From assembly GCA_029939535.1 (NCBI GenBank), contig JAOZST010000003.1, forward strand, positions 1 through 52,860: a stretch of 52,860 bases of DNA, read 5' to 3'. How positions within the stretch are numbered: position 1 is the first letter of the stretch; the number at the start of each line of letters is the position of its first letter. The translations under genes and the position numbers were made by a program. The stretch is from Desulfobacteraceae bacterium (GTDB lineage: Bacteria; Desulfobacterota; Desulfobacteria; Desulfobacterales; Desulfobacteraceae). The notes under the pieces are model-generated. The model was not told the origin of the DNA and ran no database searches. It was given only the letters and a program-made list of their open reading frames with translations. This document shows, in pieces, positions 1 to 52,860 of this stretch.

Positions 1-933
1 TTTCCCCTCTTTCATCCGCTTGTGGGACTCAATTAGCCCGGACATCAGATTTGGAAGATCTTCAGGCTTTGGGCAGATAAAATGAATGATCTCCTTTTGG
101 TAGGCAGCTGTTTGCCCGACATAATTCTGGCTGATGCGATAGTCGCTGTCTTTGAATCGAGGGTCAACAATCCGATTCTGAAGTTCTATCAGCCGGCCCT
201 TCTCGCAGAAGTCCTCTTTTTCGGCAAGCTCCAAAGATGTAATGAATTTTTCGGCTCGTGGGGCATTGGGCTTTATATGCTCAATTTCAAAGGATGACTT
301 TGTCTCTTTATTATACAGATAGCTTAGTGCCCGGCGAAGAAGCTCAGGAGGGTACGCGGTGACGATATCCTCACATCTTTTCCGCAGATCAACTGAATCC
401 ATTTTGGAAAGATTCTCTGTTTTTCTGATGATAGGACAGAAGGAGTGGGGACCGAGAAGGTTGTTGACAATGCGGTGTCGCTGGGATTTATCGCCATTCG
501 AAATGGTGTAATACTCCTTTGCCTCAAGTGCATCGACATAGTTACCCGAAGTAATGTCATCTATGGGCAGTTGTTTGCCGGTCAGGAACTCATAGAAAAA
601 CCAGATCCTTCGAGCATACTTTCCAGTAGGCTTGGATCTAATGTACTCAGTGAGTTCTGCCTGGGGAGTATGTTTAAAGATGAGGGCCAACAACCCCAGG
701 TTGATGCCGTCATATTTCAATGCAAACTCAAGATGGTCACCGATTTTTTCCCCGGGCCAGTACCTTATCGGGTATATGTCTTCTATTGCATTATTCTGGA
801 CTTTAGACTTGTGAGCCCCGGTAGACGATACAAATGAGGTATGCCAGTGAGGCAGCCCGGCTAGTTCTAAATTTTCGAGTAGATATGCATATCCTGCCGG
901 GCGAAATTTTAAAATGTTTATTTCCATAGGCAT
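1..933 (-). CDS. Fic/DOC family protein, N-terminal 311 codons only (gene runs off the left window edge)
   Basis: Absent from the ORF track because it has no stop inside the window. My own reverse-complement translation from ATG 933-931 is unbroken to base 1: MPMEINILKFRPAGYAYLLENLELAGLPHW...SYLYNKETKSSFEIEHIKPN...HFICPKPEDLPNLMSGLIESHKRMKEGK. The ETKSSFEIE and PxPEDLPxLM segments are what I recall preceding the HPFxxGNGR core in long Fic proteins. The core itself would lie outside the window. Confidence 0.5.
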   Translation of the reverse strand, partial: MPMEINILKFRPAGYAYLLENLELAGLPHWHTSFVSSTGAHKSKVQNNAIEDIYPIRYWPGEKIGDHLEFALKYDGINLGLLALIFKHTPQAELTEYIRSKPTGKYARRIWFFYEFLTGKQLPIDDITSGNYVDALEAKEYYTISNGDKSQRHRIVNNLLGPHSFCPIIRKTENLSKMDSVDLRKRCEDIVTAYPPELLRRALSYLYNKETKSSFEIEHIKPNAPRAEKFITSLELAEKEDFCEKGRLIELQNRIVDPRFKDSDYRISQNYVGQTAAYQKEIIHFICPKPEDLPNLMSGLIESHKRMKEGK

Positions 934-1343
934 TTTCGTAAAATTATTATTATGCTGGTAATATGGTTATTTTTAGATAATTTGTCAACAAAACAATTAT
1001 GAGACACTATTTGTTTGGTAAAATAATTAGGATAAGAATTTAGCACTATCAACCTGGTCCAATTTTGCTGGGATTCTTTGGACAAAGTCAAGGATCACCA
1101 TGTGATCAGAACATCCATACCAGGGCCAGATGGGGAAAACTATTGCTGGTACCAGTGTGTACAGTGCAGGGAGGAAGACAAACCAGGAACATTGATGCTG
1201 TTTCCCTTGCCAGAGCCTGTGTGCTCAAGCAGCATTGGCAGCTGGAATTTTTCACCGGAAAGAAGTATCCATCCAGGCTGTGAAAAATCACCTTATTCAA
1301 AAGGGAATTGAAGTCCGGTAATGATCTGGTTTTAAATATACAG

Positions 1344-2420
1344 TTAAAATCTGATTTTTTCTTTTTTTTCAGTATCCTTGGGGGAACAGATCCTTATCAG
1401 GCCGGGCATGACAGTATTGCGGCCACTGACTTTGGCTTTATACAGCATGGTATCTGCATCCTGGATAAATTTGTTCATATCTGCATTGGGGGAAAGTTCA
1501 GATACACCGAAGCTGGCTGTCACGCGAATACTGTTATTATTAAAAGCCAGGTTCAGATCTGCAATCTTAGACCTTAGGCGGTCAGCCAGTTCCATGGCCT
1601 TGATCTTGTCAGTTTCAGGAAGAATGGCAATGAACTCTTCTCCACCGTACCGGGCCAGAACATCCTCTTTTCTCATATTGTCTCTGACCAGATGGGATAT
1701 CTCCTTGAGCACATGATCCCCGCCAAGGTGGCCATGGGTGTCGTTTATTTTTTTAAAATAATCCAGGTCCAATATAAACAGGGACAACTTTGTTTCATGG
1801 CGGGAGGCGGCAGCAATATGCCTTTTGAGCTGGGAATCAAACTCCCTGCGGTTGTAGCATCCTGTTAGTGGATCAATAATGGCGGCATCTCTCAGCTTTT
1901 CAAATTTTATGAGTTTGGACAGAGCTGAGGCACATCCCTGGAGAATCAGGTTGATCACTTCATCATGGAAGGGGGTAATGTTTTTCTGGGGCAGCATATA
2001 AAGCCTTGAACAGCAGTTTTCTTCATTTAACTCATAGTGAACAAGGTTTTTCATGTTGAATTTTTCATGGTGCTCTCCCGGCTCAAAGGAATGATTCAGG
2101 TAATGAAGGCTTTTTTTGTTTTGTATATTGAAATCAGAAAGGATAATATTTTCAAGGGATTTTTTATACATCCTGGGATCAAGCCAGACATCAACGCCAG
2201 CATCTTTTTTTACAACAAAGGCAAAAAGGCGGTAACCAAGGATGTCTTTAAGGCAGACAGCCACTTCATTGATGATTTCCATTGAAGAAGTCTTTTTATT
2301 AAGGGCAATAATATGCCGGCCAAGTTTATTCTGGGCTGCTGTTTGTCTTGCAGTTGAACTGAAAACCAGGGATAAAAATGCGGATAAATTGTAGGTTATA
2401 CTTTTCAGAGTCTTTTTCAT
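1344..2420 (-). CDS. Diguanylate cyclase (GGDEF domain) with N-terminal signal/TM segment and sensor-like domain
   Basis: 358-aa ORF. GGEEF active site (RYGGEEF) with an RxxD I-site (RKED) exactly 5 residues upstream. Also DPLTGCYNRREF and DLDYFKKINDTHGH motifs. AAGGAA RBS before the ATG. Confidence 0.9.
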   Translation of the reverse strand: MKKTLKSITYNLSAFLSLVFSSTARQTAAQNKLGRHIIALNKKTSSMEIINEVAVCLKDILGYRLFAFVVKKDAGVDVWLDPRMYKKSLENIILSDFNIQNKKSLHYLNHSFEPGEHHEKFNMKNLVHYELNEENCCSRLYMLPQKNITPFHDEVINLILQGCASALSKLIKFEKLRDAAIIDPLTGCYNRREFDSQLKRHIAAASRHETKLSLFILDLDYFKKINDTHGHLGGDHVLKEISHLVRDNMRKEDVLARYGGEEFIAILPETDKIKAMELADRLRSKIADLNLAFNNNSIRVTASFGVSELSPNADMNKFIQDADTMLYKAKVSGRNTVMPGLIRICSPKDTEKKEKIRF

Positions 2421-2631
2421 TCTTATTCCTTAATAGCCAAAGGGTACAGGTTGCTTTACTTAATGAATAAAGCAATAGGTGTGCCAGAATAAGAAAAAAT
2501 GTATATTATGTTTTATTTCAGGGAGTTAAATCAACTGATCTGGGATTTGATTTTTTGTACCCGGCAAATTTTTCATGCCGGCCTGGATGGATTGTCAAGG
2601 ATTTGACAGGCCTGTAAAAATGCCTGTCAAT

Positions 2632-2700
2632 CAAATTAGCGAGCTATCGTTTGGGCTTTTAGCAATTAGCTAACGGCTAAATGCAAATTTCTATACTGTC
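2632..2700 (-). repeat. TTAGC-rich intergenic repeat, copy 1 (inverted relative to copy 2)
   Basis: The reverse complement reads gtatagaaatttgcatttagccgttagctaattgctaaaagcc...cgctaattt. It shares both termini (gtatagRaatttgcatttagcYgttagc and cgctaattt) with the copy at 3328-3400. Confidence 0.6.
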
Positions 2701-2727
2701 AAGTCATAATCCAGAGAGTCCGGGCGT

Positions 2728-3306
2728 TTATAGATTTCCTTTTAAACCGATTTCCTCTGCCACAGGCCTCATGCCCAGGATTACCTGGGTGATCAGCTCG
2801 GATAATTCCATATCTAGAAATTCTGCTCCTTTTTTAATGACTTCCCGGTCAACAGCAGCGGCAAAACGTTTGTCCTTGAATTTTTTATTTACCGATTTGG
2901 CCTTGATATCCAGGATGCTTTTAGAGGGCCTTACCAGGGCGGCACTGCCCACCAGGCCGGTAAGTTCATCAATGGCATATAGTGTTTTTTCCAGAAGAGT
3001 TTCAGGTTTTACATCTGTACAGATACCCCATCCATGGCTGATCACTGCCCTGATATACTCTTTGGGCCAGTTATGGGCTTCAAACAGCTCAATACATTTA
3101 ACACAATGCTGGTCAGGGTACATCTCATAATCCAGGTCATGGACCAGTCCAATAATTTTCCATTTTTCAACATCTTCTTTGAATTTTTCGGCAAAATGTC
3201 CCATAACAGATTCAACAGCCAGGGCATGGCGGATCAATCCATCTTTTTGATTGTATTTTTTCAGCAGTTTCAGAGCGTCGTCACGGGAGGGGATGTAGGT
3301 GTTCAT
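2728..3306 (-). CDS. HD-domain (HDIG-type) metal-dependent phosphohydrolase
   Basis: 192-aa ORF with H...HD signature (IRHALAVESVMGHF ... GLVHDLDYE). Size and layout are typical of stand-alone HD hydrolases. Confidence 0.8.
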   Translation of the reverse strand: MNTYIPSRDDALKLLKKYNQKDGLIRHALAVESVMGHFAEKFKEDVEKWKIIGLVHDLDYEMYPDQHCVKCIELFEAHNWPKEYIRAVISHGWGICTDVKPETLLEKTLYAIDELTGLVGSAALVRPSKSILDIKAKSVNKKFKDKRFAAAVDREVIKKGAEFLDMELSELITQVILGMRPVAEEIGLKGNL

Positions 3307-3327
3307 AGTAACTCCTTTTAATTTAAT

Positions 3328-3400
3328 CGTATAGGAATTTGCATTTAGCTGTTAGCCATTAGGCTTTAGCTAACAGCTCGCGTGATAGTGCGCTAATTTC
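3328..3400 (+). repeat. TTAGC-rich intergenic repeat, copy 2
   Basis: Sequence cgtataggaatttgcatttagctgttagccattaggctttagctaacagctcgcgtgatagtgcgctaatttc. It contains a perfect 10-bp inverted repeat, agctgttagc (3346-3355) / gctaacagct (3368-3377). Confidence 0.6.
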
Positions 3401-3420
3401 ATTTTGTTCAATATAAATTA

Positions 3421-4293
3421 TTAATCCATAACAATAATTACCCGGCATTCCTTTAAAAAGGTATGCCGCTCTGTGGCTTTCTCAATTTTTTTTGTGTCGG
3501 CCATGCTAATAACAATGGAAGAGTTGTCATTGTCTGATTTTCTAAGCCCTTTGAATACAAGGGGATGGCTGCCTATTCGTTTGTTTTTCTTGGCTTCATC
3601 CATGGTAGGCACATAGGTAGTAACGCCGTATTGGACAGCAAATTCCCGGCTGATGAAAAGGGAAGAGTAAATTTCATTGCCCTTTTCGCTGATAATCGTT
3701 GGATAAAGGACCGGTTCAAGTTCAAGCCCCTGGGCATCAATGATCAGTCCGGTATAGGGGATATTGCCCATTCCTGTTGTTGAGAGCTGGGCCTTGTTTT
3801 TGGATTTTTCCATGTTTATTTTGGATATCTGCCGGATATCATCGGGCAGAACCAATTGAAGAAAGCCCCCGAAGATGCTGGTTTCTATCATCACTTCCAC
3901 ATCCAGGGCAGAGGTATAGTATTGTTTGACAATTAAGGCATCTCTGGCAGTTTTTTCAATGCCTGCCAGAATTATATCATTTTTTGAGGCATATTGGTCC
4001 ACAGTCAGGGTATTATGAATTTTCAGCTGCTTTAAAATTTCAATTATTTTTTTACTGGCATTTGCCCGGGCTGACCCAGGCACAGCCCCATGGGCATCTT
4101 CTTTGTTTTTTGTTGGACTTGCCTTGCCCAGTGCTGTGACTTTGCCTGTGCTCCAATTGATTTTCCCGTTATCAAAGGCAGTTATGCAATGATAGCTTTG
4201 AGGTCTCTCCTGGGCATATCCATGATTAATGGATACAAAAAATAAAATTGTAAAAAAAATAAGGACTGTTTTTTTGTGATGTGAGTAAATGAT
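3421..4293 (-). CDS. Secreted LPP20/FlgT-like hypothetical protein; start codon unresolved
   Basis: The track ORF starts at GTG 4083. The same frame stays open upstream to a TAG at 4306-4308 and encodes a textbook signal peptide (KKTVLIFFTILFFVSINHGYAQ). No ATG, GTG or TTG is available in that stretch. An AGGGA RBS-like element lies 5-8 nt before ATC/ATT at 4293-4288. Confidence 0.5.
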   Translation of the reverse strand: MIYSHHKKTVLIFFTILFFVSINHGYAQERPQSYHCITAFDNGKINWSTGKVTALGKASPTKNKEDAHGAVPGSARANASKKIIEILKQLKIHNTLTVDQYASKNDIILAGIEKTARDALIVKQYYTSALDVEVMIETSIFGGFLQLVLPDDIRQISKINMEKSKNKAQLSTTGMGNIPYTGLIIDAQGLELEPVLYPTIISEKGNEIYSSLFISREFAVQYGVTTYVPTMDEAKKNKRIGSHPLVFKGLRKSDNDNSSIVISMADTKKIEKATERHTFLKECRVIIVMD

Positions 4294-4321
4294 CTTTGTC
4301 CCTACCTAAGGAGTTAAAGAA

Positions 4322-4816
4322 TTAAGGAGTTAAATAATTTTTTTCAATAAATGAGGCTATCTCCTTGACTTCATCCAATCCAAACATTGGTACATTTGGC
4401 TTAAAATTTGAGTCTGTGACAAAGGCGATCAAATTCGGGTCTTCCAGGCACATGGGCTCTTTATGATCACTGCTGGTTCTGAAGATTTCAATCTTGGTCA
4501 GGGGCTGTTTTTTAAATCCCTCTGCCAGTATGAGATCCATGTCGCCAAGAAAGGACCTCATTTTTTCCACATAGGGTCGAGTATCATCCTTAACCAGGGC
4601 GATTTTTGTATCGGTGATCACAAGGGTTGATCTGGCTCCGGCCTGTTTATGGCGCCAGCTGTCTTTCCCTTTTTTATCAAAATCAAACCCATCATGGGTG
4701 TGCTTGACTGATCCTATTTTATATCCCCAGCCATTCAATTCTGAAATCAGCTTTTCAAGGAGGGTGGTCTTTCCGGAATTGGATTTTCCTGCTATGGAGA
4801 TAATCTCTGGTTTCAT
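4322..4816 (-). CDS. mobB: Molybdopterin-guanine dinucleotide biosynthesis adapter protein MobB
   Basis: 164 aa. P-loop GKSNSGKTTL, SVKHTHDGFD motif, and typical MobB length. Confidence 0.85.
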   Translation of the reverse strand: MKPEIISIAGKSNSGKTTLLEKLISELNGWGYKIGSVKHTHDGFDFDKKGKDSWRHKQAGARSTLVITDTKIALVKDDTRPYVEKMRSFLGDMDLILAEGFKKQPLTKIEIFRTSSDHKEPMCLEDPNLIAFVTDSNFKPNVPMFGLDEVKEIASFIEKNYLTP

Positions 4817-5032
4817 AGTCTTGTCTTTGCTTTCTCTGCTAGTATTAAAATCAAGTTCAGTTCAGATTGATTTATTATTTCTTAAAATAGTGTTGGAGTG
4901 TAAGAAAGTCAAGCCTGGGGATGGTCAAACAATGCTTTCTGCTTGCAATGAGCAACAAAGGGGAGTATTAATGTTTTAGTGTTCTATTTTTTGATAATAA
5001 GTGATTTAGAGCAGAAAATTAGGATAAAATTG

Positions 5033-5536
5033 ATGAAAATTAAAGAAAATCTTGCCTTGATCGGAATGCCGGCCGTGGGTAAGAGTACGGTTGGGGTGTT
5101 GCTGGCAAAAAAAATGGGATTTGACTTTCTGGATACTGATATTTTGATCCAGTCCCAGGAAAAAATGACCCTGGCCCAGATTATTTCAAAAACCGGGCTG
5201 GAACAATTCCTTGAAATTGAAGCAGCCCATTTGCTCAGCCTGAATTGTTCACAACATGTTCTGGCAACCGGCGGAAGTGTGATTTACAGGGAAAAAGCAA
5301 TGGTCCACCTTTCCAAAATAGCTAGTATTGTTTATCTTTTCATTGATTTGGATATCCTTATGACCCGTTTGTCAGATGTAACCGCAAGGGGGGTAGCCAT
5401 AAATCCCGGGAAAGGGATTGATGATCTTTACAAAGAAAGAACCCCTCTGTATGATAAATATTGTGATATTAAGATTGATTGCAAAACAATGACTCCCGGG
5501 CAGATTGTGACAGACCTGGGACACTATCTCCAATAA
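5033..5536 (+). CDS. aroK: Shikimate kinase
   Basis: P-loop GMPAVGKSTVG followed by FLDTD, with an ATGGGSV-type segment. I prefer the ATG at 5033 (MKIKENLALIGM...) over the upstream track start at 4979. Confidence 0.85.
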   Translation: MKIKENLALIGMPAVGKSTVGVLLAKKMGFDFLDTDILIQSQEKMTLAQIISKTGLEQFLEIEAAHLLSLNCSQHVLATGGSVIYREKAMVHLSKIASIVYLFIDLDILMTRLSDVTARGVAINPGKGIDDLYKERTPLYDKYCDIKIDCKTMTPGQIVTDLGHYLQ

Positions 5537-5552
5537 ATACGGGGAGGACGCC

Positions 5553-6147
5553 ATGGGTGAGATGCTTTCCACAAAGCAGGTGGCTGAATTTTTAAATGTA
5601 AATGAAAAAATGGTTTATTCACTCATCAATGAAAAAGGCCTGCCTGCTTCCAAGGTTACCGGCAAGTGGCTCTTTCCCATTGACCTGGTCCGTCAATGGG
5701 TTGAGACGGGAATGGAAAATTATCCTGAAACAGAAAAATTGCCTCCCTATCATGGGCTGGTACTTATTGCCGGATCCAATGATTTGCTGCTGGATAAAGT
5801 TATTGCCCTTTTTAATCTTAAATATGAAGAACATATGGTCATGTTTGGCCTTACCGGCAGCATGGGAGGGCTTAAGGCCCTGCGCAGGAATCTCTGCCAT
5901 ATTGCCGCAAGCCACCTGGCAGCAGACAATCAGGATTATAATTTTCCCTTTATTCAGGATGAAATGATCCAGGTCCCTGCGGTGGGAACGCTTTGATCTG
6001 CTGATTCACAAAGACCGTTTTTTTGACCAGGGTATTCAACTCTTTCTTTCTTTATTAAAAGGCAGGAGCATCCAGAACGCTGCCCGGGAATACGGGGGAT
6101 ATGACCTGTCCATGAGCGGAAAAATGCTCTATCCGGAACAGGCATAA
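5553..6147 (+). pseudogene. Excisionase-type HTH + PBP-like one-component regulator (TunR/ModE-like family) with internal deletion and frame change
   Basis: The N-terminal part (frame of 5553) has STKQVAEFLNVNEKMVYSLINEKGLPASKVTGKWLFP and the first PBP lobe, then stops at 5994-5996. The family C-terminus (ERFDLLIHKDRFFDQG...YGGYDLSMSGKML) follows immediately in the +1 frame, 5986-6147. About 100 aa of the PBP domain that I expect between these pieces is missing. Confidence 0.55.
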
Positions 6148-6148
6148 A

Positions 6149-6853
6149 TTACCGCATGGCCATGGTCTGAACAGACCCCTCCACAATGGCTTTCAAGGCC
6201 AGCATCTCTTTGTCTGAGAAAAAATGGCTGTCCTCCTTGACAAAATCAGGCTCCAGAACATCAACATGCCTGGAACATTTTTGAAGCACATATTTTGAGG
6301 CCCCTTTTATTGTCTCTGCAATGTCGGCCATGATTTCTTCAGTAATAAAAGGCCGGGCACAGGTGGTACGAAATTCATAGGCCGGCGCTTTTTTCATTAT
6401 CAATTCAATACTGGCCTCAATTCTTCCCACATCCAAGTCTCCTTTGAATACCAGAGGATAGTTGGTAAGGTTGCTCTTGATATCCATGGCAATATAGTCA
6501 ACAAGTTTGTCCTCAATCAGGGTTTCCAGAATTTTTGGCCGGGTACCATTGCTGTCCAGTTTGATATTGTATCCCATTTTCCGCACTGCCCGGCAGAATT
6601 GTATCAGGTCCGGTTGCATTGTGGGCTCACCTCCTGTTATTGCAACGCCCTCCAGCATTCCTTTCCGTTTTTCAAGGAAAGAAAATATTTCATCCTGGTC
6701 ATAAAGGCTGCCGGCCCCTTTTACAGGGCCGGCAGCAAGATCTGGATTGTGGCAGTAGGGGCAGATAAAATTACACCCCGGGGTAAATACCACACATGCA
6801 ATGTTTCCCGGGAAATCAATCAGGGAATTTTTTTGAAATCCATTGATGTGCAT
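6149..6853 (-). CDS. nrdG: Anaerobic ribonucleoside-triphosphate reductase activating protein (radical SAM)
   Basis: CNFICPYCHNP (CX3CX2C) radical SAM motif. 234 aa. Lies 12 nt downstream of nrdD. Confidence 0.9.
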   Translation of the reverse strand: MHINGFQKNSLIDFPGNIACVVFTPGCNFICPYCHNPDLAAGPVKGAGSLYDQDEIFSFLEKRKGMLEGVAITGGEPTMQPDLIQFCRAVRKMGYNIKLDSNGTRPKILETLIEDKLVDYIAMDIKSNLTNYPLVFKGDLDVGRIEASIELIMKKAPAYEFRTTCARPFITEEIMADIAETIKGASKYVLQKCSRHVDVLEPDFVKEDSHFFSDKEMLALKAIVEGSVQTMAMR

Positions 6854-6865
6854 GAAAAATCCTTT

Positions 6866-8965
6866 CTAAGAAACATTATAGGCTTTATAGGTTTTGCGCA
6901 TGCAGAATTCTGTCTGTTTGCCGTTGTTCCATTGTCCTACAGGTCTGAGATAACCCACCACCCTTGAATATACCTCGGTCTCGGCATCACAGGTGGTGCA
7001 TTTTGCATGCTCCCCTGCAATATAACCGTGGGAGGGGCAGACAGAAAAGGTCGGGGTAAGGGTAAAATAGGGCAGCCTGAAACTGCTGGATACTTTGTTT
7101 ACTACTTGTTTGACAACCCCTATGTCTGATACTTCCTCACCCAGGAAAAGGTGCTGAACCGTTCCGCCGGTGTATTTGGTCTGGAGATCGTCCTGGAGTT
7201 CCAGGGCCTCAAACAAGTCATCGGTATAATTGACTGGCAAATGGGTGGAATTTGTATAGAAAGGATCTTTGCCTTCCTGAAACTCTTCTTCATTAGCACA
7301 GATGATGTTCTTGAATTTTTTCTTGTCCATGCTGGCAAACCGATAGGTTGTACCTTCTGCCGGGGTGGCTTCCAGATTGAATATTTGGTCGGTTTCTTCC
7401 TGCAATGCTTCTATCCTGTTGCGGATATGGTCCATTACCCTAACGGCAAATGCCTGCCCTTCTTTGCTTGCAATACCTTGATCCATGAAATTGACGCAGG
7501 CCTCATTCATTCCCAAAATACCGATGGTGGAAAAATGATTGCGCCAGTAAACACCGGTGCTTTCCTTTATTTTTCTTAAATAAAATTTGGAATAGGGGTA
7601 GAGATCGCCATTGGTGAATTTTTCAAGGATTTTCCGTTTAATACTCAGGGAATCGGCAGAAATCTTGATAAGATCGTCCAGGCGTGCCAGAAAGTCTGCT
7701 TCATCCGTAGCAAGGTAACCTATTCTGGGCAGGTTCAATGTAACAACCCCAATGGAACCTGTCAGGGGATTGGCGCCGAAAAGGCCGCCTCCTCTTTTGC
7801 GAAGTTCCCGATTGTCCAGCCTGAGGCGACAGCACATGGATCTTGCATCTTCCGGGTCCATGTCTGAATTGACAAAGTTGGAGAAATAGGGAATTCCGTA
7901 TTTTCCTGTCATTTTCCAGATATTTTCAAGGTTGGGATTGCTCCAGTCAAAGTCTTTGGTAATATTATAGGTGGGTATGGGAAATGTGAAGACCCGGCCT
8001 TTGGCATCCCCTTCCATCATGACCTCTGCAAAGGCTGAATTGAGCATGTCCATCTCTTCCTGAAACTCTGCATAGGTTTCTTCCCTTAGTTCGCCTCCAA
8101 TGGTTACAGGAACATCTTTCAGGGTAGATGGCACATTCAGGTCCATGGTGATATTGGTAAAGGGTGTCTGGAATCCAACCCGGGTGGGAATGTTTATGTT
8201 GAATACAAATTCCTGTAGTGCCTGTTTTACCTCTTTAGGGTTTAACTGGTCTTCCCGGATAAAAGGTGCCAGCAGGGTATCAAAATTTGACATGGCCTGG
8301 GCCCCTGCTGCTTCTCCCTGGAGGGTGTAGAAAAAATTGACAATCTGGCCCAGGGCACTTCTGAAATGCTTGGGTGCTGAGGATTCAACTTTTCCTGCCA
8401 CTCCTTTGAAGCCTTCGGCCAAAAGGTCCTGGAGATCCCATCCCACGCAGTACACCGATAGCAGGCTCAGGTCATGGATGTGAAGGTCGCCTGCGTAATG
8501 GGCATCCCTTACATCTGGGGGATAAATCTTATTGAGCCAGTATTCTGCGGTAATGTCTGAAGATATGTAATTGTTGAGCCCCTGGAGGGAATAGCTCATA
8601 TTACTGTTTTCCTTGACTTTCCAGTCCATCCTGCTGATATAGGACTCCATGAGATCCACATTTTCCTTGATGGCTATTTTCCGGATCTGGTTGTGCTGTT
8701 CCCTATAAATAATATATGCTTTGGCTGTTTTATAAAAAGGGGAATCCAAAAGGACTCTTTCAACTATATCCTGGATCTCTTCCACTTCAGGAATGGGATC
8801 CAGCTGCAGATCTCTTGCCAGGGTGAGAACCTTTAAAGTAAGTTTTTTTGCTTCCCTGCCGTTGAACTCCTGGGTTGCTTCGCCTGCTTTTATTAAAGCT
8901 TGTGTGATTTTTTTAGAATCAAACTCCACTATCCTTCCGCCACGTTTTTTTATTTGCTCAAACAT
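6866..8965 (-). CDS. nrdD: Anaerobic ribonucleoside-triphosphate reductase (class III)
   Basis: 699 aa. N-terminal ATP-cone (IKKRGGRIVEFDSKKITQALIKA), C-terminal Cys cluster (CPSHGY...CTTC) and glycyl-radical motif RVVGYLRP. Confidence 0.95.
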   Translation of the reverse strand: MFEQIKKRGGRIVEFDSKKITQALIKAGEATQEFNGREAKKLTLKVLTLARDLQLDPIPEVEEIQDIVERVLLDSPFYKTAKAYIIYREQHNQIRKIAIKENVDLMESYISRMDWKVKENSNMSYSLQGLNNYISSDITAEYWLNKIYPPDVRDAHYAGDLHIHDLSLLSVYCVGWDLQDLLAEGFKGVAGKVESSAPKHFRSALGQIVNFFYTLQGEAAGAQAMSNFDTLLAPFIREDQLNPKEVKQALQEFVFNINIPTRVGFQTPFTNITMDLNVPSTLKDVPVTIGGELREETYAEFQEEMDMLNSAFAEVMMEGDAKGRVFTFPIPTYNITKDFDWSNPNLENIWKMTGKYGIPYFSNFVNSDMDPEDARSMCCRLRLDNRELRKRGGGLFGANPLTGSIGVVTLNLPRIGYLATDEADFLARLDDLIKISADSLSIKRKILEKFTNGDLYPYSKFYLRKIKESTGVYWRNHFSTIGILGMNEACVNFMDQGIASKEGQAFAVRVMDHIRNRIEALQEETDQIFNLEATPAEGTTYRFASMDKKKFKNIICANEEEFQEGKDPFYTNSTHLPVNYTDDLFEALELQDDLQTKYTGGTVQHLFLGEEVSDIGVVKQVVNKVSSSFRLPYFTLTPTFSVCPSHGYIAGEHAKCTTCDAETEVYSRVVGYLRPVGQWNNGKQTEFCMRKTYKAYNVS

Positions 8966-9115
8966 GTACCCACCCCTTGAAATCTAATTGAAATTAACAT
9001 ATCTTTTGTTGTTGGGTTTTGGAAAACCCATCATGGTTTTTGGTTGCTGCCGTCATGATTTTTTGATTACTGAAAGACAGATTTATCCCAACATGTAGTT
9101 AATTGTCAAGAAAAA

Positions 9116-9152
9116 AAACCATATATAGTGATTTTAACACAAAATAGTAGTG
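9116..9152. promoter_or_regulatory. Putative NrdR operator (two boxes about 21 bp apart) upstream of nrdD
   Basis: AAACCATATATAGTGA (9116-9131) matches 13 of 16 positions of the remembered NrdR box ACACTATATATAGTGT. ACACAAAATAGTAGTG (9137-9152) matches the left half well and the right half poorly. Located 150-190 bp upstream of the nrdD start. Confidence 0.35.
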
Positions 9153-9159
9153 AACACAA

Positions 9160-9408
9160 ATGCAGCTTGATCAGAATCCTTTCTTTAGAAAAGTCATAAC
9201 TCCCTGGTATGATTCATCCTTTGCCTGCTGGTGTTTGATCGTCTTTATGCTGGTTGTTTTTGCTTTTTCCCTGGCAGGGATAATTCTGGCCGCAGGAGAG
9301 CCAGCCTTTGGGGATCATATCTGGTTTCCTGAATTTCTGGCATTTTTATCCGGATTCCTTGTGGTTAAGGTTTTTATCCGGCTTCGCCTACGTTCCAAAA
9401 ATTTTTAA
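9160..9408 (+). CDS. Small hypothetical membrane protein (2 predicted TM helices)
   Basis: 82-aa ORF with two long hydrophobic stretches. No recognisable family. Confidence 0.45.
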   Translation: MQLDQNPFFRKVITPWYDSSFACWCLIVFMLVVFAFSLAGIILAAGEPAFGDHIWFPEFLAFLSGFLVVKVFIRLRLRSKNF

Positions 9409-9418
9409 TTTGCGGTCC

Positions 9419-10015
9419 TTACGTCTTTGGCGGGATCAGGACCTCTATCAAATGGTGGAGAATTTTCGCAGTAACCCCCCAGATCACCACATCTTCGTAG
9501 GGATAGGTTAATTTCATTACATTGGGTATACATCCTGAGTAGCCTTTTTCCCTGTGCAGTTTTGTAAGATGGGCAAAGGGAATCTTGAGTACACGTGAAA
9601 TTTCCGAGGTGTCATGGGTAATCATTCCCTTTTGATTCCAGATACCAATAAAGGCCTCAATATCCTTATTATTAATTGTCTGGAAATGTCCAAGGGAACC
9701 CATGACTCCCACATTTTCTTCATGGATTCCCATCTCTTCCTTTAGTTCCCGTAATGCTGCTGCCTGGCTTGTGAAGTCCATTTCCTCCACATGACCACCG
9801 GGAAATGCCATCTGGTTTCGCCAGGGATACCCTTCCACATCAGCTTTCTGTATAAAGACCAGCTCCAGTACCTGGTTAAATACAAATAAGGCCATGACAC
9901 TGGTGTTCTGAAACAGACCCGGGTCTGGCGGGGGAGGGTGAACCGCAGTGTGTAGCGCTGTTCTGATTTTTTCAATACAATTTTTCTGGTCCATATCCTG
10001 AGTTCTAAATTCCAT
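9419..10015 (-). CDS. NUDIX hydrolase (CoA-pyrophosphatase-like)
   Basis: Nudix box core RELKEEMGI preceded by GGHVEE. 198 aa. The start could instead be the internal Met at 9994. Confidence 0.8.
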   Translation of the reverse strand: MEFRTQDMDQKNCIEKIRTALHTAVHPPPPDPGLFQNTSVMALFVFNQVLELVFIQKADVEGYPWRNQMAFPGGHVEEMDFTSQAAALRELKEEMGIHEENVGVMGSLGHFQTINNKDIEAFIGIWNQKGMITHDTSEISRVLKIPFAHLTKLHREKGYSGCIPNVMKLTYPYEDVVIWGVTAKILHHLIEVLIPPKT

Positions 10016-10103
10016 GAATTATTTCCACTCCTTTTAGGCTGACACCTGACCTCTAAGGGCTAACCGCACAGGTCGAATGAGTTCCTGTGAAATTATATGC
10101 TTT

Positions 10104-10892
10104 TTACACATGACCGTAATAATCCCTGTGGGAGACCACTGAATAGGCATAGTCCAAAAGTGTGCCCCAGCTGAAAACAGGCAGATCAATTTCATGCTGG
10201 ATGGCCCTGGCAAAGGGCTGCATTCCCGTACATTCCAGCATGATGGCATTTATTTTAGGATGGGTGTCACAAAATTTTTTACAAGTGCTGATCATATCTT
10301 TTTCAGCTTTATCATAATAGATTTCAGGAATATCCGGTCTTTTTTCAGGGTTCCAGAGGTTGTCAAATTCTGGACAGCCGTATTCATCCAGGGCACCTGC
10401 AATTACAAAATTACTGTTGAGGTCAATGCCCACATTTGTCAAATGGGTGTCAGTTAAGAATCTTTTCTGGGCACAGACAATGCCCACGTCCTTATTCGGA
10501 CCGATCAACTGCTGGATAAAGGGTACCTGGAGCAGGCTGGACATGAACACAGGCACATCAACATATCCTGCCACATCTTTTTGAAAATAGGCAAAATAGC
10601 CGCATTCCGCTGCAATGGCTTTGCATCCCATGCTTTCCAGTTTTTTGGCAGCAGCAAGAATGGGCGCTCTACAGGGGGTTTTGTTCTGTTCCCAGACCAG
10701 GGTGTAATTATCAACCCCTGCTGCTATTTCATACTGGACTGGAAAGGGGAAGCCACTGGCGTTTCTAACATCTCCGGGGAATCCTGGATAGGCATCGTCC
10801 AGCACCATGATGCCAAGGCCCATACCGTAACAGGTGTGGTTTTTACGGGTTTTTGCATAGTTGATATTCAAATCACGGTTCTGGTATATCAT
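10104..10892 (-). CDS. Asp/Glu/hydantoin-racemase-like protein
   Basis: 262 aa with two pseudo-symmetric Cys motifs (AAECGYF and MLECTGM), as in two-base racemases. The start overlaps the stop of the upstream MttB-family gene by 1 nt. Confidence 0.6.
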   Translation of the reverse strand: MIYQNRDLNINYAKTRKNHTCYGMGLGIMVLDDAYPGFPGDVRNASGFPFPVQYEIAAGVDNYTLVWEQNKTPCRAPILAAAKKLESMGCKAIAAECGYFAYFQKDVAGYVDVPVFMSSLLQVPFIQQLIGPNKDVGIVCAQKRFLTDTHLTNVGIDLNSNFVIAGALDEYGCPEFDNLWNPEKRPDIPEIYYDKAEKDMISTCKKFCDTHPKINAIMLECTGMQPFARAIQHEIDLPVFSWGTLLDYAYSVVSHRDYYGHV

Positions 10893-12337
10893 CAGTTTTT
10901 CTCCAAATTATTATTGACAAGATCATTCACAGATAAAAGAATCTGGCTGGAAACCCCTTGATCCATCATGAAATTATCCAGCTCAGTTTTTATATCAGCA
11001 TCCAATTCAGGCTTTGTGTAGGACGTCAGCATCTGTTCCAATGCATTGTCTATGTTTTTGTAATATAGTTCCAGGGCTTTTCCCGGGTCGATATAGCCCC
11101 TGACCCCCACCCTGGGATTCCAGGAATGGGAACGGCATTTTTCCATGGTGTCCTTGGAGGTCAAAAATTGCCCGCCCGGTCCGACTTCCTTGAGTAAATC
11201 CATGTTCAGGGTGGTATCATTGACTTGAAAGTCAGTACTATAAAATTGTATCATATCCAGCATTTCAATATCCATGATGAATTTTTCATAGGATATGGCG
11301 GCAAAACTGTCCAGGATCCCGGCACTGTGTACAATAAGGTTAACATTGTTCCGGCAGGCAGTGAGCATTGAAAACATGCTTTCATAACCGCTCTGGGGGG
11401 ATACACACAGGGAATCAGTGGCAGCACCTCCGCAGCGGCAGGGCAGTTTAAGCATTTTTGCCAGGGCAGCTGTATATTTTCCCTGGAGGGCATAGGCGGG
11501 CGAACCAATGGATATACCACCGGTTTTAAGGTTTGCCATATTGCTTTGAACACCGAAGATTATGGGTACTCCGGGTCTGATCATCTGTGCAATGACTATG
11601 GCGGCCAATGCTTCTGCCGTTGCCAGGGCCATGTTTCCAGCCAGATCAATGGGGCCTGTGGTCCCGGCTGCCGGCGAGGGAGTTATGATCATGGGCTGGT
11701 TGAATTGTGCGCAGACCTTAATGGAGCTCAGGGCCATTTCATCCATGAGCAGAGGACTTATGGTGTTGATCAGGGTTAAAATCCTGGGTGTTTTCTGTAA
11801 CGCATCTTTACCGCCAAACATAATTGCGGCCATATCCATGATCTGTTGTATCTGGAGATGGTTTCCTGGAACCCCCATGATACATTTGTCCGATGTCAGC
11901 AATGCAGAATAAACCATGATCAAATGGCTGAGTTCAGCCGGAACATCATTGGGCTGGGCAAGTATGCCCCCATTGATTGGAAAATGCTCACATTGGTGGA
12001 CCAGTTTTGCAAATCGGATATAGTCCTTGAGCAGTGCATTCCGTGTGCTTCCTTTTAATTCGTAGATGGTCGGGCAGCCATAGCCCGGAACAAAATTTGT
12101 CTGGCTTTCTCCGATTATTGAGTTGTGCAGGGAATTTCTTCCATGGAGGGTAAAGGATTCAGGGGCTTTGCCGATCCAGGATTCAATCTGGTCCCGGGTA
12201 AAAAAAGCAATTTCCCCATCCACCCTGATATTGTTTTCTTTGACAATATCCAGTATCTCAGGGTGTTTGAGTTTGATCCCCACCTCTTCCAGGATATGGA
12301 TTCCATGGGTATAGATTTTCTGTACTTTATGGTTCAT
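10892..12337 (-). CDS. MttB-superfamily (trimethylamine methyltransferase family) protein, non-pyrrolysine type
   Basis: 481-aa uninterrupted ORF. Overall sequence pattern (ILEEVGI..., SPLLMDEMALSS..., TGPIDLAGNMALATAEALAAIVIAQ..., GYESMFSMLTA..., EVGPGGQFL) fits COG5598/MttB as I recall it. No in-frame TAG. Confidence 0.8.
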   Translation of the reverse strand: MNHKVQKIYTHGIHILEEVGIKLKHPEILDIVKENNIRVDGEIAFFTRDQIESWIGKAPESFTLHGRNSLHNSIIGESQTNFVPGYGCPTIYELKGSTRNALLKDYIRFAKLVHQCEHFPINGGILAQPNDVPAELSHLIMVYSALLTSDKCIMGVPGNHLQIQQIMDMAAIMFGGKDALQKTPRILTLINTISPLLMDEMALSSIKVCAQFNQPMIITPSPAAGTTGPIDLAGNMALATAEALAAIVIAQMIRPGVPIIFGVQSNMANLKTGGISIGSPAYALQGKYTAALAKMLKLPCRCGGAATDSLCVSPQSGYESMFSMLTACRNNVNLIVHSAGILDSFAAISYEKFIMDIEMLDMIQFYSTDFQVNDTTLNMDLLKEVGPGGQFLTSKDTMEKCRSHSWNPRVGVRGYIDPGKALELYYKNIDNALEQMLTSYTKPELDADIKTELDNFMMDQGVSSQILLSVNDLVNNNLEKN

Positions 12338-15300
12338 TCTACTTCCTTGTTTAGGTTTAACAGGTTAAAATCGCCGAGAATGGCATAAAGGCATGGTACT
12401 ACCAGGAGTACCAGCAGGGTGGACATGAGCAGTCCGAACACAATGGAGCAGGCCAGGGGAATTAAAATCTGAGCCTGCATGGATTTTTCCATCAAAAGGG
12501 GAAAAAGTCCTGCAATGGTTGTTACCGAAGTCAGAAGAACCGCTCGGAACCTCTCTCTTGAAGCCAGTTTTCCTGCCTGGGCCACGTCCTCACCCTTTGC
12601 CGTGTGCAGTTTGACAAAGCTGACTAGGAGAATGGAGTCATTCACCACAATACCTGCCAGGGATACAAATCCCAGCATACTGGGCATGGAAAGGTCAACC
12701 CCCATGAGCAAATGCCCCCAGATAACGCCTATAAGGGCAAAGGGAATGGTTACCATGATTACCAGGGGTTCCTGAAAGGATCTGAACTGGAAGCTCAAAA
12801 GGCAGAATACACCAAAAATACCTATGCCAAGGGCTTTTAACATACCGCCCATGGATGTTTTCATCTCCTTGGCCTGGCCTTCCAGATCAATGGAAATATT
12901 GGGGAATTCTTTTTTTAATTTTGGCATGAACCTGGCTTTTGTGTCTTTAATGATATCTGCAGTATTGGCAACCCTGGTATCCACATCCCCTGTAACGGTG
13001 ATGGTCCGCTGGCCATCCACCCTTCGGATTCCTGTATATCCCCTGGTGTGGGTAATGGATGCCACTGTATCCAAGGGGATTTTATCTCCATTGCCATCCA
13101 TGAGGTGGAAATTTTCAAGATCTGCAATACTGCGCCTGTCAGAAGCAGCCATCCTGAGGTTAACCTCATAGGACTGGTCCCTGACAATGATTTCACTGGC
13201 AGTGATTCCGTAGAAAGCCGCTCTCAGCTGTTTTGAAATAATTCTGGCATCAAATCCCCTGGCCTTTGCTCCTTTTTTAAGCTTGACCTGGATTTCCGGC
13301 TTGCCCGGCCGCAGATCATCATAAAGATCTGCCACACCCTTATAGTTGTAAAGCCAGTTGATAAGCTTTGTGGAGGCTGATTTTAATTCATCCAAATTTT
13401 GCCCCTTAAGACGGATTTCAATGGGAAGCCCGCCCGGGCCCAGGGTGGGTTCTTTATAGGCAATGGCAATGGCATCGGGGATATCCCCTGCCAGGGTTCT
13501 CCATTTATTGATTATATCATCCATGGACCCGGATCTGTTTTCAGCGCTTAAAAGGTCCAGGGAAACCGTTGCAACATGGGCACCCTTTTCTCCTGCATCC
13601 ACATTGGTGTTGAACAGTACGCTTATATGTTTTACCAGGTCTGCTTTGTCAGGTTGTAAGGGGGATAAGGCTGCATCCATTTCCTGGGCGGCTTTTACAA
13701 ATTTGTCCACATAAAATTCAGTTCTTTCCAAAGGAGTTCCCTGGGGAAACAGTATCCTTGCCTGGAGGACATCTCCTTCAATTTCAGGGAAAGCCCGAAT
13801 TTTTAAATACCCGCCGGCAATCATGGAGATGGAGGCAATAAAGGCAAAAATGATCAGTCCCATAAACAAATATCTGAAATTAACAGCCCTATCCACTATC
13901 CAGCCGAAAAGTTTTTCCCTCAGCCAGTTAAGACCTCTATCAACGTTTTGGCGAAATCTGTTTTTTGCTTTATACGGGTCATGCCCCCCAAGGGCGTGGG
14001 CCAGGTGGTTGGGAAGAATGAAAAAGGCTTCCACAAGGCTTACGGTCAGGGTCAGGATCAGTATCACGGGAATCACATAGAGCACTTTTCCGATGTCCCC
14101 TTTCATGCCCAGGCCCAGTGCCCCGAAAATAAAAAGGGTGGTCAAAAAGGAAGAAAATACGCCTGCAGCCACTTCAGAGATCCCATCCACAACAGCTGTA
14201 AAGGCTTTTTTGCCCCTTTCAAGGTGGGCCGCAACATTTTCGGCAATGACAATGGCATCATCCATGAGCAGGCCAAGTCCTATGAGCAGGCCAACCATGG
14301 ATAACATGTTCAGGGAAAGCCCAATATGCTTCATAAAGAAAAAGGTAAGCAAAAAGGAAACCGGCAGGCCCATGGCCACCCAGAAGGAAAAGGAAAAAGG
14401 GAAAAATAAAAGCATGGCAAAAAAAACGAGGACCAGTCCCTGTATTCCGTTAACTGCCAGCATCCGGAGGCGGTCCCTCACCACCTTGGATACATTCTGG
14501 GTGATGTCAAAGGAGATTCCTGAAGGAGCCCTGGCCTTTTCTTTTTCTATGAACTCTGTCACTGCATCCAGGATTCTCAGGGAATCCTCAGACTTGGTTT
14601 TGGTGATCTGGAGAAGCCCGGCCCGTTTTCCGTTAAACATGATCTGGTCTTCTTTTTCCATGAATCCCTCGGAGATTATGGCAATATCCCCCAGTCTGAT
14701 TTCAGCACCTGTTTCGCCGGATATTACAATGAGATCTTCCAGGGCATCCAGGGTTTTTCTTTCTTCGGAAAACCGGATCAATATGTCTGAATCCCTTGTT
14801 TCCAGACTTCCGGTCGGAAGGTCCAGGCTTTGGGCTGCCACGGCATCATGGATATCTGCTACGGAAAGGCCCAAGCGCATTGTATTGTAAAAGGGGATTT
14901 CAATTAAAAATTCATGGTCGGAAAACCCCAGGATCTCCACCTGGGAAACCATGTCCAAAGCCTTGAGCCGGTCCTTAAGATCTTCGCAATAGAATTTTAA
15001 ATGCACTGGGCTCATGGGTCCGGTAACTGCCACAGACACCACTGGATCAGTTCTGTTAACCCTTTTTACGATGACATTTTCAACTTCTGCAGGGAAATCA
15101 TTGATGGCTTCTACTTCGGTTTTGATGTCATTGAAGAACTCGATGATATTGCCTTGATCCACCATGTCCACGACAATGGAAGCCATGTTCTCCATGGCCG
15201 TACTGCGGACTTCGGCAATATTTGCCACGCTGTCTATGACATCTTCTACCCTCTGGCATAAGGAGGATTCCACATCTGCGGCACTGGCCCCTGGATAGGT

Positions 15301-15459
15301 TATGGTAATTTCAACGGCATTGGTTGAAAAGTCGGGAAAGGTTTCCCGTTTCAGGTCTGCAATGGAAATAAGGCCCAGGACAATGAACAATACCATGAGA
15401 AGATTTGATGCTGTGGGATGGGCACACATGAATGAGATGATTCGTTTAAATAAAGACAT
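12334..15459 (-). CDS. RND efflux transporter permease subunit (AcrB/HAE-type)
   Basis: About 1040 aa with the 12-TM, two-large-loop layout. The N-terminus MSLFKRIISFMCAHPTASNLLMVLFIVLGL...TYPGASAADVE is typical. I prefer Met at 15459 because it abuts the adaptor stop at 15461. The track start at 15504 would overlap the adaptor by 44 nt. Confidence 0.9.
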   Translation of the reverse strand: MSLFKRIISFMCAHPTASNLLMVLFIVLGLISIADLKRETFPDFSTNAVEITITYPGASAADVESSLCQRVEDVIDSVANIAEVRSTAMENMASIVVDMVDQGNIIEFFNDIKTEVEAINDFPAEVENVIVKRVNRTDPVVSVAVTGPMSPVHLKFYCEDLKDRLKALDMVSQVEILGFSDHEFLIEIPFYNTMRLGLSVADIHDAVAAQSLDLPTGSLETRDSDILIRFSEERKTLDALEDLIVISGETGAEIRLGDIAIISEGFMEKEDQIMFNGKRAGLLQITKTKSEDSLRILDAVTEFIEKEKARAPSGISFDITQNVSKVVRDRLRMLAVNGIQGLVLVFFAMLLFFPFSFSFWVAMGLPVSFLLTFFFMKHIGLSLNMLSMVGLLIGLGLLMDDAIVIAENVAAHLERGKKAFTAVVDGISEVAAGVFSSFLTTLFIFGALGLGMKGDIGKVLYVIPVILILTLTVSLVEAFFILPNHLAHALGGHDPYKAKNRFRQNVDRGLNWLREKLFGWIVDRAVNFRYLFMGLIIFAFIASISMIAGGYLKIRAFPEIEGDVLQARILFPQGTPLERTEFYVDKFVKAAQEMDAALSPLQPDKADLVKHISVLFNTNVDAGEKGAHVATVSLDLLSAENRSGSMDDIINKWRTLAGDIPDAIAIAYKEPTLGPGGLPIEIRLKGQNLDELKSASTKLINWLYNYKGVADLYDDLRPGKPEIQVKLKKGAKARGFDARIISKQLRAAFYGITASEIIVRDQSYEVNLRMAASDRRSIADLENFHLMDGNGDKIPLDTVASITHTRGYTGIRRVDGQRTITVTGDVDTRVANTADIIKDTKARFMPKLKKEFPNISIDLEGQAKEMKTSMGGMLKALGIGIFGVFCLLSFQFRSFQEPLVIMVTIPFALIGVIWGHLLMGVDLSMPSMLGFVSLAGIVVNDSILLVSFVKLHTAKGEDVAQAGKLASRERFRAVLLTSVTTIAGLFPLLMEKSMQAQILIPLACSIVFGLLMSTLLVLLVVPCLYAILGDFNLLNLNKEVE

Positions 15460-15460
15460 T

Positions 15461-16819
15461 CTATAAAGCCTCCCCCAGGGCTTTTTGTCTAAGCTGTTCT
15501 GCAATGTCCAGGGCTGGTACAGGTTTTAGCAGCATCCCTTCCACGGCAGGTATAAGATCGCTTAACACCAGTCTCTCTCCCTGCTCAACCCCTGTGGACA
15601 GCACAGCCATATCCTCCATCTGGAATTCAATTTTCACAGGCTTGATTTTCAGCCGGTTTTCAGGTGTGCAGATATAAATTTTTTCTTCATGCAAAGCGCT
15701 TCTTGGGACAACAAACCTGTCTGGAATGAGTTGACCCCTCAGTTCCACCTCCACATACATATTTGTAAGCAGGGGCGGTCGTTTTCCAGGGATTAACTTT
15801 TCATAGGGTTTGTCCACTATAATATAGACTGTAATAGCTCCGGTTTTGAGATCCATGGACTCACTGGTCCGTGAAAACCAGCCCTCCCATTCAACCTGCT
15901 TCATTTCATCCATGGGAAGCCTGACCCTGGCAGTCGTCAGGGCTATGGCCTTTCTAAGAGTTTCCATATCGGGCAGTCCAGGGATTTTGGCGCCATGTTC
16001 CCTGGGCATGAGGTTTAAGAAATTGTTGGGTGATAGCTGTATGGGGATCTCTGCCCTGTCAATGCTTTCAGCTTTAACCAGAACGCTTCCCGCAGATTCA
16101 TACTGGTCAAGTTCGATATTCACGGAAGACAGGCGGCAGTTAAAGGGGGCGTAGATTTCTGTTTTTGCCACATCCAGGCGCTGCTGGCTCACTGTGGACT
16201 CCCCTGATTTTTTCTGGGCCAGAAGGGCTTTTTTCTGGGACGGGATCAGGGCCAGGGTGTTTTGAAGGTTATTCACGGCAGTCTGGCGGGCAAGAAAATT
16301 TCTTTCCTCTTTTTCCAGTATAGAGGCTGAGACAACCCCCTTGTCAAACAATTCCTGCATTCGCTTAAGCTCCTGGGCGGAAATAGCCAAAGCTTTTTTT
16401 TCAATGTCCAGAAGTCTCTGGGTATTTTTCCTGGATTGGTCAAGTTCCTTGAGCCTGGCATCCACATTCAAGAGTTCCGCCATTCCCCGGGTTTCAGCAA
16501 GACCGTAAGCGGTGGTGTCTATTTTTAGCAGAAGTTCGCCCTTTTGGATGAAATACCCTTTTTTCAGGTTTTTATTCATAAAAACGATTTTTCCACTGAC
16601 TTCGGAAATGGCTTCCCAGGTACGATCTGCCTCAACATATCCATAGCTGATGGCTCTGGGTACAACCGGGGTCTTTTCCATAGGAATTATCCGGACAGTC
16701 TGAACCCGTTTTTTGAAATCAAGGCGGGCTGGCGGCTGTTTGTTGCTTTTCATCCACACCAAAAGAGCAATTCCGCAGATAACCGGAATAATGAATAAAA
16801 TTTTTTTTAAGATTTTCAT
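15461..16819 (-). CDS. RND efflux periplasmic adaptor (membrane fusion protein, HlyD family)
   Basis: 452 aa. N-terminal TM anchor, central coiled-coil hairpin, beta-barrel C-terminus. Directly upstream of the RND pump. Confidence 0.85.
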   Translation of the reverse strand: MKILKKILFIIPVICGIALLVWMKSNKQPPARLDFKKRVQTVRIIPMEKTPVVPRAISYGYVEADRTWEAISEVSGKIVFMNKNLKKGYFIQKGELLLKIDTTAYGLAETRGMAELLNVDARLKELDQSRKNTQRLLDIEKKALAISAQELKRMQELFDKGVVSASILEKEERNFLARQTAVNNLQNTLALIPSQKKALLAQKKSGESTVSQQRLDVAKTEIYAPFNCRLSSVNIELDQYESAGSVLVKAESIDRAEIPIQLSPNNFLNLMPREHGAKIPGLPDMETLRKAIALTTARVRLPMDEMKQVEWEGWFSRTSESMDLKTGAITVYIIVDKPYEKLIPGKRPPLLTNMYVEVELRGQLIPDRFVVPRSALHEEKIYICTPENRLKIKPVKIEFQMEDMAVLSTGVEQGERLVLSDLIPAVEGMLLKPVPALDIAEQLRQKALGEAL

Positions 16820-16830
16820 ATGGTCTTTCC

Positions 16831-17808
16831 TTATGCTTGTTTTTCATAAAATTTTTTTTCAATGGTTTTTACTTTTTTTTTCCTGTCTGGAGATAAAAAA
16901 AATTGAAAAAGTGGATCATCCAAGGAAATTTTTTTTTGAAGAATATCCTGTTCAAGGATGGCCAGGACTTCAATAGATACATCGCAGGAAGGGTATCCTT
17001 TATCATCAAGAAGGATTGTGTTGCTAAGCTTGATTTCAACAATGTTATTGATATCTACAAGTTTTAGATTCCCTTCAGGTGTGATGATCAGGTTGCCGAT
17101 GCCTGCAAGGTCGGGAATATATCCGGCATTGGTTATCATATGTCTGATTTTTTTTACGAAGTTTTCAATATTGTTCCTGGCTTTGTCAGCCAATTTTTCA
17201 ACCTGTGGCCGGCACTGGATATCTCTTGGGCTCTTATCCTTATTGGGCATTGATTTGAATAATTCCAGCAAATAATCTTTCCCATACAATCTCCAGGGAT
17301 CAAGTATCTGGCCTTCAACATATTCCTGGAGGCCGCACAGGACGATCTGGCTTGTGCCCGTACCAGTATAATCCACCATGAATTCCTGGGAAGTGGCAAT
17401 AAGCTCAGGCCCCAGAAATTGTAAAAGGAGATTATATTTTTTAACTTCCTGGAAAATGGCCTCTTTATTTTTAAACCTGTTTCGCAATATTCGGAATATT
17501 TTTGTGGGCCTGGCCCTGGGAAACATCCGGATTCCATCTATTATTTCCCCCTGGGTCTCCTTTAAAACATCATTTGCAGCAAGAACTTCAAATATATGGG
17601 ATCTCAGGCCTGATCTATAATATTTCCTGAAGATAATATCTTCTGAGTTTTTGATGAAGTTGAGCTTTTTCACCTCTGTTCCCGATAGATGGGCCTGATC
17701 CCGTATGTCTGCTTGCTTGTCCATTATGGGATTATTGTAGCAAACACCTGGCAGTCGGTAAAGACAGTATTTTTCAGGGTGGTAAAAGGCAAATGAAAAG
17801 GATATCAT
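16831..17808 (-). CDS. Hypothetical protein with protein-kinase-like catalytic signature
   Basis: LQEYVEG (hinge-like), IPDLAGIGNLIITPEGNLKLVDINN (D-x4-N catalytic loop followed by a metal-binding D). The start is uncertain: 17916, 17808 or 17724. The 17916 start would overlap the divergent EamA gene. The stop lies 11 nt before the adaptor gene. Confidence 0.45.
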   Translation of the reverse strand: MISFSFAFYHPEKYCLYRLPGVCYNNPIMDKQADIRDQAHLSGTEVKKLNFIKNSEDIIFRKYYRSGLRSHIFEVLAANDVLKETQGEIIDGIRMFPRARPTKIFRILRNRFKNKEAIFQEVKKYNLLLQFLGPELIATSQEFMVDYTGTGTSQIVLCGLQEYVEGQILDPWRLYGKDYLLELFKSMPNKDKSPRDIQCRPQVEKLADKARNNIENFVKKIRHMITNAGYIPDLAGIGNLIITPEGNLKLVDINNIVEIKLSNTILLDDKGYPSCDVSIEVLAILEQDILQKKISLDDPLFQFFLSPDRKKKVKTIEKKFYEKQA

Positions 17809-17900
17809 GGCCGGGATTGTGCGCTTTGTTTTTTTAATCTGTTTTTTTGTTTCAACCGGCCCGGACCAAGGGGGCCTTATATATAAAGGAATTATTTTCC

Positions 17901-18836
17901 ATGGCAGAAAAGACACAGAACAACCATAACAACTCAGTCAGCCATGTCATGGGCCTGAAAGAGTGGATATTGATTTTCTTATTGTCCGTGATCTGGGGGG
18001 CTTCTTTTTTCTTTGTGGAAGTGGCTGTGAAAACCATGACCCCCTTTACCATAGTCATGTACAGGGTGGGGTTTGCGGCTGTGATTCTTCTGGGGGTTGT
18101 CAGATTCACCGGCCGCCGGCTGCCTTCATCTTTAAAGGTCTGGACTGGCTTATTGGGCCTGGGGGCCTTGAACAATGTAATCCCCTTTTCTTTGATCACC
18201 TGGGGCCAGACTTTAATTGATTCCAGCCTGGCATCTATTTTAAATGCCTTTGCTCCGGTGTTCAGCGTAATCCTGGCCCATTTTCTGACAAAGGAGGAGC
18301 CCCTGACTCCCAACCGTGTCACAGGGGTGGTATTTGGCTGGCTGGGGGTGGCTGTTTTAATCGGGGTGGATTCCCTGAAGGGGGCAGGCCTCCAGGTGGC
18401 AGGCCAGGCTGCTGTGCTGGGAGCTTCCTTCCTCTATGCCTGTGCTGCTATTTTTGCCAGGAGGTTTAAGCATCTGGACCCGGTGGTGGTGGCAGCAGGA
18501 ATGCTTACCGGGTCCACTTTGATGATGATTCCCGTTGCCCTGGTGCTTGAGCATCCCTGGACCCTTGAACCCACCCTCCTGACCTGGGGGGCTATCCTTG
18601 GATTATCTGCCATTTCCACTGCCCTTGCCTATATTATTTATTTTTATGTTCTGGCCAGGGCAGGGGCCACCAATATTCTGCTGGTAACTTTTTTGATTCC
18701 AATCTCTGCTATTTTCCTGGGGGTTGTGGTTCTGGGCGAATCCCCAGGATGGAATGCCTTTGCCGGCATGATCATGATTTTTATCGGTCTTGCCGCCATT
18801 GACGGCCGAATCATAAAAACATTTAAAAAATCTTAA
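17901..18836 (+). CDS. EamA/DMT family transporter
   Basis: About 310 aa with 10 hydrophobic helices in two repeats. Start preferred at MAEKTQNN (17901). Confidence 0.8.
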   Translation: MAEKTQNNHNNSVSHVMGLKEWILIFLLSVIWGASFFFVEVAVKTMTPFTIVMYRVGFAAVILLGVVRFTGRRLPSSLKVWTGLLGLGALNNVIPFSLITWGQTLIDSSLASILNAFAPVFSVILAHFLTKEEPLTPNRVTGVVFGWLGVAVLIGVDSLKGAGLQVAGQAAVLGASFLYACAAIFARRFKHLDPVVVAAGMLTGSTLMMIPVALVLEHPWTLEPTLLTWGAILGLSAISTALAYIIYFYVLARAGATNILLVTFLIPISAIFLGVVVLGESPGWNAFAGMIMIFIGLAAIDGRIIKTFKKS

Positions 18837-18993
18837 ATATAGAGATATCCAATCCCTGCTACACCTGTTACAGGTCCGATTTTGAAATTCATTTCCCTGC
18901 CTTGACAATTTTGTTTTTGCCACAATTATTATTAAAAAATAATTGTAATTGTAATGAAAAAAATTTGTAAACATAATTGAAACAGGAGTAAAA

Positions 18994-20916
18994 ATGGGAA
19001 CCAAAAAGACACGTAAATTTAAAACCGAAGTGCAGCAGCTGCTGCACCTGATTATTCATTCCTTGTATTCCAACAAGGAAATTTTTTTGCGGGAGCTGAT
19101 ATCCAATGCCTCGGATGCCATTGACAAGGCAAGATTCAAGGAACAGATCGAGCCTGCACTCTTCAGCGATGATACAGATTACCATATCCGTATTGCCACA
19201 GATCCGGAAGCAAAAACCATTACCATTTCCGACAACGGCATCGGCATGACCTTTGACGAGGTAAATGACAACATCGGTACCATTGCCCAGTCAGGAACAG
19301 CAGCCTTTATGGAGGCCCTGGAAAAATCCAAAAACGAGACTGCATTGTCACCTGAACTCATTGGCCAGTTTGGTGTGGGCTTTTATTCTGCCTTTATTGT
19401 GGCTGATAAGGTCTGCCTGGATACCAGGGCAGCTGGAGAAGAAAAGGGCGTCCGCTGGGAATCCGACGGCAAGGGTTCCTATACGGTCCAGGAAATTGAA
19501 AAAGAGAACCGTGGAACAAGCATTGTCCTTTATTTAAAAGATCCGGAAGAGGGGGACCAGAATTTTACAGAAGACTATACCATCCAGAACATTGTTAAAA
19601 AGCATTCCGACTTTGTGACCTATCCTGTGATCATGAATCTTGAAAAAAGTGAGCCTATTCCGGAAAACGAGATTATCAAGGATTCAGATGGGAAACCCAT
19701 TGGAGATACCTTTAAAAAGGTAAGAAAAGACGAGACCCTCAACTCCATGAAAGCAATCTGGGCCAAAGACAAGGAAGATGTTACCCAGGAAGAGCATGAA
19801 GAGTTCTATAAACATATCAGCCATAACTGGGACAAGCCCTTTCAGACTATCCATAAGAAATTTGAAGGGGTGACTGAATATGATGTTTTGATGTACCTTC
19901 CTTCCACTGCTCCCATGGATCTTTTCCGGCCGGAAAGAAAACACGGGATGCAGCTGTATTGCAAACGGGTTTTTATCATGGATGACTGCAAGGAGCTTTT
20001 GCCGGAATACCTGGGCTTTGTCCAGGGCGTTGTTGATGCACCGGACCTGAATCTCAATGTGAGCCGTGAAATTCTCCAGGAAGACCGGCTGGTGAGGAAT
20101 ATCAAGCGAAATCTGGTCAAACAGATTTTTTCTGTCCTGGAGGGACTGGAAAAAGAAAAATATGAAGAGTTCTACAAGGAGTTTGGTCAGGCCCTGAAAG
20201 CCGGTATTCCCACAGATTTTCAGAACAAGGAAAGGCTGGCTTCCCTGCTCCGGTACAAGACCACCAAGTCCGGCGACAACTATGTGTCCCTGGATGAATA
20301 CATTGAGAACATGAAGGAAGACCAGAAAGAGATTTATTATCTTACCGGAGAAAGTCTCACTTCCCTTATGAATTCTCCCTTGCTGGAATCATTAAAAGCC
20401 CGGGATTACGAAGTCCTGCTCATGGTTGATCCCATTGATGAGTGGGTAACCCAGTCCCTTATGGATTACAAGGAAAAGAAGTTAAAAAGTGCAGAAAAGG
20501 GTGACCTGGACCTGGACAAGGTGGATGATGAAAAGAAAAATGAATATTCCGCTCTTCTCTCCTTTCTTAAGGGTAAGCTGGAAGCAAAGGTAAAGGATGT
20601 TGTTGTTTCTGACCGTCTCAAGGATTCTGTTTCCTGCCTGTCCGGAGATGATTATGGCATGAGCGCCTACATGGAAAAGATCATGAAAGCCTCGGGCCAG
20701 AAAACACCTGACCAGAAAAGGGTGATGGAGGTTAATGTCAACCATCCGGTCATGGAAAAAATCAAAGGACTTTTTGAGGGCGACACAACCAATCCGGTTC
20801 TTACGGATTATTCTGATCTGCTTTTTGATATTGCAGTGATCAGCGAAGGTGGCAAACTGGATAATCCAGCCAGGTTTTCATCGCTTCTGGGTGACCTCAT
20901 GGCTAAGGCCATATGA
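18994..20916 (+). CDS. htpG: Molecular chaperone HtpG (Hsp90)
   Basis: 640 aa. N-terminal [34 protein letters not shown] and [11 protein letters not shown] motifs. Confidence 0.95.
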
Positions 20917-22337
20917 TCATCTTTCTTGAAAGTCTCGGGTGTTCCCGCAACCAGGTGGACAGCGAAATCATGCTGGGAAAGCTTGTGGCAGCAGGACACC
21001 AGAGGACAGATGACCCGGGCCTGGCCCAGGTTATTATTGTCAATACCTGTGGATTTATATCAACTGCCTCTGAAGAGGCAGTTGATGTGATCCTGGAAAT
21101 GGTGGAATTTAAGAAATCCAAGTCCTGCCAAAAGCTCATAGCTACCGGGTGCCTGGCCCAGCGCTACAAGGATGATCCCAATCTTCTTGCAAGCCTGCCA
21201 GAGGTGGATGCCTTTCTGGGCACTGCTGCCTGTGAGCAGATTGTGGATGTGGTGGAAGGCAGGCAGACCACCCCCCTGACTCTATTTCCCGACCCCAGCC
21301 AGCGCAGGTTCCAGGATCCGCGCACTGACCGGGAGCTTATCTCCCGGGGATATGCCTTTATCAAGGTCTCTGAAGGATGCAACCGTCACTGCACATATTG
21401 CATTATACCGGAACTGCGGGGCATCCAGCGGTCCAGGCCGGTTGAAGATATCTGCGCCGAAGCCTCTTCCCTGGTGGCAAAGGGGGTGAAGGAAATCATC
21501 CTCACAGCAGAAAACACCACGGATTACGGACAGGATCTGGTGGGTAAAACTGATTTAGCCAGTTGTGGATCAGGGCAGATTAAATCTGACCAAATTAAAC
21601 CAGACCAAATTGAGTCTAACGGGATTGGATTTGACGGGGTACTCTCTTCCCTGTCAGACACCCTTGCAGACCAGGATGAAAATGTCTGGATCAGGTTTTT
21701 ATACACCCATCCCAAAACCCTGGGGTCTGAGGTTATTAAAATAGTCCAAAGTAATCGCAATCTTTGTTCCTATTATGATGTTCCCATTCAGCATGCCGCC
21801 TCCACCATGCTCAAACGCATGGGCCGGCCCTATTCCCGAAAAGACCTTGTTGAACTATTTGAACTGATTCGAAAACTGGATCCCAAGGCCAGCCTCCGTA
21901 CCACCCTGATTGTGGGGTTTCCAGGTGAAACAGAAGAGGAGTTTCAGACCCTTTTGGATTTTATTAAGGAGGTCCGGTTTGATCATCTGGGGGTATTTAT
22001 TTATTCGGATTCCGAGGACCTAAAATCCCACGGCTTAAAAAATCATGTGCCAAAAGAGCTGGCTGAACAGCGCCACGATATTCTCATGTCAGCCCAGGCA
22101 AAAATTTCCCAGGAACTCAATGAAAGGCATGTGGGCGAAATCTATCCAGTGCTGGTGGAAGAAAGTCCTGAACCGGGTGTATATATCGGCAGGACAATGT
22201 TCCAGGCGCCCGAGGTGGATGGAATGACATTTATTTATTCCCAGGGCCTTGAAATCGGGACCCTTGAAATCGGGACCATGGTTCGTGTAAGAATAACAGA
22301 TGCATATGAATATGATATAGCCGGAGAAGTGGCATGA
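20913..22337 (+). CDS. rimO: Ribosomal protein S12 methylthiotransferase RimO (radical SAM MTTase with TRAM domain)
   Basis: MTTase N-domain Cys residues (LGCSRN, NTCGF, TGCLAQR), radical [12 protein letters not shown]-terminal TRAM. ATGA overlap with htpG. Confidence 0.85.
21576..21620 (+). repeat. Three imperfect in-frame 15-bp tandem repeats inside rimO
   Basis: cagattaaatctgac / caaattaaaccagac / caaattgagtctaac, encoding [15 protein letters not shown]. Confidence 0.8.
22247..22276 (+). repeat. Perfect in-frame 15-bp tandem duplication inside the rimO TRAM region
   Basis: ccttgaaatcgggac occurs twice back to back, encoding [10 protein letters not shown]. Confidence 0.9.
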
Positions 22338-23320
22338 GTTCTGACATAAAATCACAAATTCTGGCTCTGGTCTCCCAGGATCTTGAACAGGTGGAAAAAG
22401 CCCTGGCTGAGAATCTGGATCCCAATTTGGAACTGGTCCGGGAGATCGCCTCCCACCTTTTGTTCAGCGGGGGAAAAAGACTGCGGCCTCTGCTCATGAT
22501 CCACAGCGCCAGGATGTGCGGGTATAGTTCCGGGTTTGAAATTTTGTTTTCCATAATTTTTGAATACCTCCATGCTGCAACCCTTCTCCATGACGATGTT
22601 GTGGATGAAGCTGATATGCGCCGGGGAAAAAAAACTGCCCATACCAAGTGGTCAGCTCCCAAGGTGGTGCTTACCGGGGATTTTCTTCTGGCCCGGGCCC
22701 TGGCCATTGCTGCCCAAACCCTGGAACCCAGAGTGATTTCTGTGATTGCAAATATTACCCAGGCAATGTCCCAGGGGGAAATTGACCAATTGGATAAAAA
22801 AGGCAGAAAAGACCTGTCTGAAGCAGAGTATCTCGAGATCATTGAACGGAAAACCGCTGTCCTGATCCAGGGCGCATGCCAGAGCGGGGCCATAATTGCC
22901 AAAGTGTCCCCTGAAAAGGAAAAGACCCTGGCATCCTATGGGTACCATCTGGGCATGGCTTTCCAGATGGCAGACGATCTTCTGGATTATACGGCAACGG
23001 CAGAAGAACTGGGGAAAAATCCAGGAGCAGATTATCGGGAAGGAAAACTGACCCTGCCCTTGATCTACAGTCTATCCAAAGCCAGCAGCAAAGACCGTGA
23101 AAGGATGCTTCAGGTAATTTCAGAACCTGTTTTTGACAAGGATCAGTTTGAAGAACTTAAAGAAAAACTTACAGACCTAGGGGGTATCTCCTATACCCTG
23201 GAACGGGCAGAATACCATGTGGAAAAGGCAAAGAGTCTGCTAGGGGTATTTGTTGATGGTTCGGATTCAAAATCATTGCTGCATCTTATTGCAGACTATT
23301 CAATCCAAAGAAAGGTATGA
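22334..23320 (+). CDS. Polyprenyl diphosphate synthase (IspB-like, long-chain trans-prenyltransferase)
   Basis: Both DDxxD motifs are present (LLHDDVVDEADMRRG and MADDLLD). 328 aa. ATGA overlap with rimO. Confidence 0.85.
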   Translation: MSSDIKSQILALVSQDLEQVEKALAENLDPNLELVREIASHLLFSGGKRLRPLLMIHSARMCGYSSGFEILFSIIFEYLHAATLLHDDVVDEADMRRGKKTAHTKWSAPKVVLTGDFLLARALAIAAQTLEPRVISVIANITQAMSQGEIDQLDKKGRKDLSEAEYLEIIERKTAVLIQGACQSGAIIAKVSPEKEKTLASYGYHLGMAFQMADDLLDYTATAEELGKNPGADYREGKLTLPLIYSLSKASSKDRERMLQVISEPVFDKDQFEELKEKLTDLGGISYTLERAEYHVEKAKSLLGVFVDGSDSKSLLHLIADYSIQRKV

Positions 23321-24567
23321 TCATGGGAATAAAAAGACAGATAGGTATCATCACCATTTTTCTAGGGCTGCTGCTTATGATGGAGACTTGCTTTGCCGCA
23401 GGGCCTGAAATGCTGACAGGTGTGACCACTGGCCGACAGAAAATTATTGATCAGGATATTCCCAGGGCAAAGCAGAAGGCTGTGGACCAGGCGCTGGAAA
23501 CAGCTGTTCAGAATGCTTTTGCAACCCTGATTTCCCGCCAGGTATTTGCAGCCAACCTGGAATTTTTATATGAAAAATTATTGCCCATGACTTCGGATTA
23601 TGTGACCACATACAGGGTTCTGGGGGGTATGAAGTATAAGGGAAATTACCTGGTGGGGGTTGAATCTAAGATCAACCTGGAGCTTCTTGAAAAACATTTG
23701 ACCGATGCCAGGATACTCAATGCAGGTACGGATAAACCTGTGATTCTTTTTTTGATTGCTGAACAAATGCCCGGAGACATCCTTCCCAGATATTGGTGGG
23801 GAAATAATCCAGAACCTTATGCTTCTATTTCAGAAACCATTATCCTGGAACAAATGTCCCAAAATCGGTTCCAATTTATTGGTATCGGTCCTGATCGGCC
23901 AGTCCCTTCTTTTTATAATATCAATTTTTCTTCCATCTATGATGCCAATGCTGCAATGGAGCTGGGCAGAGCCCTTAAGGCAGATATGGTGGTTCTGGGA
24001 AAAGCAAATGCAGCGGAATCCATTAATCGCATGGGGGATGAAAAAATTTTTGATGCTGTGATCGAGCTTAAGGGATATGATCTGGGATCTGGTAAAGAAG
24101 TGGTCCTCTCCTTGAGCAAGGGGAGCGCAAAAACCGATATGAATCAGGAAGGAGCAGCCGGTGCCATTACCAAAGCCGCAGATCTGGCAGCCCGGGATCT
24201 CATTCTGAAAATAGATGCTTTCTGGACCCAGAACCTTAGACGGGAAAGCCTGTTTGATGTTGCCATTGAAGGAGATAAATTTCTATCCAGGTTTATTGCC
24301 CTGAAAAAAAGGTTTAAGGAGATCAGGGATATTGAAAATATTCAGCCCAAGGAAATAGGCTCCTCCAGCGCAGTCATGGAGATTGTGTTTAAGGGAAACC
24401 CTGAACAATTTGCCCATGCCCTGATGCTCAAGACCTTTGACGGATTTGGTATCGAAATTGCAGATGTGACGGACCAGATGATTAAAATCCATTTTATTGA
24501 AAAAAGGGATAACATGCTCCAGGCGGATGACATTGGGGCTGGAGAGGGGAAAAAAATAAAAGAGTAA
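23317..24567 (+). CDS. Hypothetical secreted protein/lipoprotein
   Basis: 416-aa ORF with an N-terminal signal peptide (IGIITIFLGLLLMMETCFAAGP). The start overlaps the upstream stop. No confident family assignment. Confidence 0.6.
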   Translation: MIMGIKRQIGIITIFLGLLLMMETCFAAGPEMLTGVTTGRQKIIDQDIPRAKQKAVDQALETAVQNAFATLISRQVFAANLEFLYEKLLPMTSDYVTTYRVLGGMKYKGNYLVGVESKINLELLEKHLTDARILNAGTDKPVILFLIAEQMPGDILPRYWWGNNPEPYASISETIILEQMSQNRFQFIGIGPDRPVPSFYNINFSSIYDANAAMELGRALKADMVVLGKANAAESINRMGDEKIFDAVIELKGYDLGSGKEVVLSLSKGSAKTDMNQEGAAGAITKAADLAARDLILKIDAFWTQNLRRESLFDVAIEGDKFLSRFIALKKRFKEIRDIENIQPKEIGSSSAVMEIVFKGNPEQFAHALMLKTFDGFGIEIADVTDQMIKIHFIEKRDNMLQADDIGAGEGKKIKE

Positions 24568-24623
24568 GCATTAGTTTTTCTTGACACAAAAGGCTGGATT
24601 TGATAAAAATATCAAAATAATAA

Positions 24624-24699
24624 AGGCGCGTAACTCAGTTGGTAGAGTGCTACCTCGACACGGTAGAAGTCAGCAGTTCAAGTCTGCTCGTGCCTACCA
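24624..24699 (+). tRNA. tRNA, anticodon GAC by position (Val), encoded CCA; atypical C33 and A1-U72
   Basis: Manual cloverleaf. Acceptor AGGCGCG/CGTGCCT (one G-U pair). D arm ACTC-AGTTGGTA-GAGT. Anticodon arm CTACC-TCGACAC-GGTAG. Variable loop AAGTC. T arm AGCAG-TTCAAGT-CTGCT. Discriminator A plus CCA. 76 nt. Confidence 0.8.
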
Positions 24700-24707
24700 T
24701 AAAAATC

Positions 24708-24736
24708 AAGGGTTTAGGGAATTTTCTCTAAACCTT
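24708..24736 (+). terminator. Possible hairpin terminator after the tRNA
   Basis: aaggGtttag ... ctaaacctt is a 9-bp stem with one bulged G and a 10-nt loop. It is followed by tgttgatgtatt, which is only weakly T-rich. Confidence 0.3.
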
Positions 24737-24997
24737 TGTTGATGTATTATGGTTTAAAAAAATTGTCTTGTTCTCGTTATTCAAAAAAATTATTTGCTGG
24801 AATATTCCTCCATTGTTGAATCGATAGCATGGATCTTAGTTCCTAAAAAAGAATGCAAGGAGGATTGGTTTAATCTGATATCTCTGGTAACCATCTCTTC
24901 AATAAGATGTTGTCGGTATGCTTTTAAGAAGTGAATTTTCCTCTTTGCATCATAACTGATACCCGCCAGTATTTTAAATTCAGAATCGTCAAGCTGG

Positions 24998-25747
24998 TTA
25001 AACTTTAACCAGGTTTTCGATTTCCTGGAATCGTTTTTCTAAATCCTTTGATTTTTCCATATTTTTTTGCTCTTTCAGTTTTTCCATGATTGAATCAAAG
25101 GCCTTCTTAAGGCCGGGTAATACCTCCTTTTTAAAGGCTTCCTTTTGTTCTGTTGAAAATTTTGAAATTTGATTGACCAGCTCATCCATTTTTTTATAAA
25201 AAGCCTCGGTGTTAAAATTGTCTATGTATTTTTCAAGTTGATCCATAAGCTCTTTGTTCTGTTGTTTAAACCTGGCCATGGCGTTTTTTAACTCTTCCCC
25301 TGCAATGGAAAGCTGATACTCTATAAAGGTAATTCCTTTTACTGAAGATCCTGATTTCAAAGGTTTTGTATCCGATGTTTCTAAAGAAGAGACAGCAACA
25401 ATGTATGGGTTTGAATCTTTAGAAAAAATATTGTTCATCAAAACAAATTGTGTGGTCTCATATATTTTTCCTTTATGCTTTTTATCAATACCGATTTCAA
25501 CTTTTGACATTTGAGACTCAGCCAAAGATATTTTTTTTACAGTCCCTATTAAGACTTTCTGACCTTTTGGGTTTTCTGCCAGATATACCTTGCTGCCTTG
25601 GACTAAATCTCTATGATTGGTATAGACCACATCAATCACCAGGTCTTTTTGAAACAATAACATGATGTTGGACAGGGGATTTGCGGAACAAAGGGTAGCA
25701 ACACCCAAAATAATAATAATCAATAGTATTTTTAAATAATTTTTCAT
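24998..25747 (-). CDS. Hypothetical secreted protein with MlaD/MCE-like beta-barrel segment and coiled-coil C-terminus
   Basis: Signal/TM segment MKNYLKILLIIIILGVATLCSA. VYTNHRDLVQGSKVYLAENPKGQKVLIGTVKKISL resembles the MCE core. The C-terminal half is K/E-rich and helical. Start preferred at 25747. Confidence 0.45.
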   Translation of the reverse strand: MKNYLKILLIIIILGVATLCSANPLSNIMLLFQKDLVIDVVYTNHRDLVQGSKVYLAENPKGQKVLIGTVKKISLAESQMSKVEIGIDKKHKGKIYETTQFVLMNNIFSKDSNPYIVAVSSLETSDTKPLKSGSSVKGITFIEYQLSIAGEELKNAMARFKQQNKELMDQLEKYIDNFNTEAFYKKMDELVNQISKFSTEQKEAFKKEVLPGLKKAFDSIMEKLKEQKNMEKSKDLEKRFQEIENLVKV

Positions 25748-25858
25748 TATGCTCTCCTTAGATTTTATTTCTGAGTTTTCAAATATCATTGTTCCTTTGT
25801 CTTTCATACACTAGTATTAATTTATGGGGCAATTGAATTTGCGGTCCTAATACGCTGA

Positions 25859-26623
25859 TCATGGATTTTCTGCCAGTTTCTGATTGATTTCCAAGGCAGC
25901 GGCCTTGGTCTGTTTGATAATGGTCGGAATGAGTTTGTCATCCATTCCTGCTGTAAAGCCCACCACCCAGATGGCAGGGTAATAGGCTCCCTGGGGCTGG
26001 ATGGGAGCAGCCACAGCCCTGACCCCGGATATATATTCTTCATCATCAAAGGCAACTCCTGTGCTTCTGACGGTTTCAAGGGCTTTGAAATAGATATCCT
26101 GATCAATAATGGTGTTGGGGGTGAATCGGGTCAGGCCTTTTGACCTGATATATTTTTTGGATTCTCTGGGTGCCATTCCTGATAAAAATATTTTTCCTAC
26201 GGCACCGGCCAAAAGGGGCAGAGAGGTGCCGATGGGGGAGGTTATTTTAAAATCTTTTCTTGATTCCACCAGGTCGATAACTGTTACCGTATCTCTGTTA
26301 CGGACTCCCAGAAATACAGATTCCCGGCATTGCTCCATAAGCCGTTCCATGGCAGGGCGGGCAGCCTTTTTAAAATCCATTTTTTCATAGGCAGCCTTAC
26401 CCAATTCCATTAAGGTGGCACCAATGGTATATCGCTTGGAATCAAGGTTTCGGATAATGGCGCCCTGGTCTTCCAGGGCAGCGGCAATACCATGGACAGT
26501 GCTTTTGCTAATATCCAAGCGGGTAGATATTTCACTTATCCGCAATCCATTACCGGCAGTTGATATGGCCCTGAGGATGAGAAATGCTTTTTTAACAATG
26601 GGGGCCTGGTATTTTGTTGTCAT
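25859..26623 (-). CDS. IclR family transcriptional regulator
   Basis: 254 aa. N-terminal wHTH (VKKAFLILRAISTAGNGLRISEISTRLDISKSTVHGIAAAL) plus an IclR-type effector domain of the right length. Confidence 0.85.
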   Translation of the reverse strand: MTTKYQAPIVKKAFLILRAISTAGNGLRISEISTRLDISKSTVHGIAAALEDQGAIIRNLDSKRYTIGATLMELGKAAYEKMDFKKAARPAMERLMEQCRESVFLGVRNRDTVTVIDLVESRKDFKITSPIGTSLPLLAGAVGKIFLSGMAPRESKKYIRSKGLTRFTPNTIIDQDIYFKALETVRSTGVAFDDEEYISGVRAVAAPIQPQGAYYPAIWVVGFTAGMDDKLIPTIIKQTKAAALEINQKLAENP

Positions 26624-26804
26624 TATTCACCATGATGAATTTTAATAATAGATTTTAAAAAAATTGAAAATCCATAGTTAATCTCAAAATATAGCTGAGC
26701 TTTAGTTTAGCATATATATTGTTTGGATTCTATTTACAATCTGTGGTAGGGGTTGTTCCATATTTTAATTTTTTTGATTTATAATTAAAGATGAAGTTTT
26801 TTAT

Positions 26805-27722
26805 ATGAATATTATATCAACAATATTACCGGTCTTTATTATCATTGTTCTAGGTTTATTTGCAAAAAAGAGGGGATTTATTTCCCAGGAGTTTCTGGAT
26901 GAAGCCAACCGCCTGGTTTATTATATTGCCATTCCAGCCATGATTTTCAGCTCCATTGCAAAATCCTCCTTAAAAACCCAGATGAATCCCCAAGTAATTA
27001 TCATCACATTGGTTTCAGTGGTCGTAATTGCTGCCATTTCCTGGGGTACAACTCATTTTTTAAACATGGCAAGGCCTTTAAAAGGAAGTTTTATTCAATG
27101 CTCATTCCATGGTAATCTCGGCTATATCGGTCTTGCGGTTGCCTTTTATTACCTTGGGAATGCAGGATTTGTAAAAGCTGCTATTATTGCAGGCTTTGTA
27201 ATGATATTACAAAATATAATGGCAATAATTATCTTGCAATATCACAGCAGTAAAAACACAGGCCATTCAAGTTTATTTTCCACCATTAAAAAAACCATGG
27301 CCAATCCTGTGATATTGTCAGCCCTGGCAGGCATCTCTTTCTCTTTACTCAATGTAACAACACCCCTGATTATTGACAGGGCCCTGGAAATTTTACAGGG
27401 TATGGCCCTGCCCCTGGCCCTGCTGGTTATTGGGGCCTCTCTTTCTTTTGAAAAATTAAAGCCGAGATTTTTACATGTTTTATTATCCAGTTTTTTAAAG
27501 TTGATTATTATCCCTGCCATTGGGTTACTATTGTTTAAGATTTTTTCTATTCCTTCCGTTGACTATCTTCCAGGGTTAATCATCCTCGCATCACCCAGCG
27601 CAACCCTTACCTATATTATGGCAAAACAGATCGGGGGTGATCCTGACTTTGCAGTGGCAGCCATATCCATCTGCACCATTCTTTCAGGCTTGACCTATGG
27701 GTTTTGGCTGAGTCTCGGGTAA
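26805..27722 (+). CDS. AEC (auxin efflux carrier) family transporter
   Basis: 305 aa, about 10 TM helices, N-terminus ILPVFIIIVLGLFAKKRGFIS typical of the family. Divergent from the IclR gene. Confidence 0.85.
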   Translation: MNIISTILPVFIIIVLGLFAKKRGFISQEFLDEANRLVYYIAIPAMIFSSIAKSSLKTQMNPQVIIITLVSVVVIAAISWGTTHFLNMARPLKGSFIQCSFHGNLGYIGLAVAFYYLGNAGFVKAAIIAGFVMILQNIMAIIILQYHSSKNTGHSSLFSTIKKTMANPVILSALAGISFSLLNVTTPLIIDRALEILQGMALPLALLVIGASLSFEKLKPRFLHVLLSSFLKLIIIPAIGLLLFKIFSIPSVDYLPGLIILASPSATLTYIMAKQIGGDPDFAVAAISICTILSGLTYGFWLSLG

Positions 27723-27839
27723 TGATAGCTATACCAGAGGTATTAAAATTGAAATATTTTTAGCTAAAACATCACCCATATGGTATGGTTGTTCTATTGC
27801 TATAATCAGGGAAATATAATTTAATCAGGAGAAATAACA

Positions 27840-28760
27840 GTGAGATATGGATTGGTTGTTCTGCTTTTCTTTTTATTATTTCCCGGGTGTGGAGATAATG
27901 AACCTGTAGTTAAGGTAGACCTGAATAAAAAGGAACAGATTATACTTAAAGAGGAACCTGGTATGATCACCTATGCCTATCTTCCCCAATATTCCCATTC
28001 TGTTTCCCACACCCGCCATCATTCTTTGATTCAGTATCTGCGAAAACAAACAGGGTTGAATATCAAACAGATATTTCCAGACACATTTGATCAGCACATG
28101 GAAATGGTGGGGCAAAAAAAAATTGATATCTCTTTTTCCAATCCATGTATTTATATAAAAATTTCCTATCGATATGGAGCAAAGGCTTTTTCAAGGATTG
28201 TGGAAATGACTGGTAAAGATAAATTCAGGGGGCAGATTATTTCCAGGGCAGATAATTTATCCATTCAGACCTTGGAGGATTGCCGCAGCAAAAGATGGAT
28301 TGCCGTGGATTCAACTTCGGCAGGAGGATACTTATTCCCCCTGGGTCATTTCATTGACCATGGCATTACAAAAAAAGATTTCAAGGAGATTGCCTTTGCA
28401 CCGGGCCCTGGTGGAAAGCAGGAAAAGGTTGTTCTTTCCGTTTATGCCGGGAAATATGATATCGGCACAATCAGGGAGGGCACCCTGGATGTTGTGGCAG
28501 GTAAAATTGATATCAATAAAATAAAAGTTGTTTCAATGACTGATCCCTATCCAGGCTGGGTGTATGCTGCCAGAAAAAACCTGGACAAAAAGATTGTGGA
28601 AAAATTAAAACAGGCCTTTGGAAAACTTGATTTCAATAATAAAGATCATCGTGAAATATTAGAAGCTGCTAATTTTATTAAGGTGATAGATTCTTGTGAT
28701 TCAGATTTCGATTCTGTGCGGAAATTGGCTGCCAGGGTGGGCATGACTCTGGGAGAATAG
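27840..28760 (+). CDS. PhnD-like periplasmic substrate-binding protein (GTG start, lipoprotein-like signal)
   Basis: 306 aa. Signal ending LFPGCG. Motifs YLPQYS..., GKYDIGTIREG and DPYPGWVYAARKNLD resemble the PhnD/ABC phosphonate-type SBP fold. Directly precedes a histidine kinase. Confidence 0.75.
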   Translation: MRYGLVVLLFFLLFPGCGDNEPVVKVDLNKKEQIILKEEPGMITYAYLPQYSHSVSHTRHHSLIQYLRKQTGLNIKQIFPDTFDQHMEMVGQKKIDISFSNPCIYIKISYRYGAKAFSRIVEMTGKDKFRGQIISRADNLSIQTLEDCRSKRWIAVDSTSAGGYLFPLGHFIDHGITKKDFKEIAFAPGPGGKQEKVVLSVYAGKYDIGTIREGTLDVVAGKIDINKIKVVSMTDPYPGWVYAARKNLDKKIVEKLKQAFGKLDFNNKDHREILEAANFIKVIDSCDSDFDSVRKLAARVGMTLGE

Positions 28761-28777
28761 GGGGAATGACGGAATAA

Positions 28778-30850
28778 ATGAAGTTGGGATTTCGTGGTAA
28801 AATATATCTGGGTTTTTTTTCTTTATTATTGATCCAGGGCCTTGTGATTTTTTTCTGGATCAGCCAGGTCATGAAAAGTTCCATGCTGGAAGAGATAAAA
28901 AATCAGGGGATTTCAACAGGAAGAAATCTTTCAGCCCGAATGGTAGAACCCATGCTGGCCATGGATTTTCTTAGGATGAAGGTCCTGGTGGATGAAACCG
29001 TGGAATTGAGTGATGATATATTTTATGCCTTTGTTATGGATGAAAAAGGTGATCCAGTTATCCACACATTTACAGATGGTTTTCCAAAGGAACTGAAAAC
29101 AGCGAACTCTGTTTTGGCGGGGCAGAAAGGTTCCATGCAGATTCTGGATACTGGCACAAACTTGATCTATGATTATGCAGTACCAATTTTTATCAATGAT
29201 AATCGACTGGGAACCCTGAGACTGGGCCTTTTTCAAACAAGGGCTGAAAAAGCTGTTAATAAAATTATGATTTCAGCTGTTGTAACAATAATCCTGGCGA
29301 TACTCCTGGCAGGTGTCGTGGGAAGCCTGCTCCTGAATCCCGTGACCAAAAGTATTAAAAAACTGCACGAATCGTCTGAACAGGCTTTGCGGGGAAATCT
29401 TGATGTCAGAACTGCTCCCATGCTGAAAAAAAACTGCTGGGATATTATGGAATGTGGTCAGAAAGAATGCCCGGCATATGAGAATTTTCATCACAGGTGC
29501 TGGTATCTGGCCGGCACCCTCTGCCAAACCTGTGTGGAAGGAGAATATGCCAAAAGGCTGGATTCCTGCCAGCAATGCCAGGTTTACAGGCAATGTTCTG
29601 GAGATGAAATTCAGAGTCTGGCAGAAAGTTTTGATGCCATGACCCTGTCTTTGAATGGTAATCTGTCTAATTTGAGAAATGCCGAAAGTATTGTAAATGA
29701 GCAAAAAACCCTGCTCCAGACAATTCTGGATGCCATTCCGGATTTCATATCCCTTCAAGATCATGAAGGCCGGTATGTTTCGGTTAATAAAGGATTTTGT
29801 AAAATGGTGAACAAAACCCATGATGAAATTGTGGGCAGAAAAAATGCTGAACTATTTTTCAAAGGCCAGGCAGAGGTTTACGATGAGGAAGATAAAGAGG
29901 TGTTTGAAACAAGGAAACCCCTTGTTAAAGAGAATAGGGTGGTAGGGAAAAAAGGGGTAAAGTGGCTGCATGTGGTAAAGATTCCTGTTCTGGAAGCAAG
30001 GGATAGAGTCAGGGGACTTGTATGCAGCGGAAGGGATATTACCCAGTTGAAAGCTGTCCAGGAACAGCTTACCCATGCCCAGAAAATAGAATCTGTGGGA
30101 CGACTGGCAGCTGGAGTAGCCCATGAAATTAATACTCCCCTTGGGATTATTCTCGGGTATGCCCAGCTTTTGCTGGAAGATGTTGAAAAGGACGGGTTTG
30201 TGTATAAAGATGTTTCAACCATTGTTAAACAGACAAAAATCTGTTCCAAGATTGTTGCAGATCTTTTGAATTTTTCCCGTTCCAGTGAAAGCAATATTTC
30301 TGAATTTAATATTAATGAAGCCATTGACGAAGTCCTGGGAGTGATTGAACATACATTCAGCATGAACCATGTTTTTGTCAGGCGTGAATATGATAAAACC
30401 GTTTTTTTGATGAAAGGGGATAAGGAGAAGCTCAAACAGGTATTTATCAATCTTTTAAATAATGCATTTGATGCCATTGAAGGACATGGCAGTATCTGTG
30501 TCAATACAGGTATGGGGGAAACTCAAAATGAGATCAAAATATCCATATCAGATACAGGTGTAGGGATTTCCAAGGAAAATATAAAAAAGATATTTGAGCC
30601 GTTTTATACCACCAAGGGTCCGGACCAGGGGACAGGGCTGGGGTTATCAGTTACCTTTGGAATTATAAAAGAGCATAATGGAAGTATAAAAGTTTTTTCT
30701 CCTCCCTTATCCCGGGAAAAAGAAGAACAGGGGACAGAATTTATTGTCCTGCTACCCTCTGGCATAAATGTAAAAAATAGTGTAAATATAAAATCCGGTT
30801 TAAATTGGAACCCTGGTTTACAGATGAAAAAGGGAGAGCTAAATGGGTAA
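28778..30850 (+). CDS. Sensor histidine kinase (periplasmic domain, HAMP, Cys-rich module, PAS, HisKA, HATPase_c)
   Basis: Two TM segments flank a periplasmic domain of about 150 aa. H-box GVAHEINTPLG. G-boxes DTGVGISKEN and GTGLGLSV. A Cys-rich 54-aa insert lies between HAMP and PAS. Confidence 0.9.
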   Translation: MKLGFRGKIYLGFFSLLLIQGLVIFFWISQVMKSSMLEEIKNQGISTGRNLSARMVEPMLAMDFLRMKVLVDETVELSDDIFYAFVMDEKGDPVIHTFTDGFPKELKTANSVLAGQKGSMQILDTGTNLIYDYAVPIFINDNRLGTLRLGLFQTRAEKAVNKIMISAVVTIILAILLAGVVGSLLLNPVTKSIKKLHESSEQALRGNLDVRTAPMLKKNCWDIMECGQKECPAYENFHHRCWYLAGTLCQTCVEGEYAKRLDSCQQCQVYRQCSGDEIQSLAESFDAMTLSLNGNLSNLRNAESIVNEQKTLLQTILDAIPDFISLQDHEGRYVSVNKGFCKMVNKTHDEIVGRKNAELFFKGQAEVYDEEDKEVFETRKPLVKENRVVGKKGVKWLHVVKIPVLEARDRVRGLVCSGRDITQLKAVQEQLTHAQKIESVGRLAAGVAHEINTPLGIILGYAQLLLEDVEKDGFVYKDVSTIVKQTKICSKIVADLLNFSRSSESNISEFNINEAIDEVLGVIEHTFSMNHVFVRREYDKTVFLMKGDKEKLKQVFINLLNNAFDAIEGHGSICVNTGMGETQNEIKISISDTGVGISKENIKKIFEPFYTTKGPDQGTGLGLSVTFGIIKEHNGSIKVFSPPLSREKEEQGTEFIVLLPSGINVKNSVNIKSGLNWNPGLQMKKGELNG

Positions 30851-31205
30851 GATTCTTGCGCTGGATGATGTTCTGGATGCAGCCAACCTGATTAAGAGGA
30901 TTCTTGAGAGAAAAGGGCATAAGGTTTTTCCTTTTACAGAAGAAGAAGAAGCCATTCGATTTCTGGAATCCAATGAGGTTGATCTGGCTATTTTGGATAT
31001 CAAGTTAAAAAAAATGAGCGGAGTTGAGGTCCTTGAAGAGTTGAAAAAAATATCTCCCTCAATTCAGGTGATCATGCTGACAGGATATCCCACCATTGAG
31101 ACAGCCAGGGAGTGTTTAAAACTTGGGGCCAGTGAATATTGTGTAAAGCCCATTGATAAGGATGAACTGGAAAATAAGGTTGCCCAGGTGCTTGGAAATT
31201 CCTGA
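30843..31205 (+). CDS. Single-domain response regulator (CheY-like receiver)
   Basis: 120 aa. DLAILDIKLKKMSG phospho-acceptor region and a conserved K in YCVKP. Overlaps the kinase stop by 8 nt. Confidence 0.9.
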   Translation: MGKILALDDVLDAANLIKRILERKGHKVFPFTEEEEAIRFLESNEVDLAILDIKLKKMSGVEVLEELKKISPSIQVIMLTGYPTIETARECLKLGASEYCVKPIDKDELENKVAQVLGNS

Positions 31206-31249
31206 CCGCTGGTATGGCTGACCGCAGTCGATTTCTTTTAAATTTTTTT

Positions 31250-32290
31250 TTAGGCTGGATCTTTTTTTGTCGTGTCTGGCGTATACGTATCGGCCATATA
31301 ATGAAAATATTTTTGTACAAATTTTCCTGAAATTGTATCGGCCAGGGAAAAGGTGAAATCAGTATCTGGCAAAAATTGTCCTGAAAAGGCCAGGAATATA
31401 GTTTGGGAAAGTTCAACAAGCATATTCTGGATTTCATGTTTGTCTTTTGAAAAACCAGGTACTCCATAAATCCTGCACCTGGCAGGTCTTGTCTCGTATA
31501 TCCTGCAGCAGGAATTATAATTAAGCGGGCAAAGAGTGTTTTCTTTCTTATATGTCTTGACAGCCCTTTCTATCAGAATATCCCTTTGAACAGATGAAAA
31601 ATGTTTGTTCATTTTTGAATGGAGATAAATTACTTCTATGAGTTGAAGATCAAAAGGTTCATGGCAACATTTATCCTCACCCCTGCCGCATTGAATATTT
31701 TCTCCTTTTGTATGATTTTGAATTTCCTCATCAATGTTTTTTATCAAAGATTCATAATCAGAAAAAAAATCGTTTAGATCCACCCTGTTTTTAATCTCCA
31801 GGGAGGGTTCCCTGATCTTAAGGATTCCTGATTTTTTACCATATTTTTTTAATAATTTCCACTGACCGTAATTGGAAGGGTTTGCATTGGATGACTTTAA
31901 CCTTTTTGAAGCTGATTTAAGGGAAAGGCCTCTGCGAATCATATAGGAAGTGACAAAGGTTCCTGTCCTTCCCACCCCGTGCCTACAGTGGACCAGAACT
32001 TTTTTGCCAAGGTAAATGGCTTCATCAAGCCAGGCCAGGGCTTCTTCCATGGCTTCCATTTTAGGAATATCCTCGTCCCAGATGGGAAGATAACAAACTT
32101 CAAAACCTGCGGACTCTTCAATATCATGGAGATCGCTGAATTCAGCGCAAAGGTTAACAATAGCATCAACTCCCTGGTTTTTTATGGACTCCAGTTCAGC
32201 AAATGACATAGGGGCATATCCAACAGCAATACTATCTGTGATCCATGTTATGGGGAATGTGGACATTTGTTCTTTTCCCAATTTTATCAC
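31250..32290 (-). CDS. Dual-specificity (Cys-based) phosphatase domain fused to a YkgJ/UPF0153-type Cys-cluster domain
   Basis: HCxxGxxR(S/T) loop VHCRHGVGRTGT at about residue 100. The C-terminal half has CGRGEDKCCHEPF ... CPLNYNSCCRIYETRPARCRIYG, the YkgJ pattern. 4-nt overlap with the upstream gene. Confidence 0.7.
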   Translation of the reverse strand: MIKLGKEQMSTFPITWITDSIAVGYAPMSFAELESIKNQGVDAIVNLCAEFSDLHDIEESAGFEVCYLPIWDEDIPKMEAMEEALAWLDEAIYLGKKVLVHCRHGVGRTGTFVTSYMIRRGLSLKSASKRLKSSNANPSNYGQWKLLKKYGKKSGILKIREPSLEIKNRVDLNDFFSDYESLIKNIDEEIQNHTKGENIQCGRGEDKCCHEPFDLQLIEVIYLHSKMNKHFSSVQRDILIERAVKTYKKENTLCPLNYNSCCRIYETRPARCRIYGVPGFSKDKHEIQNMLVELSQTIFLAFSGQFLPDTDFTFSLADTISGKFVQKYFHYMADTYTPDTTKKDPA

Positions 32291-34926
32291 CCTTCTTTTT
32301 CAATGTCCGGTTCAATGTCCGGCCTGAAATCATATCGGCCGTTCATAAAATGATCAATCATTGTTTCCATATCCTGATTTTCTTTTAGATACATATCCAT
32401 GAGTTTTGTAGTCCCCAGAAGCTGTCCGATAATTTCAAGGGTTTCTTCCATGTCCTTTAATGAACCATGCTTGAATTCAGCATCAATCAGGTCTGATTTG
32501 ACCTGGACCATAAATTTGAGCCTTGTTAAAATTCCTTTAATAAAATTAGCCCTGAGAGTTTTTCCAACAGGGTTACCGCCGCCGCCGGAAAACCTGAAAA
32601 GGATATAATTATTTTTTTTTGAAGAGGTGCAGATGGTGTCCAAAATGACAAAATGATATCCAAACCTGAAGTTTACATTTAAATACTCCTTTGACACGAC
32701 TGCATAGCTTCCAAACTGGGGTGAATCAGCAGAGATAATTCCTCCGGCCATGACGATTCGGTCATACTCTTCCCAATCAAAATGGGAGGTTTCAGACCAG
32801 GATATGCCAGGGTTTGAAAGCCCTTTCAATACCGCTTTCATGGGAAGACTGGCAATATTTTCCGGTTTTATGAACTTTTCATTTTTCTGGTGGTTGTTTT
32901 TTTTGGCATCGTTTATACCCTGGCCCACATCAAGAACATAAAAGAGCATGGGGATACCGGAGTTGAGTTGTTTTGCCCCTTTTTTCCGGCTGCCTTTTCT
33001 ATTTCCTCCTAGAAACATTTCTTTTACAGCAGTTTCATGGGTAAACCGGATAATATCATGGAGGGATCTGCATGATTCCGGTACAAAAGAGCTGTCTTCA
33101 GGATCTGTGAGTTTCAATTTTGTACAAAAATTAATTACATACTGGAGTTTGGTCATAAAGGGACTGTCTTGGAAAAAAATATCTTTTTGCCTGGAGTCTT
33201 CCTTTAGATGTTTTGTTTCTCCATCGTATACAAGGCAAGCATTGGCATCCACGGTTACCAGATTCCCCTGGACAAGATCACGAAAACCTTTTGCAATGTT
33301 TACAATGGAAGGAACCCCGAATTCCCTGGCAATGGATGCAAAATGGCTGGCACGGCTTCCAGTTTCGATAATAATGGCTTTCATTTTGTTGATTGCCGTA
33401 ACAAATTGGGGCAGGCCATGTCTTACCACAAGAACTGATCCCTGGGGAATCTGGGCTATTTGTGATAATTGCTCAAGTATGTATACTGGACCAGAACCAA
33501 TACCAGGACACACAGGCTCTCCGCCTGAACAAATTATTCTATTTTTAATATTCATTGGAATATCCGTATCCTGGGTCTGAGTTACAGTATTTTGGACACC
33601 AGGGACAGGGATATTCAAGGGCCTGGACTGAAGGATAAAAAGACTGCCGGATTGATCCTGGCACCATTCAATATCCTGGGGTTCATTAAAATATTCTTCA
33701 AGGGAAAATCCCCACCGGGCAAGGGATAGTACAGAGGGTTCATCAAGGGAAAGAATATTTTTTTGCTGTTGATTTGTATCAATGATTTTGGTCTGGCTTT
33801 CCGTCTGGCCGTCTGCCTGGCCCTTATGGGTTAAAACCATTTGCTTCAGTTTTTCTGCTGCTTTTCTGCTGACAATGGTTCCAGGCTCTTTTTTTGATAT
33901 TTTGATAAGGTCAGGAGAGACTTCCCCTTCCACCAGCAGCCCACCCTGGCCCCAGACCGAGTGGATCAATATATTGTCAGAAACAGGATCTTGAATATCC
34001 CGGGTATAGATTATCCCGGATGCTTTTGAATCGATCATTTCAAGGACCAGGACAGCCATGGGGGTTGCATCATCAAGTATGCCATGGCTGATCCTGTAAA
34101 ATAAGGCCTGGGCAGAATATTTGCTGGCAATGACCTGTTTATATCCCCGTAAAACATTCTTTTTTTCTACATTTAATATTGTTTCATACTGACCGGCAAA
34201 GGATGCTTTTCCATCCTCTTTAGCGGCGCTGCTACGGAGCGCAACCCTGAAATTGCCTTCATCATTGTTTTCAAGGCGGTAAATAGCATTATTTACTGCT
34301 ATTTCAACATCTTCGGGTATAGCGCCATTTAAGATTAATTGTTCAATTTCGAGGGCTGTTTGTTCCAAAGAGGATACGTCGCTTATATCAAGATCAGATA
34401 GCTTTTCATTAATAGGGTCTCGTAGATCATTAGCCTCCAGAAAAAAATGAAAGGCATTGGTTGTTATCACAAATCCATCGGGCGTAGGTAAGTGAAGGTC
34501 TTTATTCAAAAGGGCCAGAGCAAATGCTTTTTTGCCTGCAACGGATTCATTAAATGATGAGATCTTATCGAACTCAATGGTAAAGGGTGGTGAAAAATCA
34601 AACTCCTTTGGAGCGATCATAAATTGGATATAAAAATCAAATTTCTTAAAATAGGATTTCAAACTCCAATAGTTTGAAGGGGACATTTTTAAAAGCTCTT
34701 CAACCATATTTGACACAGAGGCGCCAAATTGCTCATAGGTTTTCACAATGGCCTGGAAATCATATTTTTTTTGATTATAATAGATATCCTCCAGGGAGGC
34801 CATGAATTCATGGGCAGCCTTGTCATGCTCCAGCAAAGCCTTAAAGGCTTCATATTTTTCCCTTAAAATTGTTCCCGGAGAAAATACCTGATAGGTCCAG
34901 TATCGGAATAAGTTTTTAATCAACAT
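32287..34926 (-). CDS. PEP-utilising enzyme family protein (ATP-grasp PPDK_N domain + swivelling phosphohistidine domain + uncharacterised N- and C-terminal domains)
   Basis: 879 aa. VALRSSAAKEDGKASFAGQYETILNV (PPDK_N nucleotide-binding domain). Swivel domain GIGSGPVYIL...IIIETGSRASHFASIAREFGVPSIV, with the catalytic His at about residue 528. The C-terminal 300 aa or so are not recognisable as a PEP/pyruvate-binding TIM barrel. Confidence 0.8.
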   Translation of the reverse strand: MLIKNLFRYWTYQVFSPGTILREKYEAFKALLEHDKAAHEFMASLEDIYYNQKKYDFQAIVKTYEQFGASVSNMVEELLKMSPSNYWSLKSYFKKFDFYIQFMIAPKEFDFSPPFTIEFDKISSFNESVAGKKAFALALLNKDLHLPTPDGFVITTNAFHFFLEANDLRDPINEKLSDLDISDVSSLEQTALEIEQLILNGAIPEDVEIAVNNAIYRLENNDEGNFRVALRSSAAKEDGKASFAGQYETILNVEKKNVLRGYKQVIASKYSAQALFYRISHGILDDATPMAVLVLEMIDSKASGIIYTRDIQDPVSDNILIHSVWGQGGLLVEGEVSPDLIKISKKEPGTIVSRKAAEKLKQMVLTHKGQADGQTESQTKIIDTNQQQKNILSLDEPSVLSLARWGFSLEEYFNEPQDIEWCQDQSGSLFILQSRPLNIPVPGVQNTVTQTQDTDIPMNIKNRIICSGGEPVCPGIGSGPVYILEQLSQIAQIPQGSVLVVRHGLPQFVTAINKMKAIIIETGSRASHFASIAREFGVPSIVNIAKGFRDLVQGNLVTVDANACLVYDGETKHLKEDSRQKDIFFQDSPFMTKLQYVINFCTKLKLTDPEDSSFVPESCRSLHDIIRFTHETAVKEMFLGGNRKGSRKKGAKQLNSGIPMLFYVLDVGQGINDAKKNNHQKNEKFIKPENIASLPMKAVLKGLSNPGISWSETSHFDWEEYDRIVMAGGIISADSPQFGSYAVVSKEYLNVNFRFGYHFVILDTICTSSKKNNYILFRFSGGGGNPVGKTLRANFIKGILTRLKFMVQVKSDLIDAEFKHGSLKDMEETLEIIGQLLGTTKLMDMYLKENQDMETMIDHFMNGRYDFRPDIEPDIEKEG

Positions 34927-35047
34927 GATGGATAATTTGTTAAGTGTTTATTGTTTGAATTCAATGACTACTCTAAGAATAGCATTGAAAACAAAAGAAT
35001 ACAAACAGGGTTTTCTAAATTTTATTGTGCAATAAAAAAAGTGCAAT

Positions 35048-35079
35048 GCAATATTTTTATTGCGCAATATTTTTATTGC
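35048..35079. promoter_or_regulatory. Two perfect tandem copies of the 16-bp palindrome GCAATA-TTTT-TATTGC (candidate activator/enhancer site)
   Basis: gcaatatttttattgc occurs at 35048-35063 and again at 35064-35079. It is embedded in a block (35031-35092) with further TGCAAT/ATTGC half-sites. Confidence 0.6.
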
Positions 35080-35276
35080 AATTTATTATTGCTATAAGTC
35101 AATCTCCTTATGTTCCAAGGCTTTCCCCGAATAATCGCATGGAATTGAATTTGATGTCGGTTTTGTTTCGGGTTTCAGTATAAATGCTGTTTTTTTAATT
35201 TTAAATAATAGTTTTTTATTTAATTCCAGATAGTTGTATTGTTACTATATTGAATTTTGGTCTGCAACAACCCTGC

Positions 35277-35292
35277 TGGCACGGTTATGGCT
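35277..35292 (+). promoter_or_regulatory. Putative sigma-54 (-24/-12) promoter
   Basis: TGGCACGGTTATGGCT has GG (35278-79) and GC (35290-91) separated by exactly 10 nt. The -24 half matches TGGCAC perfectly. The -12 half is TGGC rather than TTGC. Located 60 nt upstream of ATG 35352. A sigma-54-type activator is encoded at 42944. Confidence 0.55.
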
Positions 35293-35351
35293 GTATATAT
35301 TTTGAGCTGTTCATATAAACAGAATAATATTTGCTAAGGAGGCAATAAAGT

Positions 35352-38144
35352 ATGGATAAAACGTATATGGAATCAAGGGCAAAAAGGTATCAATTTCTTT
35401 CCACCCTGTATCGCGATGAGATTCCTCTGAAATTAATTCAAAGTATGCAGGGCGAACAATTTCTTACTGGGTTCCTTGAATCTGTAAAAGGATGTGGATT
35501 TATGGATCTAACCAGTGGTGCAGAGGCCATGGCTTCCTGTTTGAAAAATACAGACCCGGAAAAATTGTATAAAGACTTACGTTATGATTATGCAGACATT
35601 TTTCTAAACGCAGGGCCCAATCCCACATTCCCATATGAATCTGCTCACACAGGGAAAACCCCTGTGCTTATGCAAAAGCCAGTTTTAATCCTCAGAGAGT
35701 ATTTTAAAAATGCAGGTGTTCATAAAAATCCTGGCTATAAGGATCTTGATGATCATATTGCAGTTGAAATGGAATTTTTACGGTATCTTCTTGAAAATCA
35801 GAAATCTGAGATGTACATAAACTTTTTTAAAGATACCTATCTTAAATGGGTAAATTCCTTTTGTGATCAACTGACTGCTTCTGCAAAAACCGCATTCTAT
35901 CAAGGTCTTGCTCATTTTACACGGGGAGCCTTGATGTGTGAAAATATGCGGATTGATGGCTTCAGCAGGGGTGAAGAGACCACCCAGAGAATGATGGAAG
36001 CTTGTGCTGCCCTGGATCTTGATTCTGCTTATTTTACGCTGGCAGAAGGTGCTGTTGAGCAAGAGCCATTAAAGGAAATCCCCAGTCATTGTTACACTTG
36101 TGGTGCCTTGTGCGGTATGACAGCAAAAGTTAAAGACGGTATATTGACAGGTGTTTCAGGGCTTCCCGGTGATCCTAAAGGTGGTGGAAGACTTTGCCCT
36201 AAAGGTGCTGCATCTCCAAGCCATCTATATTCACCGTACCGGCTTAAAGAACCCCTCATTAAAGAGAATGGCCGTTTCCGAAAGGCAAGCTGGGAAGAGG
36301 CTCTTGACGCTGTCGCAGACGGTATTAAAAGTATAGAACCTGGAAAATTAGGATTTTTTAGAGGAAATGATTTTATCAACTGGATACATGAGGGACTCTT
36401 TGATCATCTGGGATGCCCCAAAATGACCCACAGGCCCATGTGTGACAATGCCAACCGTATGGCAAATGAGCATAACCTCAATGACAAGAGACCATGGATT
36501 AATTATGAGGAATCCGATTATATTATCCATTTTGGTATGAACGAGTTTGCTACTTCCTATGGACAGCGGAAAACCACTCAATTGAAATCTGCCCTTAAAA
36601 ACGGAGCAAAGCTGGTGGTTTTTGATCCCAGAAGATCTGATACGGCTGCTGCCGCTACAGAGTGGATTCCCGTAAAACCTGCAACTGATGGTGCTGTTGC
36701 ATTGGCAATGTGCTATGTTATTATAAAAAATGAGCTCTATGACAAAGAATTTGTCAAAAACTGGACACATGGTTTTGATGAACTTAAGAACAGGGTGCTT
36801 GGTACGGAAGATGGAATTGCCAGAACCCCTGAATGGGCCGCAGAAATCAGTGATGTACCTGCAGATACCATAGAGCGGATTGCCATGGAATTTGCCATGG
36901 CTGAAAAGAAAGGGGTTATGTCCTGGACCGGAGTGGCACAAGTTCCCAATGGTATGTACGGGACTGCTGCATTACAAGCTTTAAATGGGCTATGCGGTAC
37001 ATTCGATGCTCCTGGAGGACCCTCTCTTCCCTTTAAAAGAAAGTTGAAATCTCCATGGGGAGAGGGACAGGAAAAACCTCCCAAGGGATCTGCTCCCAAA
37101 ATTCATAAATATACCATGTGGTCTGGTTGGGGCCCGGCCAATACGCTGTCTGCTGTAGAAGCAGGCAAACTTAAAGGTATGATCCTCTATTTCGGCGATC
37201 CAGTCCTTTCCTGTGGTAACCAGGAAGATTCTATAAAAGCCATAGAAAAAATGGAATTTAAGGCCGCCATTGAAGCGTATATGTGTAATAGTGCTCTATT
37301 GTGTGATGTTATTCTTCCTGATACCTCATGGCTGGAACAGAGTCAGATAAAATCTGACTGGCTTTACGATGCTTTTATTGCCTACTATGCTGAGATTGTT
37401 GAGCCCATGTATAACACCATGCCTGTGTGGAAAATAACAGTGGAGCTGGCGAAAAGACTAAATTTAGGCAAATATTTCCCATGGGACAATATTGAAGATG
37501 CATTGCGCAATCAGATGGAGGGAACGCCGTGGTCTTTTGATGAACTTAAGGCAAAAGGATTTATTATTACAGATAAGGCAGAATATTTTAAATATAAAAA
37601 ATGGGGAAGTATTAACCCACCGGAAGGATATGGCAGCTCAGGAAAGAGTAAAACAGGAAAATATAACTTTGTGAACCCTGTTGCCCAGGAAAAGGGGATA
37701 GATCCTCTGCCTGATTTTAAAGAACCTGACAAAGAGTTGCAGCCTGACAAAGAATATCCGTTTGTTTTTGGAAATTTTCGGCTGTTTGGGCATGAACATT
37801 CTTCAACTTTTAATAATTTTCAGCTCATGAAAACAAATGAAAAAAATCTTTTGTGGATCAATAAAATCGATGCTAGAGAACTTGGCATAGCTGAAGGTGA
37901 CAAGGTCAGGCTGCAATCCCCATGGGGCAGTGTGGAAACGGTTGCAAGTCCAACATGGTCAATTATGAAGGGAGTTCTTGGCAGCCCAGGAGGTTTTGGA
38001 CATGTTCGTGGAATTGAAGGTGATCCCAAATTTCAGGTAATGGGCGGGATCAACACGCCTAGTCTCATGAAATCAGATGCTTCTGAAAAGGATGGCGGAA
38101 CCACCATTCTAAAATATATAAAAACCAAAGTAGAAAAAATATAA
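35352..38144 (+). CDS. Molybdopterin (bis-MGD) oxidoreductase catalytic subunit with N-terminal TorD/DmsD-like chaperone domain
   Basis: Residues 1 to about 225 carry the TorD-family pattern (RYDYADIFLNAGPNPTFPYESAHTG...YFKNAGVHKNPGYKDLDDHIAVEMEFLRYLLE). Next comes the 4Fe-4S motif HCYTCGALCG...RLCPKG (36087-36197), then molybdopterin and C-terminal MGD-binding domains (FVFGNFRLFGHEHSST..., VRLQSPWGSVE). No RR Tat motif. Confidence 0.85.
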   Translation: MDKTYMESRAKRYQFLSTLYRDEIPLKLIQSMQGEQFLTGFLESVKGCGFMDLTSGAEAMASCLKNTDPEKLYKDLRYDYADIFLNAGPNPTFPYESAHTGKTPVLMQKPVLILREYFKNAGVHKNPGYKDLDDHIAVEMEFLRYLLENQKSEMYINFFKDTYLKWVNSFCDQLTASAKTAFYQGLAHFTRGALMCENMRIDGFSRGEETTQRMMEACAALDLDSAYFTLAEGAVEQEPLKEIPSHCYTCGALCGMTAKVKDGILTGVSGLPGDPKGGGRLCPKGAASPSHLYSPYRLKEPLIKENGRFRKASWEEALDAVADGIKSIEPGKLGFFRGNDFINWIHEGLFDHLGCPKMTHRPMCDNANRMANEHNLNDKRPWINYEESDYIIHFGMNEFATSYGQRKTTQLKSALKNGAKLVVFDPRRSDTAAAATEWIPVKPATDGAVALAMCYVIIKNELYDKEFVKNWTHGFDELKNRVLGTEDGIARTPEWAAEISDVPADTIERIAMEFAMAEKKGVMSWTGVAQVPNGMYGTAALQALNGLCGTFDAPGGPSLPFKRKLKSPWGEGQEKPPKGSAPKIHKYTMWSGWGPANTLSAVEAGKLKGMILYFGDPVLSCGNQEDSIKAIEKMEFKAAIEAYMCNSALLCDVILPDTSWLEQSQIKSDWLYDAFIAYYAEIVEPMYNTMPVWKITVELAKRLNLGKYFPWDNIEDALRNQMEGTPWSFDELKAKGFIITDKAEYFKYKKWGSINPPEGYGSSGKSKTGKYNFVNPVAQEKGIDPLPDFKEPDKELQPDKEYPFVFGNFRLFGHEHSSTFNNFQLMKTNEKNLLWINKIDARELGIAEGDKVRLQSPWGSVETVASPTWSIMKGVLGSPGGFGHVRGIEGDPKFQVMGGINTPSLMKSDASEKDGGTTILKYIKTKVEKI

Positions 38145-38148
38145 AAAA

Positions 38149-38532
38149 ATGACCATTATAGCCTTAAAATCGATTTTTGTTGGTGTTGGCGGATCAATAA
38201 TCCTTGCCGTTTTTTGTTCAACATTTATTGCTGCGGATAAAATTTTGTTCATCATGCCGCTTTTTATTGCTTTTAACGGTGCAATGATGGGCTATCGTCT
38301 GGTGGAAGTGCTGAAAAATTTGATTATAAATATTTCTCTTTTTTCTTTTGTACTGGGAACCGGAGGAGGCGCGCTTACTTTTGTAGCCTTGAATTTTGTC
38401 ATAATTTTTGCCGGACCCTTTATGGGGAACGCCTTTTCACTCAATCTAACCGATTTGTTTGTTTATATGGCTGTATCAGGAATCACAAGTTATCTGGGGG
38501 CAAAACTGGCTGTCAGATATTTTAATTTATAG
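38149..38532 (+). CDS. Small hypothetical integral membrane protein (about 4 TM helices)
   Basis: 127-aa hydrophobic ORF starting 4 nt after the oxidoreductase stop. Confidence 0.55.
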   Translation: MTIIALKSIFVGVGGSIILAVFCSTFIAADKILFIMPLFIAFNGAMMGYRLVEVLKNLIINISLFSFVLGTGGGALTFVALNFVIIFAGPFMGNAFSLNLTDLFVYMAVSGITSYLGAKLAVRYFNL

Positions 38533-38567
38533 TTTTTTTGTGTGTTATTTTAAAAAAGGAGAATCAA

Positions 38568-40259
38568 ATGAGGAAAATTGTTACGTATTTTATTATGCTG
38601 GCGCTGGCTTTGCTTGTCTCAGCGTCAGGCTCTTTTGCCAACAGTATGTCTGCATCCACCTATAAAGCAGGGGATGTGGTTGAAATAACCGGTAAGATTG
38701 CCCCGGGCCAGGATTTGTATATTGCCATTGCCCAGCAGGAAATGTTTGCACCCAAAGACACCAACGGTGCCTTTGAAATAAAAAGATTAAAAAAGGATGG
38801 GAAAAAGAAAGGATTTGATCAGGATACCGCTATCCCGCCCCTTTATTATATGATTACCAACGTCCCTGAAAAGTTTGGTAAAGTAGATAAGAAAAAATTC
38901 GGCGGCCCTTCTGTTCTATTGAAAAAAGGACAAGGGATTTACAGCACCACCATGTTCTATCTGAAAAAGAAATTAAGCGATGTGGATGCAACAGCCCGGG
39001 GTATGCTCGGACCTATCAAATCAGATGAACAATGGAATTTATTCAAATATGCCAATGAGAGTGGCTATGGTATCAATACCATTGTTAAAGAAGGAAATAG
39101 AAAAGGGAAAGTGGTTATTTTTTCACGATCTGTCATCGGTGACCAGTCAAGTGGCAATTACTGGGACAAGGGCACTTCCGTAAAACTGGATAAAGCAACT
39201 GGTGAATTTACTGCCTCCTTTAAATCTTTCAGGCATACTCCGCCCAACACAAAATTTGATGTGTATGCCAATGGCGCTAAAATTGGAAATTATACTGTAG
39301 AAAAAAACGGGTTCTGGCTTTCCAAAGGGTTCAGGTATATGAATCCACTATGGATTGTTATCGGTGCCATTCTGGTTGGAACCTATTTCTCCATGATCGG
39401 TGCTGCCGGTGGTATGCTCATGGCAGCCTTCCAGGTATTGGTTGTCAACACAATGGGGCCAGTGGGTATCAATGCTGCCAATGTATTAAAGCCCTCTAAT
39501 ATTGCCCTGACCCTGTTCTCCCCCCTGGGATCTTTCTGGCGATATGCCAAGATTGAAAAGCGCGTTGCCTGGCCAGTGGGGATCTCCTTTGGTGTGGGTA
39601 TTTTTATCGGGTCCATCTGGCTGGGTAAATATGTATCAGCAGTTCTGCCCATGAAAGCCTATAAGGAATGGCTGGCCATTCTGGTGGTTATAATGGGAAT
39701 CAAGACCCTGATGGAAATGAGACCTGCAGCCATGGCAAAAAGAAAAAATATCAAGGCCATGACCCAGAAATTTAATAAAGAAGTTGCTGCGGCCAAGGCT
39801 GAAGGACGTTCAGCACAGATGGGCAGTATTGAGCCGGTAAAAACAGGGCTGATGGATTATAGATTTAAATTCTGGGGTGAAGAATTTACCATCAACCCCT
39901 TGCTTTTTGCCTTCCTGGGAATTTTTATTGGTATCGTATCCAGATCCTTTGGTATTGGCGGTGGATTCCTCCTGGTACCTGCAATGACCACTTTGGCAGC
40001 TCTTCCCATGTATGTGGCAGTTCCCATATCCTTGATCGGCACCTGTTTTTCCAGTATTGGTTCCTTTGTCGGATATCTCATGGCAGGATACCTGCCTGAC
40101 ATGACCCTTGGTATAGCCATTATTATAGGCGGGTTTGCCGGTGGTATGCTGGGCAGCCGGGCCCAGAAAATGTTCTCGGAAATGACCCTGAAAGTTATTC
40201 TTGCAATTACTTTGTTCTTCCTGTTTTTCAGGTTCTTTAAGATTGAAATCTGGATATAA
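38568..40259 (+). CDS. Signal peptide + periplasmic domain of about 250 aa fused to a TauE/SafE (TSUP) family anion permease
   Basis: AGGAG RBS before ATG 38568. Signal MRKIVTYFIMLALALLVSASGSFA. The C-terminal half is polytopic, with the family motif FGIGGGFLLVPAM and a charged insert between the two half-repeats. Confidence 0.75.
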   Translation: MRKIVTYFIMLALALLVSASGSFANSMSASTYKAGDVVEITGKIAPGQDLYIAIAQQEMFAPKDTNGAFEIKRLKKDGKKKGFDQDTAIPPLYYMITNVPEKFGKVDKKKFGGPSVLLKKGQGIYSTTMFYLKKKLSDVDATARGMLGPIKSDEQWNLFKYANESGYGINTIVKEGNRKGKVVIFSRSVIGDQSSGNYWDKGTSVKLDKATGEFTASFKSFRHTPPNTKFDVYANGAKIGNYTVEKNGFWLSKGFRYMNPLWIVIGAILVGTYFSMIGAAGGMLMAAFQVLVVNTMGPVGINAANVLKPSNIALTLFSPLGSFWRYAKIEKRVAWPVGISFGVGIFIGSIWLGKYVSAVLPMKAYKEWLAILVVIMGIKTLMEMRPAAMAKRKNIKAMTQKFNKEVAAAKAEGRSAQMGSIEPVKTGLMDYRFKFWGEEFTINPLLFAFLGIFIGIVSRSFGIGGGFLLVPAMTTLAALPMYVAVPISLIGTCFSSIGSFVGYLMAGYLPDMTLGIAIIIGGFAGGMLGSRAQKMFSEMTLKVILAITLFFLFFRFFKIEIWI

Positions 40260-40285
40260 TTCATATAAAAGGTAAATTGAAATAT

Positions 40286-40334
40286 AAAACCCGTGTGTTG
40301 AATTTTGGTTATTGCTAAGTCAGCCACGGGTTTT
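40286..40334 (+). terminator. Possible terminator or processing hairpin after the permease gene
   Basis: aaaacccgtg (40286-40295) pairs perfectly with cacgggtttt (40325-40334) and is followed by atttta. The 29-nt loop is large for an intrinsic terminator. Confidence 0.35.
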
Positions 40335-40351
40335 ATTTTAAGGGAAATTTT

Positions 40352-40939
40352 ATGGACGGTTTTTTAGACAGGGTATGGGAAGTTATTTATTCCTTTTTGA
40401 ACAATACAATTATGTTTCTGGATGCCCTATTTTCTCCTCTTGAGGTATTTGGACCGGGAGTTGTTATTTTTTTTCTTGCGTTTCTATCGATTTGCACAAC
40501 AAGAATCATTTCAAAATTTTATGTGACCAAAAGATATATACTCCTTGAAAAGGAATTTCACCACTGGCAGGGCGTTAGAAAAGAAGCACTGAATCATCCT
40601 GATGGGGAAAAAGGCAAGGCCCTGGCAAAAAATATTGACCAGGCTGAATTAAATAAAGCCTATTATGATTATTTCTTTGAAGGGATGTTAAAGCATTTTA
40701 TCGGTAATGTTCTTCCTGTATTGCTGATGGTTTCCTATGTAACCTCGGTGTATACCCCTGAAGCCCTTTTAGAACGATTCGGAGAAAAATGGGTATTTTC
40801 CCTTACTTTGGGATCATCTTTTCATGTGGATGTAAGTTCTTTGTTCTGGTTCGTCCTTTGCTTGTTGCCATCATTTTTATTGATTGCAGTTTTAAAAAAG
40901 GTCTATAAAATACGATATGCCAAAAAAATATTGGTTTAA
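40352..40939 (+). CDS. Hypothetical membrane protein (3-4 TM helices with a charged helical insert)
   Basis: 195-aa ORF. TM - charged segment (LEKEFHHWQGVRKEALNHPDGEKGKALAKNIDQAELNKAY) - TM - TM layout. No confident family. Confidence 0.5.
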   Translation: MDGFLDRVWEVIYSFLNNTIMFLDALFSPLEVFGPGVVIFFLAFLSICTTRIISKFYVTKRYILLEKEFHHWQGVRKEALNHPDGEKGKALAKNIDQAELNKAYYDYFFEGMLKHFIGNVLPVLLMVSYVTSVYTPEALLERFGEKWVFSLTLGSSFHVDVSSLFWFVLCLLPSFLLIAVLKKVYKIRYAKKILV

Positions 40940-41423
40940 TCCGGGGTCATTTTTACGATTCATACCTGTATTCGCAATTGCCAGTTTGATCCTGCTGCCC
41001 CTGGATGTTTATGCCATCCAGATTCATACTAGTTCAGAAGGAATTATTACCCACCAGGTGGGTCATCTTTTTTTTCTTTTTTCCATGGTGGTTCTTATTT
41101 TTACCATCACAGGCAAGGGGCTGAACAAACAAAAAGGCTGGCGCATGATTCAATATTCAGCATTCTTTTTTGTCCTCTGGAATATTGATGCGATTATTGC
41201 TCATTTTTTAGATAACCAGATTTGTGCCATAAAAATAGAAAATATCTCTTTGACCCGGATAAAACTGGTCAGCCAGAATGATTCTTCTGTTCTTCCCTGG
41301 CTGTATTATATCCTAAAGCTGGATCATCTGTTAAGCGTTCCAGCCATGCTGTTTCTTTTCAAAGGACTTTCAAATCTTGTGGATGACCAGAAAAAGATAA
41401 TAAAGGAAAAGGCCAGTCAATGA
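40917..41423 (+). CDS. Hypothetical membrane protein (about 4 TM helices)
   Basis: 168-aa hydrophobic ORF. Overlaps the previous ORF by 23 nt and the following kinase gene by 4 nt (ATGA). Confidence 0.5.
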   Translation: MPKKYWFNPGSFLRFIPVFAIASLILLPLDVYAIQIHTSSEGIITHQVGHLFFLFSMVVLIFTITGKGLNKQKGWRMIQYSAFFFVLWNIDAIIAHFLDNQICAIKIENISLTRIKLVSQNDSSVLPWLYYILKLDHLLSVPAMLFLFKGLSNLVDDQKKIIKEKASQ

Positions 41424-42922
41424 TTGTCTCGTTTATTCCCATACTGGCGGTAGATGTTCTAGGATCTGTGGCCATGGTGGTGATTTCCCTTTTATCCCTT
41501 TACAAAGCAAAAATATTAAGGGGAATGGATCCGGATAATGCTATTTTTCTTTATCTTTTATGGATCAGTGTGGGATTGACGATTTTTTCGGTATCAAGAG
41601 CCTTTGGACATATTTTAAAACAATTTTTAGTGCTCACTTCAAATACAGACACCTGGCACGCCATCAGTGCTTATTCAGGCAGTGTCAACACTGTATCTTT
41701 CATGCTGGTTGGCTTGATCACTCTGTTTTTTAACCAGAATTGGAATATTAATGAAAAAATTTTTTCCGGCAGAAAAAAACTGGAGGAAACCCATATTAAA
41801 CTCATGGATCTGAACCAGACCCTTGAAAATAAAGTTGTTGAGAGGACGGAAAGACTCACGAGCAGCGAGCATAAATGCCGCAGGATATTTGAGCAGTCCC
41901 TGGACACAATTCTTGTTACGGACGCTGAGTTCAGGATAATGGAGACCAATCCGGCTGGTATAGCACTCATGGGATATGACCGGGAAGAGATGATTGAAAA
42001 AAAAATGATCCTGGGGGGCTTTTTTTTGGATTCGTCTGAATGGGAAAAACTCAGCGAAAAAATAAAATTTAAAGAATATATTTTAAATGAAGAAGCTGAA
42101 TTTATAAGGCCGGACAATGAATCCATACTGGTTTTGATTACCGGTGGTCTTGATTATGGCGCCTTTGGATGTGCAAAAACCTATCACTTTATCATCAAAA
42201 ACGTGAATGACAAAAGACAGATGGAACAGCAGATTGCCCAGGCAGATAAACTTGCTGCCCTGGGTGAACTTTCCGCGGGCGTGGCCCATGAAATAAATAA
42301 TCCTCTGGGAATTATTCTTGGCTATACACAGCTTTTATTAAAACAGGAGCAGGAACCTGAGAACAAAGATGATTTAAAAATTATAGAAAAACATGTGCAG
42401 AATTGCAAAACAGTTGTATCTGACCTTCTTTCCTTTTCACGGAAAGGGTCAACTGAGATGAGTATCGTTGATATTAACAAGGTGGTAGACGGTGTGGTTA
42501 AATTTTTATCCAACCATTCTGATTTCAGGAATATTGAAATGACCTTGAATCCCCATAAAGGGGACAGGCTTAATATTCTCGGCAATGAACAGGAATTATC
42601 CCAGGTTATCATAAACCTTGTTATCAATGCCTGTCATGCTGTTGACCGTAAGGGTAATATTGATATTGTCACGGAAAAAACAGATCAGGATAAGATCTTC
42701 ATTAGGGTGAAGGATAACGGCAAAGGAGTGGAAACAAAGAATTTAACCAGGATTTTTGATCCGTTTTTCACCACAAAGCCGGTTGGACAGGGTACTGGCC
42801 TTGGGCTTTCCGTGGGATATGGCATTATTAAACGTCACCAGGGAGATATCAGTGTAAAAAGCAGCAAAGGCAAAGGCACTGTTTTTACCATCAGTCTGTC
42901 TGCCGTTAAATCAAAAGCTTAA
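41420..42922 (+). CDS. Membrane-bound sensor histidine kinase (multi-TM N-terminus, PAS, HisKA, HATPase_c)
   Basis: H-box GVAHEINNPLG, N-box INLVINACHA, G-boxes DNGKGVETKN and GTGLGLSVG. PAS-like segment after a coiled coil. Confidence 0.9.
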   Translation: MIVSFIPILAVDVLGSVAMVVISLLSLYKAKILRGMDPDNAIFLYLLWISVGLTIFSVSRAFGHILKQFLVLTSNTDTWHAISAYSGSVNTVSFMLVGLITLFFNQNWNINEKIFSGRKKLEETHIKLMDLNQTLENKVVERTERLTSSEHKCRRIFEQSLDTILVTDAEFRIMETNPAGIALMGYDREEMIEKKMILGGFFLDSSEWEKLSEKIKFKEYILNEEAEFIRPDNESILVLITGGLDYGAFGCAKTYHFIIKNVNDKRQMEQQIAQADKLAALGELSAGVAHEINNPLGIILGYTQLLLKQEQEPENKDDLKIIEKHVQNCKTVVSDLLSFSRKGSTEMSIVDINKVVDGVVKFLSNHSDFRNIEMTLNPHKGDRLNILGNEQELSQVIINLVINACHAVDRKGNIDIVTEKTDQDKIFIRVKDNGKGVETKNLTRIFDPFFTTKPVGQGTGLGLSVGYGIIKRHQGDISVKSSKGKGTVFTISLSAVKSKA

Positions 42923-42943
42923 TTGTGATCAGGAAAGAAAAGA

Positions 42944-44341
42944 ATGAAGACAAAAATACTTGCAGTTGACGATGAAAAGGATATGACAAGGCTTTTGCAG
43001 AGAACCCTGGAGTCTGAAATCAATTGCAGGGTTTCCATGGCATTTTCAGCAAAAATGGCCTTGGGCATTCTTGAACAGGAATCCTTTGACCTGGTTATTT
43101 GTGATATCAGAATGCCGGGTATGGATGGTTTTGAACTGCTCGGGCATATAAGGGATAGTTATCCTGATTTGACTGTGGTAATGTTGACAGCTTTCGGAAA
43201 TATCGAGTCTGCTGTAAAAGCCATTAAAAAAGGGGCCTATGATTTCATTCCCAAGCCATTTGAGCAGGCTGAAATTATTTTTAAAATTCAAAAAGCCCTT
43301 GAAAGAAGTCTGCTGCTCAAAGAAAATAAACGCCTTTTAAAGGAAAAGACAAAGATCAGTCCTTCTCAATTGATTGGGAAGAGTGAACCCATGCAAAGGG
43401 TGTTTGATCAGATCAATCTGGTTGCATCAAGTGATGTCACCGTGTTGATAACAGGGGAATCAGGAACAGGGAAAGATCTGACTGCAAGATCCATCCACGC
43501 CCTGAGTCCGAGAAAAGATAAGTTTTTTATTCCGGTCAACTGCCCGACCATTCCGGAAAATATTCTGGAAAGTGAATTATTCGGATATAAAAAAGGTGCT
43601 TTCACCAACGCCAACATGGACAGGGACGGACTTTTCCAGGAGGCTGACAAAGGGACTATTTTCCTGGACGAAATAGGAGATATAGGACCCAGTATTCAGA
43701 CAAAGTTATTAAGGGTTCTCCAGGAAAAAGAGATAAAACCCCTTGGGGACACTAAAGTAAAAAAGGTGGATGTACGAATTATCGCATCCACCAATAGAAA
43801 CCTTAAGCAGAAGATTGCCAACCATGAATTCAGGGAAGATTTTTTTTACCGGCTTAACGTGCTGCCCATTGAGCTGCCGCCCTTACGAAATCGCATAACA
43901 GATATTCCCATTCTTGCCGAGCACCTTGTGGCAAAGCATTGTAAAAAGTTGAAAAAAGCATTGAAAATAATATCCGAAGAGGTGATGGATCTTTTGATGA
44001 AACAGCCTTGGCCAGGCAATGTAAGGGAACTTGAAAATGTTCTTGTTCAGGGAATTCTATATTCAAAAGAGAGTATAATTGATCTGTCAGATATTCCTTT
44101 ACAGGAAGCAGACTCAAAAAATTATTGTTTAAAAGGGTTTGATTGCAACAGCATTTCAGTCCTGCCCTATAAAGAAGCAAAAGAAAAATTACTCCAGGAA
44201 TTTAATTACGATTATATCGGTGCCAAACTTTCCATGACCAAGGGCAATATTACCCAGGCAGCCAAGCAATGCAGTATGGATCGCCAGGCCCTGCAGCAGA
44301 TCATGAAGCGGTATGGCATTGATCCTGCTCATTTTAGATAA
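42944..44341 (+). CDS. Sigma-54-dependent response regulator (REC + AAA+ + Fis-type HTH; NtrC family)
   Basis: Receiver DLVICDIRMPGMDG. Walker A GESGTGKDL. GAFTGA-loop variant GAFTNA. Walker B TIFLDEIGD. C-terminal HTH GNITQAAKQCSMDRQALQQIMKRYGI. Confidence 0.9.
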   Translation: MKTKILAVDDEKDMTRLLQRTLESEINCRVSMAFSAKMALGILEQESFDLVICDIRMPGMDGFELLGHIRDSYPDLTVVMLTAFGNIESAVKAIKKGAYDFIPKPFEQAEIIFKIQKALERSLLLKENKRLLKEKTKISPSQLIGKSEPMQRVFDQINLVASSDVTVLITGESGTGKDLTARSIHALSPRKDKFFIPVNCPTIPENILESELFGYKKGAFTNANMDRDGLFQEADKGTIFLDEIGDIGPSIQTKLLRVLQEKEIKPLGDTKVKKVDVRIIASTNRNLKQKIANHEFREDFFYRLNVLPIELPPLRNRITDIPILAEHLVAKHCKKLKKALKIISEEVMDLLMKQPWPGNVRELENVLVQGILYSKESIIDLSDIPLQEADSKNYCLKGFDCNSISVLPYKEAKEKLLQEFNYDYIGAKLSMTKGNITQAAKQCSMDRQALQQIMKRYGIDPAHFR

Positions 44342-45521
44342 TCAATTTCCATTTTCCACCAATTAAGTTTGCCAATGTCCCTTTGGGCCAGATCAATTAC
44401 CTGAAGTTCCCAGGCCCCTGCAAAGGTTTTGTCTTTTAAGGAAGACAAAACCTGGCCTGAATCAAATGAGGTACGGATATCATGGCCGCTTCCTCCTTCC
44501 CGGTCAACAAGGGTGATAATATCTCCTGAAGGTGATGCAATCTGTATTCTCAGGTCCTGAACATAGGTGTGGGTGATGTCCAGGCTTATTTTGATTTTTT
44601 TAATGATGCCTGGTGTAAAAAATTTAATTCGGTCTGATATCCCGTTGGGATCATTGTCAGGAATCAGCCTGGAGGGCCTGGATTCCTTTATAATGGTTTC
44701 TCCTCTCCCTTCGGGTTCCAGAGGATTGCCTGTCTCAAAAAAGATAACTTCTTTAGGTTCGGTTATATTGTAGATTTTCAGACCCGATTCCATGCCTCCC
44801 CACGCCCGTGAAGAGGGAATGGTATTCCGGGAAAGGATAAGACCTTCCCCGTTTTTGAACAAATCTGATTCATCTCCCTGGTTTCGGTTGTTTTCAAGGT
44901 TCCGTGCTCCATCCGCCTGGATCAGGGCGCATTGATAATGTTTGTCCCCAGTTCCTCCCTGCCATTCATTGGATCCAAAGATATCACAATCCTGTTGCTG
45001 GATATGGTTTTATAATATTCTTTAACCGAGCAGGAATTACCATGGGCAGTAAAATTGTCGCCATTGAGCAGTGAATCCACATGCTCCTTGGAAATCCGGG
45101 TGGTAACATCCTTGAAATTGACCAATATGGTCAAACCCCTTACCTTGCTTTCCTGGCTCAGCTGGGTCCCAGGCAGTAACCCATTGTTCCTGCCCAACGT
45201 TGCTGAAACACCCGGAGGTGGTGACTTTTTTGGTCTCATCATCTGAAATTTTTCTTCAAATTTTTTGTTGCGCACCTTTTTGTCTTCCTGGAGATGGCGT
45301 GGAATTCCTCCTGGTATGGGCTTATATGAGGGTATACCGCTGGAAATAAGATTTCCTTTTGCCGGGATGGCAAAGCAGTATATATCTTTATCTGTATCAT
45401 AAATTACTGTATACCCATCCATTGTTTCGTAACGGGCATAAAATTCGTCTCCATAACTCTCAGTTGAACCTCTTCCCCGTTTTTCTGGGGAAATGTTCTT
45501 GTTTTGCCAAGTATCAAACAC
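44329..45521 (-). pseudogene. M6 (InhA-like) metalloprotease remnant with C-terminal proprotein-convertase P-domain; catalytic core missing, two frames
   Basis: The N-terminal ORF (45521-44922) ends in ...RGLTILVNFKDV...SVKEYYKTISSNR. A second frame opens at about 45010 and runs to 44329. It reads ...CDIFGSNEWQGGTGDKHYQCALIQADGARNLENNRNQGDESDLF...TIPSSRAWGGMESGLKIYNI, followed by a P-domain (ISLDITHTYVQDLRIQIASPSGD...AGAWELQVIDLAQRDIGKLNWWKMEI). No HExxH occurs anywhere. Confidence 0.45.
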
Positions 45522-45568
45522 ATGATAGGCTTCCTTTTTATTTTAGAATTCCTTTTGTTAAATTTTTT

Positions 45569-47053
45569 TTAATTCCAGCCTGATACTTCAAATAGGATTT
45601 CGGCTGTCATATTTACCGGGCGTTTTTGAGCAAATTGAATCCGGGACCTGGCTATATTGTTTTTATCTGATTTGAATTTCAGGGGCTTTGTTGCATTGAA
45701 GCTATTGGATCCCCATCCATATCTCACCTTGAAACTTTTATCTCCTTCCACGGATGTTTCTATGATCAACCTGTCATCAAAGACAGCCTGGCCTTCATAA
45801 TATTTGTCAGGCAGGAATGTAAAATCCTTATGGTAAAGGGGGAGAATCCTGAAATGGATGGAAAATCCAAGGGATCGGCTTCTTTTATTGAGCCGGCCGG
45901 TTTTTAATAGAAAACTTGTAAACAGATGTGTTTTTTTGTTTACAAGGGTATCAGAGGATCGAAAGGATGATGAAAAAGTTTCTTTTGTTCTCTTATTTAA
46001 GGGGATGGGAAGACCCCGGATGGAAACAATGCTTTCAATGTCATAGGTGGCTGAAAGATTTTTGTTTTTTCCAGGGATCTCAATGGATAGCTTTTCAAGG
46101 CTTACCTTAACCCTGGTGTCGCCGAAAAAGAACCTTTCAAGGTTTCGGTAGCCACTTTCAGAATTGACGATTCCATAGGCACCTGAATGACTCCGGAATG
46201 TGTATGCCCTTGCAGAATTCCGTACATAGGCATTTTCAATCCGGACCAGACCATCACTTTTGGGCCCAACTACTTTCTTGGCCATCCCATAATCCTGGGA
46301 GTTGGTACCCACCAGGCAGAATACCCGATCAGGCGGGAAACAATTATTCAGGGAGTGCAAAGGCTTATTTTTATCCTTTTCTTTGTCCAGGGAAAGTATT
46401 TTTCGCATTCGTTTTTCACCAAAAACATCGGCATTATTGATGGCCAGAAAATCCCTGAGCCCTTCAAGCCAGCCAAATCCTTTTCTAAATTCTATTCCAC
46501 CGTGGGGAGTGGCATAGGTAAATAATTTGTCCACTCCTTTTTTTGTCCAGTCCCTTGATTTTTTCCCTTCCAGATCCGGAATATCTCTGTTTTGAAGATA
46601 ACAGCGGCAGACAAGGCCACCCATGGAGTGGGCCACCAGATAAACCCTGAAATCATTGTTATCTTCCTGTCCTGTGGCCTTTTTAACATGGAGAATAAAT
46701 TGTCTGAGTTTTTCAGCGTGGAATTCTATTTCCTTGCGTTCTCCAGTGCCCAGATCTTTTGAAACCACATCATAATACCTGAAAATCCAGATGGATCTCG
46801 GACTGACCGGTCCCAGGGGCATGATTTGGCCGTCATGGAAAGCATCCTCATAAAGATGATCCTTCATAAGCCGGATAAGAGGAGATTCAAAGACATAGGG
46901 CTCTACGGAACCCGAATAGGTCTGCCGATATTTTGTTGTTCCCAGGTTAAATCCCATATACGGGGTGGCAACCGTATCCTCAACTGCGTTTTGAGTTCCG
47001 GCATACCCCCGGACATAAATGATTGGATAATACGGTGGTTTCAGCATTGGCAA
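45569..47053 (-). CDS. Alpha/beta-hydrolase (lipase/PGAP1-like) with an uncharacterised C-terminal domain of about 200 aa
   Basis: 494 aa. Nucleophile elbow VAHSMGG preceded by YPIIYVRGYAG, then TPHGG and SDGLV segments consistent with a Ser-Asp-His fold. No signal peptide. Confidence 0.7.
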   Translation of the reverse strand: MPMLKPPYYPIIYVRGYAGTQNAVEDTVATPYMGFNLGTTKYRQTYSGSVEPYVFESPLIRLMKDHLYEDAFHDGQIMPLGPVSPRSIWIFRYYDVVSKDLGTGERKEIEFHAEKLRQFILHVKKATGQEDNNDFRVYLVAHSMGGLVCRCYLQNRDIPDLEGKKSRDWTKKGVDKLFTYATPHGGIEFRKGFGWLEGLRDFLAINNADVFGEKRMRKILSLDKEKDKNKPLHSLNNCFPPDRVFCLVGTNSQDYGMAKKVVGPKSDGLVRIENAYVRNSARAYTFRSHSGAYGIVNSESGYRNLERFFFGDTRVKVSLEKLSIEIPGKNKNLSATYDIESIVSIRGLPIPLNKRTKETFSSSFRSSDTLVNKKTHLFTSFLLKTGRLNKRSRSLGFSIHFRILPLYHKDFTFLPDKYYEGQAVFDDRLIIETSVEGDKSFKVRYGWGSNSFNATKPLKFKSDKNNIARSRIQFAQKRPVNMTAEILFEVSGWN

Positions 47054-47131
47054 TCTCCTTTGGTAAATTATGGTTTTTGTTTACAGTCCAATACCCAGGC
47101 ATGATGTTCAGTATCAATGCCCGAAATCTGT

Positions 47132-47938
47132 TTAATTATTAATGCGGAAGATATAGCTGCCGATCCCCAGGCCGGATGTGGGCGTTAAGGTGTTTTCCGA
47201 ATCTAAAAGCTCTAAAGGGAAATTTTTCTCAAGCCAGGATCTTAATTTTTTAAAATCATATCTCTTAGATGAAAATATACATTGATTGATCTGCCTGTCA
47301 TTGAACTTAAGGGAAGTTGCACCATCAACCTCGCTTTTGCCAAGTGCTAAAGAAATTCTCTTCTCCAGATGGCTCTTTAGTGTGGAAAATGATTCTGCTG
47401 TTCTCATTGCCAGGCCGCCTGCCAGCAGGTATTCAATGTAATTGGACCTGAGCAAAGCTTTTTTTTCCCCGAGAATGGAATTATCAAAAACACCCGTTGC
47501 CACGGACAAGAAAAGATAAGCTTCCCCTGTTGCAAGGTTGCACAACTGGGATATCAGTTTAAATTCTCCAATATCACTATTTCCAATGGCATTTCCAAGG
47601 ATGGAAAAAACGGTTTTCCCCGAAATAGAATCTCCAAGGGTTGTTTTAATAAAATCATATCCGCCCTCAAAGTCTGCATTAATGGCCAGGGGTATGGAAT
47701 ATTGACCTTCCATATGATTGCAGGCCATTTTCAGGAGAACAGGAGATATATCAATGGGAATGTAGTGAACATCATGGCCTTTTACAACGGCATCAAGAAG
47801 ATCAAGATCTGTTGTGCTTCCGCCTGGTCCAAAGGAGACAAAGGCATCAAATGGGGTGATTGGTTTTAAAAGCAGGGCATAGGACCGGGTTAATGCGGGA
47901 AATTTTTCAAGGGCTTTGTCATCGGAAACCCTTGAAAT
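47132..47938 (-). pseudogene. EgtD-like (Methyltransf_33-type) SAM-dependent methyltransferase, interrupted by an in-frame TGA and lacking a usable start
   Basis: The frame of the track ORF (47132-47728) stays open upstream to 47938. It encodes motif I (AFVSFGPGGSTTDLDLLDAVVKGHDVHYIPIDISPVLL) and later FSILGNAIGNS. A TGA at 47941-47939 is in the same frame. Upstream of it the frame continues (…GKIPADWCTRAIFSNLDGSNA) to a TAA near 48088 without any ATG, GTG or TTG. Confidence 0.5.
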
Positions 47939-48033
47939 TCAGGCATTGCTGCCGTCTAAATTGCTGAAGATCGCACGGGTGCACCAGTCTGCTGGTATCT
48001 TGCCTGGTGAAACTCTGTCCAGGGCTGGATCAA

Positions 48034-48342
48034 TTAATTGTTTAATAAATGGATCAGGTTCTTGTAACTTTTGTGTTTTAGCTTTTGATTAGGGGATTTT
48101 AAGATTTTATCTGATAATTCTTGAATATGAACAATTTTCTTTGCTATTAAATTTTGCATTGGAACTGGATCCCCTCCAGCCGCATATGAATTATGGCGTA
48201 TTGCCTTGATAAGGTTATCAAATGCAGCTTCTGATCTGGAATCTATTGTTTGATTAAGTAGATCAATATTTTCTTTTGTTAAGACCTCTGATTCGTCCAT
48301 TAAATCGTGGATTTTGTCTAAGCTCTCCTTTGTTTTTTTCAT
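48034..48342 (-). CDS. Hypothetical helical protein, possibly the detached N-terminal part of the downstream methyltransferase gene
   Basis: 102-aa ORF. Its last 55 nt or so overlap, in a frame offset by one nt, the open upstream extension of the methyltransferase frame. Confidence 0.35.
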   Translation of the reverse strand: MKKTKESLDKIHDLMDESEVLTKENIDLLNQTIDSRSEAAFDNLIKAIRHNSYAAGGDPVPMQNLIAKKIVHIQELSDKILKSPNQKLKHKSYKNLIHLLNN

Positions 48343-48409
48343 TGAGTGTTCTGATTCGATTTTAGTTGTATGGAAGGTGATTAAAATATTTTCCTTGTGT
48401 TTTTCCAGT

Positions 48410-49132
48410 TCAATTAATTTTTTTGAATATTCTTTTGTAATTGTTCAGAGCTTTAAATGGATCGGGGGAATGCATAAGATGATTGTCCGGGTTGAATTGA
48501 CAATCAAGGTCAAATCTGGCATTTAATTGATAGAATAAAGTTTTGGCCCACCAATCTTTTGGGGTGTTGCCATAGTCAGAGGTGTTTTTTTTAGCCCTGG
48601 AATAGTTAAAGCTTTGACCCAGGCAGAGCCTGTTATCTTTATAGATTTTTTTTAGGGCATCAGGATCTATTTCAGCATATTCATCTTTCCGGTAAACTAA
48701 AAAGAAATTTTCCTTGTAAAGATCGGCAAGGTTCTCCAAATCATTTTGTATTTTTTTTTGGCGTGGGCCGTGGGCATAGATATTGCTGGATAAAATGGCC
48801 ATCTCAATTTTTTTTTGGTCTAAAAGGTCGATGTTTTCCCGGGGACCTGTCGTGATTTTCACTGCAAAACTTATATTATTTATTTTATTTTCGTTAAAGT
48901 CATCGTTAAGTTTTGTTACCAGGTCCATACCCCTTAAAAAATATTCATGGTTATGATTTCCTGTTCCAAGCCTGATAATTTTTGTTTTTTGAGGGATGTC
49001 GCCAATAGGATATATTATTGATAGCAGGGTCAGAATCGATGTCAGGACAATACAGAAAACAATTATCCATTGATGCTGAAATAATGATATCATTATTTTC
49101 TGAAATTGAGATTTAATCATAAATGGAGTCAT
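48410..49132 (-). CDS. Hypothetical membrane-anchored protein with a TAXI/PhnD-like N-terminal lobe
   Basis: N-terminal TM helix (WIIVFCIVLTSILTLLSII). The segment IIRLGTGNHNHEYFLRGMDLVTKL...ITTGPRENIDLLDQKKIEMAILSS resembles TAXI-type solute receptors, but the protein is shorter than typical. AT-rich. Confidence 0.4.
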   Translation of the reverse strand: MTPFMIKSQFQKIMISLFQHQWIIVFCIVLTSILTLLSIIYPIGDIPQKTKIIRLGTGNHNHEYFLRGMDLVTKLNDDFNENKINNISFAVKITTGPRENIDLLDQKKIEMAILSSNIYAHGPRQKKIQNDLENLADLYKENFFLVYRKDEYAEIDPDALKKIYKDNRLCLGQSFNYSRAKKNTSDYGNTPKDWWAKTLFYQLNARFDLDCQFNPDNHLMHSPDPFKALNNYKRIFKKIN

Positions 49133-49366
49133 GGGTAACAATATAGACTTTGCAGTATCGTTAGTTTTTGCACAGCTTCGCCTTTTCGTTTACATGGATG
49201 GAAAAGGAGATTTGAGACAATAGAGGGCAAGGATCGGTAGCAGTTTCTGTAGTAAAAAATCGTAATTCAGGAGAAGTGATGAAGAGCGATGAAAGAACTA
49301 TATAAAGTATTTTTCAGAAAAGCAATCAGGAAAACCCTGATTTTTGGAAAAAACTGAGATTAAAAG

Positions 49367-49407
49367 ACAAACAACCTGCCTAAAAATGGTTTGGACAGGT
49401 TGTTTGT
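49367..49407 (-). terminator. Rho-independent terminator of the TRAP operon
   Basis: On the minus strand, 8 nt after the dctM stop: a 12-bp stem acaaacaacctg/caggttgtttgt with a 17-nt loop, followed by cttttaatctcagtttttt. Confidence 0.55.
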
Positions 49408-49414
49408 GTGAAGA

Positions 49415-50731
49415 TCAGTACATGAGGTTGGGCAGAAACAGAATGATTTTGGGAAAAATGATCAGGATGATGACCCCCACGATAACGGCAAGGAGAAAGG
49501 GGAAAATACCCTTGAAAATTTTTTCCAGGGGAATTTCATGGTCCAATACATTTTTGGCCACTCCATAGACCACGTAGACATTTATTCCCACAGGCGGGGT
49601 GATTACCCCCATTTCTGTAACCATTACAATGATGATCCCAAACCAGATGGGGTCAAATCCCAGTTCCATGACCACCGGAAAAAAGATTGGAACGGTCAGG
49701 GTGACAAAGGCCAGGGCATCCATGAAACATCCTCCGAAAAAATAGATCATGATGATGACACCCATGACAAGTACCGGGGACATTTCAAGTCCTCCCACCC
49801 AGCCTGCAATTTCAAAGGGAATTCTTGTTACTGCCAGGAATTTGCCGAAAATCACGGCACCGGCAATGAGCATAAGTACCATGCAGGAGGTCCTGAGAGT
49901 CTCCATCAGGGATTTTACAAATCCCTTCCAGGAGATCTGCCGTCGGACAATGGCAATGAGCAGTACTCCAAAAGCACCGATTGCTGCGGCTTCCGTGGGA
50001 GTGAAAAGACCTATGAAGATCCCGCCAATGACCAGGGTGAAAACAATGAGGGTCTCGCCAAGACCCAGAAGGGCTTTAAATTTTTCGGTCCAGGAAAAAT
50101 GTTCGCCTGGAGGGCCTTGTTCCGGGTTGATCCTGCATCGGATATAGATACACAGGATAAAGAGCAGGGTTACCAGAAGGGCAGGAAAAATACCAGCCAC
50201 AAACAGGGCACCAATGGATTGTTCTGTGAGTATCCCGTAAATGATCAACACAACGGAAGGTGGCATGATCATTCCAATACCTCCCCCCGAGGCCACGGAT
50301 CCTGTTGCAAGCTCGTCATCATAATTATAGCGTTTCATTTCCGGCAGGCCCACCGTGGCCATGGTGGCTGCAGTGGCAGGGCTGGACCCGCATACCGCTC
50401 CAAAGGCTGTGCATGCTGTAACCGTTGCCATGGCAAGGCCTCCTCTTACGCTGCCCAGGAACTTATATCCCGCGTCATAGAGGCGTTTGCTGATGCCTGA
50501 GTTGAAACCCAGCTGGCCCATGAGGATGAACAGGGGAATAGTTGTCAGATCGTAGGAGGCAAAAGTTTCGTAAACATTCCTGGATAACAGGACAAGGCCG
50601 GCATTGGGGGTGATCATAACGGAAAATCCCACAAAGCCAACCGTAGCCATGACAAATGCCACAGGCATCCTTGTCATGAACATGAGAATCATAATTATAA
50701 TGCCGATGATGCCAATAAAAGTCGGACTCAT
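49415..50731 (-). CDS. dctM: TRAP transporter large permease subunit
   Basis: 438-aa polytopic protein with the typical DctM N-terminus and length. 4-nt overlap with the small subunit gene. Confidence 0.9.
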   Translation of the reverse strand: MSPTFIGIIGIIIMILMFMTRMPVAFVMATVGFVGFSVMITPNAGLVLLSRNVYETFASYDLTTIPLFILMGQLGFNSGISKRLYDAGYKFLGSVRGGLAMATVTACTAFGAVCGSSPATAATMATVGLPEMKRYNYDDELATGSVASGGGIGMIMPPSVVLIIYGILTEQSIGALFVAGIFPALLVTLLFILCIYIRCRINPEQGPPGEHFSWTEKFKALLGLGETLIVFTLVIGGIFIGLFTPTEAAAIGAFGVLLIAIVRRQISWKGFVKSLMETLRTSCMVLMLIAGAVIFGKFLAVTRIPFEIAGWVGGLEMSPVLVMGVIIMIYFFGGCFMDALAFVTLTVPIFFPVVMELGFDPIWFGIIIVMVTEMGVITPPVGINVYVVYGVAKNVLDHEIPLEKIFKGIFPFLLAVIVGVIILIIFPKIILFLPNLMY

Positions 50732-51222
50732 TTTGTTTTCAACTCTCTTAATTTCTTAATATTATCAAGGATTGTCTCCAGAATGGTTATAGAGAAAATC
50801 AGCATGCCGAATGCCAGCAGATATACAATATAATAGATGGGAAATTCCAGGTTCATGGAGACTTCACCGGTTTCCTGTATGTCCATTGCATAGAGAAACA
50901 TCTGCCATGTAATCAGGGAAAAAAGGACAAGGCTCAAACTTCTGGTGAAAATATCGATCCAGAGCTGGGTTTTTTCCGACAGGAGTCGTACCAGTATTTC
51001 AACTCCTACATGGCCTTCCATCCTATAGGTATAGGGCAGGGCTGCCGCCACCACAATGGTTGCCAAAAAACCCACCAATTCCACTGAACCGAATATGGGA
51101 TACTTGAAAAACCGGCCAATGACATCCACAACCGTTAAAAGCATCATGCCGGTCAGGGCAATTGCACCAATCATTTTCAAAACTCCTGAAAACCTGTCCA
51201 GAGCCGAAAAAATTATTTTCAT
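50728..51222 (-). CDS. dctQ: TRAP transporter small permease subunit
   Basis: 164 aa, 4 TM helices, positioned between the DctP and DctM genes. Confidence 0.8.
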   Translation of the reverse strand: MKIIFSALDRFSGVLKMIGAIALTGMMLLTVVDVIGRFFKYPIFGSVELVGFLATIVVAAALPYTYRMEGHVGVEILVRLLSEKTQLWIDIFTRSLSLVLFSLITWQMFLYAMDIQETGEVSMNLEFPIYYIVYLLAFGMLIFSITILETILDNIKKLRELKTK

Positions 51223-51278
51223 TGGGAATCCTGATTTATTTTATTTTTAGGTTAATTGCTTTATTCAATTGTTTTACT

Positions 51279-51308
51279 AAATGACCGGCCAAAGAAGGTC
51301 GGTCATTT
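51279..51308. other. Intercistronic stem-loop between the TRAP binding-protein gene and the permease genes
   Basis: aaatgaccggcc / ggtcggtcattt forms a 12-bp stem with one mismatch and a 6-nt loop (aaagaa). Confidence 0.5.
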
Positions 51309-51336
51309 ATTTTATTTTAAAGTATAAGATTTATTC

Positions 51337-52332
51337 TTACATATTGGATTTGATGAAATCTACTACTGCTTTCCCATCAATGCCTTTTTGGGCGGCTTTT
51401 TCGATGTATCCATCAATAACAGATTCTACAGCTGCTTCCCATTTTTTAGATTCTGCTTCGGAAAGACTGATCACTTTCCCACCTTTGGATTTAAAAAATT
51501 CCATGCCGAGCTTGTCGGCATCGTCCCAGGCCACACCGTGCTTTACAGACCATTCAGCATTAATTTCCTTGATAGTTTTTTGCTGTGCAGGAGTTAGTTT
51601 GTTCCATTTGTCTTTGTTCATGAATACTGCAAATGTGGTGGTATAGGCAGTGGAAAAATTTTGGGTCATATAGTGAACCACTTCACCCAGTTTCCAACCT
51701 TTGTTGGATTCTACTGGATGGGAAGAACCGTCCACAACTCCTTTCTGGAGCATCTGATAGCATTCTCTCATGGATTTGCCAACAGGAGAAGCACCCAGGG
51801 CTGCCTGAACAAGACCGCTGGTCCCGGTTCCCCTGAGTTTTAGTCCTTTAAGGTCATTCAGGTTGGCTACTGCTTTATCCCTTGTATGTATCAATCCAGG
51901 CCCATGACCATGGAGGAACATCATCTTGGTATCATTGAATTCCTTGGGGTGAAATTTGTTTAATACGGCATTGGCAACTTTGGTAGCCTGTACACCGCTC
52001 TTGTAGCCTAAAGGAAGATCTATTGCCTGGGCAACGGGAAAACGTCCCCTGGAATAGGCAAGGACTGTCATGCCGATATCTGCAATTCCCTGTACAACGC
52101 CGTCATAGGTCTGGGGAGCTTTGGTCAAAGTGCCGGCCGGAAAATATTTAATAATAATTTCACCGCCTGTTCTTTTTTCTACTTCCTTGCACCAGCTTTC
52201 AGCCAGCTTGCTTTGGATGTGGGTGGGAGGGAAAAAGTTTGCATAGGTGAGCTGGGTTTTTGCCGATGCATTTACTGCAAACAATGCGCAAATGCCAAAA
52301 ATCAAAAAAGCGTGAATGGAAATCCTCTTCAT
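51337..52332 (-). CDS. dctP: TRAP transporter substrate-binding protein (DctP family)
   Basis: 331 aa. Signal peptide MKRISIHAFLIFGICALFAVNASA. Pattern YANFFPPTH...LRGTGTS... is typical of DctP-type SBPs. Confidence 0.9.
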   Translation of the reverse strand: MKRISIHAFLIFGICALFAVNASAKTQLTYANFFPPTHIQSKLAESWCKEVEKRTGGEIIIKYFPAGTLTKAPQTYDGVVQGIADIGMTVLAYSRGRFPVAQAIDLPLGYKSGVQATKVANAVLNKFHPKEFNDTKMMFLHGHGPGLIHTRDKAVANLNDLKGLKLRGTGTSGLVQAALGASPVGKSMRECYQMLQKGVVDGSSHPVESNKGWKLGEVVHYMTQNFSTAYTTTFAVFMNKDKWNKLTPAQQKTIKEINAEWSVKHGVAWDDADKLGMEFFKSKGGKVISLSEAESKKWEAAVESVIDGYIEKAAQKGIDGKAVVDFIKSNM

Positions 52333-52805
52333 TTTGTTGACCTCCTAAAAAAGTTTGTAATGGGGCCAAGATTTACTTGGACCTGTGTTGGGAAAACGGG
52401 GGATACCTATATTTTATCGGGGACCTCACCTCCTTTCCATACTTAAATTAAATAGTGTTACAATGTAACTATAAATCAGCTATAATAAACAACTATATTT
52501 AAAAGAAAGAAACCCTGTCAAGCAAAAACTTGATTTTGAAAAAGAAAAAAATTTTAGATATGGTTGATAGATCAACTAAGAATTTGGAATAAATAGATTT
52601 GAACTATTATAACCGGATGGAAATAGATCCTCCCCGGCCATAGGATGGCATTGTTTTCCTCTTTGGTGATGAACAAAACAGATTCCAATATAGTGGAGTT
52701 AAATTTTGAAAATTAATTTGCCATGCCCTAGAATATCTTGTACCTTGGTTTTTATTGAAATTCACCAGAATTTTCATGGGGTATTGACAAGATTTCACAT
52801 ATAGC

Positions 52806-52860
52806 TTGATAGTATAGGAATTGATAGTATAGGAATTTGCATTTAGCCATTAGGCTTTAG
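52806..52860 (+). repeat. TTAGC-rich intergenic repeat, copy 3 (truncated by the window edge), preceded by a perfect 15-bp tandem duplication
   Basis: ttgatagtataggaa occurs twice (52806-52820 and 52821-52835). It is followed by tttgcatttagccattaggctttag. From gtataggaatttgcatttagc onward this is identical to 3329-3369 except that it lacks the 7-nt unit tgttagc. Confidence 0.6.

Follow-up and report, generated by a model that had tools for sequence, protein, structure and literature searches.

Gene content and junctions of the locus

The window, by which we mean the whole 52,860-nt stretch of DNA analyzed from a Desulfobacteraceae bacterium (GCA_029939535.1, JAOZST010000003.1:1-52860), was found by ORF calling to carry five co-directional ORFs on the minus strand. 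In order of reading, they encode a kinase-fold protein (g1), an RND adaptor, an RND pump, an MttB-family methyltransferase (MttB), and a two-Cys racemase-like protein (rac). An earlier note, made from the sequence alone, had assigned these same identities, and they were confirmed by domain profiles and, for g1, by matches to its predicted structure. The genes and the features around them are as follows.

9419..10015, minus strand: NUDIX hydrolase (NUDIX, 4.4e-13); putative ancestral downstream neighbor of g1, now downstream of the adaptor-pump-MttB-rac block
10104..10892, minus strand: rac, PRK07475 family, predicted Asp/Glu-racemase fold, 262 aa (NF005679, Foldseek)
10892..12337, minus strand: non-pyrrolysine MttB-superfamily methyltransferase, MtgB-like (MTTB profile, MtgB match)
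12334..15459, minus strand: RND inner-membrane permease, 1041 aa from the ATG at 15459 (ACR_tran)
15461..16819, minus strand: RND periplasmic adaptor (membrane fusion protein) (TIGR01730, HlyD_3)
16820..16845, minus strand: putative deletion scar, comprising the 3' end of g1 and the 11-nt gap to the adaptor gene (comparison with loci L001 and L170)
16831..17724, minus strand: g1, predicted protein-kinase-like fold, 297 aa (AlphaFold2 model and Foldseek); putative resident gene
17734..17762, minus strand: sigma-70-like promoter candidate upstream of g1, TTTACC-17-TACAAT with TG (consensus scan, 9/12)
17901..18836, plus strand: EamA-family (DMT) transporter, divergent from g1 (EamA, 1e-42)

All four junctions were checked base by base, and each proved to be as the earlier note had described it. 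The g1 stop codon TAA (16833-16831) is separated from the adaptor ATG at 16819 by an 11-nt gap (16820-16830) with GGAAAG inside it, and the adaptor stop codon TAG (15463-15461) lies 1 nt from the pump ATG at 15459. The pump TGA (12336-12334) and the MttB ATG (12337-12335) overlap as ATGA at 12334-12337, and the MttB TGA (10894-10892) and the rac ATG (10892-10890) share the single nucleotide 10892 in TGATG. A TTG at 15504, called by the ORF finder as the pump start, was rejected as an over-extension because, in the related locus L001, the pump homolog is annotated with the corresponding ATG as its start and a length of 1041 aa. The upper limit of 17916 previously given to the gene string had to be abandoned: it is reached only by a maximal GTG-started ORF, which extends into the EamA gene on the opposite strand (divergent; ATG at 17901, plus strand), and g1 starts at the ATG at 17724, from which 30 homologs align. 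Four-nucleotide overlaps also link the genes for HtpG, MiaB, a polyprenyl synthetase, and a 416-aa unknown protein; since tight junctions are routine between these unrelated genes of the same window, tightness alone says little about shared function.

Properties of the encoded proteins

The g1 product had no match in Pfam, NCBIfam, or the PDB sequences, and no kinase family (Pkinase, APH, Choline_kinase, etc.) was recovered at an E value of ≤0.01. Its AlphaFold2 model (pLDDT 77.9) gave 301 Foldseek matches in the PDB at E ≤1e-3 (best E, 4.4e-6; TM, 0.40 to 0.47), and all 50 of the matches listed were kinases or pseudokinases. The motifs PDLAGxGN and LVDINN were invariant in 31 homologs, among their residues D205 and N211 of the former and D224 of the latter, which were assigned to kinase motifs by eye rather than by structural alignment. 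The model thus predicts a bilobal kinase fold, although at low TM scores.

The adaptor scored 98.9 bits against TIGR01730 (RND_mfp; cutoff, 94.9) and, among PDB sequences, matched AcrA and MexA weakly. The pump is a full-length permease of the type with 12 TM segments and two large periplasmic loops; it covers positions 1 to 1020 of the 1021 in ACR_tran (PF00873; E = 2.1e-155) and matches MdtB, MexK, CmeB, and AcrB from end to end, and the gene for its cognate adaptor adjoins it, as expected for an RND system. Its best NCBIfam model, RND_permease_2, gave 441.8 bits against a cutoff of 1250, and it fell far below the cutoff of every equivalog model; therefore, it is not an ortholog of any named pump. 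As in AcrAB-, MexAB-, and MdtABC-type systems, the adaptor gene lies directly upstream of the gene for a full-length 12-TM RND permease. In contrast to those systems, the pump gene here runs via the ATGA overlap into a gene for a cytoplasmic methyltransferase, and no outer-membrane factor gene accompanies the pair: profile searches of the window's ORFs found no OEP/TolC-type gene, in agreement with the earlier note, and we infer that the outer-membrane factor is encoded elsewhere. The pump resembles generic multidrug HAE1-type pumps, and the adaptor-pump pair would probably be an ordinary multidrug-type RND system. HAE1-type pumps draw amphiphiles from the periplasm or the outer leaflet, not small zwitterions from the cytoplasm.

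The methyltransferase contains the full-length MTTB domain (PF06253; E = 1.5e-111; residues 4-458) and matched MtgB, the glycine betaine:corrinoid methyltransferase of Desulfitobacterium hafniense (DSY3156; PDB 9yce/2qne), with an E value of 4e-109 over residues 4-461 (~41% identity; 408 aligned residues). Its ORF of 481 aa, which aligns to MtgB residues 13-471, is uninterrupted and has no in-frame UAG (pyrrolysine) codon, and the enzyme scored 247 bits on TIGR02369 against a cutoff of 525; its sequence indicates that it is no trimethylamine MttB in the strict sense. The four residues with which MtgB binds glycine betaine, Y97, R312, H348, and F356, which have been validated experimentally (PMC13080624), are all kept in the window's enzyme as Y86, R301, H337, and F345, a set that is the minimum for glycine betaine and no guarantee of specificity (PMC13080624). 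With this tetrad conserved, the suggestion that the enzyme uses a quaternary amine holds, and it is predicted to methylate a corrinoid protein from a small carboxylate quaternary amine. The two proteins also have in common a full-length MttB-superfamily TIM barrel without pyrrolysine. However, the operon in the window differs from the MtgB system in that it has no gene for a corrinoid protein (B12-binding) or for a methylcorrinoid:tetrahydrofolate methyltransferase (Pterin_bind), neither of which was found by profile searches anywhere in the window, and in that its MttB is translationally coupled to racemase-like and RND pump genes. Neither a racemase-like nor an RND pump partner of MtgB is mentioned in the MtgB literature that we searched.

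The rac product scored 276.6 bits (cutoff, 231) on the NCBIfam model PRK07475 (NF005679, "hypothetical protein") and 29.2 bits on PF01177, which is under the gathering score of 31; its homolog in Eubacterium callanderi scored 35.8. No sequence-level match to any solved structure was obtained, profile search included. The structural model, which is of moderate quality (pLDDT 70) and poor at residues 20-52, retrieved Asp racemase 1jfl (3.4e-6), arylmalonate decarboxylase, and Glu and allantoin racemases from the PDB with Foldseek; the top matches were mostly superfamily members (E, 3e-6 to 1e-3; TM, 0.4-0.56), and the predicted structure is a two-domain α/β racemase fold. Two cysteines, C97 (AAECGYF) and C221 (MLECTGM), were invariant in 23 sequences and follow strands 92-94 and 214-219, respectively, as placed in the model itself rather than by residue-level superposition on a solved racemase. 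The rac product shares the predicted fold with the Asp/Glu/hydantoin racemase superfamily (1jfl, arylmalonate decarboxylase, glutamate and allantoin racemases, and maleate isomerase), and its two invariant cysteines would be candidates for the catalytic pair, one per half-domain. It differs from this superfamily in its subthreshold Pfam score and its lack of sequence matches to solved members, in ~50 N-terminal residues that are highly conserved yet poorly modeled, and in an extreme conservation across phyla, with 77-96% identity from Desulfobacterota to Eubacterium and Acetobacterium.

Genomic neighborhoods of MttB and rac

The earlier note had proposed a search for MttB-family and racemase-like pairs next to RND genes, and outside the lineage of the window no such arrangement was found at the loci that we inspected. 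We scanned representative genomes with rac as the anchor and took the best 80 of 376 loci. An MttB-family gene lay ≤600 nt from rac on the same strand at 50 of them, including those of Eubacterium and Acetobacterium, and within 10 kb at 59. No adaptor, pump, or g1 gene was near rac at any of the 80 loci; a single distant, partial RND match was seen 9 kb from rac in L040. Likewise, none of the seven closest non-syntenic MttB orthologs (61-82% identity by tblastn) had an adjoining RND gene. These orthologs retain rac, as a degraded remnant in L003, but with other neighbors: an MFS gene in L172 (MttB, 82%; MttB/rac, 82%/94%); Pterin_bind, MscS, and EamA genes in L171 (MttB, 74%); an EamA gene in L173 (70%); GntR, TRAP, and EamA genes in L007 (69%); a PemK gene in L005 (64%); and corrinoid protein, Pterin_bind, and FGGY/ETF genes in L009 (61%). 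Thus, of the corrinoid and Pterin_bind genes that are missing from the window, both are present in L009 and the latter in L171. EamA-like ORFs, which stand beside MttB-rac in L007, L171, and L173, were also found within 10 kb of rac at 29 of the 80 genome loci. The pairing of MttB and rac is thus genuine and widely conserved, and it is probably this two-gene module, widespread in anaerobes demethylating quaternary amines, that works as a unit within the block. Our literature search found no paper that mentions the pairing.

Probable insertion history of the locus

The full five-gene order is nearly without conservation, an outcome that the earlier note had named as one that would refute its reading. 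The order is confined to one narrow lineage and to one syntenic site with the same NUDIX-NrdD flank. Beyond the window it was found only in L174 (an identical contig; MttB, 100%), L170 (87-88%), and L001, L002, and L090 (83%). Each of the four contigs of this lineage retains the ATGA overlap between the pump and MttB genes, so the two genes are almost certainly cotranscribed and translationally coupled there.

A second scan, anchored on g1, covered the best 80 of 411 metagenomic loci. MttB or rac accompanied g1 only in L090, which belongs to the window's own lineage, and an RND gene was in the neighborhood, at a distance, at 1-2 of the 80. In relatives, g1 is divergent from htpG and directly upstream of the NUDIX gene: g1 is followed directly by NUDIX in L092, L094, and L150, and htpG is directly divergent from g1, with no EamA gene between them, in eight related loci (L091-093, L113, L126, L127, L136, and L137). 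Since this is the order in relatives, the adaptor-pump-MttB-rac block would have been inserted between g1 and NUDIX, and the EamA gene between htpG and g1, apparently in the same lineage as the block. Relative to L092, g1 stands at 73% and the flanking NUDIX at 74%, similar divergences as expected under vertical descent. The g1 gene would be older than the insertion, and it lies outside the conserved MttB-rac module. The ancestral NUDIX start, ATGGACCAGAAA, is kept as codon 8 of the window's ORF. In GC and GC3 the block does not stand out from its flanks, and base composition thus offers no separate evidence that it is foreign.

The short gap after g1 is peculiar to the window. In L001 and L170, g1 and the adaptor gene are separated by a 125-132-nt spacer with a promoter-like TTGACA-N17-TATAGT; the element GGTTTGACA occurs both in this spacer and in the ancestral one between g1 and NUDIX in L092. 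The window is short of ~115 nt of the spacer, and the 11-nt gap is thus attributed to a window-specific deletion; the C terminus of g1 reads ...FYEKQA here and ...FYxNL in the family. As a result of this deletion, the g1 promoter now appears to drive all five genes, and possibly NUDIX as well. The candidate at 17734..17762 is the only one in the window upstream of the whole gene string, and it is weak evidence because the number of such sites in the region is not above the shuffled expectation.

Interpretation of the five-gene string

We consider it probable that the five genes were put together recently, within this lineage of a Desulfobacula-like host, as a mosaic of three layers, and that they are not an evolved pathway. 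The resident layer would comprise g1 and NUDIX, originally adjacent, with g1 divergent from htpG. In the second layer, the adaptor-pump-MttB-rac block would have entered between the NUDIX start codon and the promoter-like element that follows g1, with the EamA gene arising between htpG and g1 in the same lineage. The third, restricted to the window, would be the loss of ~115 nt that took out the g1-adaptor intergenic region together with its promoter-like site. We infer that the direction of events was insertion and not multiple losses. Cotranscription of the adaptor and pump with MttB-rac would be a by-product of the assembly or insertion of the block, and the link between pump and enzymes is probably an accident of insertion rather than a new export pathway.

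Under the mosaic explanation, MttB would bind a small, glycine-betaine-like carboxylate betaine, with cation-π contacts from Y86 and F345 and with R301 and H337 holding the carboxylate. One methyl group of the betaine would be handed to the Co(I) of a corrinoid protein whose gene lies elsewhere, from which it would go on to tetrahydrofolate. The role of rac is the least certain step: it may racemize or epimerize the α-carbon of a chiral betaine substrate or of an N-methyl-amino-acid product by a cofactor-independent, two-thiol (C97/C221) mechanism. It counts against the explanation that rac would have nothing evident to do if the substrate were achiral, as glycine betaine is. EamA probably moves the substrate or product through the membrane, and we regard it as a likelier cognate transporter of MttB-rac than the RND pair. 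Three further points speak against the mosaic: the pump and MttB genes are coupled by the ATGA overlap throughout the lineage, the block may have come whole from a donor outside the sampled loci that already had the pump linked to the enzymes, and the RND pair could occupy the transporter slot that MFS, MscS, TRAP, BCCT, or EamA genes fill beside MttB-rac.

The earlier note had read the string as a unit for coupled modification and export, possibly of a quaternary amine or amino-acid derivative, and this reading is not supported: no RND gene was near rac at any of the 80 loci inspected or near any of the seven non-syntenic MttB orthologs. The same absence weighs against a real modify-and-export operon recruited within this lineage, with the RND pair as a functional part of the pathway, which we judge to be unlikely. 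The pump would then export the demethylated product (e.g., a dimethylglycine-type compound) or amphiphilic quaternary ammonium compounds that MttB also detoxifies. Demethylation products must exit the cell, dimethylglycine-type compounds are excreted by sulfate reducers, and RND pumps handle quaternary ammonium surfactants; such a role would also fit the preservation of the pump-MttB ATGA coupling in four contigs and the frequent presence of a transporter gene of some class beside MttB-rac elsewhere. However, the generic HAE1-type character of the pump points to amphiphiles of the periplasm or outer leaflet rather than to small cytoplasmic zwitterions, the MtgB-type pocket indicates a small carboxylate betaine, and EamA, with its frequent occurrence near rac (29/80 loci), is already at hand as a candidate transporter. 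That the RND pair was recruited as a dedicated exporter for MttB-rac, whether of the demethylated product or of an amphiphilic quaternary amine, with rac as an obligatory accessory enzyme that lets the methyltransferase use a chiral betaine, is improbable; if true, it would be the first corrinoid-dependent demethylation system coupled to an RND pump.

Another possibility is that g1 acts as a small-molecule kinase and activates the substrate of MttB ahead of its demethylation, in the manner of MthK. In Eubacterium limosum, MthB receives phosphocholine from the choline kinase MthK, and an EamA transporter belongs to the cluster; MthK provides a published case of a kinase gene beside an MttB-family gene and of an MttB-family enzyme that can require a substrate-processing partner (PMC12155760). 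The window likewise combines an MttB-family gene, an accessory enzyme, and an EamA-family transporter, as in the MthB/MthK/MthC/MthA cluster (PMC12155760), and g1, with its kinase-like fold and its conserved putative catalytic-loop Asp/Asn and DFG-like Asp, lies between EamA and the block. We nevertheless find a kinase role of this sort very hard to credit, because g1 is unlinked to MttB genes outside the window's lineage (MttB or rac stood beside it only in L090 among the 80 g1 loci), is a conserved neighbor of htpG and NUDIX in relatives that have no MttB-rac, and has diverged from L092 to a similar extent as NUDIX (73% and 74%). In addition, the conserved accessory protein of the window is of the racemase fold and not a kinase, and the MttB pocket is of the MtgB type, keeping the carboxylate-binding and aromatic residues, a pair that is not conserved in MthB (PMC13080624). 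Finally, that the five-gene order is ancestral, an old operon lost repeatedly elsewhere, can practically be dismissed even though the order is kept over three sublineages that differ by up to 17% in MttB: it demands many independent and precise losses, at least 8 loci (g1 identity, 53-74%) have htpG divergent from g1 and three have g1-NUDIX, the promoter-like spacer of the g1-NUDIX loci is also found upstream of the adaptor in L001 and L170, and MttB-rac pairs as close as 82%/94% (L172) occur in unrelated contexts.

For the claim of a pump-plus-enzyme pathway, the outcome is mostly deflationary, and the mosaic explanation illustrates how an insertion and a small deletion can yield a textbook-looking five-gene operon from unrelated parts. 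A better lead than the pump is the MttB-rac module; rac stands beside MttB-superfamily genes in most of the genomes sampled. MttB-family enzymes act on dietary and marine quaternary amines, with trimethylamine or harmless demethylation as the outcome, and, to our knowledge, MthK is the only accessory enzyme so far known for them. Should rac prove to be another such enzyme, with a stereochemical role, the large and mostly unassigned MttB family would be predicted to use a wider range of substrates, and rac would be a simple genomic marker for one subset of that family. In E. callanderi, rac is the first gene of a rac-MttB-MttB operon that is divergent from the gene for a BCCT betaine/carnitine/choline transporter.

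Gene string and junctions

The window ORF scan recovered five co-directional ORFs on the minus strand within 10104-17916. They are listed here with their two immediate neighbors.

17901-18836, plus strand, EamA gene, divergent from g1
16831-17724, minus strand, g1, kinase-fold protein of 297 aa
15461-16819, minus strand, RND adaptor
12334-15459, minus strand, RND pump
10892-12337, minus strand, MttB-family methyltransferase (MttB)
10104-10892, minus strand, two-Cys racemase-like protein (rac)
9419-10015, minus strand, NUDIX gene

Reading base by base, we found the g1 stop codon (TAA, 16833-16831) separated from the adaptor ATG at 16819 by an 11-nt gap containing GGAAAG, and the adaptor stop (TAG, 15463-15461) separated from the pump ATG at 15459 by 1 nt. 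The pump TGA and the MttB ATG overlapped as ATGA (12337-12334), and the MttB TGA and the rac ATG formed TGATG, with base 10892 common to both. All four junctions were thus as described in the earlier note. Its five ORFs also stood, but the upper limit of 17916 is only that of a maximal GTG-started ORF, which overlaps the divergent EamA gene (ATG 17901). The g1 start is ATG 17724, from which 30 homologues align.

Tight junctions are not special here, as this genome routinely joins unrelated genes by coupling-style junctions. A promoter and terminator consensus scan of 9300-18100 returned counts not above those of shuffled sequence, which neither supports nor refutes internal signals. Rfam detected neither a riboswitch nor any other RNA element in the cluster or its vicinity; its sole match in the window was a single tRNA gene at 24624-24696.

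Gene identities

The pump belongs to the ACR_tran family (full length; E = 2e-155), with end-to-end resemblance to MdtB, MexK, CmeB, and AcrB, and it scored far below the cutoff of every NCBIfam equivalog model. The adaptor reached 98.9 bits against TIGR01730 (cutoff, 94.9) and matched AcrA and MexA weakly. The two form an ordinary RND pair; no outer membrane factor is encoded locally, and its reported absence extends to the whole window, with no OEP/TolC gene anywhere. The MttB gene encodes an MttB-superfamily protein (E = 1.5e-111); it has no internal stop and therefore lacks pyrrolysine. Among solved structures, its closest relative is MtgB, the glycine betaine methyltransferase of D. hafniense (E = 4e-109), and it adds a new member to the MtgB-like branch. 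The window contained no corrinoid protein or Pterin_bind gene. The source names attached to the closest homologues placed the window in or near Desulfobacula.

Searches of the PDB with g1 and rac, by single sequence and by profile, gave nothing usable, and only fold comparison, based on structural models of moderate confidence, placed either protein. rac scored 276.6 bits against NCBIfam PRK07475, a "hypothetical protein" model, and just under the gathering score of Pfam Asp_Glu_race. Its model (pLDDT 70) has an Asp/Glu-racemase fold, with Foldseek matches to 1jfl, arylmalonate decarboxylase, and glutamate and allantoin racemases, and its invariant C97 and C221 lie at strand ends of the two half-domains. 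The AlphaFold2 model of g1 (pLDDT 77.9) retrieved 301 PDB chains at E ≤ 1e-3, and all 50 fold matches listed were kinases or pseudokinases (TM, 0.40 to 0.47). With neither a family match nor a PDB sequence match, g1 can be called kinase-like at the fold level only. It is also a conserved divergent neighbor of htpG in Desulfobacula-like contigs (g1 identity, 53 to 74%) and belongs to no curated family.

Conservation of the arrangement

Neighborhood searches were anchored on three genes: MttB orthologues, rac, and g1. In the MttB-anchored search, the five- or four-gene order occurred only in L174, a contig identical to the window (MttB 100% identical), in L170 (87 to 88%), and in L001/L002/L090 (83%). 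These loci have a common NUDIX-NrdD-NrdG flank and therefore represent one chromosomal site in one lineage. The next-closest MttB orthologues kept rac directly downstream while their other neighbors differed. The exception was L003, in which rac is degraded, so the MttB-rac pair can decay.

Neighbors of the next-closest MttB orthologues (MttB identity to the window in parentheses)
L172 (82%): MFS transporter and Pterin_bind fragment
L171 (74%): Pterin_bind, MscS channel, EamA
L173 (70%): EamA
L003 (70%): degraded rac remnant only, 11446-11889, two short ORFs, 34% identity over ~125 aa
L007 (69%): GntR, TRAP, EamA
L005 (64%): PemK toxin gene
L009 (61%): corrinoid protein, Pterin_bind, FGGY kinase, ETF

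The rac scan took one genome per species, and the best 80 of 376 relatives were inspected. An MttB-family gene lay within 600 nt of rac on the same strand in 50 of these 80 loci, a lower bound because several MttB-less loci have short flanks, and within 10 kb in 59. None of the best 80 had the adaptor, the pump, or g1 near rac; one distant partial RND match lay 9 kb from rac in L040. Pairs of MttB-family and racemase-like genes beside RND genes, for which the earlier note proposed a search, were thus not seen in these loci, and the order is confined to one narrow lineage. The g1 scan covered metagenomes, and among the best 80 of 411 relatives only L090, the L001 contig, carried adaptor-pump-MttB-rac beside g1. 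Distant RND genes were found near g1 in L145 (38% identity) and L146 (22%). In L145 (2793-8508), a g1 homologue (47%) has a distant adaptor (26%) and the RND pump ~370 nt behind it, the only other close g1-RND neighborhood in the 80 loci; the RND gene of L146 is ~5 kb from g1.

History of the locus

In L092, L094, and L150, g1 (71 to 74% identical) is directly followed by the NUDIX gene, and in L091-L093, L113, L126, L127, L136, and L137, htpG is directly divergent from g1 with no EamA gene between them. The simplest reading of these gene orders is that the ancestral arrangement was htpG divergent from g1-NUDIX, and that the window lineage would have acquired both EamA, to one side of g1, and the adaptor-pump-MttB-rac block, to the other. 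Within the ancestral g1-NUDIX spacer lies GGTTTGACA, an element also present in the g1-adaptor spacer (125 to 132 nt) of both L001 and L170, forming TTGACA-N17-TATAGT there, and the ancestral NUDIX start ATGGACCAGAAA is kept as codon 8 of the window NUDIX ORF. The common element and the surviving start would thus place the insertion of the block in the interval from a promoter-like element to the NUDIX start. An ancestral five-gene order was rejected on parsimony, given the htpG-g1 and g1-NUDIX loci and the common spacer element.

Approximately 115 nt of the g1-adaptor spacer is missing from the window alone, and the window g1 ends in ...FYEKQA versus ...FYxNL in the family. This loss accounts for the 11-nt gap as well as the aberrant C terminus, so the junction that looks most operon-like results from a recent deletion. 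Transcription of g1 is probably separate from that of the block in the sister lineages. The divergence from L092 was similar for g1 (73%) and NUDIX (74%), which agrees with vertical descent of g1. The GC and GC3 values of individual genes did not mark the block as foreign (0.456 to 0.471, versus 0.449 to 0.456 for the flanking NUDIX and NrdD genes).

The MttB-rac module

The conserved unit is MttB-rac. The top 120 rac clusters, which include Maledivibacter, Eubacterium, Acetobacterium, Geosporobacter, and many Desulfobacterales, were all at least 76% identical to the window rac, and identity was 77 to 96% across Desulfobacterota and Firmicutes (Eubacterium, Acetobacterium, Maledivibacter). The MttB genes adjoining rac (loci L010-L089) were only 23 to 69% identical to the window MttB. 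In Eubacterium callanderi (L078), rac is the first gene of a rac-MttB-MttB operon. This operon lies divergently to a BCCT betaine/carnitine/choline transporter gene and has sigma-54 activators at its flanks, as is typical of loci for quaternary-amine catabolism.

MttB-less rac loci (L037 6375-13918, L056, and L031 8449-10789) had another conserved context in common, with a divergent EamA gene, Fe-ADH, an enolase-superfamily (MR_MLE) enzyme, and rac, and alanine-dehydrogenase-like and PLP-dependent enzyme genes downstream. Distant rac homologues (33 to 38% identity) were found on Roseobacter replicons of aerobic Alphaproteobacteria, namely, a Pseudosulfitobacter plasmid (L175) and a Ruegeria plasmid (L176). 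One Roseobacter context comprised an FAD oxidoreductase, ETF, an amino acid ABC transporter, and purU; the other comprised TRAP, an FAD oxidoreductase, a D-cysteine-desulfhydrase-family enzyme, and RidA. All of these rac contexts relate to the catabolism of amino acid derivatives or N-methyl compounds, and those on the Roseobacter replicons suggest that this role is general. An EamA-like gene lay within 10 kb of rac in 29 of the 80 loci, which favors the divergent EamA of the window over the RND pair as the candidate cognate transporter. In E. limosum proteome supplements, the racemases listed were those for alanine, glutamate, and lactate only, and a rac homologue was not tied to a growth substrate.

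Predicted activities and relation to known systems

MtgB holds glycine betaine by Y97 and F356 (cation-pi) and by R312 and H348 (carboxylate), as established by mutagenesis and a ligand-bound crystal structure (PMC13080624). All four residues are kept in the window MttB, as Y86, F345, R301, and H337, respectively. Conservation of the aromatic pair does not extend to MtcB, MtpB, MthB, or MtyB, and the tetrad is a minimum requirement and not proof of specificity (PMC13080624). The rac-adjoining MttB proteins fell into at least three pocket classes at the tetrad positions: YRH[F/Y/W], [V/I]RHF, and [A/S/G]YH[C/M]. From the conserved tetrad, a small carboxylate betaine is predicted as the methyl donor of the window MttB, which would pass the methyl group to a corrinoid protein encoded elsewhere. 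The most economical role for rac would be two-thiol racemization or epimerization of a chiral betaine or N-methyl amino acid product. This putative role is the weakest step, and it conflicts with achiral glycine betaine as the substrate.

MttB-family systems offer a precedent for accessory enzymes in the choline kinase MthK, with an EamA transporter in the cluster (PMC12155760). Unlike MthK, g1 is not linked to MttB genes outside the window lineage among the best 80 of 411 g1 loci, and a role as an MthK-like substrate kinase was rejected on this neighborhood evidence. In the literature, with incomplete coverage, we found no description of an MttB-racemase pairing or an RND-MttB linkage, which is absence of evidence only. 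Nothing relevant emerged either on racemase family proteins in connection with corrinoids and betaine, or on RND genes in connection with a trimethylamine methyltransferase.

The five-gene observation itself was borne out in its ORFs, junctions, and identities. The idea of a coupled modification-and-export unit gained no support beyond cotranscription in one narrow lineage, and functional recruitment of the pump is improbable. The widespread, uncharacterized MttB-rac module, with or without EamA, is the more valuable lead.

Other features of the window

At 18994-24567, genes for HtpG, MiaB, a polyprenyl synthetase, and a 416-aa protein without a Pfam match are joined by three successive 4-nt overlaps. 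The HTH_17/PBP_like ORF at 5553-5996, probably a truncated remnant, is only 147 aa long; its counterpart in the syntenic L001 has 301 aa, and L170 lacks it. On the minus strand at 31250-34926, the gene for a dual-specificity-phosphatase-domain protein (346 aa) has a 4-nt overlap with that for a PPDK_N/PEP-utilizer protein (879 aa). The region 35352-40259 encodes a 930-aa fusion of an N-terminal Nitrate_red_del (TorD-like chaperone) domain with a molybdopterin oxidoreductase. After it come a 127-aa ORF and a TauE/SafE-family membrane protein of 573 aa, whose N terminus carries a long extension.

Follow-up and report, generated by a model that had tools for sequence, protein, structure and literature searches.

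The locus encodes a dikinase-like protein and a putative phosphatase

We analysed a window of 52,860 nucleotides from a Desulfobacteraceae bacterium (GCA_029939535.1, JAOZST010000003.1, positions 1 to 52,860, forward strand). Two genes in this window share an orientation, and no terminator is predicted between them: a dikinase-like gene (32287..34926, minus strand, 879 aa), supported by its open reading frame and translation, Pfam, NCBIfam, homologues and alignment; and a phosphatase gene, which when read from a GTG codon occupies 31250..32290 (minus strand, 346 aa). Both reading frames had been reported in an earlier note on this DNA and are confirmed here. That note also described a 4-nt stop/start overlap and translational coupling of the pair; both depend on GTG 32290 as the start codon, which is probably wrong given where homologues begin. 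Twenty of 23 aligned homologues start at the motif MSxYxLTWIT, corresponding to ATG 32266, one starts slightly downstream, and two have longer N-terminal extensions; the phosphatase portions of two fusion proteins (see below) likewise start at this position. Because homologues and fusions both place the start at ATG 32266, the phosphatase gene probably spans 31250..32266 (minus strand, 338 aa; translation, homologues, Pfam), leaving a gap of about 20 nt to the dikinase gene.

By its sequence the 879-aa protein is a member of an undescribed family in the PEP-synthase/dikinase superfamily, with full-length homologues sharing 54-76% identity. As previously proposed, it combines an ATP-grasp nucleotide-binding domain (residues 129-438; 33613..34542, minus strand; PF01326 PPDK_N, E 4e-79) with a swivelling phospho-His domain (residues 493-562; 33241..33450, minus strand; PF00391 PEP-utilizers, E 2.4e-16). 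The predicted catalytic His528 (codon 33343..33345, minus strand; motif GSRASHFASIA) is invariant in the homologue alignment. Of known families, PEP synthase (PpsA) gives the best sequence scores and has the same order of ATP-grasp then swivelling phospho-His; PRK06464 aligns to residues 120-583, and PDB entry 2ols matches with E 1.4e-52. NCBIfam PEP synthase models, however, align only to residues 120-583, and their scores are far under the equivalog cut-offs (330 versus 598 bits; 322 versus 739.75 bits). The Pfam search did not match PF02896 and left residues 1-125 and about 583-879 unassigned, in agreement with the earlier view that neither end is the usual PEP/pyruvate TIM barrel. Unlike PEP synthase, this protein adds a 125-aa N-terminal helical region (34552..34926, minus strand) and replaces the TIM barrel with a 290-aa domain to which no known fold could be matched. 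The N-terminal region, for which Pfam gave no family assignment, has three long helices in the AF2 model (residues 21-50, 57-81 and 87-104); it is conserved in the homologue alignment, and its profile matches 96 of 109 full-length representatives of the family.

The C-terminal domain (residues 585-870; 32317..33174, minus strand) is the presumed acceptor or phosphotransfer site. It is highly conserved, with motifs CRSLHDIIRFxHE, RFGYHFxxxD, FRFSGGGG, LRAxF and GRLLGxTxLMDM, and comprises 1079 clusters at 50% identity. We found no Pfam match across 21 diverse members and no match in a PDB sequence search; the AF2 model (pLDDT 83, pTM 0.73) has a mixed alpha/beta topology, and with it as query the top Foldseek match in the PDB reached E 0.09. 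The domain thus appears to be new, matching no known family or, as far as the AF2 model is to be trusted, fold, and a divergent PEP/pyruvate-binding C-terminus, which the earlier note had named as grounds for refuting its reading, was not what we found. In the model H623, D624, R627, H630 and E631 share one helix, and a strand-GGGG-helix element with R792 looks like a phosphate-binding element.

The phosphatase has a DSP/PTP catalytic domain (31835..32230, minus strand) that scores above Pfam cut-offs with both PF22785 (Tc-R-P; 61.9 bits, E 9.9e-17) and PF00782 (DSPc; 49.6 bits, E 4.5e-13), and the translated P-loop HCRHGVGRTGT reported earlier is present (31958..31990, minus strand). Homologues are 59-100% identical; C102, R108, D72 and a D74-like residue are invariant in their alignment, and the general acid is putatively supplied by a conserved WDED loop. 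Among PDB entries, the engineered ShufPTP (9e9l) and the chains of the 5z59 group, named as protein-tyrosine phosphatase, come nearest. The catalytic domain, HCX5R(T) loop and core size are those of small prokaryotic DSP/PTPs (5z59 group, SsoPTP 2i6i; Pfam Tc-R-P, PTP-SAK, PTP-NADK), but here the phosphatase is fused to a YkgJ/CxxCxxCC-like domain (31286..31708, minus strand) and obligately paired with a dikinase. The assignment of this second domain to the YkgJ type, also made earlier, is less secure than described: in the window protein PF03692 falls below its cut-off (18.1 versus 23 bits, E 0.0045), but the model finds 16 of 24 homologues with E<=0.01 (at best 2.5e-5), and six cysteines are conserved (C201, C208, C209, C254, C262 and C272, numbered from the GTG). 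About 10 short orthologous phosphatases (147-152 aa) lack the YkgJ-like domain. A match of the phosphatase to a defence or toxin system was not found.

The pair is conserved and occurs as fusion proteins

Of 80 related genome loci with enough sequence, 79 have the phosphatase gene immediately downstream of the dikinase gene; the median gap is 19 nt, and eight pairs overlap. These loci come from Desulfobacterales, Desulfobulbales, Syntrophobacterales, Dissulfuribacterales, a Thermodesulfatator MAG and SAR324; flanking genes are rearranged among them while the pair stays together, and sequence identity of the C-terminal domain drops as low as 40%. With the phosphatase as the starting point, look-ups recovered the dikinase in D. 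autotrophicum HRM2 and Desulfobacula phenolica. Two independent fusion proteins (1252 and 1205 aa) carry the N-terminal region, ATP-grasp, His domain, C-terminal domain, DSP and YkgJ-like domain in a single chain. This adjacency is far beyond chance, and within this clade the absence of conserved co-occurrence that might have counted against the pairing was not seen. Because co-occurrence is conserved and the C-terminus is distinct from the PEP/pyruvate TIM barrel, the suggestion of a functionally coupled kinase/phosphatase pair is well supported. The paired loci all come from related anaerobic lineages, so shared descent rather than selection may account for part of the conservation. We found no small conserved target-like gene alongside the pair among the loci compared.

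A large, distant sister clade of the dikinase family had the phosphatase in none of 74 loci, and the dikinase can therefore function in its absence. In 21 of these 74 loci response-regulator or sensor-kinase genes lie within 3 kb downstream. A subfamily of the clade (30 of 74 loci) has a C-terminal ConA-like lectin domain, recognised by weak, sub-threshold Pfam matches (Glyco_hydro_59_C, Laminin_G_3, 3keto-disac_hyd).

Two sets of signalling genes recur beside the pair

Convergent with the phosphatase gene is a single-domain response regulator (30843..31205, plus strand, 120 aa; PF00072, E 6.6e-26), which keeps its position in Desulfocicer, Desulfobacter, Desulfobacula and D. autotrophicum HRM2. 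Before it are a sensor histidine kinase (28778..30850, plus strand, 690 aa), in which Pfam recognises sCache, PAS, HisKA and HATPase domains around a nine-Cys module conserved across 22 aligned orthologous reading frames, and, encoded with the kinase, a PhnD-like periplasmic oxyanion-binding protein (27840..28760, plus strand; PF12974, E 1.9e-51; TIGR01098) weakly similar to the tetrathionate sensor TtrS. Binding protein and sensor kinase are recurrent neighbours of the pair. At each of the two fusion loci the genes are co-oriented and run from binding protein through sensor kinase and single-domain regulator to the fusion, with regulator-to-fusion gaps of 2 and 43 nt; the regulator is likely an input to the dikinase/phosphatase pair.

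A second recurrent set (35352..44341, plus strand; Pfam, NCBIfam) is divergent from the dikinase gene and encodes a PhsA-like Mo-oxidoreductase fused to TorD, a membrane protein of 127 aa, a TauE-like permease, two more membrane proteins (195 and 168 aa), a sensor kinase and an NtrC-type sigma-54 regulator. In 40 of 79 loci, relatives of these genes occur no more than 6 kb from the pair; in 15 loci an NtrC-type gene follows immediately after the phosphatase on the same strand. Locus L087 reads TauE, 193-aa gene, dikinase, phosphatase, NtrC. One or both two-component sets lie within 6 kb in 64 of 79 loci, and it is from gene neighbourhood solely that we link the pair to two-component genes.

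A possible write/erase phosphorylation module

Our results show which domains the proteins contain, that the C-terminal domain is novel, that the genes stay adjacent or fuse, and that two-component genes are linked to them; from this we infer with moderate confidence that dikinase and phosphatase form a write/erase phosphorylation module working with a two-component system on an acceptor. By homology, the dikinase would move phosphate from ATP to His528 of the swivelling domain; the new C-terminal domain would hand it to an acceptor other than pyruvate; and the downstream Cys-based DSP would act as antagonist, stripping the same phosphate, in an erasing step that the six-Cys YkgJ-like domain probably renders redox- or metal-sensitive. 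The domains and the catalytic motifs (H528, HCX5R, WDED loop) are intact, with no variation among the homologues. The PhnD-like binding protein and sensor kinase would phosphorylate the single-domain response regulator, which itself lacks an output domain and would most likely tune the balance between dikinase as writer and phosphatase as eraser; the phosphorylation state of the acceptor may then feed into the sigma-54-controlled Mo-oxidoreductase/TauE (sulfur-oxyanion-type) gene set. Against such a module it can be said that a kinase and a phosphatase so closely coupled would cycle futilely without regulation, and regulation is what the model has to suppose. That many sulfate-reducing bacteria have kept the two genes adjacent, now and then fused, beside signal-sensing genes nevertheless points to an uncharacterised phosphorylation switch.

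This arrangement is reminiscent of SypE and other partner-switching modules, in which a receiver domain governs an opposing kinase and phosphatase acting on one target: here, too, a single-domain regulator adjoins the pair, immediately upstream and co-oriented in the fusion loci. In those modules the enzymes are a GHKL Ser kinase and a PP2C phosphatase, whereas here they are an ATP-grasp/His-swivel dikinase and a Cys-based DSP, and a STAS-like target is not encoded nearby.

Alternative roles for the pair

The phosphatase could instead act on the dikinase itself or as a phospho-carrier, either of which would fit the fusions equally well. In the first case it would remove phospho-His or a regulatory phospho-Ser/Thr/Tyr, a role like that of PDRP/PSRP for PPDK/PEP synthase. 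Tight adjacency and the lack of a third conserved target gene are as this would predict, but hydrolysis of phospho-His is atypical of DSP-type enzymes, and the sister clade functions without a phosphatase. Phosphorylation near the catalytic His is known to regulate PEP synthase/PPDK (PMC12167813), but the regulatory Thr of GGxTSH, two residues before the His, is the invariant Ala526 in this dikinase, and the residue just before the His varies between Ser and Gly and is thus not a conserved phospho-site. We consider this role unlikely, if still worth weighing.

Neither more nor less probable, in our judgement, is that the dikinase activates a small molecule (phenolic/aryl or sulfur-related), with the phosphatase serving salvage, proofreading or level-setting, possibly of a signalling metabolite. 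PTP-fold enzymes hydrolyse aryl phosphates well, and genes for sulfur trafficking or oxyanions lie near the pair: YeeE-like, TusA and Se/S-carrier genes in locus L090, and in the window those for the PhsA-like Mo-enzyme and the TauE-like permease. The characterised non-PEP superfamily members named in PMC12167813 all use small molecules, and the RPH group (RPH, phenylphosphate synthase PpsAB, HpeHI, PigC/RedH) shares with our protein ATP-grasp, swivelling His and a non-pyruvate acceptor domain. In RPH, however, ATP-grasp is followed by the acceptor domain and then by the swivel at the C-terminus, whereas here the swivel is central and the acceptor domain C-terminal, with no Foldseek match to the RIF-binding domain of RPH; a conserved downstream pathway enzyme (carboxylase, ligase) is absent beside the pair; and neither the RPH group nor catabolic dikinases are known to have a phosphatase partner.

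A phosphorelay, from ATP to His528, on to Cys102 of the phosphatase-like protein and then to a final acceptor, would make the “phosphatase” a carrier or transferase and not a hydrolase. PTS enzyme I has a homologous swivel domain, the PTS includes Cys-phosphate carriers and His-to-Cys steps, and both proteins occur fused in a single chain. Such a relay is nonetheless improbable: the WDED general-acid loop with the full HCX5R(T) signature is typical of hydrolytic DSPs, the dikinase already includes a large acceptor domain of high conservation, and the sister clade lacks the phosphatase-like protein entirely.

Slightly less probable again, and not supported by our results, is the analogy drawn in the earlier note, in which the pair would reversibly phosphorylate a storage polyglucan or other polymer, as do glucan,water dikinase (GWD) and SEX4/laforin/LSF2. 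The logic is that proposed here, a His-swivel dikinase opposed by a DSP on the same substrate, and the enzyme classes are the same, but the pair is bacterial and its conserved neighbours are signalling, Mo-oxidoreductase and TauE-like permease genes; no glycogen or defence genes were found in the gene context. In GWD the nucleotide domain is C-terminal. The CBMs of GWD are N-terminal (bioRxiv 10.64898/2026.02.06.704335), whereas here the order is ATP-grasp, His, acceptor domain, the N-terminus is a helical bundle rather than a beta-sandwich (AF2), and Pfam and NCBIfam searches of both proteins found no carbohydrate-binding module, CBM20, CBM45 and CBM48 included. LSF2 is an example of a glucan phosphatase that does without a CBM, but VHR, a CBM-less DSP, leaves amylopectin phosphorylated (PMC9254107). 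The lectin domain of the sister subfamily would suit a glycan substrate, but the subfamily that bears it is precisely the one without the phosphatase partner.

That the adjacency is neutral inherited gene order, without functional meaning, is scarcely credible even with loci that come mostly from Desulfobacterota, as the pair is intact across several orders despite reshuffled flanks and C-terminal domains as little as 40% identical, with short or overlapping gaps and two independent gene fusions.

A dikinase family with an unfamiliar C-terminal domain

The dikinase is encoded at 32287..34926 on the reverse strand (879 aa), directly upstream of a 346-aa phosphatase ORF counted from GTG (31250..32290, reverse strand); both lie where the earlier note had placed them. 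Two regions of the dikinase are readily assigned: an ATP-grasp nucleotide-binding domain (PPDK_N, PF01326; residues 129-438, Pfam E 4e-79) and the swivelling phospho-His domain, or PEP-utilizers mobile domain (PF00391; residues 493-562, Pfam E 2.4e-16). The Pfam search gave no match for residues 1-125 or ~583-879, and PEP-utilizers_C was also absent. NCBIfam PEP synthase models cover residues 120-583 only and stay below their equivalog cut-offs (PRK06464, 330 vs 598 bits; TIGR01418, 322 vs 739.75 bits), and PDB sequence matches, to PEP synthase and rifampin phosphotransferase, cover the same region. Because it has ATP-grasp and swivelling-His domains, as do PEP synthase, PPDK and RPH, the dikinase should form a phospho-His intermediate from ATP. 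The catalytic His, H528, is invariant within the motif GSxA(S/G)HF in our 27-sequence family alignment. PEP synthase and PPDK have a regulatory Thr two residues N-terminal to this His, in the consensus GGxT[SC]H (PMC12167813); the dikinase motif is GSRASH, with the invariant Ala526 at that position. PEP synthase is nearest to the dikinase in sequence and shares its ATP-grasp and swivelling-His features, but the dikinase lacks three features that define PEP synthase: it has no TIM barrel, no regulatory Thr and no score at the equivalog level.

Desulfobacula, Desulfobacter, Desulfocicer and their relatives have many full-length homologues, at 54-76% identity. Across the 27 sequences the catalytic core is no better conserved than the N-terminal 125 aa and the C-terminal 290 aa, and the motifs CRSLHDIIRFxHE, HFDW, RFGYHFxxxD, FRFSGGGG, LRAxF and GRLLGxTxLMDM are invariant. 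A full-length AF2 model (pLDDT 73) predicts three long helices at the N-terminus and a mixed alpha/beta C-terminal region; Foldseek returned only ATP-grasp and swivel-domain relatives for this model, with no match to the new domains.

The C-terminal 305 aa, searched against 1.84 billion cluster representatives, matched 1079 clusters at E<=1e-3 and 400 at E<=1e-30 (clusters counted at 50% identity), nearly always at residues ~550-850 of 810-870-aa proteins. A profile of 21 diverse family members had no meaningful PDB sequence match, and each of the 21 had no meaningful Pfam match at E<=10, including to PF02896, the PEP/pyruvate-binding TIM barrel. Modelled alone (AF2, 67-sequence alignment; pLDDT 83, pTM 0.73), the domain has a predicted topology that is not (beta/alpha)8, and this one model had no fold match in the PDB (best Foldseek E 0.09, TM<=0.23), which argues that it is not a divergent TIM barrel. 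On these sequence and structure searches we reject a divergent PEP/pyruvate domain, bearing out the earlier suggestion that the dikinase C-terminus is not the usual PEP/pyruvate barrel. Going by the model, the acceptor domain of this family appears to be without a known fold. H623, D624, R627, H630 and E631 would share one face of a helix, and a GGGG loop would lie between a strand and the R792-bearing helix, an arrangement typical of phosphate-binding sites; as predicted, the helix residues and the GGGG/R792 element fit a catalytic phosphotransfer site, not a passive appendage. In their source databases, family members (our representatives P0001-P0120 and P0390-P0502) are called 'pyruvate, water dikinase', 'phosphoenolpyruvate synthase' or 'PEP/pyruvate-binding domain-containing protein'; such names are almost certainly wrong, and probably amount to a systematic misannotation of proteins without a PEP/pyruvate-binding domain.

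The RPH group follows a similar modular dikinase logic, but its swivel domain is C-terminal where that of the dikinase is central, and its acceptor domain, of the RIF-binding type, is central, whereas the dikinase acceptor domain differs in place and is unrelated; the C-terminal-domain model had no Foldseek match to the RPH structures 5hv1 or 5fbt. We found no description of the C-terminal domain, or of the dikinase-phosphatase pair, in the literature.

The phosphatase and its pairing with one clade

Four dual-specificity phosphatase (DSP)-type Pfam families exceed their cut-offs in the phosphatase, with scores of 61.9 bits for Tc-R-P (cut-off 27) and 49.6 bits for PF00782 (cut-off 33.5). The Cys-based loop recognised in the earlier note, HCRHGVGRTGT, is confirmed in the translated sequence as a P-loop of the form HCX5R(S/T), with the DSP CX5R, at 31958..31990 on the reverse strand. 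C102, R108, T109 and W71-D72-E73 are invariant among 24 homologous sequences, and D74, fourth in the upstream acidic WDED loop, is found in 90% or more of them. For the YkgJ-type Cys domain proposed for the same protein the picture is mixed: six Cys are conserved and 16 of the 24 homologues match PF03692 at E<=0.01 (best 2.5e-5), but the window phosphatase itself scores 18.1 bits against a YkgJ/CxxCxxCC cut-off of 23, and its first Cys motif is C-x6-CC, not CxxCxxCC.

We scanned 185,579 species-representative genomes with the C-terminal-domain alignment and confirmed at least 563 loci. Together with the 1079 clusters, these delimit a large unannotated branch of the swivelling-His dikinase scaffold, whose known substrates so far are pyruvate, glucans and a small number of small molecules. 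The best 80 of the loci were fetched and scanned with local HMMs from the dikinase-family alignment A1 and from alignment A2; they come from Desulfobacterales, Desulfobulbales (Desulfocapsa, Desulfopila), Syntrophobacterales, Desulfatiglandales, Olavius symbionts, SAR324 and a MAG labelled as an uncultured Thermodesulfatator. Counting loci with at least 700 nt of sequence downstream of the dikinase, a DSP gene follows directly on the same strand in 79 of these best 80, the exception being L070. The median gap between dikinase stop and phosphatase start is 19 nt in 68 loci (30 nt or less in 41, an overlap in 8). Of 71 loci among the best 80, 63 encode the Cys-cluster domain, which is missing from about ten short orthologous phosphatases (147-152 aa). 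When the search began with the phosphatase, the dikinase turned up upstream of it in Desulforapulum autotrophicum HRM2 (CP001087.1, within 1858972-1877994) and Desulfobacula phenolica. Two cluster representatives from different data sets (1252 and 1205 aa) are single-chain fusions of the whole architecture, in the order N-terminal region, ATP-grasp, His domain, C-terminal domain, DSP and YkgJ-like domain. Adjacency at all but one of the best 80 loci, with two full fusions besides, answers in the affirmative, for this clade, the question of co-occurrence raised in the earlier note.

The same comparison alters one detail of the pair. The 4-nt overlap reported between the two genes is most likely an artefact of choosing the longest ORF, since the phosphatase starts at MSxYxLTWIT (ATG at 32266) in 20 of 23 homologues (one starts slightly downstream and two have longer N-terminal extensions) and the phosphatase part of both natural fusion proteins starts at this position too. 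The gap is then ~20 nt; the genes are co-oriented as described, and no terminator was predicted between them.

The pairing has a boundary within the family. In a distant clade sampled from metagenomes (~35-40% identity in the C-terminal domain; best 80 loci, L092-L171), none of 74 loci has a DSP neighbour. The dikinase carries a ~200-aa C-terminal extension in 30 of these 74, and several representatives of that length show weak, sub-threshold matches in the extension to ConA-like lectin Pfam families (Glyco_hydro_59_C, Laminin_G_3, 3keto-disac_hyd). Extension-bearing members of the sister subfamily include P0318, P0328, P0332, P0341, P0366 and 7001..8518 of locus L085, and this lectin-type locus is also without a phosphatase. 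Universal pairing is ruled out by the distant-clade loci and by L085, so that the phosphatase is a defining partner for a single clade and not family-wide.

A gene for an LPG_synthase_TM and LMW-PTP fusion lies ~5 kb downstream of the L085 dikinase. Locus L086 (Dissulfuribacterales MAG JBEULL010000033.1), at 1..9200, holds tandem full-length dikinase paralogues of 849 and 877 aa; ~3 kb past them, after three other genes, a 387-aa gene for the C-terminal domain only immediately precedes a single phosphatase gene, after which come a response regulator and a sensor kinase. Two dikinase copies occur in 5 of the 80 distant-clade metagenome loci.

Genes around the pair

Convergent with the pair in the window is a first set of neighbours, set A: a PhnD-like binding protein (27840..28760, forward strand), a 690-aa sensor kinase (28778..30850, forward strand) and a 120-aa single-domain response regulator (30843..31205). 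This five-gene arrangement is repeated in Desulfocicer vacuolatum, a Desulfobacter genome, Desulfobacula phenolica and D. autotrophicum HRM2, and set A genes lie within 6 kb of the pair in 45 of 79 loci. Both fusion loci are co-oriented, running binding protein, kinase, regulator and fusion, with regulator-to-fusion gaps of 2 and 43 nt. Of the hints that the enzyme pair is the regulator's output, the strongest is this placing of an output-less regulator right in front of a dikinase-phosphatase fusion. In the phosphatase-less distant clade, regulator or kinase genes lie no more than 3 kb downstream in 21 of 74 loci. Between its membrane region and PAS domain (~aa 225-285, cytoplasmic) the sensor kinase has a nine-Cys module, NCWDIMxCxxxxCPAYxNxxHRCWYxAGTLCxxCxxGxYAxxxxSCxxCxVYxxC, kept in all 22 aligned orthologous ORFs; it is a possible metal or Fe-S/redox input and a parallel to the phosphatase Cys cluster.

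The NCBIfam model for TtrS, a tetrathionate sensor, matches the PhnD-like protein weakly (E 1.6e-7), so the ligand of this protein may be a sulfur oxyanion, not a phosphonate. At locus L090 (465..3235), genes for a YeeE-like Sulf_transp protein, TusA and a Se/S-carrier stand upstream of the binding protein-kinase-regulator-fusion operon, which hints at a sulfur or selenium oxyanion theme in the sensed signal.

Set B lies at 35352..44341, divergent from the dikinase. Its genes encode a PhsA-like Mo-oxidoreductase fused to TorD, a TauE-like permease and small membrane proteins, together with a second sensor kinase and a sigma-54 activator of the NtrC type (42944..44341). The Mo-oxidoreductase (35352..38144, forward strand, 930 aa) has PhsA (thiosulfate reductase) as its best NCBIfam match, far below cut-off, with a TorD/DmsD-like chaperone domain fused at its N-terminus; downstream are a 127-aa membrane protein and then the 573-aa permease. 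Relatives of set B lie within 6 kb of the pair in 40 of 79 loci. In 15 Desulfobulbaceae/Desulfocapsa-type loci the next gene after the phosphatase, on the same strand, is of the NtrC type, and at L087 the genes run TauE, 193-aa gene, dikinase, phosphatase, NtrC. Set A and/or set B genes are found at 64 of 79 loci, tying one clade of the branch to two-component signalling genes as well as to a Cys phosphatase.

A sigma-54-type -24/-12 element, TGGCACGGTTATGGCT, at 35277..35292 (forward strand), 75 nt upstream of the Mo-oxidoreductase start, is consistent with the NtrC-type regulator; its interest comes from its position alone, as the window-wide count (25 matches vs 31 expected) is not significant. 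Upstream of the dikinase there is no such element in the window and one in 64 loci elsewhere, a background level, which argues that the dikinase operon is not itself sigma-54 dependent. An AT-rich array of TTATTGCGCAATA-like palindromes at 35020..35092, between the dikinase and Mo-oxidoreductase genes, has two 35-nt direct copies and 23-nt inverted arms with 87% complementarity. Some 200 nt upstream of the sigma-54-like promoter, it is a candidate site for regulator binding.

The Pfam names Tc-R-P and PTP-SAK prompted us to consider an anti-phage defence or toxin context. We rejected it, as PADLOC models matched neither the dikinase, the phosphatase nor the response regulator, and the neighbourhood is not defence-like.

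Possible mechanism and alternative readings

Gene neighbourhood and fusion hint at a signalling link for the pair. We give an even chance to a write/erase pair under response-regulator control that acts on a non-pyruvate acceptor. Phosphate would be delivered to this acceptor at the new C-terminal domain and taken off by the DSP; the phosphatase Cys cluster, like the nine-Cys module of the sensor kinase, would supply redox or metal input, and the single-domain regulator would set the balance between writer and eraser. The wiring resembles that of SypE, a response-regulator-controlled kinase/phosphatase switch, whose catalytic folds are unrelated. What we rate as new is not the scaffold, which is known, but its acceptor domain, its obligate partner and its regulatory setting.

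A more specific version is speculative, and we hold it to be rather doubtful: the pair would be the enzymatic output of a two-component system whose regulator toggles a dikinase that phosphorylates a protein (possibly at a Tyr-like hydroxyl) or a signalling metabolite, opposed by a redox-sensitive Cys phosphatase. It would form a new class of bacterial signalling kinase, unrelated to Hanks, BY and histidine kinases, controlling sigma-54-dependent genes of sulfur-oxyanion respiration in sulfate reducers. Should the acceptor prove to be a protein or a signalling metabolite, environmentally important sulfate reducers would have a phosphorylation switch of a new type.

That the phosphatase instead regulates the dikinase itself is unlikely, and this reading is weakened by the missing regulatory Thr. 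Improbable too is a small-molecule acceptor whose level the phosphatase sets, and a His-to-Cys phosphorelay between the two proteins is very improbable.

We find scarcely credible the earlier note's reversible phosphorylation of a glucan-type polymer, modelled on glucan,water dikinase (GWD) and SEX4/laforin. GWD with SEX4 has the same writer/eraser logic, and SEX4, laforin and LSF2 share with the phosphatase a DSP catalytic domain with CX5R, but neither protein here has a CBM. The order of domains is also opposite: in GWD and PWD the His domain precedes a C-terminal nucleotide-binding domain, whereas in the dikinase the ATP-grasp precedes the His domain. Glycogen genes are absent nearby, and lectin-bearing relatives occur only among family members without the phosphatase. 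GWD carries N-terminal CBMs (bioRxiv 10.64898/2026.02.06.704335); against its CBM45/CBM20 modules, the dikinase has three predicted N-terminal helices and no CBM family match. The phosphatase has no CBM20 or CBM48 match, its extra domain being the Cys cluster. VHR, a DSP without a CBM, is inactive on amylopectin, although LSF2 is an exception, a glucan phosphatase that has none (PMC9254107).

Even the most conservative reading of the family corrects a widespread misannotation and offers a tractable test system: D. autotrophicum HRM2, which carries the same five-gene locus, is cultured and has a complete genome.

Follow-up and report, generated by a model that had tools for sequence, protein, structure and literature searches.

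In the AioXSR/ArrXSR design, a binding protein, a kinase and a sigma-54 activator precede a molybdoenzyme (Mo enzyme). Characterised relatives of the TauE/SafE/TsaS permeases function in sulfonate metabolism, and the assimilatory nitrate reductase NarB is a monomeric, ferredoxin-dependent member of the superfamily to which the Mo enzyme described here belongs. We compared about 165 loci related to the one described here, which lies in a 52.9-kb stretch of DNA (the window, meaning the whole stretch analysed). Neighbour counts refer to 21 TauE-fusion loci and 28 TorD-Mo loci with full flanks, in which neighbours were called by phmmer cut-offs.

Extent of the locus and its control elements

Seven ORFs between 35352 and 44341 all lie on the + strand of the window. 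A sequence-only reading had described a one-direction gene order across 35031-44341, and its palindromes, -24/-12 element, hairpin and seven same-strand genes were all found. The limits it had set were too narrow, however, as the locus begins near 27840: the stretch 27840-34926, co-conserved with the rest, holds another sensing system together with a dikinase and a phosphatase. The first gene of this added part encodes a PhnD-family periplasmic oxyanion-binding protein (27840-28760, + strand; Pfam Phosphonate-bd, 175 bits), itself co-conserved with the cluster. Its closest relatives of solved structure, PtxB, HtxB and ArrX, bind phosphite (PtxB, HtxB) or arsenate-type (ArrX) oxyanions. It also matches a "putative selenate" binding-protein model and, weakly, the TtrS sensor domain. 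This protein is likely the sensor partner of the adjacent sCache_3_2-HAMP-PAS histidine kinase (28778-30850, + strand; Pfam), whose gene adjoins the PhnD-like gene in L005, L018, L022, L089, L104, L109, L110, L112 and L143. A single-domain receiver (30843-31205, + strand; Pfam Response_reg, 91 bits) follows, and such a REC-only gene is found directly 5´ of the TorD-Mo gene in many other loci.

The PEP-synthase-like "X, water dikinase" (32287-34926, - strand; Pfam PPDK_N and PEP-utilizers) is encoded divergently from the Mo operon and is made up of an ATP-grasp domain, a swivel His domain and a 300-aa C-terminal domain. PDB matches cover residues 111-577 only, and no fold match was found for a model of the C-terminal domain. 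The dikinase gene neighbours the cluster in 9/21 TauE loci and 11/28 TorD-Mo loci, always paired with the gene for a DSP/PTP-fold phosphatase (31250-32290, - strand) that has a Cys-X5-Arg motif, a C-terminal CxxCxxCC metal-binding domain (Pfam Tc-R-P, DSPc and a weak CxxCxxCC) and DSP/PTP enzymes as PDB relatives. Downstream, both the window and Desulfobacula phenolica have TRAP transporter genes; they lie on the opposite strand to the cluster and are kept in close relatives only.

A sigma-54 -24/-12 promoter (TGGCACGGTTATGGCT, 35277-35292, + strand) with an exact GG-N10-GC is located 60 nt 5´ of the ATG of the Mo gene. Matches of the -24/-12 type were not above chance in the whole window (six observed, 3.8 +/- 1.8 expected), and we take this promoter to be real because of its position and its conservation in orthologous loci rather than the match count; most related loci have an equivalent element 5´ of whichever gene opens the operon. 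Farther upstream, nested inverted repeats of 23, 17 and 11 nt (GCAATAAAAAAA...TTTTTATTGC, 35023-35092, assigned to neither strand) form a putative enhancer (UAS). The motif also occurs in 15 related loci, ~170-250 nt 5´ of the -24/-12 element, irrespective of the gene behind it, which can be the gene for TorD-Mo, a PhsA-like, Fer4 or GltD-like protein, the 123/127-aa protein or TauE. The palindrome is presumed to be the binding site of the NtrC-type activator encoded at the end of the locus. That promoter and enhancer site are kept across so many loci bears out the sigma-54/two-component control and the palindromic upstream sites proposed earlier. Between the permease and regulator genes, a stem-loop followed by a U-run (~40277-40341, + strand; -31.5 kcal/mol, z = -4.5; 0/200 shuffles fold as well) looks like an intrinsic terminator or attenuator.

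The permease module and its regulators

The Mo gene is followed, with a start 4 nt after its stop codon, by the gene for a 127-aa membrane protein with four predicted helices (38149-38532, + strand) and no family match in Pfam or NCBIfam. A homologue is encoded directly 5´ of the TauE fusion in 18 of the 21 full-length TauE loci, whichever enzyme is present, and we therefore assign the 127-aa protein to the permease module and not to the Mo enzyme. The permease ORF spans 38538-40259, though translation most likely begins at the ATG of position 38568, behind AAGGAGA, to give a 563-aa protein opening with a signal peptide (38568-40259, + strand). As had been read from the sequence, the signal peptide is fused to a periplasmic domain (PF26800, DUF8269, about 235-250 aa, detected on permease homologues) and a TauE/TSUP domain of 4+4 TM helices (residues 274-564 of the longer ORF; Pfam TauE, 104 bits), in which alignment reveals a conserved, charged central loop. 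An AF2 model of the permease (pLDDT 78) had no PDB fold match. Across the best 120 listed homologues, which span several genera, Desulfobacteraceae genera among them, the permease is 77-92% identical.

Beyond the hairpin lies the gene for a 195-aa membrane protein (40352-40939, + strand) that is weakly EMC3/TMCO1 (DUF106)-like (Pfam PF01956, 28.1 bits); with its gene found in 21/21 full TauE loci, it is the obligate companion of the TauE fusion. Overlapping it by 23 nt is the gene for a His-rich 168-aa membrane protein (40917-41423, + strand), in which H36, E40, H45, Q46, H49, H96, D135 and H136 are invariant in 67 homologues. This gene is immediately 5´ of the PAS kinase gene in 19/21 TauE loci and 11/28 Mo loci, and in the window the two overlap by 4 nt and are translationally coupled; the 168-aa protein is a probable co-sensor. 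The kinase (500 aa, 41420-42922, + strand) carries Pfam PAS, HisKA and HATPase_c domains behind a hydrophobic, multi-TM N-terminus, and the NtrC-type sigma-54 enhancer-binding response regulator (465 aa, 42944-44341, + strand) has REC, Sigma54_activat (232 bits), AAA_lid_14 and HTH_8 domains as well as the GAFTNA loop and Walker A motif.

The sequence-only reading had put forward the Mo enzyme, the 127-aa protein and the TauE fusion as a trio whose conservation should be surveyed. The neighbourhood survey instead identifies a constant core of the 127-aa protein, the DUF8269-TauE fusion, the 195-aa and 168-aa proteins, the PAS kinase and the NtrC-type activator, with the 168-aa/kinase/activator set present in 19/21 TauE-fusion loci. 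A cytoplasmic Mo enzyme is encoded in 16/21 of the full TauE loci, of the TorD type in two and of the PhsAB type in 14, and five have neither; the Mo enzyme is a swappable front end. Among close relatives, identity to the window is 82-89% for the permease and regulators and only 29-31% for the enzyme behind the promoter. The comparison shows the activator gene, the conserved enhancer palindrome and the sigma-54 promoter to be one conserved regulatory unit that precedes the permease module (127-aa protein, DUF8269-TauE fusion and 195-aa protein) and a cytoplasmic molybdoenzyme that belongs to the PsrA/PhsA lineage and can be swapped. The pairing of Mo enzyme and permease does recur as had been suggested, with TorD-Mo genes adjoining TauE genes in Desulfobacteraceae, Desulfohalobiaceae, Desulfocapsaceae and Archaeoglobi. 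For seven of the 28 full-flank TorD-Mo loci, cable bacteria included, no TauE or regulator neighbour was found at the phmmer cut-offs used; in one of them (L024), neighbour clustering placed a kinase and a receiver gene beside the Mo gene.

The TorD-fused enzyme and its sister

The Mo gene (35352-38144, + strand; Pfam, NCBIfam) encodes a predicted cytoplasmic Mo/W-bisPGD enzyme of 930 aa with an N-terminal TorD/NarJ-type chaperone fusion (Nitrate_red_del/TorD, residues 57-172, 70 bits), followed by Molybdop_Fe4S4 (241-294), Molybdopterin and Molydop_binding domains. C247, C250, C254 and C282 form an FS0 [4Fe-4S] site, with Cys364 predicted to ligate the metal. The cofactor-binding and FS0 residues are invariant among homologues, with strong conservation over the full length, and the TorD fusion is common to the best 120 listed homologues (57-100% identity) except a few truncated ones. 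Residues 1-240, which begin with the TorD domain, contain no RRxFLK motif or h-region, and no ferredoxin-like, NrfD-type or cytochrome partner and no electron donor for the enzyme is encoded anywhere in the window. The absence of a Tat signal and of redox partners is as first noted; the enzyme is cytoplasmic and TorD-fused, and the locus is indeed no standard Psr/Phs/Dms/Ttr module of the periplasmic type.

Of the relatives with solved structures, PsrA (2vpw) ranks best (E = 2e-70), and the Cys ligand aligns. His145 and Arg332, which we take to line the PsrA active site, align with Gly338 and with Gly/Thr, respectively, and neither is kept in the TorD-fused enzyme, whose family has RGND, THRxMCDN and SWTG(V/L)AQ motifs, including an Asp-Asn after the Cys ligand. 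The enzyme is closest to PsrA/PhsA, with the Cys ligand kept and active-site motifs of its own. No characterised equivalog in NCBIfam takes in the catalytic domain; for the PhsA model, which has a cut-off of 694 bits, its score is 280. Together with the lost PsrA residues, this score suggests that the substrate may differ from those of PhsA and PsrA.

The sister enzyme of the same regulon is a signal-less PhsA relative that reaches 608 bits against the PhsA cut-off of 694. Its partners are an FeS subunit like DmsB and a GltD-like NAD(P)H flavoprotein that resembles YgfK (353 bits). In L091, L092 and L095 it is additionally accompanied by NuoE-, NuoF- and NuoG-like subunits, the type of input module that serves acceptors of very low potential. 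Two loci (L027, L030) encode both enzymes in one operon, indicating that one does not just stand in for the other and that the two may carry out separate steps.

Proposed substrate and mechanism

We tentatively favour an inducible system that takes up an inorganic sulfur anion and reduces it in the cytoplasm. Reductive cleavage of thiosulfate would be the most likely reaction, with a related polythionate or polysulfide as a possible substrate instead. It is unlikely, by comparison, that a non-sulfur oxyanion (selenite/selenate, arsenate/arsenite, tellurite or phosphite) is sensed by the PhnD-like protein, moved by TauE and reduced in the cytoplasm for detoxification or respiration. The relatives of the binding protein, the gene order mirroring AioXSR/ArrXSR, the YgfK-like subunit of the sister and an active site unlike that of PsrA would all fit such a role, but ArrA scores fall far below those for PhsA (130 vs 280 bits for the window enzyme, 181 vs 609 for the sister), and high-potential Se or As couples need no NuoEF-type low-potential input. 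Moreover, the cluster occurs only in Desulfobacterota and Archaeoglobi that cycle sulfur, a distribution that, with the permease identity across the genera of the listed homologues, fits a core function better than niche resistance. An organic substrate, such as an organosulfonate with sulfite export by TauE or an aromatic or other compound that the dikinase-like enzyme phosphorylates first (compare phenylphosphate synthase and phenol), is improbable. The sulfonate-related functions of TauE relatives, the co-conserved dikinase and phosphatase and the TRAP genes argue for it; against it, the cluster has no conserved carbon-catabolic genes, the TRAP genes are neither on the same strand nor widely kept, the dikinase C-terminal domain does not match a known substrate-binding fold, and the Mo-TauE pair is also carried by chemolithoautotrophic disproportionators and Archaeoglobi.

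The sequence-only reading had left the conversion as redox or hydratase-like, and the comparison argues for the former. A non-redox Mo/W hydratase or hydrolase would explain the missing electron-transfer partners, and acetylene hydratase (E = 3e-42) ranks with the nearest relatives of solved structure, the distinct Asp-Asn motif being compatible as well. Nevertheless, PsrA is a much better match, monomeric ferredoxin-dependent enzymes such as NarB exist in the superfamily, and the TorD-fused family has an invariant Gly (CYTCG) in place of the Asp that follows the second FS0 Cys in acetylene hydratase (CQSCD). As the sister has FeS, GltD-like and NuoEF-like electron input, a redox reaction is favoured and a hydratase highly improbable. 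It is equally improbable that the Mo protein serves chiefly in signalling, sensing redox state or a substrate for the surrounding two-component systems, and not in metabolism. Its gene is embedded among signalling genes in many loci, as in the Desulfocapsaceae order of activator, 168-aa protein, kinase, REC, TorD-Mo and a GAF-GAF-PAS-HisKA protein without an ATPase domain, and the REC-only gene is often directly 5´. However, the invariant cofactor and FS0 residues and the conservation over the full length argue against it, the gene is first behind the regulated promoter in the window, typical of a target rather than a sensor, and archaeal loci carry it with only a LysR regulator and TauE.

For reduction of a sulfur anion, we envisage that the anion would be sensed outside the cell by the PhnD-like protein and Cache kinase, and in or at the membrane by the 168-aa protein and PAS kinase. 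The phosphorylated activator would bind the palindrome ~200 nt upstream and open the sigma-54 promoter for transcription of the Mo enzyme, 127-aa protein and permease genes, with the hairpin limiting readthrough into the regulator genes. The permease complex could bring the anion in or sulfite product out. The fused TorD domain would aid Mo/W-bisPGD insertion in cis, since without Tat export a separate chaperone would not be required, and the catalytic domain would reduce the substrate with electrons delivered by ferredoxin or another small, soluble donor, proposed because the locus encodes no partner subunit. The thiosulfate/sulfite plus sulfide couple lies at -402 mV (value quoted in PMC13490349). 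In correlative proteomics of Dissulfuribacter thermophilus, thiosulfate disproportionation versus growth on H2/sulfite raised a TauE protein (+1.56 log2), a "co-occurring transmembrane protein" (+1.79), an adjacent "PEP synthase" (+3.40) and a cytoplasmic PhsAB-like enzyme (+2.45 and +3.51) (PMC13490349). These data fit the sulfur-anion proposal, the proteins being likened to the window genes by their descriptions only. The cluster, with its sensor-controlled anion permease and chaperone-fused cytoplasmic Mo enzyme, is real and widely conserved in sulfate-reducing bacteria and makes a good candidate for the long-sought machinery of uptake and intracellular reduction of thiosulfate-like sulfur anions.

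Gene content and promoter of the locus

The seven same-strand ORFs proposed in the sequence-only reading were all found, on the + strand. The first encodes the Mo enzyme (930 aa, 35352-38144), with Pfam matches to TorD/Nitrate_red_del, Molybdop_Fe4S4, Molybdopterin and Molydop_binding. The gene for a 127-aa membrane protein (38149-38532) begins 4 nt past its stop codon and is followed by that for a 563-aa permease fusion (38568-40259), in which a signal peptide and a ~235-aa periplasmic region precede a Pfam TauE domain; the probable permease start is the ATG at 38568 (AAGGAGA before it) rather than the TTG at 38538. The genes for a 195-aa (40352-40939) and a 168-aa (40917-41423) membrane protein overlap by 23 nt, and the latter overlaps by 4 nt with the gene for a 500-aa histidine kinase (41420-42922; Pfam PAS, HisKA and HATPase). 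The last gene (42944-44341) encodes a 465-aa response regulator of the NtrC type, as judged by its REC (106 bits) and Sigma54_activat (232 bits) domains and GAFTNA loop; its HTH_8 match is weak (17 bits). The absence of a redox partner, also claimed in that reading, held for the entire window, which has no ferredoxin-like, NrfD-like or cytochrome genes; neither a four-cluster FeS subunit (B) nor an NrfD-type membrane subunit (C) was found within it. An Rfam scan of the locus detected no Moco riboswitch and no other RNA element.

A -24/-12 element (TGGCACGGTTATGGCT) is located at 35277-35292, 60 nt before the first ATG, with nested inverted repeats at 35023-35092, and a stem-loop (-31.5 kcal/mol, z = -4.5) with a U-run after it lies between the permease gene and the next gene. 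In most related loci, a -24/-12 element was likewise present before the first gene of the operon, which could be TorD-Mo, PhsA-like, Fer4, GltD-like, 123-aa or TauE itself. Where redox and permease operons are divergent, an element precedes each, and in Desulfocapsaceae it precedes the 168-aa gene at the head of an operon with the TorD-Mo gene. The motif GCAATAAAAAAAATGCAGTGCAATnTTTTTATTGCGCA was common to 15 loci, ~170-250 nt upstream of the promoter. Because the -24/-12 element and GCAATAAAAAAAATGCAGTGCAATnTTTTTATTGCGCA recur across loci whatever the first gene, there is strong comparative evidence for one sigma-54 regulon, presumably driven by the cluster-encoded activator. The conservation of both sites is consistent with the sigma-54/two-component control proposed for the locus at the outset. 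No such promoter was found for the PEP-synthase-like gene, and a sigma-54-like match at 40847, inside the 195-aa gene, was rejected as an internal promoter since it is probably a chance match. A second perfect -24/-12 match in the window (TGGCACACCTATTGCT, 2471-2486, - strand) precedes a GGDEF diguanylate cyclase gene (1344-2420) by 51 nt.

Other genes in the window deserve brief mention. Between the activator and the TRAP transporter genes, 44329-47053 (- strand) holds three genes, for a proprotein-convertase P-domain protein (177 aa), a protein of 199 aa and a DUF676/PGAP1-like esterase (494 aa). The block looks like an insertion, for in Desulfobacula phenolica (locus L086) the TRAP genes directly follow the activator. 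An auxin-efflux-carrier (Mem_trans) permease gene (26805-27722) is immediately upstream of the PhnD-like gene, and a gene of the same family is found ~4 kb from the TauE gene of Desulfohalobium retbaense (L001, 927-1844), a recurrence that may be coincidence. At 10104-12337 (- strand), an MTTB-family (trimethylamine methyltransferase-like) gene adjoins an Asp/Glu-racemase-like gene and an RND efflux pump. Its role may be quaternary-amine demethylation, separate from the Mo locus.

A molybdoenzyme with a chaperone fused in cis

The Mo enzyme carries the domains expected of the DMSO reductase (Mo/W-bisPGD) superfamily (PF00384, 107 bits, cut-off 24; PF01568, 49.7 bits, cut-off 26.8) together with an FS0 [4Fe-4S] site, Cx2Cx3Cx27C (C247, C250, C254 and C282; PF04879, 40.5 bits), that is invariant in 12 homologues. 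The family is large and strongly conserved. We retrieved 414 homologues at E <= 1e-20, and the TorD fusion was present in the best 120 of these (57-100% identity), with the exception of a few shortened sequences. A species-level scan, with one genome per species, recovered the family in Desulfobacterales, Desulfohalobium retbaense, Desulfosarcina widdelii, Dethiosulfatarculus, Desulfomonile, Desulfocapsa, Desulforhopalus, cable bacteria (Electrothrix) and Archaeoglobi.

The nearest solved structure is Thermus PsrA (E = 2e-70), well ahead of acetylene hydratase, F420- and other formate dehydrogenases and ArrA, and the top NCBIfam model is PhsA, at 280 bits well short of the equivalog cut-off of 694. 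In all family members an invariant cysteine, Cys364, within the family motif THRxMCDN, aligned with the Mo ligand of PsrA, Cys173. Two other positions, held by active-site residues in the PsrABC structure, are changed: Gly338, in an RGND motif that stands for the GHGT segment of PsrA, occupies the place of His145, and a Gly or Thr in SWTG(V/L)AQ, which replaces the PTRHN segment, is found at the position of Arg332.

Acetylene-hydratase-like chemistry had been suggested for the enzyme, and acetylene hydratase of Pelobacter acetylenicus (PDB 2e7z) is likewise a cytoplasmic monomer that carries W/Mo-bisPGD, a single [4Fe-4S] cluster and a Cys ligand. Among solved structures it gives the third-best match, much weaker than PsrA. 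The CQSCD of acetylene hydratase is CYTCG here, with an invariant Gly251 where an Asp, the catalytic Asp13, follows the second cluster cysteine. The replacement of this residue and the redox-type sister enzyme argue against the suggestion, and the genomic context here points to redox chemistry.

The N-terminus is occupied by a 235-aa TorD domain plus linker, and neither an RRxFLK motif nor an h-region was detected, in agreement with the earlier statement that a Tat signal is lacking. This domain matched Nitrate_red_del (PF02613, 70.3 bits, cut-off 22.2), the TorD structure 1n1c (E = 5.5e-9) and the TorD and DmsD NCBIfam models, the latter two below their cut-offs. Maturation proteins of the TorD/DmsD/NarJ type are free-standing and bind the Tat leader of a partner, whereas this chaperone domain is part of the enzyme, which lacks such a leader. 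When the TorD domain alone was compared with 1.84 billion representatives in a profile search, the matches were mostly fragments and free-standing TorD-like proteins (30-44% identity). Given its own active-site motifs, a PhsA score under the cut-off and the fused TorD domain, the Mo enzyme appears to form a branch of its own in the PsrA/PhsA lineage, cytoplasmic and with its chaperone fused in cis. No description of a covalent TorD-enzyme fusion, or of the cluster itself, was found in the literature searched, and the enzyme of the window is a previously undescribed variant of this lineage.

Several known systems share parts of this arrangement. PsrABC/PhsABC (Thermus thermophilus PsrA, PDB 2vpw; Salmonella PhsABC) have the same bisPGD fold, FS0 site and Cys ligand, whereas the Mo enzyme here is cytoplasmic, has a fused chaperone and lacks a Tat signal, a PsrB/PhsB subunit and an NrfD-type anchor. 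NarJ-NarG, NarB/NasA and FdhF are cytoplasmic systems that need a TorD/NarJ-type chaperone or are single FS0 subunits with soluble donors. In contrast to these, the chaperone here, of the TorD/NarJ-type family (PMC4464133), is covalently joined to the enzyme N-terminus. The MOLY cluster (MolyA, MolyB and a separate TorD/DmsD chaperone, MolyC), a proposed marker of sulfur disproportionation (PMC12998232, PMC9676032), also combines a PsrA/Phs-like Mo enzyme with a TorD-family chaperone in the same phyla. MolyAB, however, is predicted to be Tat-exported and extracellular, with an FeS subunit and a free chaperone, whereas the protein here is cytoplasmic and fused, without a B subunit.

Exchangeable enzymes and a conserved permease module

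We collected 85 loci centred on the Mo enzyme and clustered the neighbours. Recurring partners were TauE permeases, a ~200-aa membrane protein after TauE, sigma-54 activators, receiver-only proteins, a 168-aa protein immediately before a PAS kinase, a PEP-synthase-like protein followed by a DSP-type phosphatase, and a PhnD-like binding protein before a Cache kinase. The window, too, has a receiver and the last two pairs, upstream at 27840-34926. In Archaeoglobi, the TorD-Mo gene is found beside a short TauE, a ~170-aa membrane protein and a LysR regulator. A kinase-like protein with GAF-GAF-PAS-HisKA but no ATPase domain, probably unable to autophosphorylate on its own, is encoded after the TorD-Mo gene in a locus of the Desulfocapsa type (L069, 12844-14499). 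Elsewhere, the TorD-Mo gene is divergent from genes for a Cache kinase, a receiver, a receiver-FNT fusion and a member of the formate/nitrite/hydrosulfide-channel family (L004, 5005-9428), or is followed by a rhodanese and a multihaem cytochrome (L005); these neighbours are further hints of anion or sulfur chemistry.

A further 82 loci were centred on DUF8269-TauE. Of these, 21 had flanks of at least 7 kb upstream and 5 kb downstream, and partners were counted in this set. The 195-aa protein was present in all 21, the 168-aa protein, kinase and activator in 19, the 123/127-aa protein in 18, and the dikinase and phosphatase in 9. A cytoplasmic Mo enzyme of any type was encoded in 16 of the 21, with the TorD-fused type in 2, the signal-less PhsA-like type in 14 and both together in none. 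Three loci (L109, L110 and L112) had no redox genes at all before the permease module, and three others, Desulfospira joergensenii included (L087, L105 and L141), kept iron-sulfur and GltD-like genes with no Mo catalytic gene nearby. Two Mo-centred loci (L027, 44-10698; L030, 9477-20474) carry both enzymes in a single operon, in the order REC, TorD-Mo, 168-aa, kinase, PhsA-like, Fer4, GltD-like, REC; the enzymes are therefore not strictly alternatives.

The PhsA-like sister enzyme scored 608 bits on the PhsA model and is accompanied by a DmsB-like FeS subunit and a GltD-like NAD(P)H iron-sulfur flavoprotein, as well as by CBS and Fer2/Fer4 proteins and one of 71 aa. The last of these was considered as TusA-like and rejected, as it is without a CPxP motif. 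NuoE-, NuoF- and NuoG-like subunits are added in three loci (L091, L092 and L095); in the first of these (13956-17689), the PhsA-like and FeS subunit genes are followed by NuoE-like, NuoF-like and NuoG-N-terminal-like genes. Hydrogenases and formate dehydrogenases that bifurcate or confurcate electrons have modules of this type. In close relatives, identity to the window is 82-89% for the permease and regulators but only 29-31% for the enzyme in front. In Desulfobacula phenolica, the exchanged enzyme occupies the same place on the chromosome, and the TRAP genes that follow are also the same. The comparison clearly shows an exchange of cassettes while the regulatory region ahead of them stays fixed, and the cluster can be described as a modular, putatively sigma-54-controlled one in which the permease and sensor core is fixed and the cytoplasmic Mo enzymes are exchangeable.

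The permease has a TauE/SafE domain (PF01925, 104.5 bits, cut-off 32.6; residues 274-564) with a 4+4 TM repeat. A Foldseek search of the PDB with an AlphaFold model of DUF8269 (pLDDT 78, pTM 0.79) returned weak Ig-like beta-sandwich matches only (best E = 0.14). The trio of Mo enzyme, 127-aa protein and TauE suggested earlier was borne out in part, with the link between the 127-aa protein and TauE standing and that to the enzyme falling; this small protein accompanies TauE rather than the enzyme and was rejected as an enzyme anchor. The 168-aa protein, which is coupled to the PAS kinase and has no family assignment, has eight residues that are invariant in 67 homologues (H36, E40, H45, Q46, H49, H96, D135 and H136), five of them His, which suggests a co-sensor that binds a metal or haem. 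The dikinase-like protein keeps the swivel-domain His. It had no PDB sequence match past residue 577, and its C-terminal domain (residues 575-879, model pLDDT 73) gave no significant fold match (best E = 0.02); a PEP/pyruvate TIM barrel was rejected for this domain.

Candidate substrates and the sulfur cycle

The Mo enzyme is cytoplasmic, and the cluster is confined to sulfur-cycling anaerobes. The sister enzyme, the permease and the binding protein are classed by their relatives as redox-type, anion-type and oxyanion-type, respectively. For the PhnD-like binding protein, the nearest solved relatives were PtxB, HtxB and ArrX, with a weak match to TtrS. In AioXSR/ArrXSR, an arsenic Mo-enzyme operon is preceded by three components, namely a periplasmic oxyanion-binding protein of the PhnD family, a histidine kinase and a sigma-54 activator. 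The binding protein, Cache kinase and receiver are present in the window and co-conserved with the cluster, but unlike in AioXSR/ArrXSR, a receiver-only protein comes after the binding protein and Cache kinase, and the sigma-54 activator is paired with a second (PAS) kinase and a His-rich membrane partner.

We infer that the substrate is an inorganic sulfur anion. Thiosulfate is the leading candidate because the sister enzyme is nearly a PhsA, because the NADH/ferredoxin-type input of that enzyme suits a reaction of such low potential as the cleavage of thiosulfate (-402 mV, a value given in PMC13490349), and because of proteomic data for Dissulfuribacter thermophilus. In that organism, a TauE protein and a 'co-occurring transmembrane protein', as well as an adjacent 'PEP synthase' and a cytoplasmic PhsAB-like enzyme, were raised in thiosulfate disproportionation relative to H2/sulfite (PMC13490349). 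The first three are DITHS69_1988-1990 (UniProt A0A1B9F8F1, A0A1B9F8H6 and A0A1B9F8M2); the data are correlative, and these proteins are likened to the window genes by description, not by sequence homology. Cytoplasmic thiosulfate cleavage has been proposed for Dissulfuribacter DITHS69_2027/2028 and Desulfolithobacter PhsA-1/-2 (PMC13490349, PMC9751629), which are signal-less enzymes of the PsrA/PhsA lineage in Desulfobacterota without a membrane subunit. The sister enzyme (L086 type) is of the same kind by architecture, whereas the enzyme of the window shares only ~31% identity with it, lacks an FeS subunit and is TorD-fused. Since its active site differs and it can co-occur with the PhsA-like enzyme, the TorD-fused enzyme may act on a related but different compound, or in another step. 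The simplest guess for its electron donor would be a soluble ferredoxin, none being encoded in the window.

A bolder reading, which we regard as improbable, is that the Mo enzyme with a cytoplasmic sulfur-anion reaction to which no gene has so far been assigned, activation or signalling by the dikinase and phosphatase, and DUF8269-TauE constitute an unrecognised pathway. The reaction may then be that of the trithionate or thiosulfate reductase of the 'trithionate pathway' or a ferredoxin-driven S-S cleavage, and the dikinase and Cys-X5-Arg phosphatase may provide ATP-dependent activation of the anion or form a new kinase/phosphatase signalling module. If true, the pathway would occur widely, in sulfate reducers of marine habitats and in disproportionators, cable bacteria and Archaeoglobi.

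The finding itself is real, and the cluster is more coherent than the sequence-only reading could see. Its presence in cultured strains makes the sulfur-anion hypothesis directly testable: Desulfohalobium retbaense DSM 5692 carries the TorD type (enzyme ACV69718) and Desulfobacula phenolica the PhsAB type, and Desulfospira joergensenii has the permease and regulator module. The cluster bears on how thiosulfate (or a related anion) enters sulfate reducers and disproportionators and which cytoplasmic enzyme cleaves it; recent proteomics has indicated 'cytoplasmic PhsAB-like' enzymes but offers no transporter, regulator or genetic frame. The locus supplies a complete and testable frame. It comprises a dedicated DUF8269-TauE permease family and its two small partner proteins, a pair of sensing systems, a sigma-54 promoter with a defined enhancer, and a choice of two cytoplasmic Mo enzymes, of which one is an undescribed chaperone fusion.

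Follow-up and report, generated by a model that had tools for sequence, protein, structure and literature searches.

How chaperones of the TorD/DmsD/NarJ family (REMPs) hold an apo-molybdoenzyme open for bis-PGD is the question on which the locus described here bears. According to the maturation literature, REMPs bind a Tat leader or remnant leader together with a second site on the enzyme core, and TorD also contacts MobA (PMC10609526, PMC3316669). The 2023 review of the field gives the second site as identified for NarG only, SAXS of TorD with apoTorA having failed to locate it (PMC10609526). The transience of REMP–client complexes is the obstacle. A conserved natural fusion would provide a covalent 1:1 complex and thus make the question directly testable. 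Such a fusion is encoded in the window, the whole 52,860-nucleotide stretch of Desulfobacteraceae DNA analyzed here (contig JAOZST010000003.1):

35352 to 38144, + strand: fusion gene, 930 aa plus stop codon, defined by an uninterrupted ORF, Pfam domains and homologues
35338 to 35344, + strand: Shine–Dalgarno sequence AAGGAGG, 7 nt 5' of the ATG

The Shine–Dalgarno sequence backs the ATG at 35352 as the true start. From there, the 930-aa chain runs from a TorD-family domain through a linker of ~40 aa to a complete Mo/W-bisPGD catalytic subunit and carries four Pfam domains (PF02613, PF04879, PF00384, and PF01568). A sequence-only reading of this DNA had proposed that the chaperone and the subunit it would normally escort are one continuous gene and not two, and this is borne out both by the unbroken frame in the window and by the best protein clusters, 116 of 120 of which are full length with all four domains. 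A database survey for the same fusion found it as one gene in well over 100 independent sequences. Relatives are encoded in 199 GTDB species genomes of the Thermodesulfobacteriota, nearly all of the best 80 relatives among the GTDB species genomes span aa 1–930, and complete genomes with a relative include those of Desulfohalobium retbaense (WP_015752852.1) and Desulfosarcina widdelii, where the intact chain would have a mass of ~104 kDa.

The fusion is kept with one enzyme clade only, as every long match that includes a catalytic domain comes from this family (54% identity for P0127). The closest short matches (P0122–P0128) were considered as unfused ancestors beside a PsrA-like gene and rejected, because they are fragments of fusions; P0126, for example, is truncated at a contig end. 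The first genuine stand-alone relative found was P0131 (34% identity), with no enzyme gene adjoining it on its short contig. A TorD-less isoform arising from a conserved internal start was likewise rejected, since M213/M214 are not conserved and are not preceded by a good Shine–Dalgarno sequence.

The first part of the chain is the following:

35358 to 35954, + strand: TorD/DmsD/NarJ-family (REMP) domain, aa ~3–201, predicted all-helical, defined by HMM, alignment and predicted fold

The suggested TorD-family membership of this domain is confirmed by PF02613 (Nitrate_red_del/TorD), which matches aa 57–172 with E = 2.2e-19 and 70.3 bits, above the gathering score of 22.2. The NCBIfam TorD model NF003442 aligns with aa 4–194 (E = 7e-20), while its equivalog cut-off is not reached (71.8 versus 132 bits), and neither is that of the DmsD equivalog NF008632 (44.6 versus 162 bits). 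In addition, Shewanella massilia TorD (1n1c) aligns with aa 8–191. The AF2 model of aa 1–245 alone has a pLDDT of 90, and its predicted fold matches YcdY 9m26 (TMt 0.76–0.77) and DmsD 3cw0 (0.72), with further matches to 1s9u, 2o9x, and TtrD 2xol. Judged by profiles and alignments, the N-terminal domain is a member of the TorD/DmsD/NarJ family and an orthologue of neither TorD nor DmsD. The family-core motifs noticed earlier are present as YADIFL (aa 80–85), PYES (94–97), and DDHIAVEMEFLRYL (133–146), whereas the proposed domain length of ~225 aa was an overestimate, the fold stopping at about aa 201.

Each of Y80, F84, P94, Y95, and H135 is either invariant among 60 homologues or conserved in at least 90% of them. 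In the alignment, DmsD W72 is the counterpart of Y80 (at least 90%), W87 that of the invariant Y95, and the DH motif that of the invariant H135; F84, P94, and H135 align with DmsD F76, P86, and H127 (with a +3 numbering offset). We take F76, P86, and H127 to be residues of the DmsD leader-binding pocket, the pocket residues beyond W72 and W87 having reportedly been described by Chan et al. in 2008. W72 and W87 themselves are leader-binding pocket residues (PMC3912628). By this alignment, the residues of the leader-binding pocket are conserved in the fused TorD domain.

The segment that follows the TorD domain is less conserved:

35955 to 36071, + strand: linker, aa 202–240, positional equivalent of the Tat or remnant leader of relatives

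As proposed, the protein has no twin-arginine leader: aa 1–245 contain no RR motif, and the N terminus MDKTYMESRAKRYQF is the first TorD helix. The TorD domain also sits where exported relatives carry their Tat leader, as had been claimed, for the alignment with PsrA opens at PsrA residue 36, which corresponds to residue 239 of the query. However, the domain does not directly precede the Fe-S motif, as the same reading held; the linker of ~40 residues (aa 202–240) intervenes. It contains a short amphipathic helix and the conserved motif L221-x-L223...YFTL..G233, and as a whole shows poor sequence conservation and a variable length. Twin-arginine and NarG-like motifs are missing from it, and the case for its descent from a leader is purely positional. 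The pLDDT of the linker is 81–95 in the full-length AF2 model and 80–94 in the model of aa 1–245, which lacks the catalytic part. In the latter, a strand at 230–232 lies beside the strand at 123–125, with bridges at Y95 and H135. Read from pLDDT and DSSP strings, the linker would pack onto the TorD domain even without the enzyme part.

The remainder of the chain is the catalytic part:

36072 to 36239, + strand: FS0 [4Fe-4S] domain, aa 241–296, with C247/C250/C254/C282; PF04879 (aa 241–294)
36090 to 36092, + strand: Cys247 codon TGT, from the sequence
36240 to 37457, + strand: molybdopterin oxidoreductase domain, aa 297–702; PF00384, E = 1.3e-30
36441 to 36443, + strand: codon of Cys364, predicted Mo/W ligand, from alignment to PsrA 2vpw and translation
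37773 to 38033, + strand: molybdopterin dinucleotide-binding domain, aa 808–894; PF01568, E = 4.3e-13

PF04879, PF00384, and PF01568 all score above threshold and make up the full set of the Mo/W-bisPGD (DMSO reductase) superfamily. The CX2CX3C...C motif recognized earlier corresponds to C247, C250, C254, and C282, which are invariant in 60 homologues, as is the DPR motif D425-P426-R427. Cys364 lies within the invariant motif HRPMCDNANRM, and its aligned counterpart in PsrA 2vpw is the 'sLCTAP' cysteine, the Mo ligand there. The catalytic part looks functional in view of the invariance of Cys364, of DPR, and of the four FS0 cysteines. Its closest solved relative is PsrA (2vpw; aa 239–885, 241 bits, 28% identity, TM 0.81); the fold of the model matches PsrA, ArrA, Nap, and FdhF, and acetylene hydratase 2e7z is the third-best PDB sequence match (E = 3e-42). 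The cut-off of the PhsA equivalog NF012032 is not reached (280 versus 694 bits). The best reading is that of a predicted Mo/W-bisPGD oxidoreductase from an uncharacterised clade nearest to the polysulfide/thiosulfate reductases PsrA/PhsA. Partner genes of the PsrB or NrfD type were found neither among the Pfam-annotated genes of five loci nor, judged by sequence, among the 25 largest neighbour clusters of 86 loci, and a linked electron-transfer or membrane subunit was rejected on the same two surveys (Pfam, five loci; neighbour clustering, 86 loci).

The two parts appear to have evolved together. Median dN/dS values over 25 pairs are 0.065 (TorD domain), 0.12 (linker), and 0.062 (catalytic part), indicating that purifying selection on the chaperone domain is as strong as on the enzyme. 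Moreover, distances in the TorD and catalytic parts co-vary (r = 0.77; Mantel test, 0 of 999 permutations), which suggests that both are co-inherited. Over long distances, the TorD domain outpaces the enzyme in divergence by a factor of 1.8, and between subclades it retains ~30% identity where the enzyme retains 68%.

The full-length structure prediction suggested for this protein gave an AF2 model with a pLDDT of 89 and a pTM of 0.90, in which the whole chain is packed as one confident unit. From pTM, pLDDT, and DSSP strings, we infer a docking site for the TorD domain on the catalytic domain and a contact between the linker and the pocket. The balance of evidence leans toward a cytoplasmic, single-subunit enzyme whose dedicated TorD-family chaperone (REMP) is now permanently built in at the N terminus. 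Family function and strong purifying selection make it reasonable to suppose that this domain assists the insertion of cofactor into the catalytic domain attached to it. The TorD domain would fold first during exit of the chain from the ribosome, and the linker of ~40 residues would be held in cis on its peptide-binding face. The position of the linker matches that of the Tat leader of exported relatives and of the remnant leader of NarG. The TorD domain would also touch the catalytic core and, after FS0 insertion, keep the apo-enzyme open until Mo/W-bisPGD arrives, perhaps with recruitment of MobA or the cofactor in the manner of TorD; the fusion would guarantee a 1:1 stoichiometry of chaperone and enzyme. 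Since the enzyme is presumably never exported and has no membrane partner, release of the chaperone would be unneeded and the fusion tolerated. To our knowledge, NarJ is separate in all known cases, even though its enzyme is cytoplasmic, and for this reason the absence of export, while allowing a fusion, does not explain the one seen here.

That the protein is a natural single-chain chaperone–client complex, with the linker as a captive pseudo-leader in the TorD pocket and the TorD domain on the second site of the core, is a possibility we raise tentatively. If it is true, REMP release would not be mechanistically required for cofactor insertion or activity, and the protein would offer a stable 1:1 object for mapping the second REMP site by cryo-EM or crystallography. 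The fusion indicates that an enzyme which is presumably active can keep a REMP attached, and this bears on whether release belongs to the mechanism or is needed only for export or membrane docking.

Comparison with known systems places the fusion among several partial likenesses. While REMPs are usually free-standing and dissociable, the fused TorD domain is in frame with its presumed client in more than 100 homologues. TorD, acting on TorA, belongs to the same chaperone family and has the same fold (alignment over aa 8–191), but is a separate protein that must leave before Tat export of TorA; TorA has no FS0 cluster, whereas the catalytic part of the fusion has FS0 and no Tat leader. TorD has two binding sites on its client, one at the leader and one at the core, and can promote Mo-bisPGD insertion when the leader is missing (PMC10609526). 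The NarJ/NarG pair is nearest in logic, with an enzyme that is not exported and a chaperone of the same REMP superfamily. However, NarJ is a separate gene product whose release controls docking of NarGH to NarI, whereas the fusion has its chaperone in cis, no NarH- or NarI-type partner, and a catalytic part that is PsrA-like and not NarG-like. NarJ binds the N-terminal remnant Tat leader of NarG as a helix, with a second site on the core (PMC10609526, PMC3316669). The Tat-independent, self-chaperoned insertion route put forward in the sequence-only reading is consistent with the missing Tat leader, but a Tat-independent route is not new per se, having precedents in NarJ/NarG and in TorD acting on the TorA core without the leader (PMC10609526). 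The unusual feature is the covalent fusion only.

PsrA (Thermus thermophilus PsrABC, 2vpw) and PhsA share the FS0 motif and the cysteine Mo ligand. Both are Tat-exported and work with the four-cluster Fe-S protein PsrB and with PsrC in the membrane. The fusion, in contrast, has no leader, no linked B or C genes, and an active site of CDNANR as opposed to CTAPRE. FdhF, NasA/NarB, and acetylene hydratase resemble it in being single catalytic subunits with FS0 and with neither a Tat leader nor a dedicated B subunit. We know of no monomeric cytoplasmic Mo/W-bisPGD enzyme of this kind (FdhF, assimilatory NasA/NarB, acetylene hydratase) with a fused REMP, and none appeared among the matches from the fusion searches. 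Another natural fusion of PF02613 to a redox module occurs in TorD-Fer4_22 proteins (P0142, P0169, P0225; ~570 aa), which are encoded in the same operon as the alpha and beta subunits of a Mo-enzyme; there, the partner is an Fe-S protein and the catalytic subunit stays a separate gene. In the same phylum, the MOLY cluster of sulfur-disproportionating Desulfobacterota (MolyA, MolyB, and the TorD-type MolyC) likewise combines a PsrA/PhsA-like Mo-enzyme with a TorD-family chaperone, but as three separate genes, with a B subunit and a predicted extracytoplasmic location of the enzyme (PMC12998232). A search of the full-text literature outside subscription journals found no description of a natural fusion between a REMP and a catalytic subunit. 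The words 'fusion' and 'fused' are absent from a NarJ-subfamily survey, and targeted reading of the 2023 maturation review yielded no such fusion (PMC10609526).

Several explanations compete with a chaperone retained for maturation. The TorD fold might no longer take part in maturation and might have been exapted as a permanent structural or regulatory module of the holo-enzyme, for instance as a cover for the surface near FS0, which PsrB shields in PsrABC, as a docking site for a soluble electron donor, or as a gate controlling access. We regard this as unlikely. Rigid packing of the domain in the full-length model (pTM 0.90), as opposed to a loose tether, fits it, as does the surface near FS0 that would otherwise be exposed for lack of a linked electron-transfer partner gene; the 1.8-fold faster long-range divergence, with identity falling to ~30% against 68% in the enzyme, would equally fit a less demanding structural role. 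Yet the invariant residues are those of the REMP leader-binding pocket and, as far as can be told, of no new surface, the short-range dN/dS equals that of the enzyme, and permanent and maturation roles are compatible with each other.

It is quite improbable that the TorD domain is an intramolecular chaperone cut off later within the linker, like classical pro-peptide chaperones. No conserved cleavage motif was seen in the linker, which AF2 renders ordered and packed, and no protease gene is linked among the neighbour clusters of 86 loci, even though no other segment is under weaker constraint than the linker (omega 0.12; variable length), which lies where signal peptidase would cut exported relatives. 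Very improbable, too, is a trans-acting role, in which the fused domain serves other molybdoenzymes or Tat proofreading of other proteins and its attachment is incidental. REMPs can be promiscuous, DmsD serving DmsA as well as YnfE/F, but here the fusion is kept only with this enzyme clade, both parts are co-inherited, and a bulky appendage of 700 aa would impede service to other clients. Finally, two adjacent genes for chaperone and enzyme, with a stop or start near 36030 hidden by a sequencing or assembly error, have a practically negligible probability and are excluded by the continuous frame in independent projects: the 116 of 120 continuous clusters include two finished isolate genomes, the linker has no conserved internal Met or Shine–Dalgarno sequence, and in the single metagenomic contig where both parts lie in different frames and are called as two overlapping genes (L086), the second-frame similarity already begins 5' of the start assigned to that gene, as expected if a fused gene had acquired a frameshift.

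On the substrate and the control of this enzyme, the neighbouring genes give some indication:

38149 to 38532, + strand: 127-aa membrane protein directly 3' of the fusion gene; homologues adjoin the fusion in 11 of 86 loci
38538 to 40259, + strand: 573-aa TauE/SafE-family permease with signal peptide and extracytoplasmic N-domain; PF01925, 104 bits
40352 to 41423, + strand: EMC3/TMCO1-like membrane protein (195 aa) and 168-aa membrane protein, recurrent in 19 and 15 of 86 loci, respectively
41420 to 44341, + strand: histidine kinase (500 aa) and sigma-54-dependent response regulator (465 aa), recurrent in 22 and 13 of 86 loci, respectively
35277 to 35292, + strand: sigma-54-type -24/-12 promoter-like element TGGCACGGTTATGGCT, 60 bp 5' of the start codon

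A gene for a TauE-family permease adjoins the fusion gene in 32 of 86 loci. The N-domain of the 573-aa protein has no Pfam match, and its D. retbaense orthologue consists of DUF8269 and TauE. The recurrence of this permease hints at an anionic substrate, sulfur-containing or other, handled in the cytoplasm. With its wide occurrence among sulfate reducers, its PsrA-like enzyme that is apparently monomeric and cytoplasmic, and its linkage to a TauE-family permease, the family is a candidate for an as yet unassigned step of sulfur or oxyanion metabolism. The histidine kinase and response regulator pair likely regulates the fusion gene. The element TGGCACGGTTATGGCT has one mismatch to TGGYAY-N5-TTGCW, a consensus match only, and the close relatives L006, L007, and L010 carry the same element at -76 to -78, the same position being occupied in 3 of 74 loci. 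The sigma-54 regulatory link is tentative, since the motif recurs only in the closest relatives. Separately, a GltD/SudA-like flavoprotein is encoded nearby in only 6 loci, in convergent orientation.

The fusion gene occupies a single uninterrupted ORF in the window (35352..38144, +), which encodes 930 aa and is preceded by a strong Shine-Dalgarno sequence, AAGGAGG, 7 nt 5' of its ATG. All four Pfam domains of the product exceed the curated thresholds:

aa 57-172, PF02613 (Nitrate_red_del, TorD/DmsD/NarJ family), E = 2.2e-19, 70 bits against a cut-off of 22
aa 241-294, PF04879 (Fe4S4)
aa 297-702, PF00384
aa 808-894, PF01568

The sequence-only reading had placed a TorD-family domain of about 225 aa at the enzyme N terminus, directly before the Fe-S motif. 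The domain is confirmed by the PF02613 match, by the NCBIfam TorD model (aa 4-194), and by alignment of the solved Shewanella massilia TorD (1n1c) with aa 8-191, and every sequence motif quoted in that reading was found in the protein. The domain is shorter than proposed, with the fold ending near aa 201, and although its order relative to the Fe-S motif (C247-x2-C250-x3-C254...C282) is correct, a linker of ~40 residues lies between the two. On the evidence of its sequence, predicted fold, and pocket residues, the domain belongs to PF02613, a family comprising redox-enzyme maturation proteins (REMPs). Members of this family are usually free proteins, whereas the domain here is not, and it is the equivalog of neither TorD nor DmsD.

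A search of 5.8 billion proteins recovered the same fusion in 116 of the 120 clusters listed, with lengths of 899-973 aa; among the rows listed, the Pfam domains are the same in matches as distant as 57% identity. Scanning one genome per GTDB species revealed relatives in 199 genomes, with residues 1-930 covered in nearly all of the best 80. Carriers fall within the Desulfobacterales, Desulfatiglandales, Desulfarculia, Desulfohalobiaceae, Desulfobulbaceae, Desulfovibrionaceae, and Desulfomicrobiaceae and also include Desulfomonile tiedjei and Dethiosulfatarculus sandiegensis. At 91% identity, an uncultured Desulfobacteraceae/Desulfobacula-type MAG is the closest genome, and the fusion is present in the finished isolate genomes of Desulfohalobium retbaense (WP_015752852.1, UniProt C8X5M1) and Desulfosarcina widdelii (DSCW_32130, WP_155304686.1). 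The sole two-gene case found was locus L086 (5001-7818), where the called genes overlap at 5656-5681. Because its TorD and catalytic parts lie in different frames and the second-frame similarity begins 5' of the called start codon, L086 probably represents a frameshift (error or pseudogene) inside a fused gene rather than a real two-gene arrangement. The linker of the fusion proteins contains no conserved internal Met and no conserved ribosome-binding site. That two adjacent genes were joined near 36030 by a sequencing or assembly error is extremely improbable.

The best solved relative of the enzyme part is Thermus thermophilus PsrA (2vpw), the catalytic subunit of polysulfide reductase (241 bits, 28% identity, TM 0.81), ahead of ArrA, Nap, FdhF, and acetylene hydratase. 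In the alignment, the cysteine of the PsrA segment 'sLCTAP' falls opposite Cys364, which belongs to the motif HRPMCDNANRM. Since this motif, the cysteines of the [4Fe-4S] cluster FS0, and the DPR motif are all invariant in the family, the catalytic part looks cofactor-competent rather than degenerate. We rejected its assignment as a PhsA/PsrA orthologue because its score of 280 bits falls below the 694-bit equivalog cut-off, none of the 86 loci examined has a PsrB- or NrfD-type gene linked to the fusion gene, and the protein has no twin-arginine leader where exported relatives carry one, in agreement with the sequence-only reading. Judged from sequence, the simplest reading is that the enzyme would be monomeric and cytoplasmic, receiving electrons from a soluble donor.

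An AlphaFold2 model of the full-length protein, built from a 60-sequence alignment, gave a pLDDT of 89 and a pTM of 0.90 for the whole chain, with a linker pLDDT of 81-95. Since we estimate that the pTM would stay near 0.8 if a 200-residue domain (21% of the chain) were left unplaced, the model, as read from the pTM, appears to place the TorD domain confidently against the catalytic core. When aa 1-245 were modeled alone, the linker stayed confident (blocks 81, 87, 94, 80; pTM 0.89). In this model, residues 230-232 of the conserved YFTL form a short strand, and the sole multi-residue strand available to pair with it is 123-125, which adjoins isolated bridges at Y95 and H135; the prediction suggests that the TorD domain retains the linker on its pocket side independently of the enzyme part. 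Alignment to PsrA begins with PsrA residue 36, which pairs with residue 239 of the fusion protein, and by position the linker (aa ~203-238) takes the place of the deposited PsrA chain's first 35 residues. The equivalent region of exported relatives is the Tat leader.

Across 25 sequence pairs with 90-96% identity, the median dN/dS was 0.065 for the TorD domain, 0.12 for the linker, and 0.062 for the catalytic part; the chaperone domain is under selection. Pairwise distances of the TorD and catalytic parts co-vary (r = 0.77; Mantel 0/999 permutations), and the TorD domains of fused proteins match each other at no less than 83 bits; both results fit a single fusion event followed by joint inheritance of the two parts. 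At long range, divergence of the TorD part is 1.8x faster than that of the enzyme, and in the subclades of D. widdelii and D. retbaense its identity drops abruptly to ~30%, where the catalytic part still shows 68%; the chaperone domain may have diverged at an accelerated rate there or may have been replaced. Within the domain, E23, A81, F84, L85, N86, P91, P94, Y95, P104, H135, F158, W166, F182, and Y183 are invariant. Its conserved residues include Y80 and Y95, which align with W72 and W87 of the DmsD leader-binding pocket (PMC3912628).

According to two published sources (PMC10609526, PMC3316669), a Tat or remnant leader is recognised by REMPs via hydrophobic contacts, often as a helix, and the enzyme core offers them a second binding site. 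In the same sources, TorD contacts MobA and supports the insertion of Mo-bisPGD even when the leader is missing, and NarJ acts likewise on the non-exported NarG via a remnant leader. The most likely reading of the fusion protein, which we favor with modest confidence, is a cis-acting REMP: the TorD domain would grip the linker and core of the same chain until cofactor insertion and would never have to leave, because there would be no export step and no membrane docking step. NarJ/NarG is the closest system in working, from which the fusion protein differs in having its chaperone in cis and a PsrA-like enzyme predicted to be monomeric. A permanent structural or redox-partner-docking role of the TorD domain is an unlikely alternative to this cis-acting role, a cleavable pro-domain is more doubtful, and action in trans is slightly less probable again.

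Among ten long matches scanned, no other PF02613 fusion to a catalytic subunit was found; the one other match with catalytic domains, P0127, belongs to the same family as the fusion protein. REMP fusions of another type also exist: TorD-Fer4_22 proteins of ~570 aa (matches P0142, P0169, and P0225) are encoded directly after the alpha (892 aa) and beta (Fer4_11) genes of a Mo-enzyme, with P0142 at 6001-7716 of locus L089. Databases already annotate the domains, for example, as 'anaerobic selenocysteine-containing dehydrogenase/TorA maturation chaperone TorD' (JGI), and no description of the fusion was found in full-text searches of papers outside subscription journals or in targeted reading of the main REMP survey and review. 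We regard it not as a new principle but as a conserved, overlooked natural chaperone-client fusion, which marks an uncharacterised, predicted cytoplasmic molybdoenzyme family of sulfate reducers and could make the 'second binding site' question experimentally tractable.

Neighbors of the fusion gene were counted over 86 loci in either orientation:

TauE/SafE-family permease with a signal peptide and extracytoplasmic N-domain, 32/86 loci
histidine kinase, 22/86 loci
EMC3/TMCO1-like membrane protein, 19/86 loci
168-aa membrane protein, 15/86 loci
sigma-54-dependent response regulator, 13/86 loci

The permease, the commonest neighbor, lies at 38538-40259 (+) in the window and at 4113-5816 in locus L001, and its N-domain of ~260 aa is DUF8269 in precomputed annotation. 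In a more distant subclade, a 123-aa single receiver-domain response-regulator gene lies directly upstream of the fusion gene in 32/86 loci (for example, ~380-400 bp upstream in L002, L004, L005, and L051-L070). Two elements precede the fusion gene in the window:

35025-35085 (+), cluster of TTGCNCAAT/TGCAAT palindrome-like repeats, upstream of the -24/-12 element
35277-35292 (+), sigma-54-type -24/-12 element TGGCACGGTTATGGCT, a consensus match 60 bp upstream of the start codon

Only in the closest relatives (L006, L007, and L010) is the -24/-12 element found again at this distance, and the repeats are possibly candidate enhancer-binding sites. Together, the recurrent neighbors and the sigma-54-type element point to an inducible module in which an anion would be moved across the membrane and transformed in the cytoplasm.

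Beside the fusion gene, divergent genes at 31250-34926 (-) encode an 879-aa PPDK_N and PEP-utilizers protein, which lacks the customary TIM-barrel domain at its C terminus, and a dual-specificity-phosphatase fusion protein of 346 aa; the same arrangement occurs in the close relatives L006, L007, L010, L046, and L071. A histidine kinase at 28778-30850 (+) has a cysteine-rich insert (CWDIMECGQKECPAYENFHHRCWYLAGTLCQTCVEGEYAKRLDSCQQCQVYRQC) that separates its membrane-proximal part from the PAS/kinase core and may sense metals or redox state. At 9419-12337 (-), an MttB-family methyltransferase (481 aa) and two small genes downstream of it may form a methylamine or glycine-betaine methyltransferase system and appears unrelated to the fusion gene.
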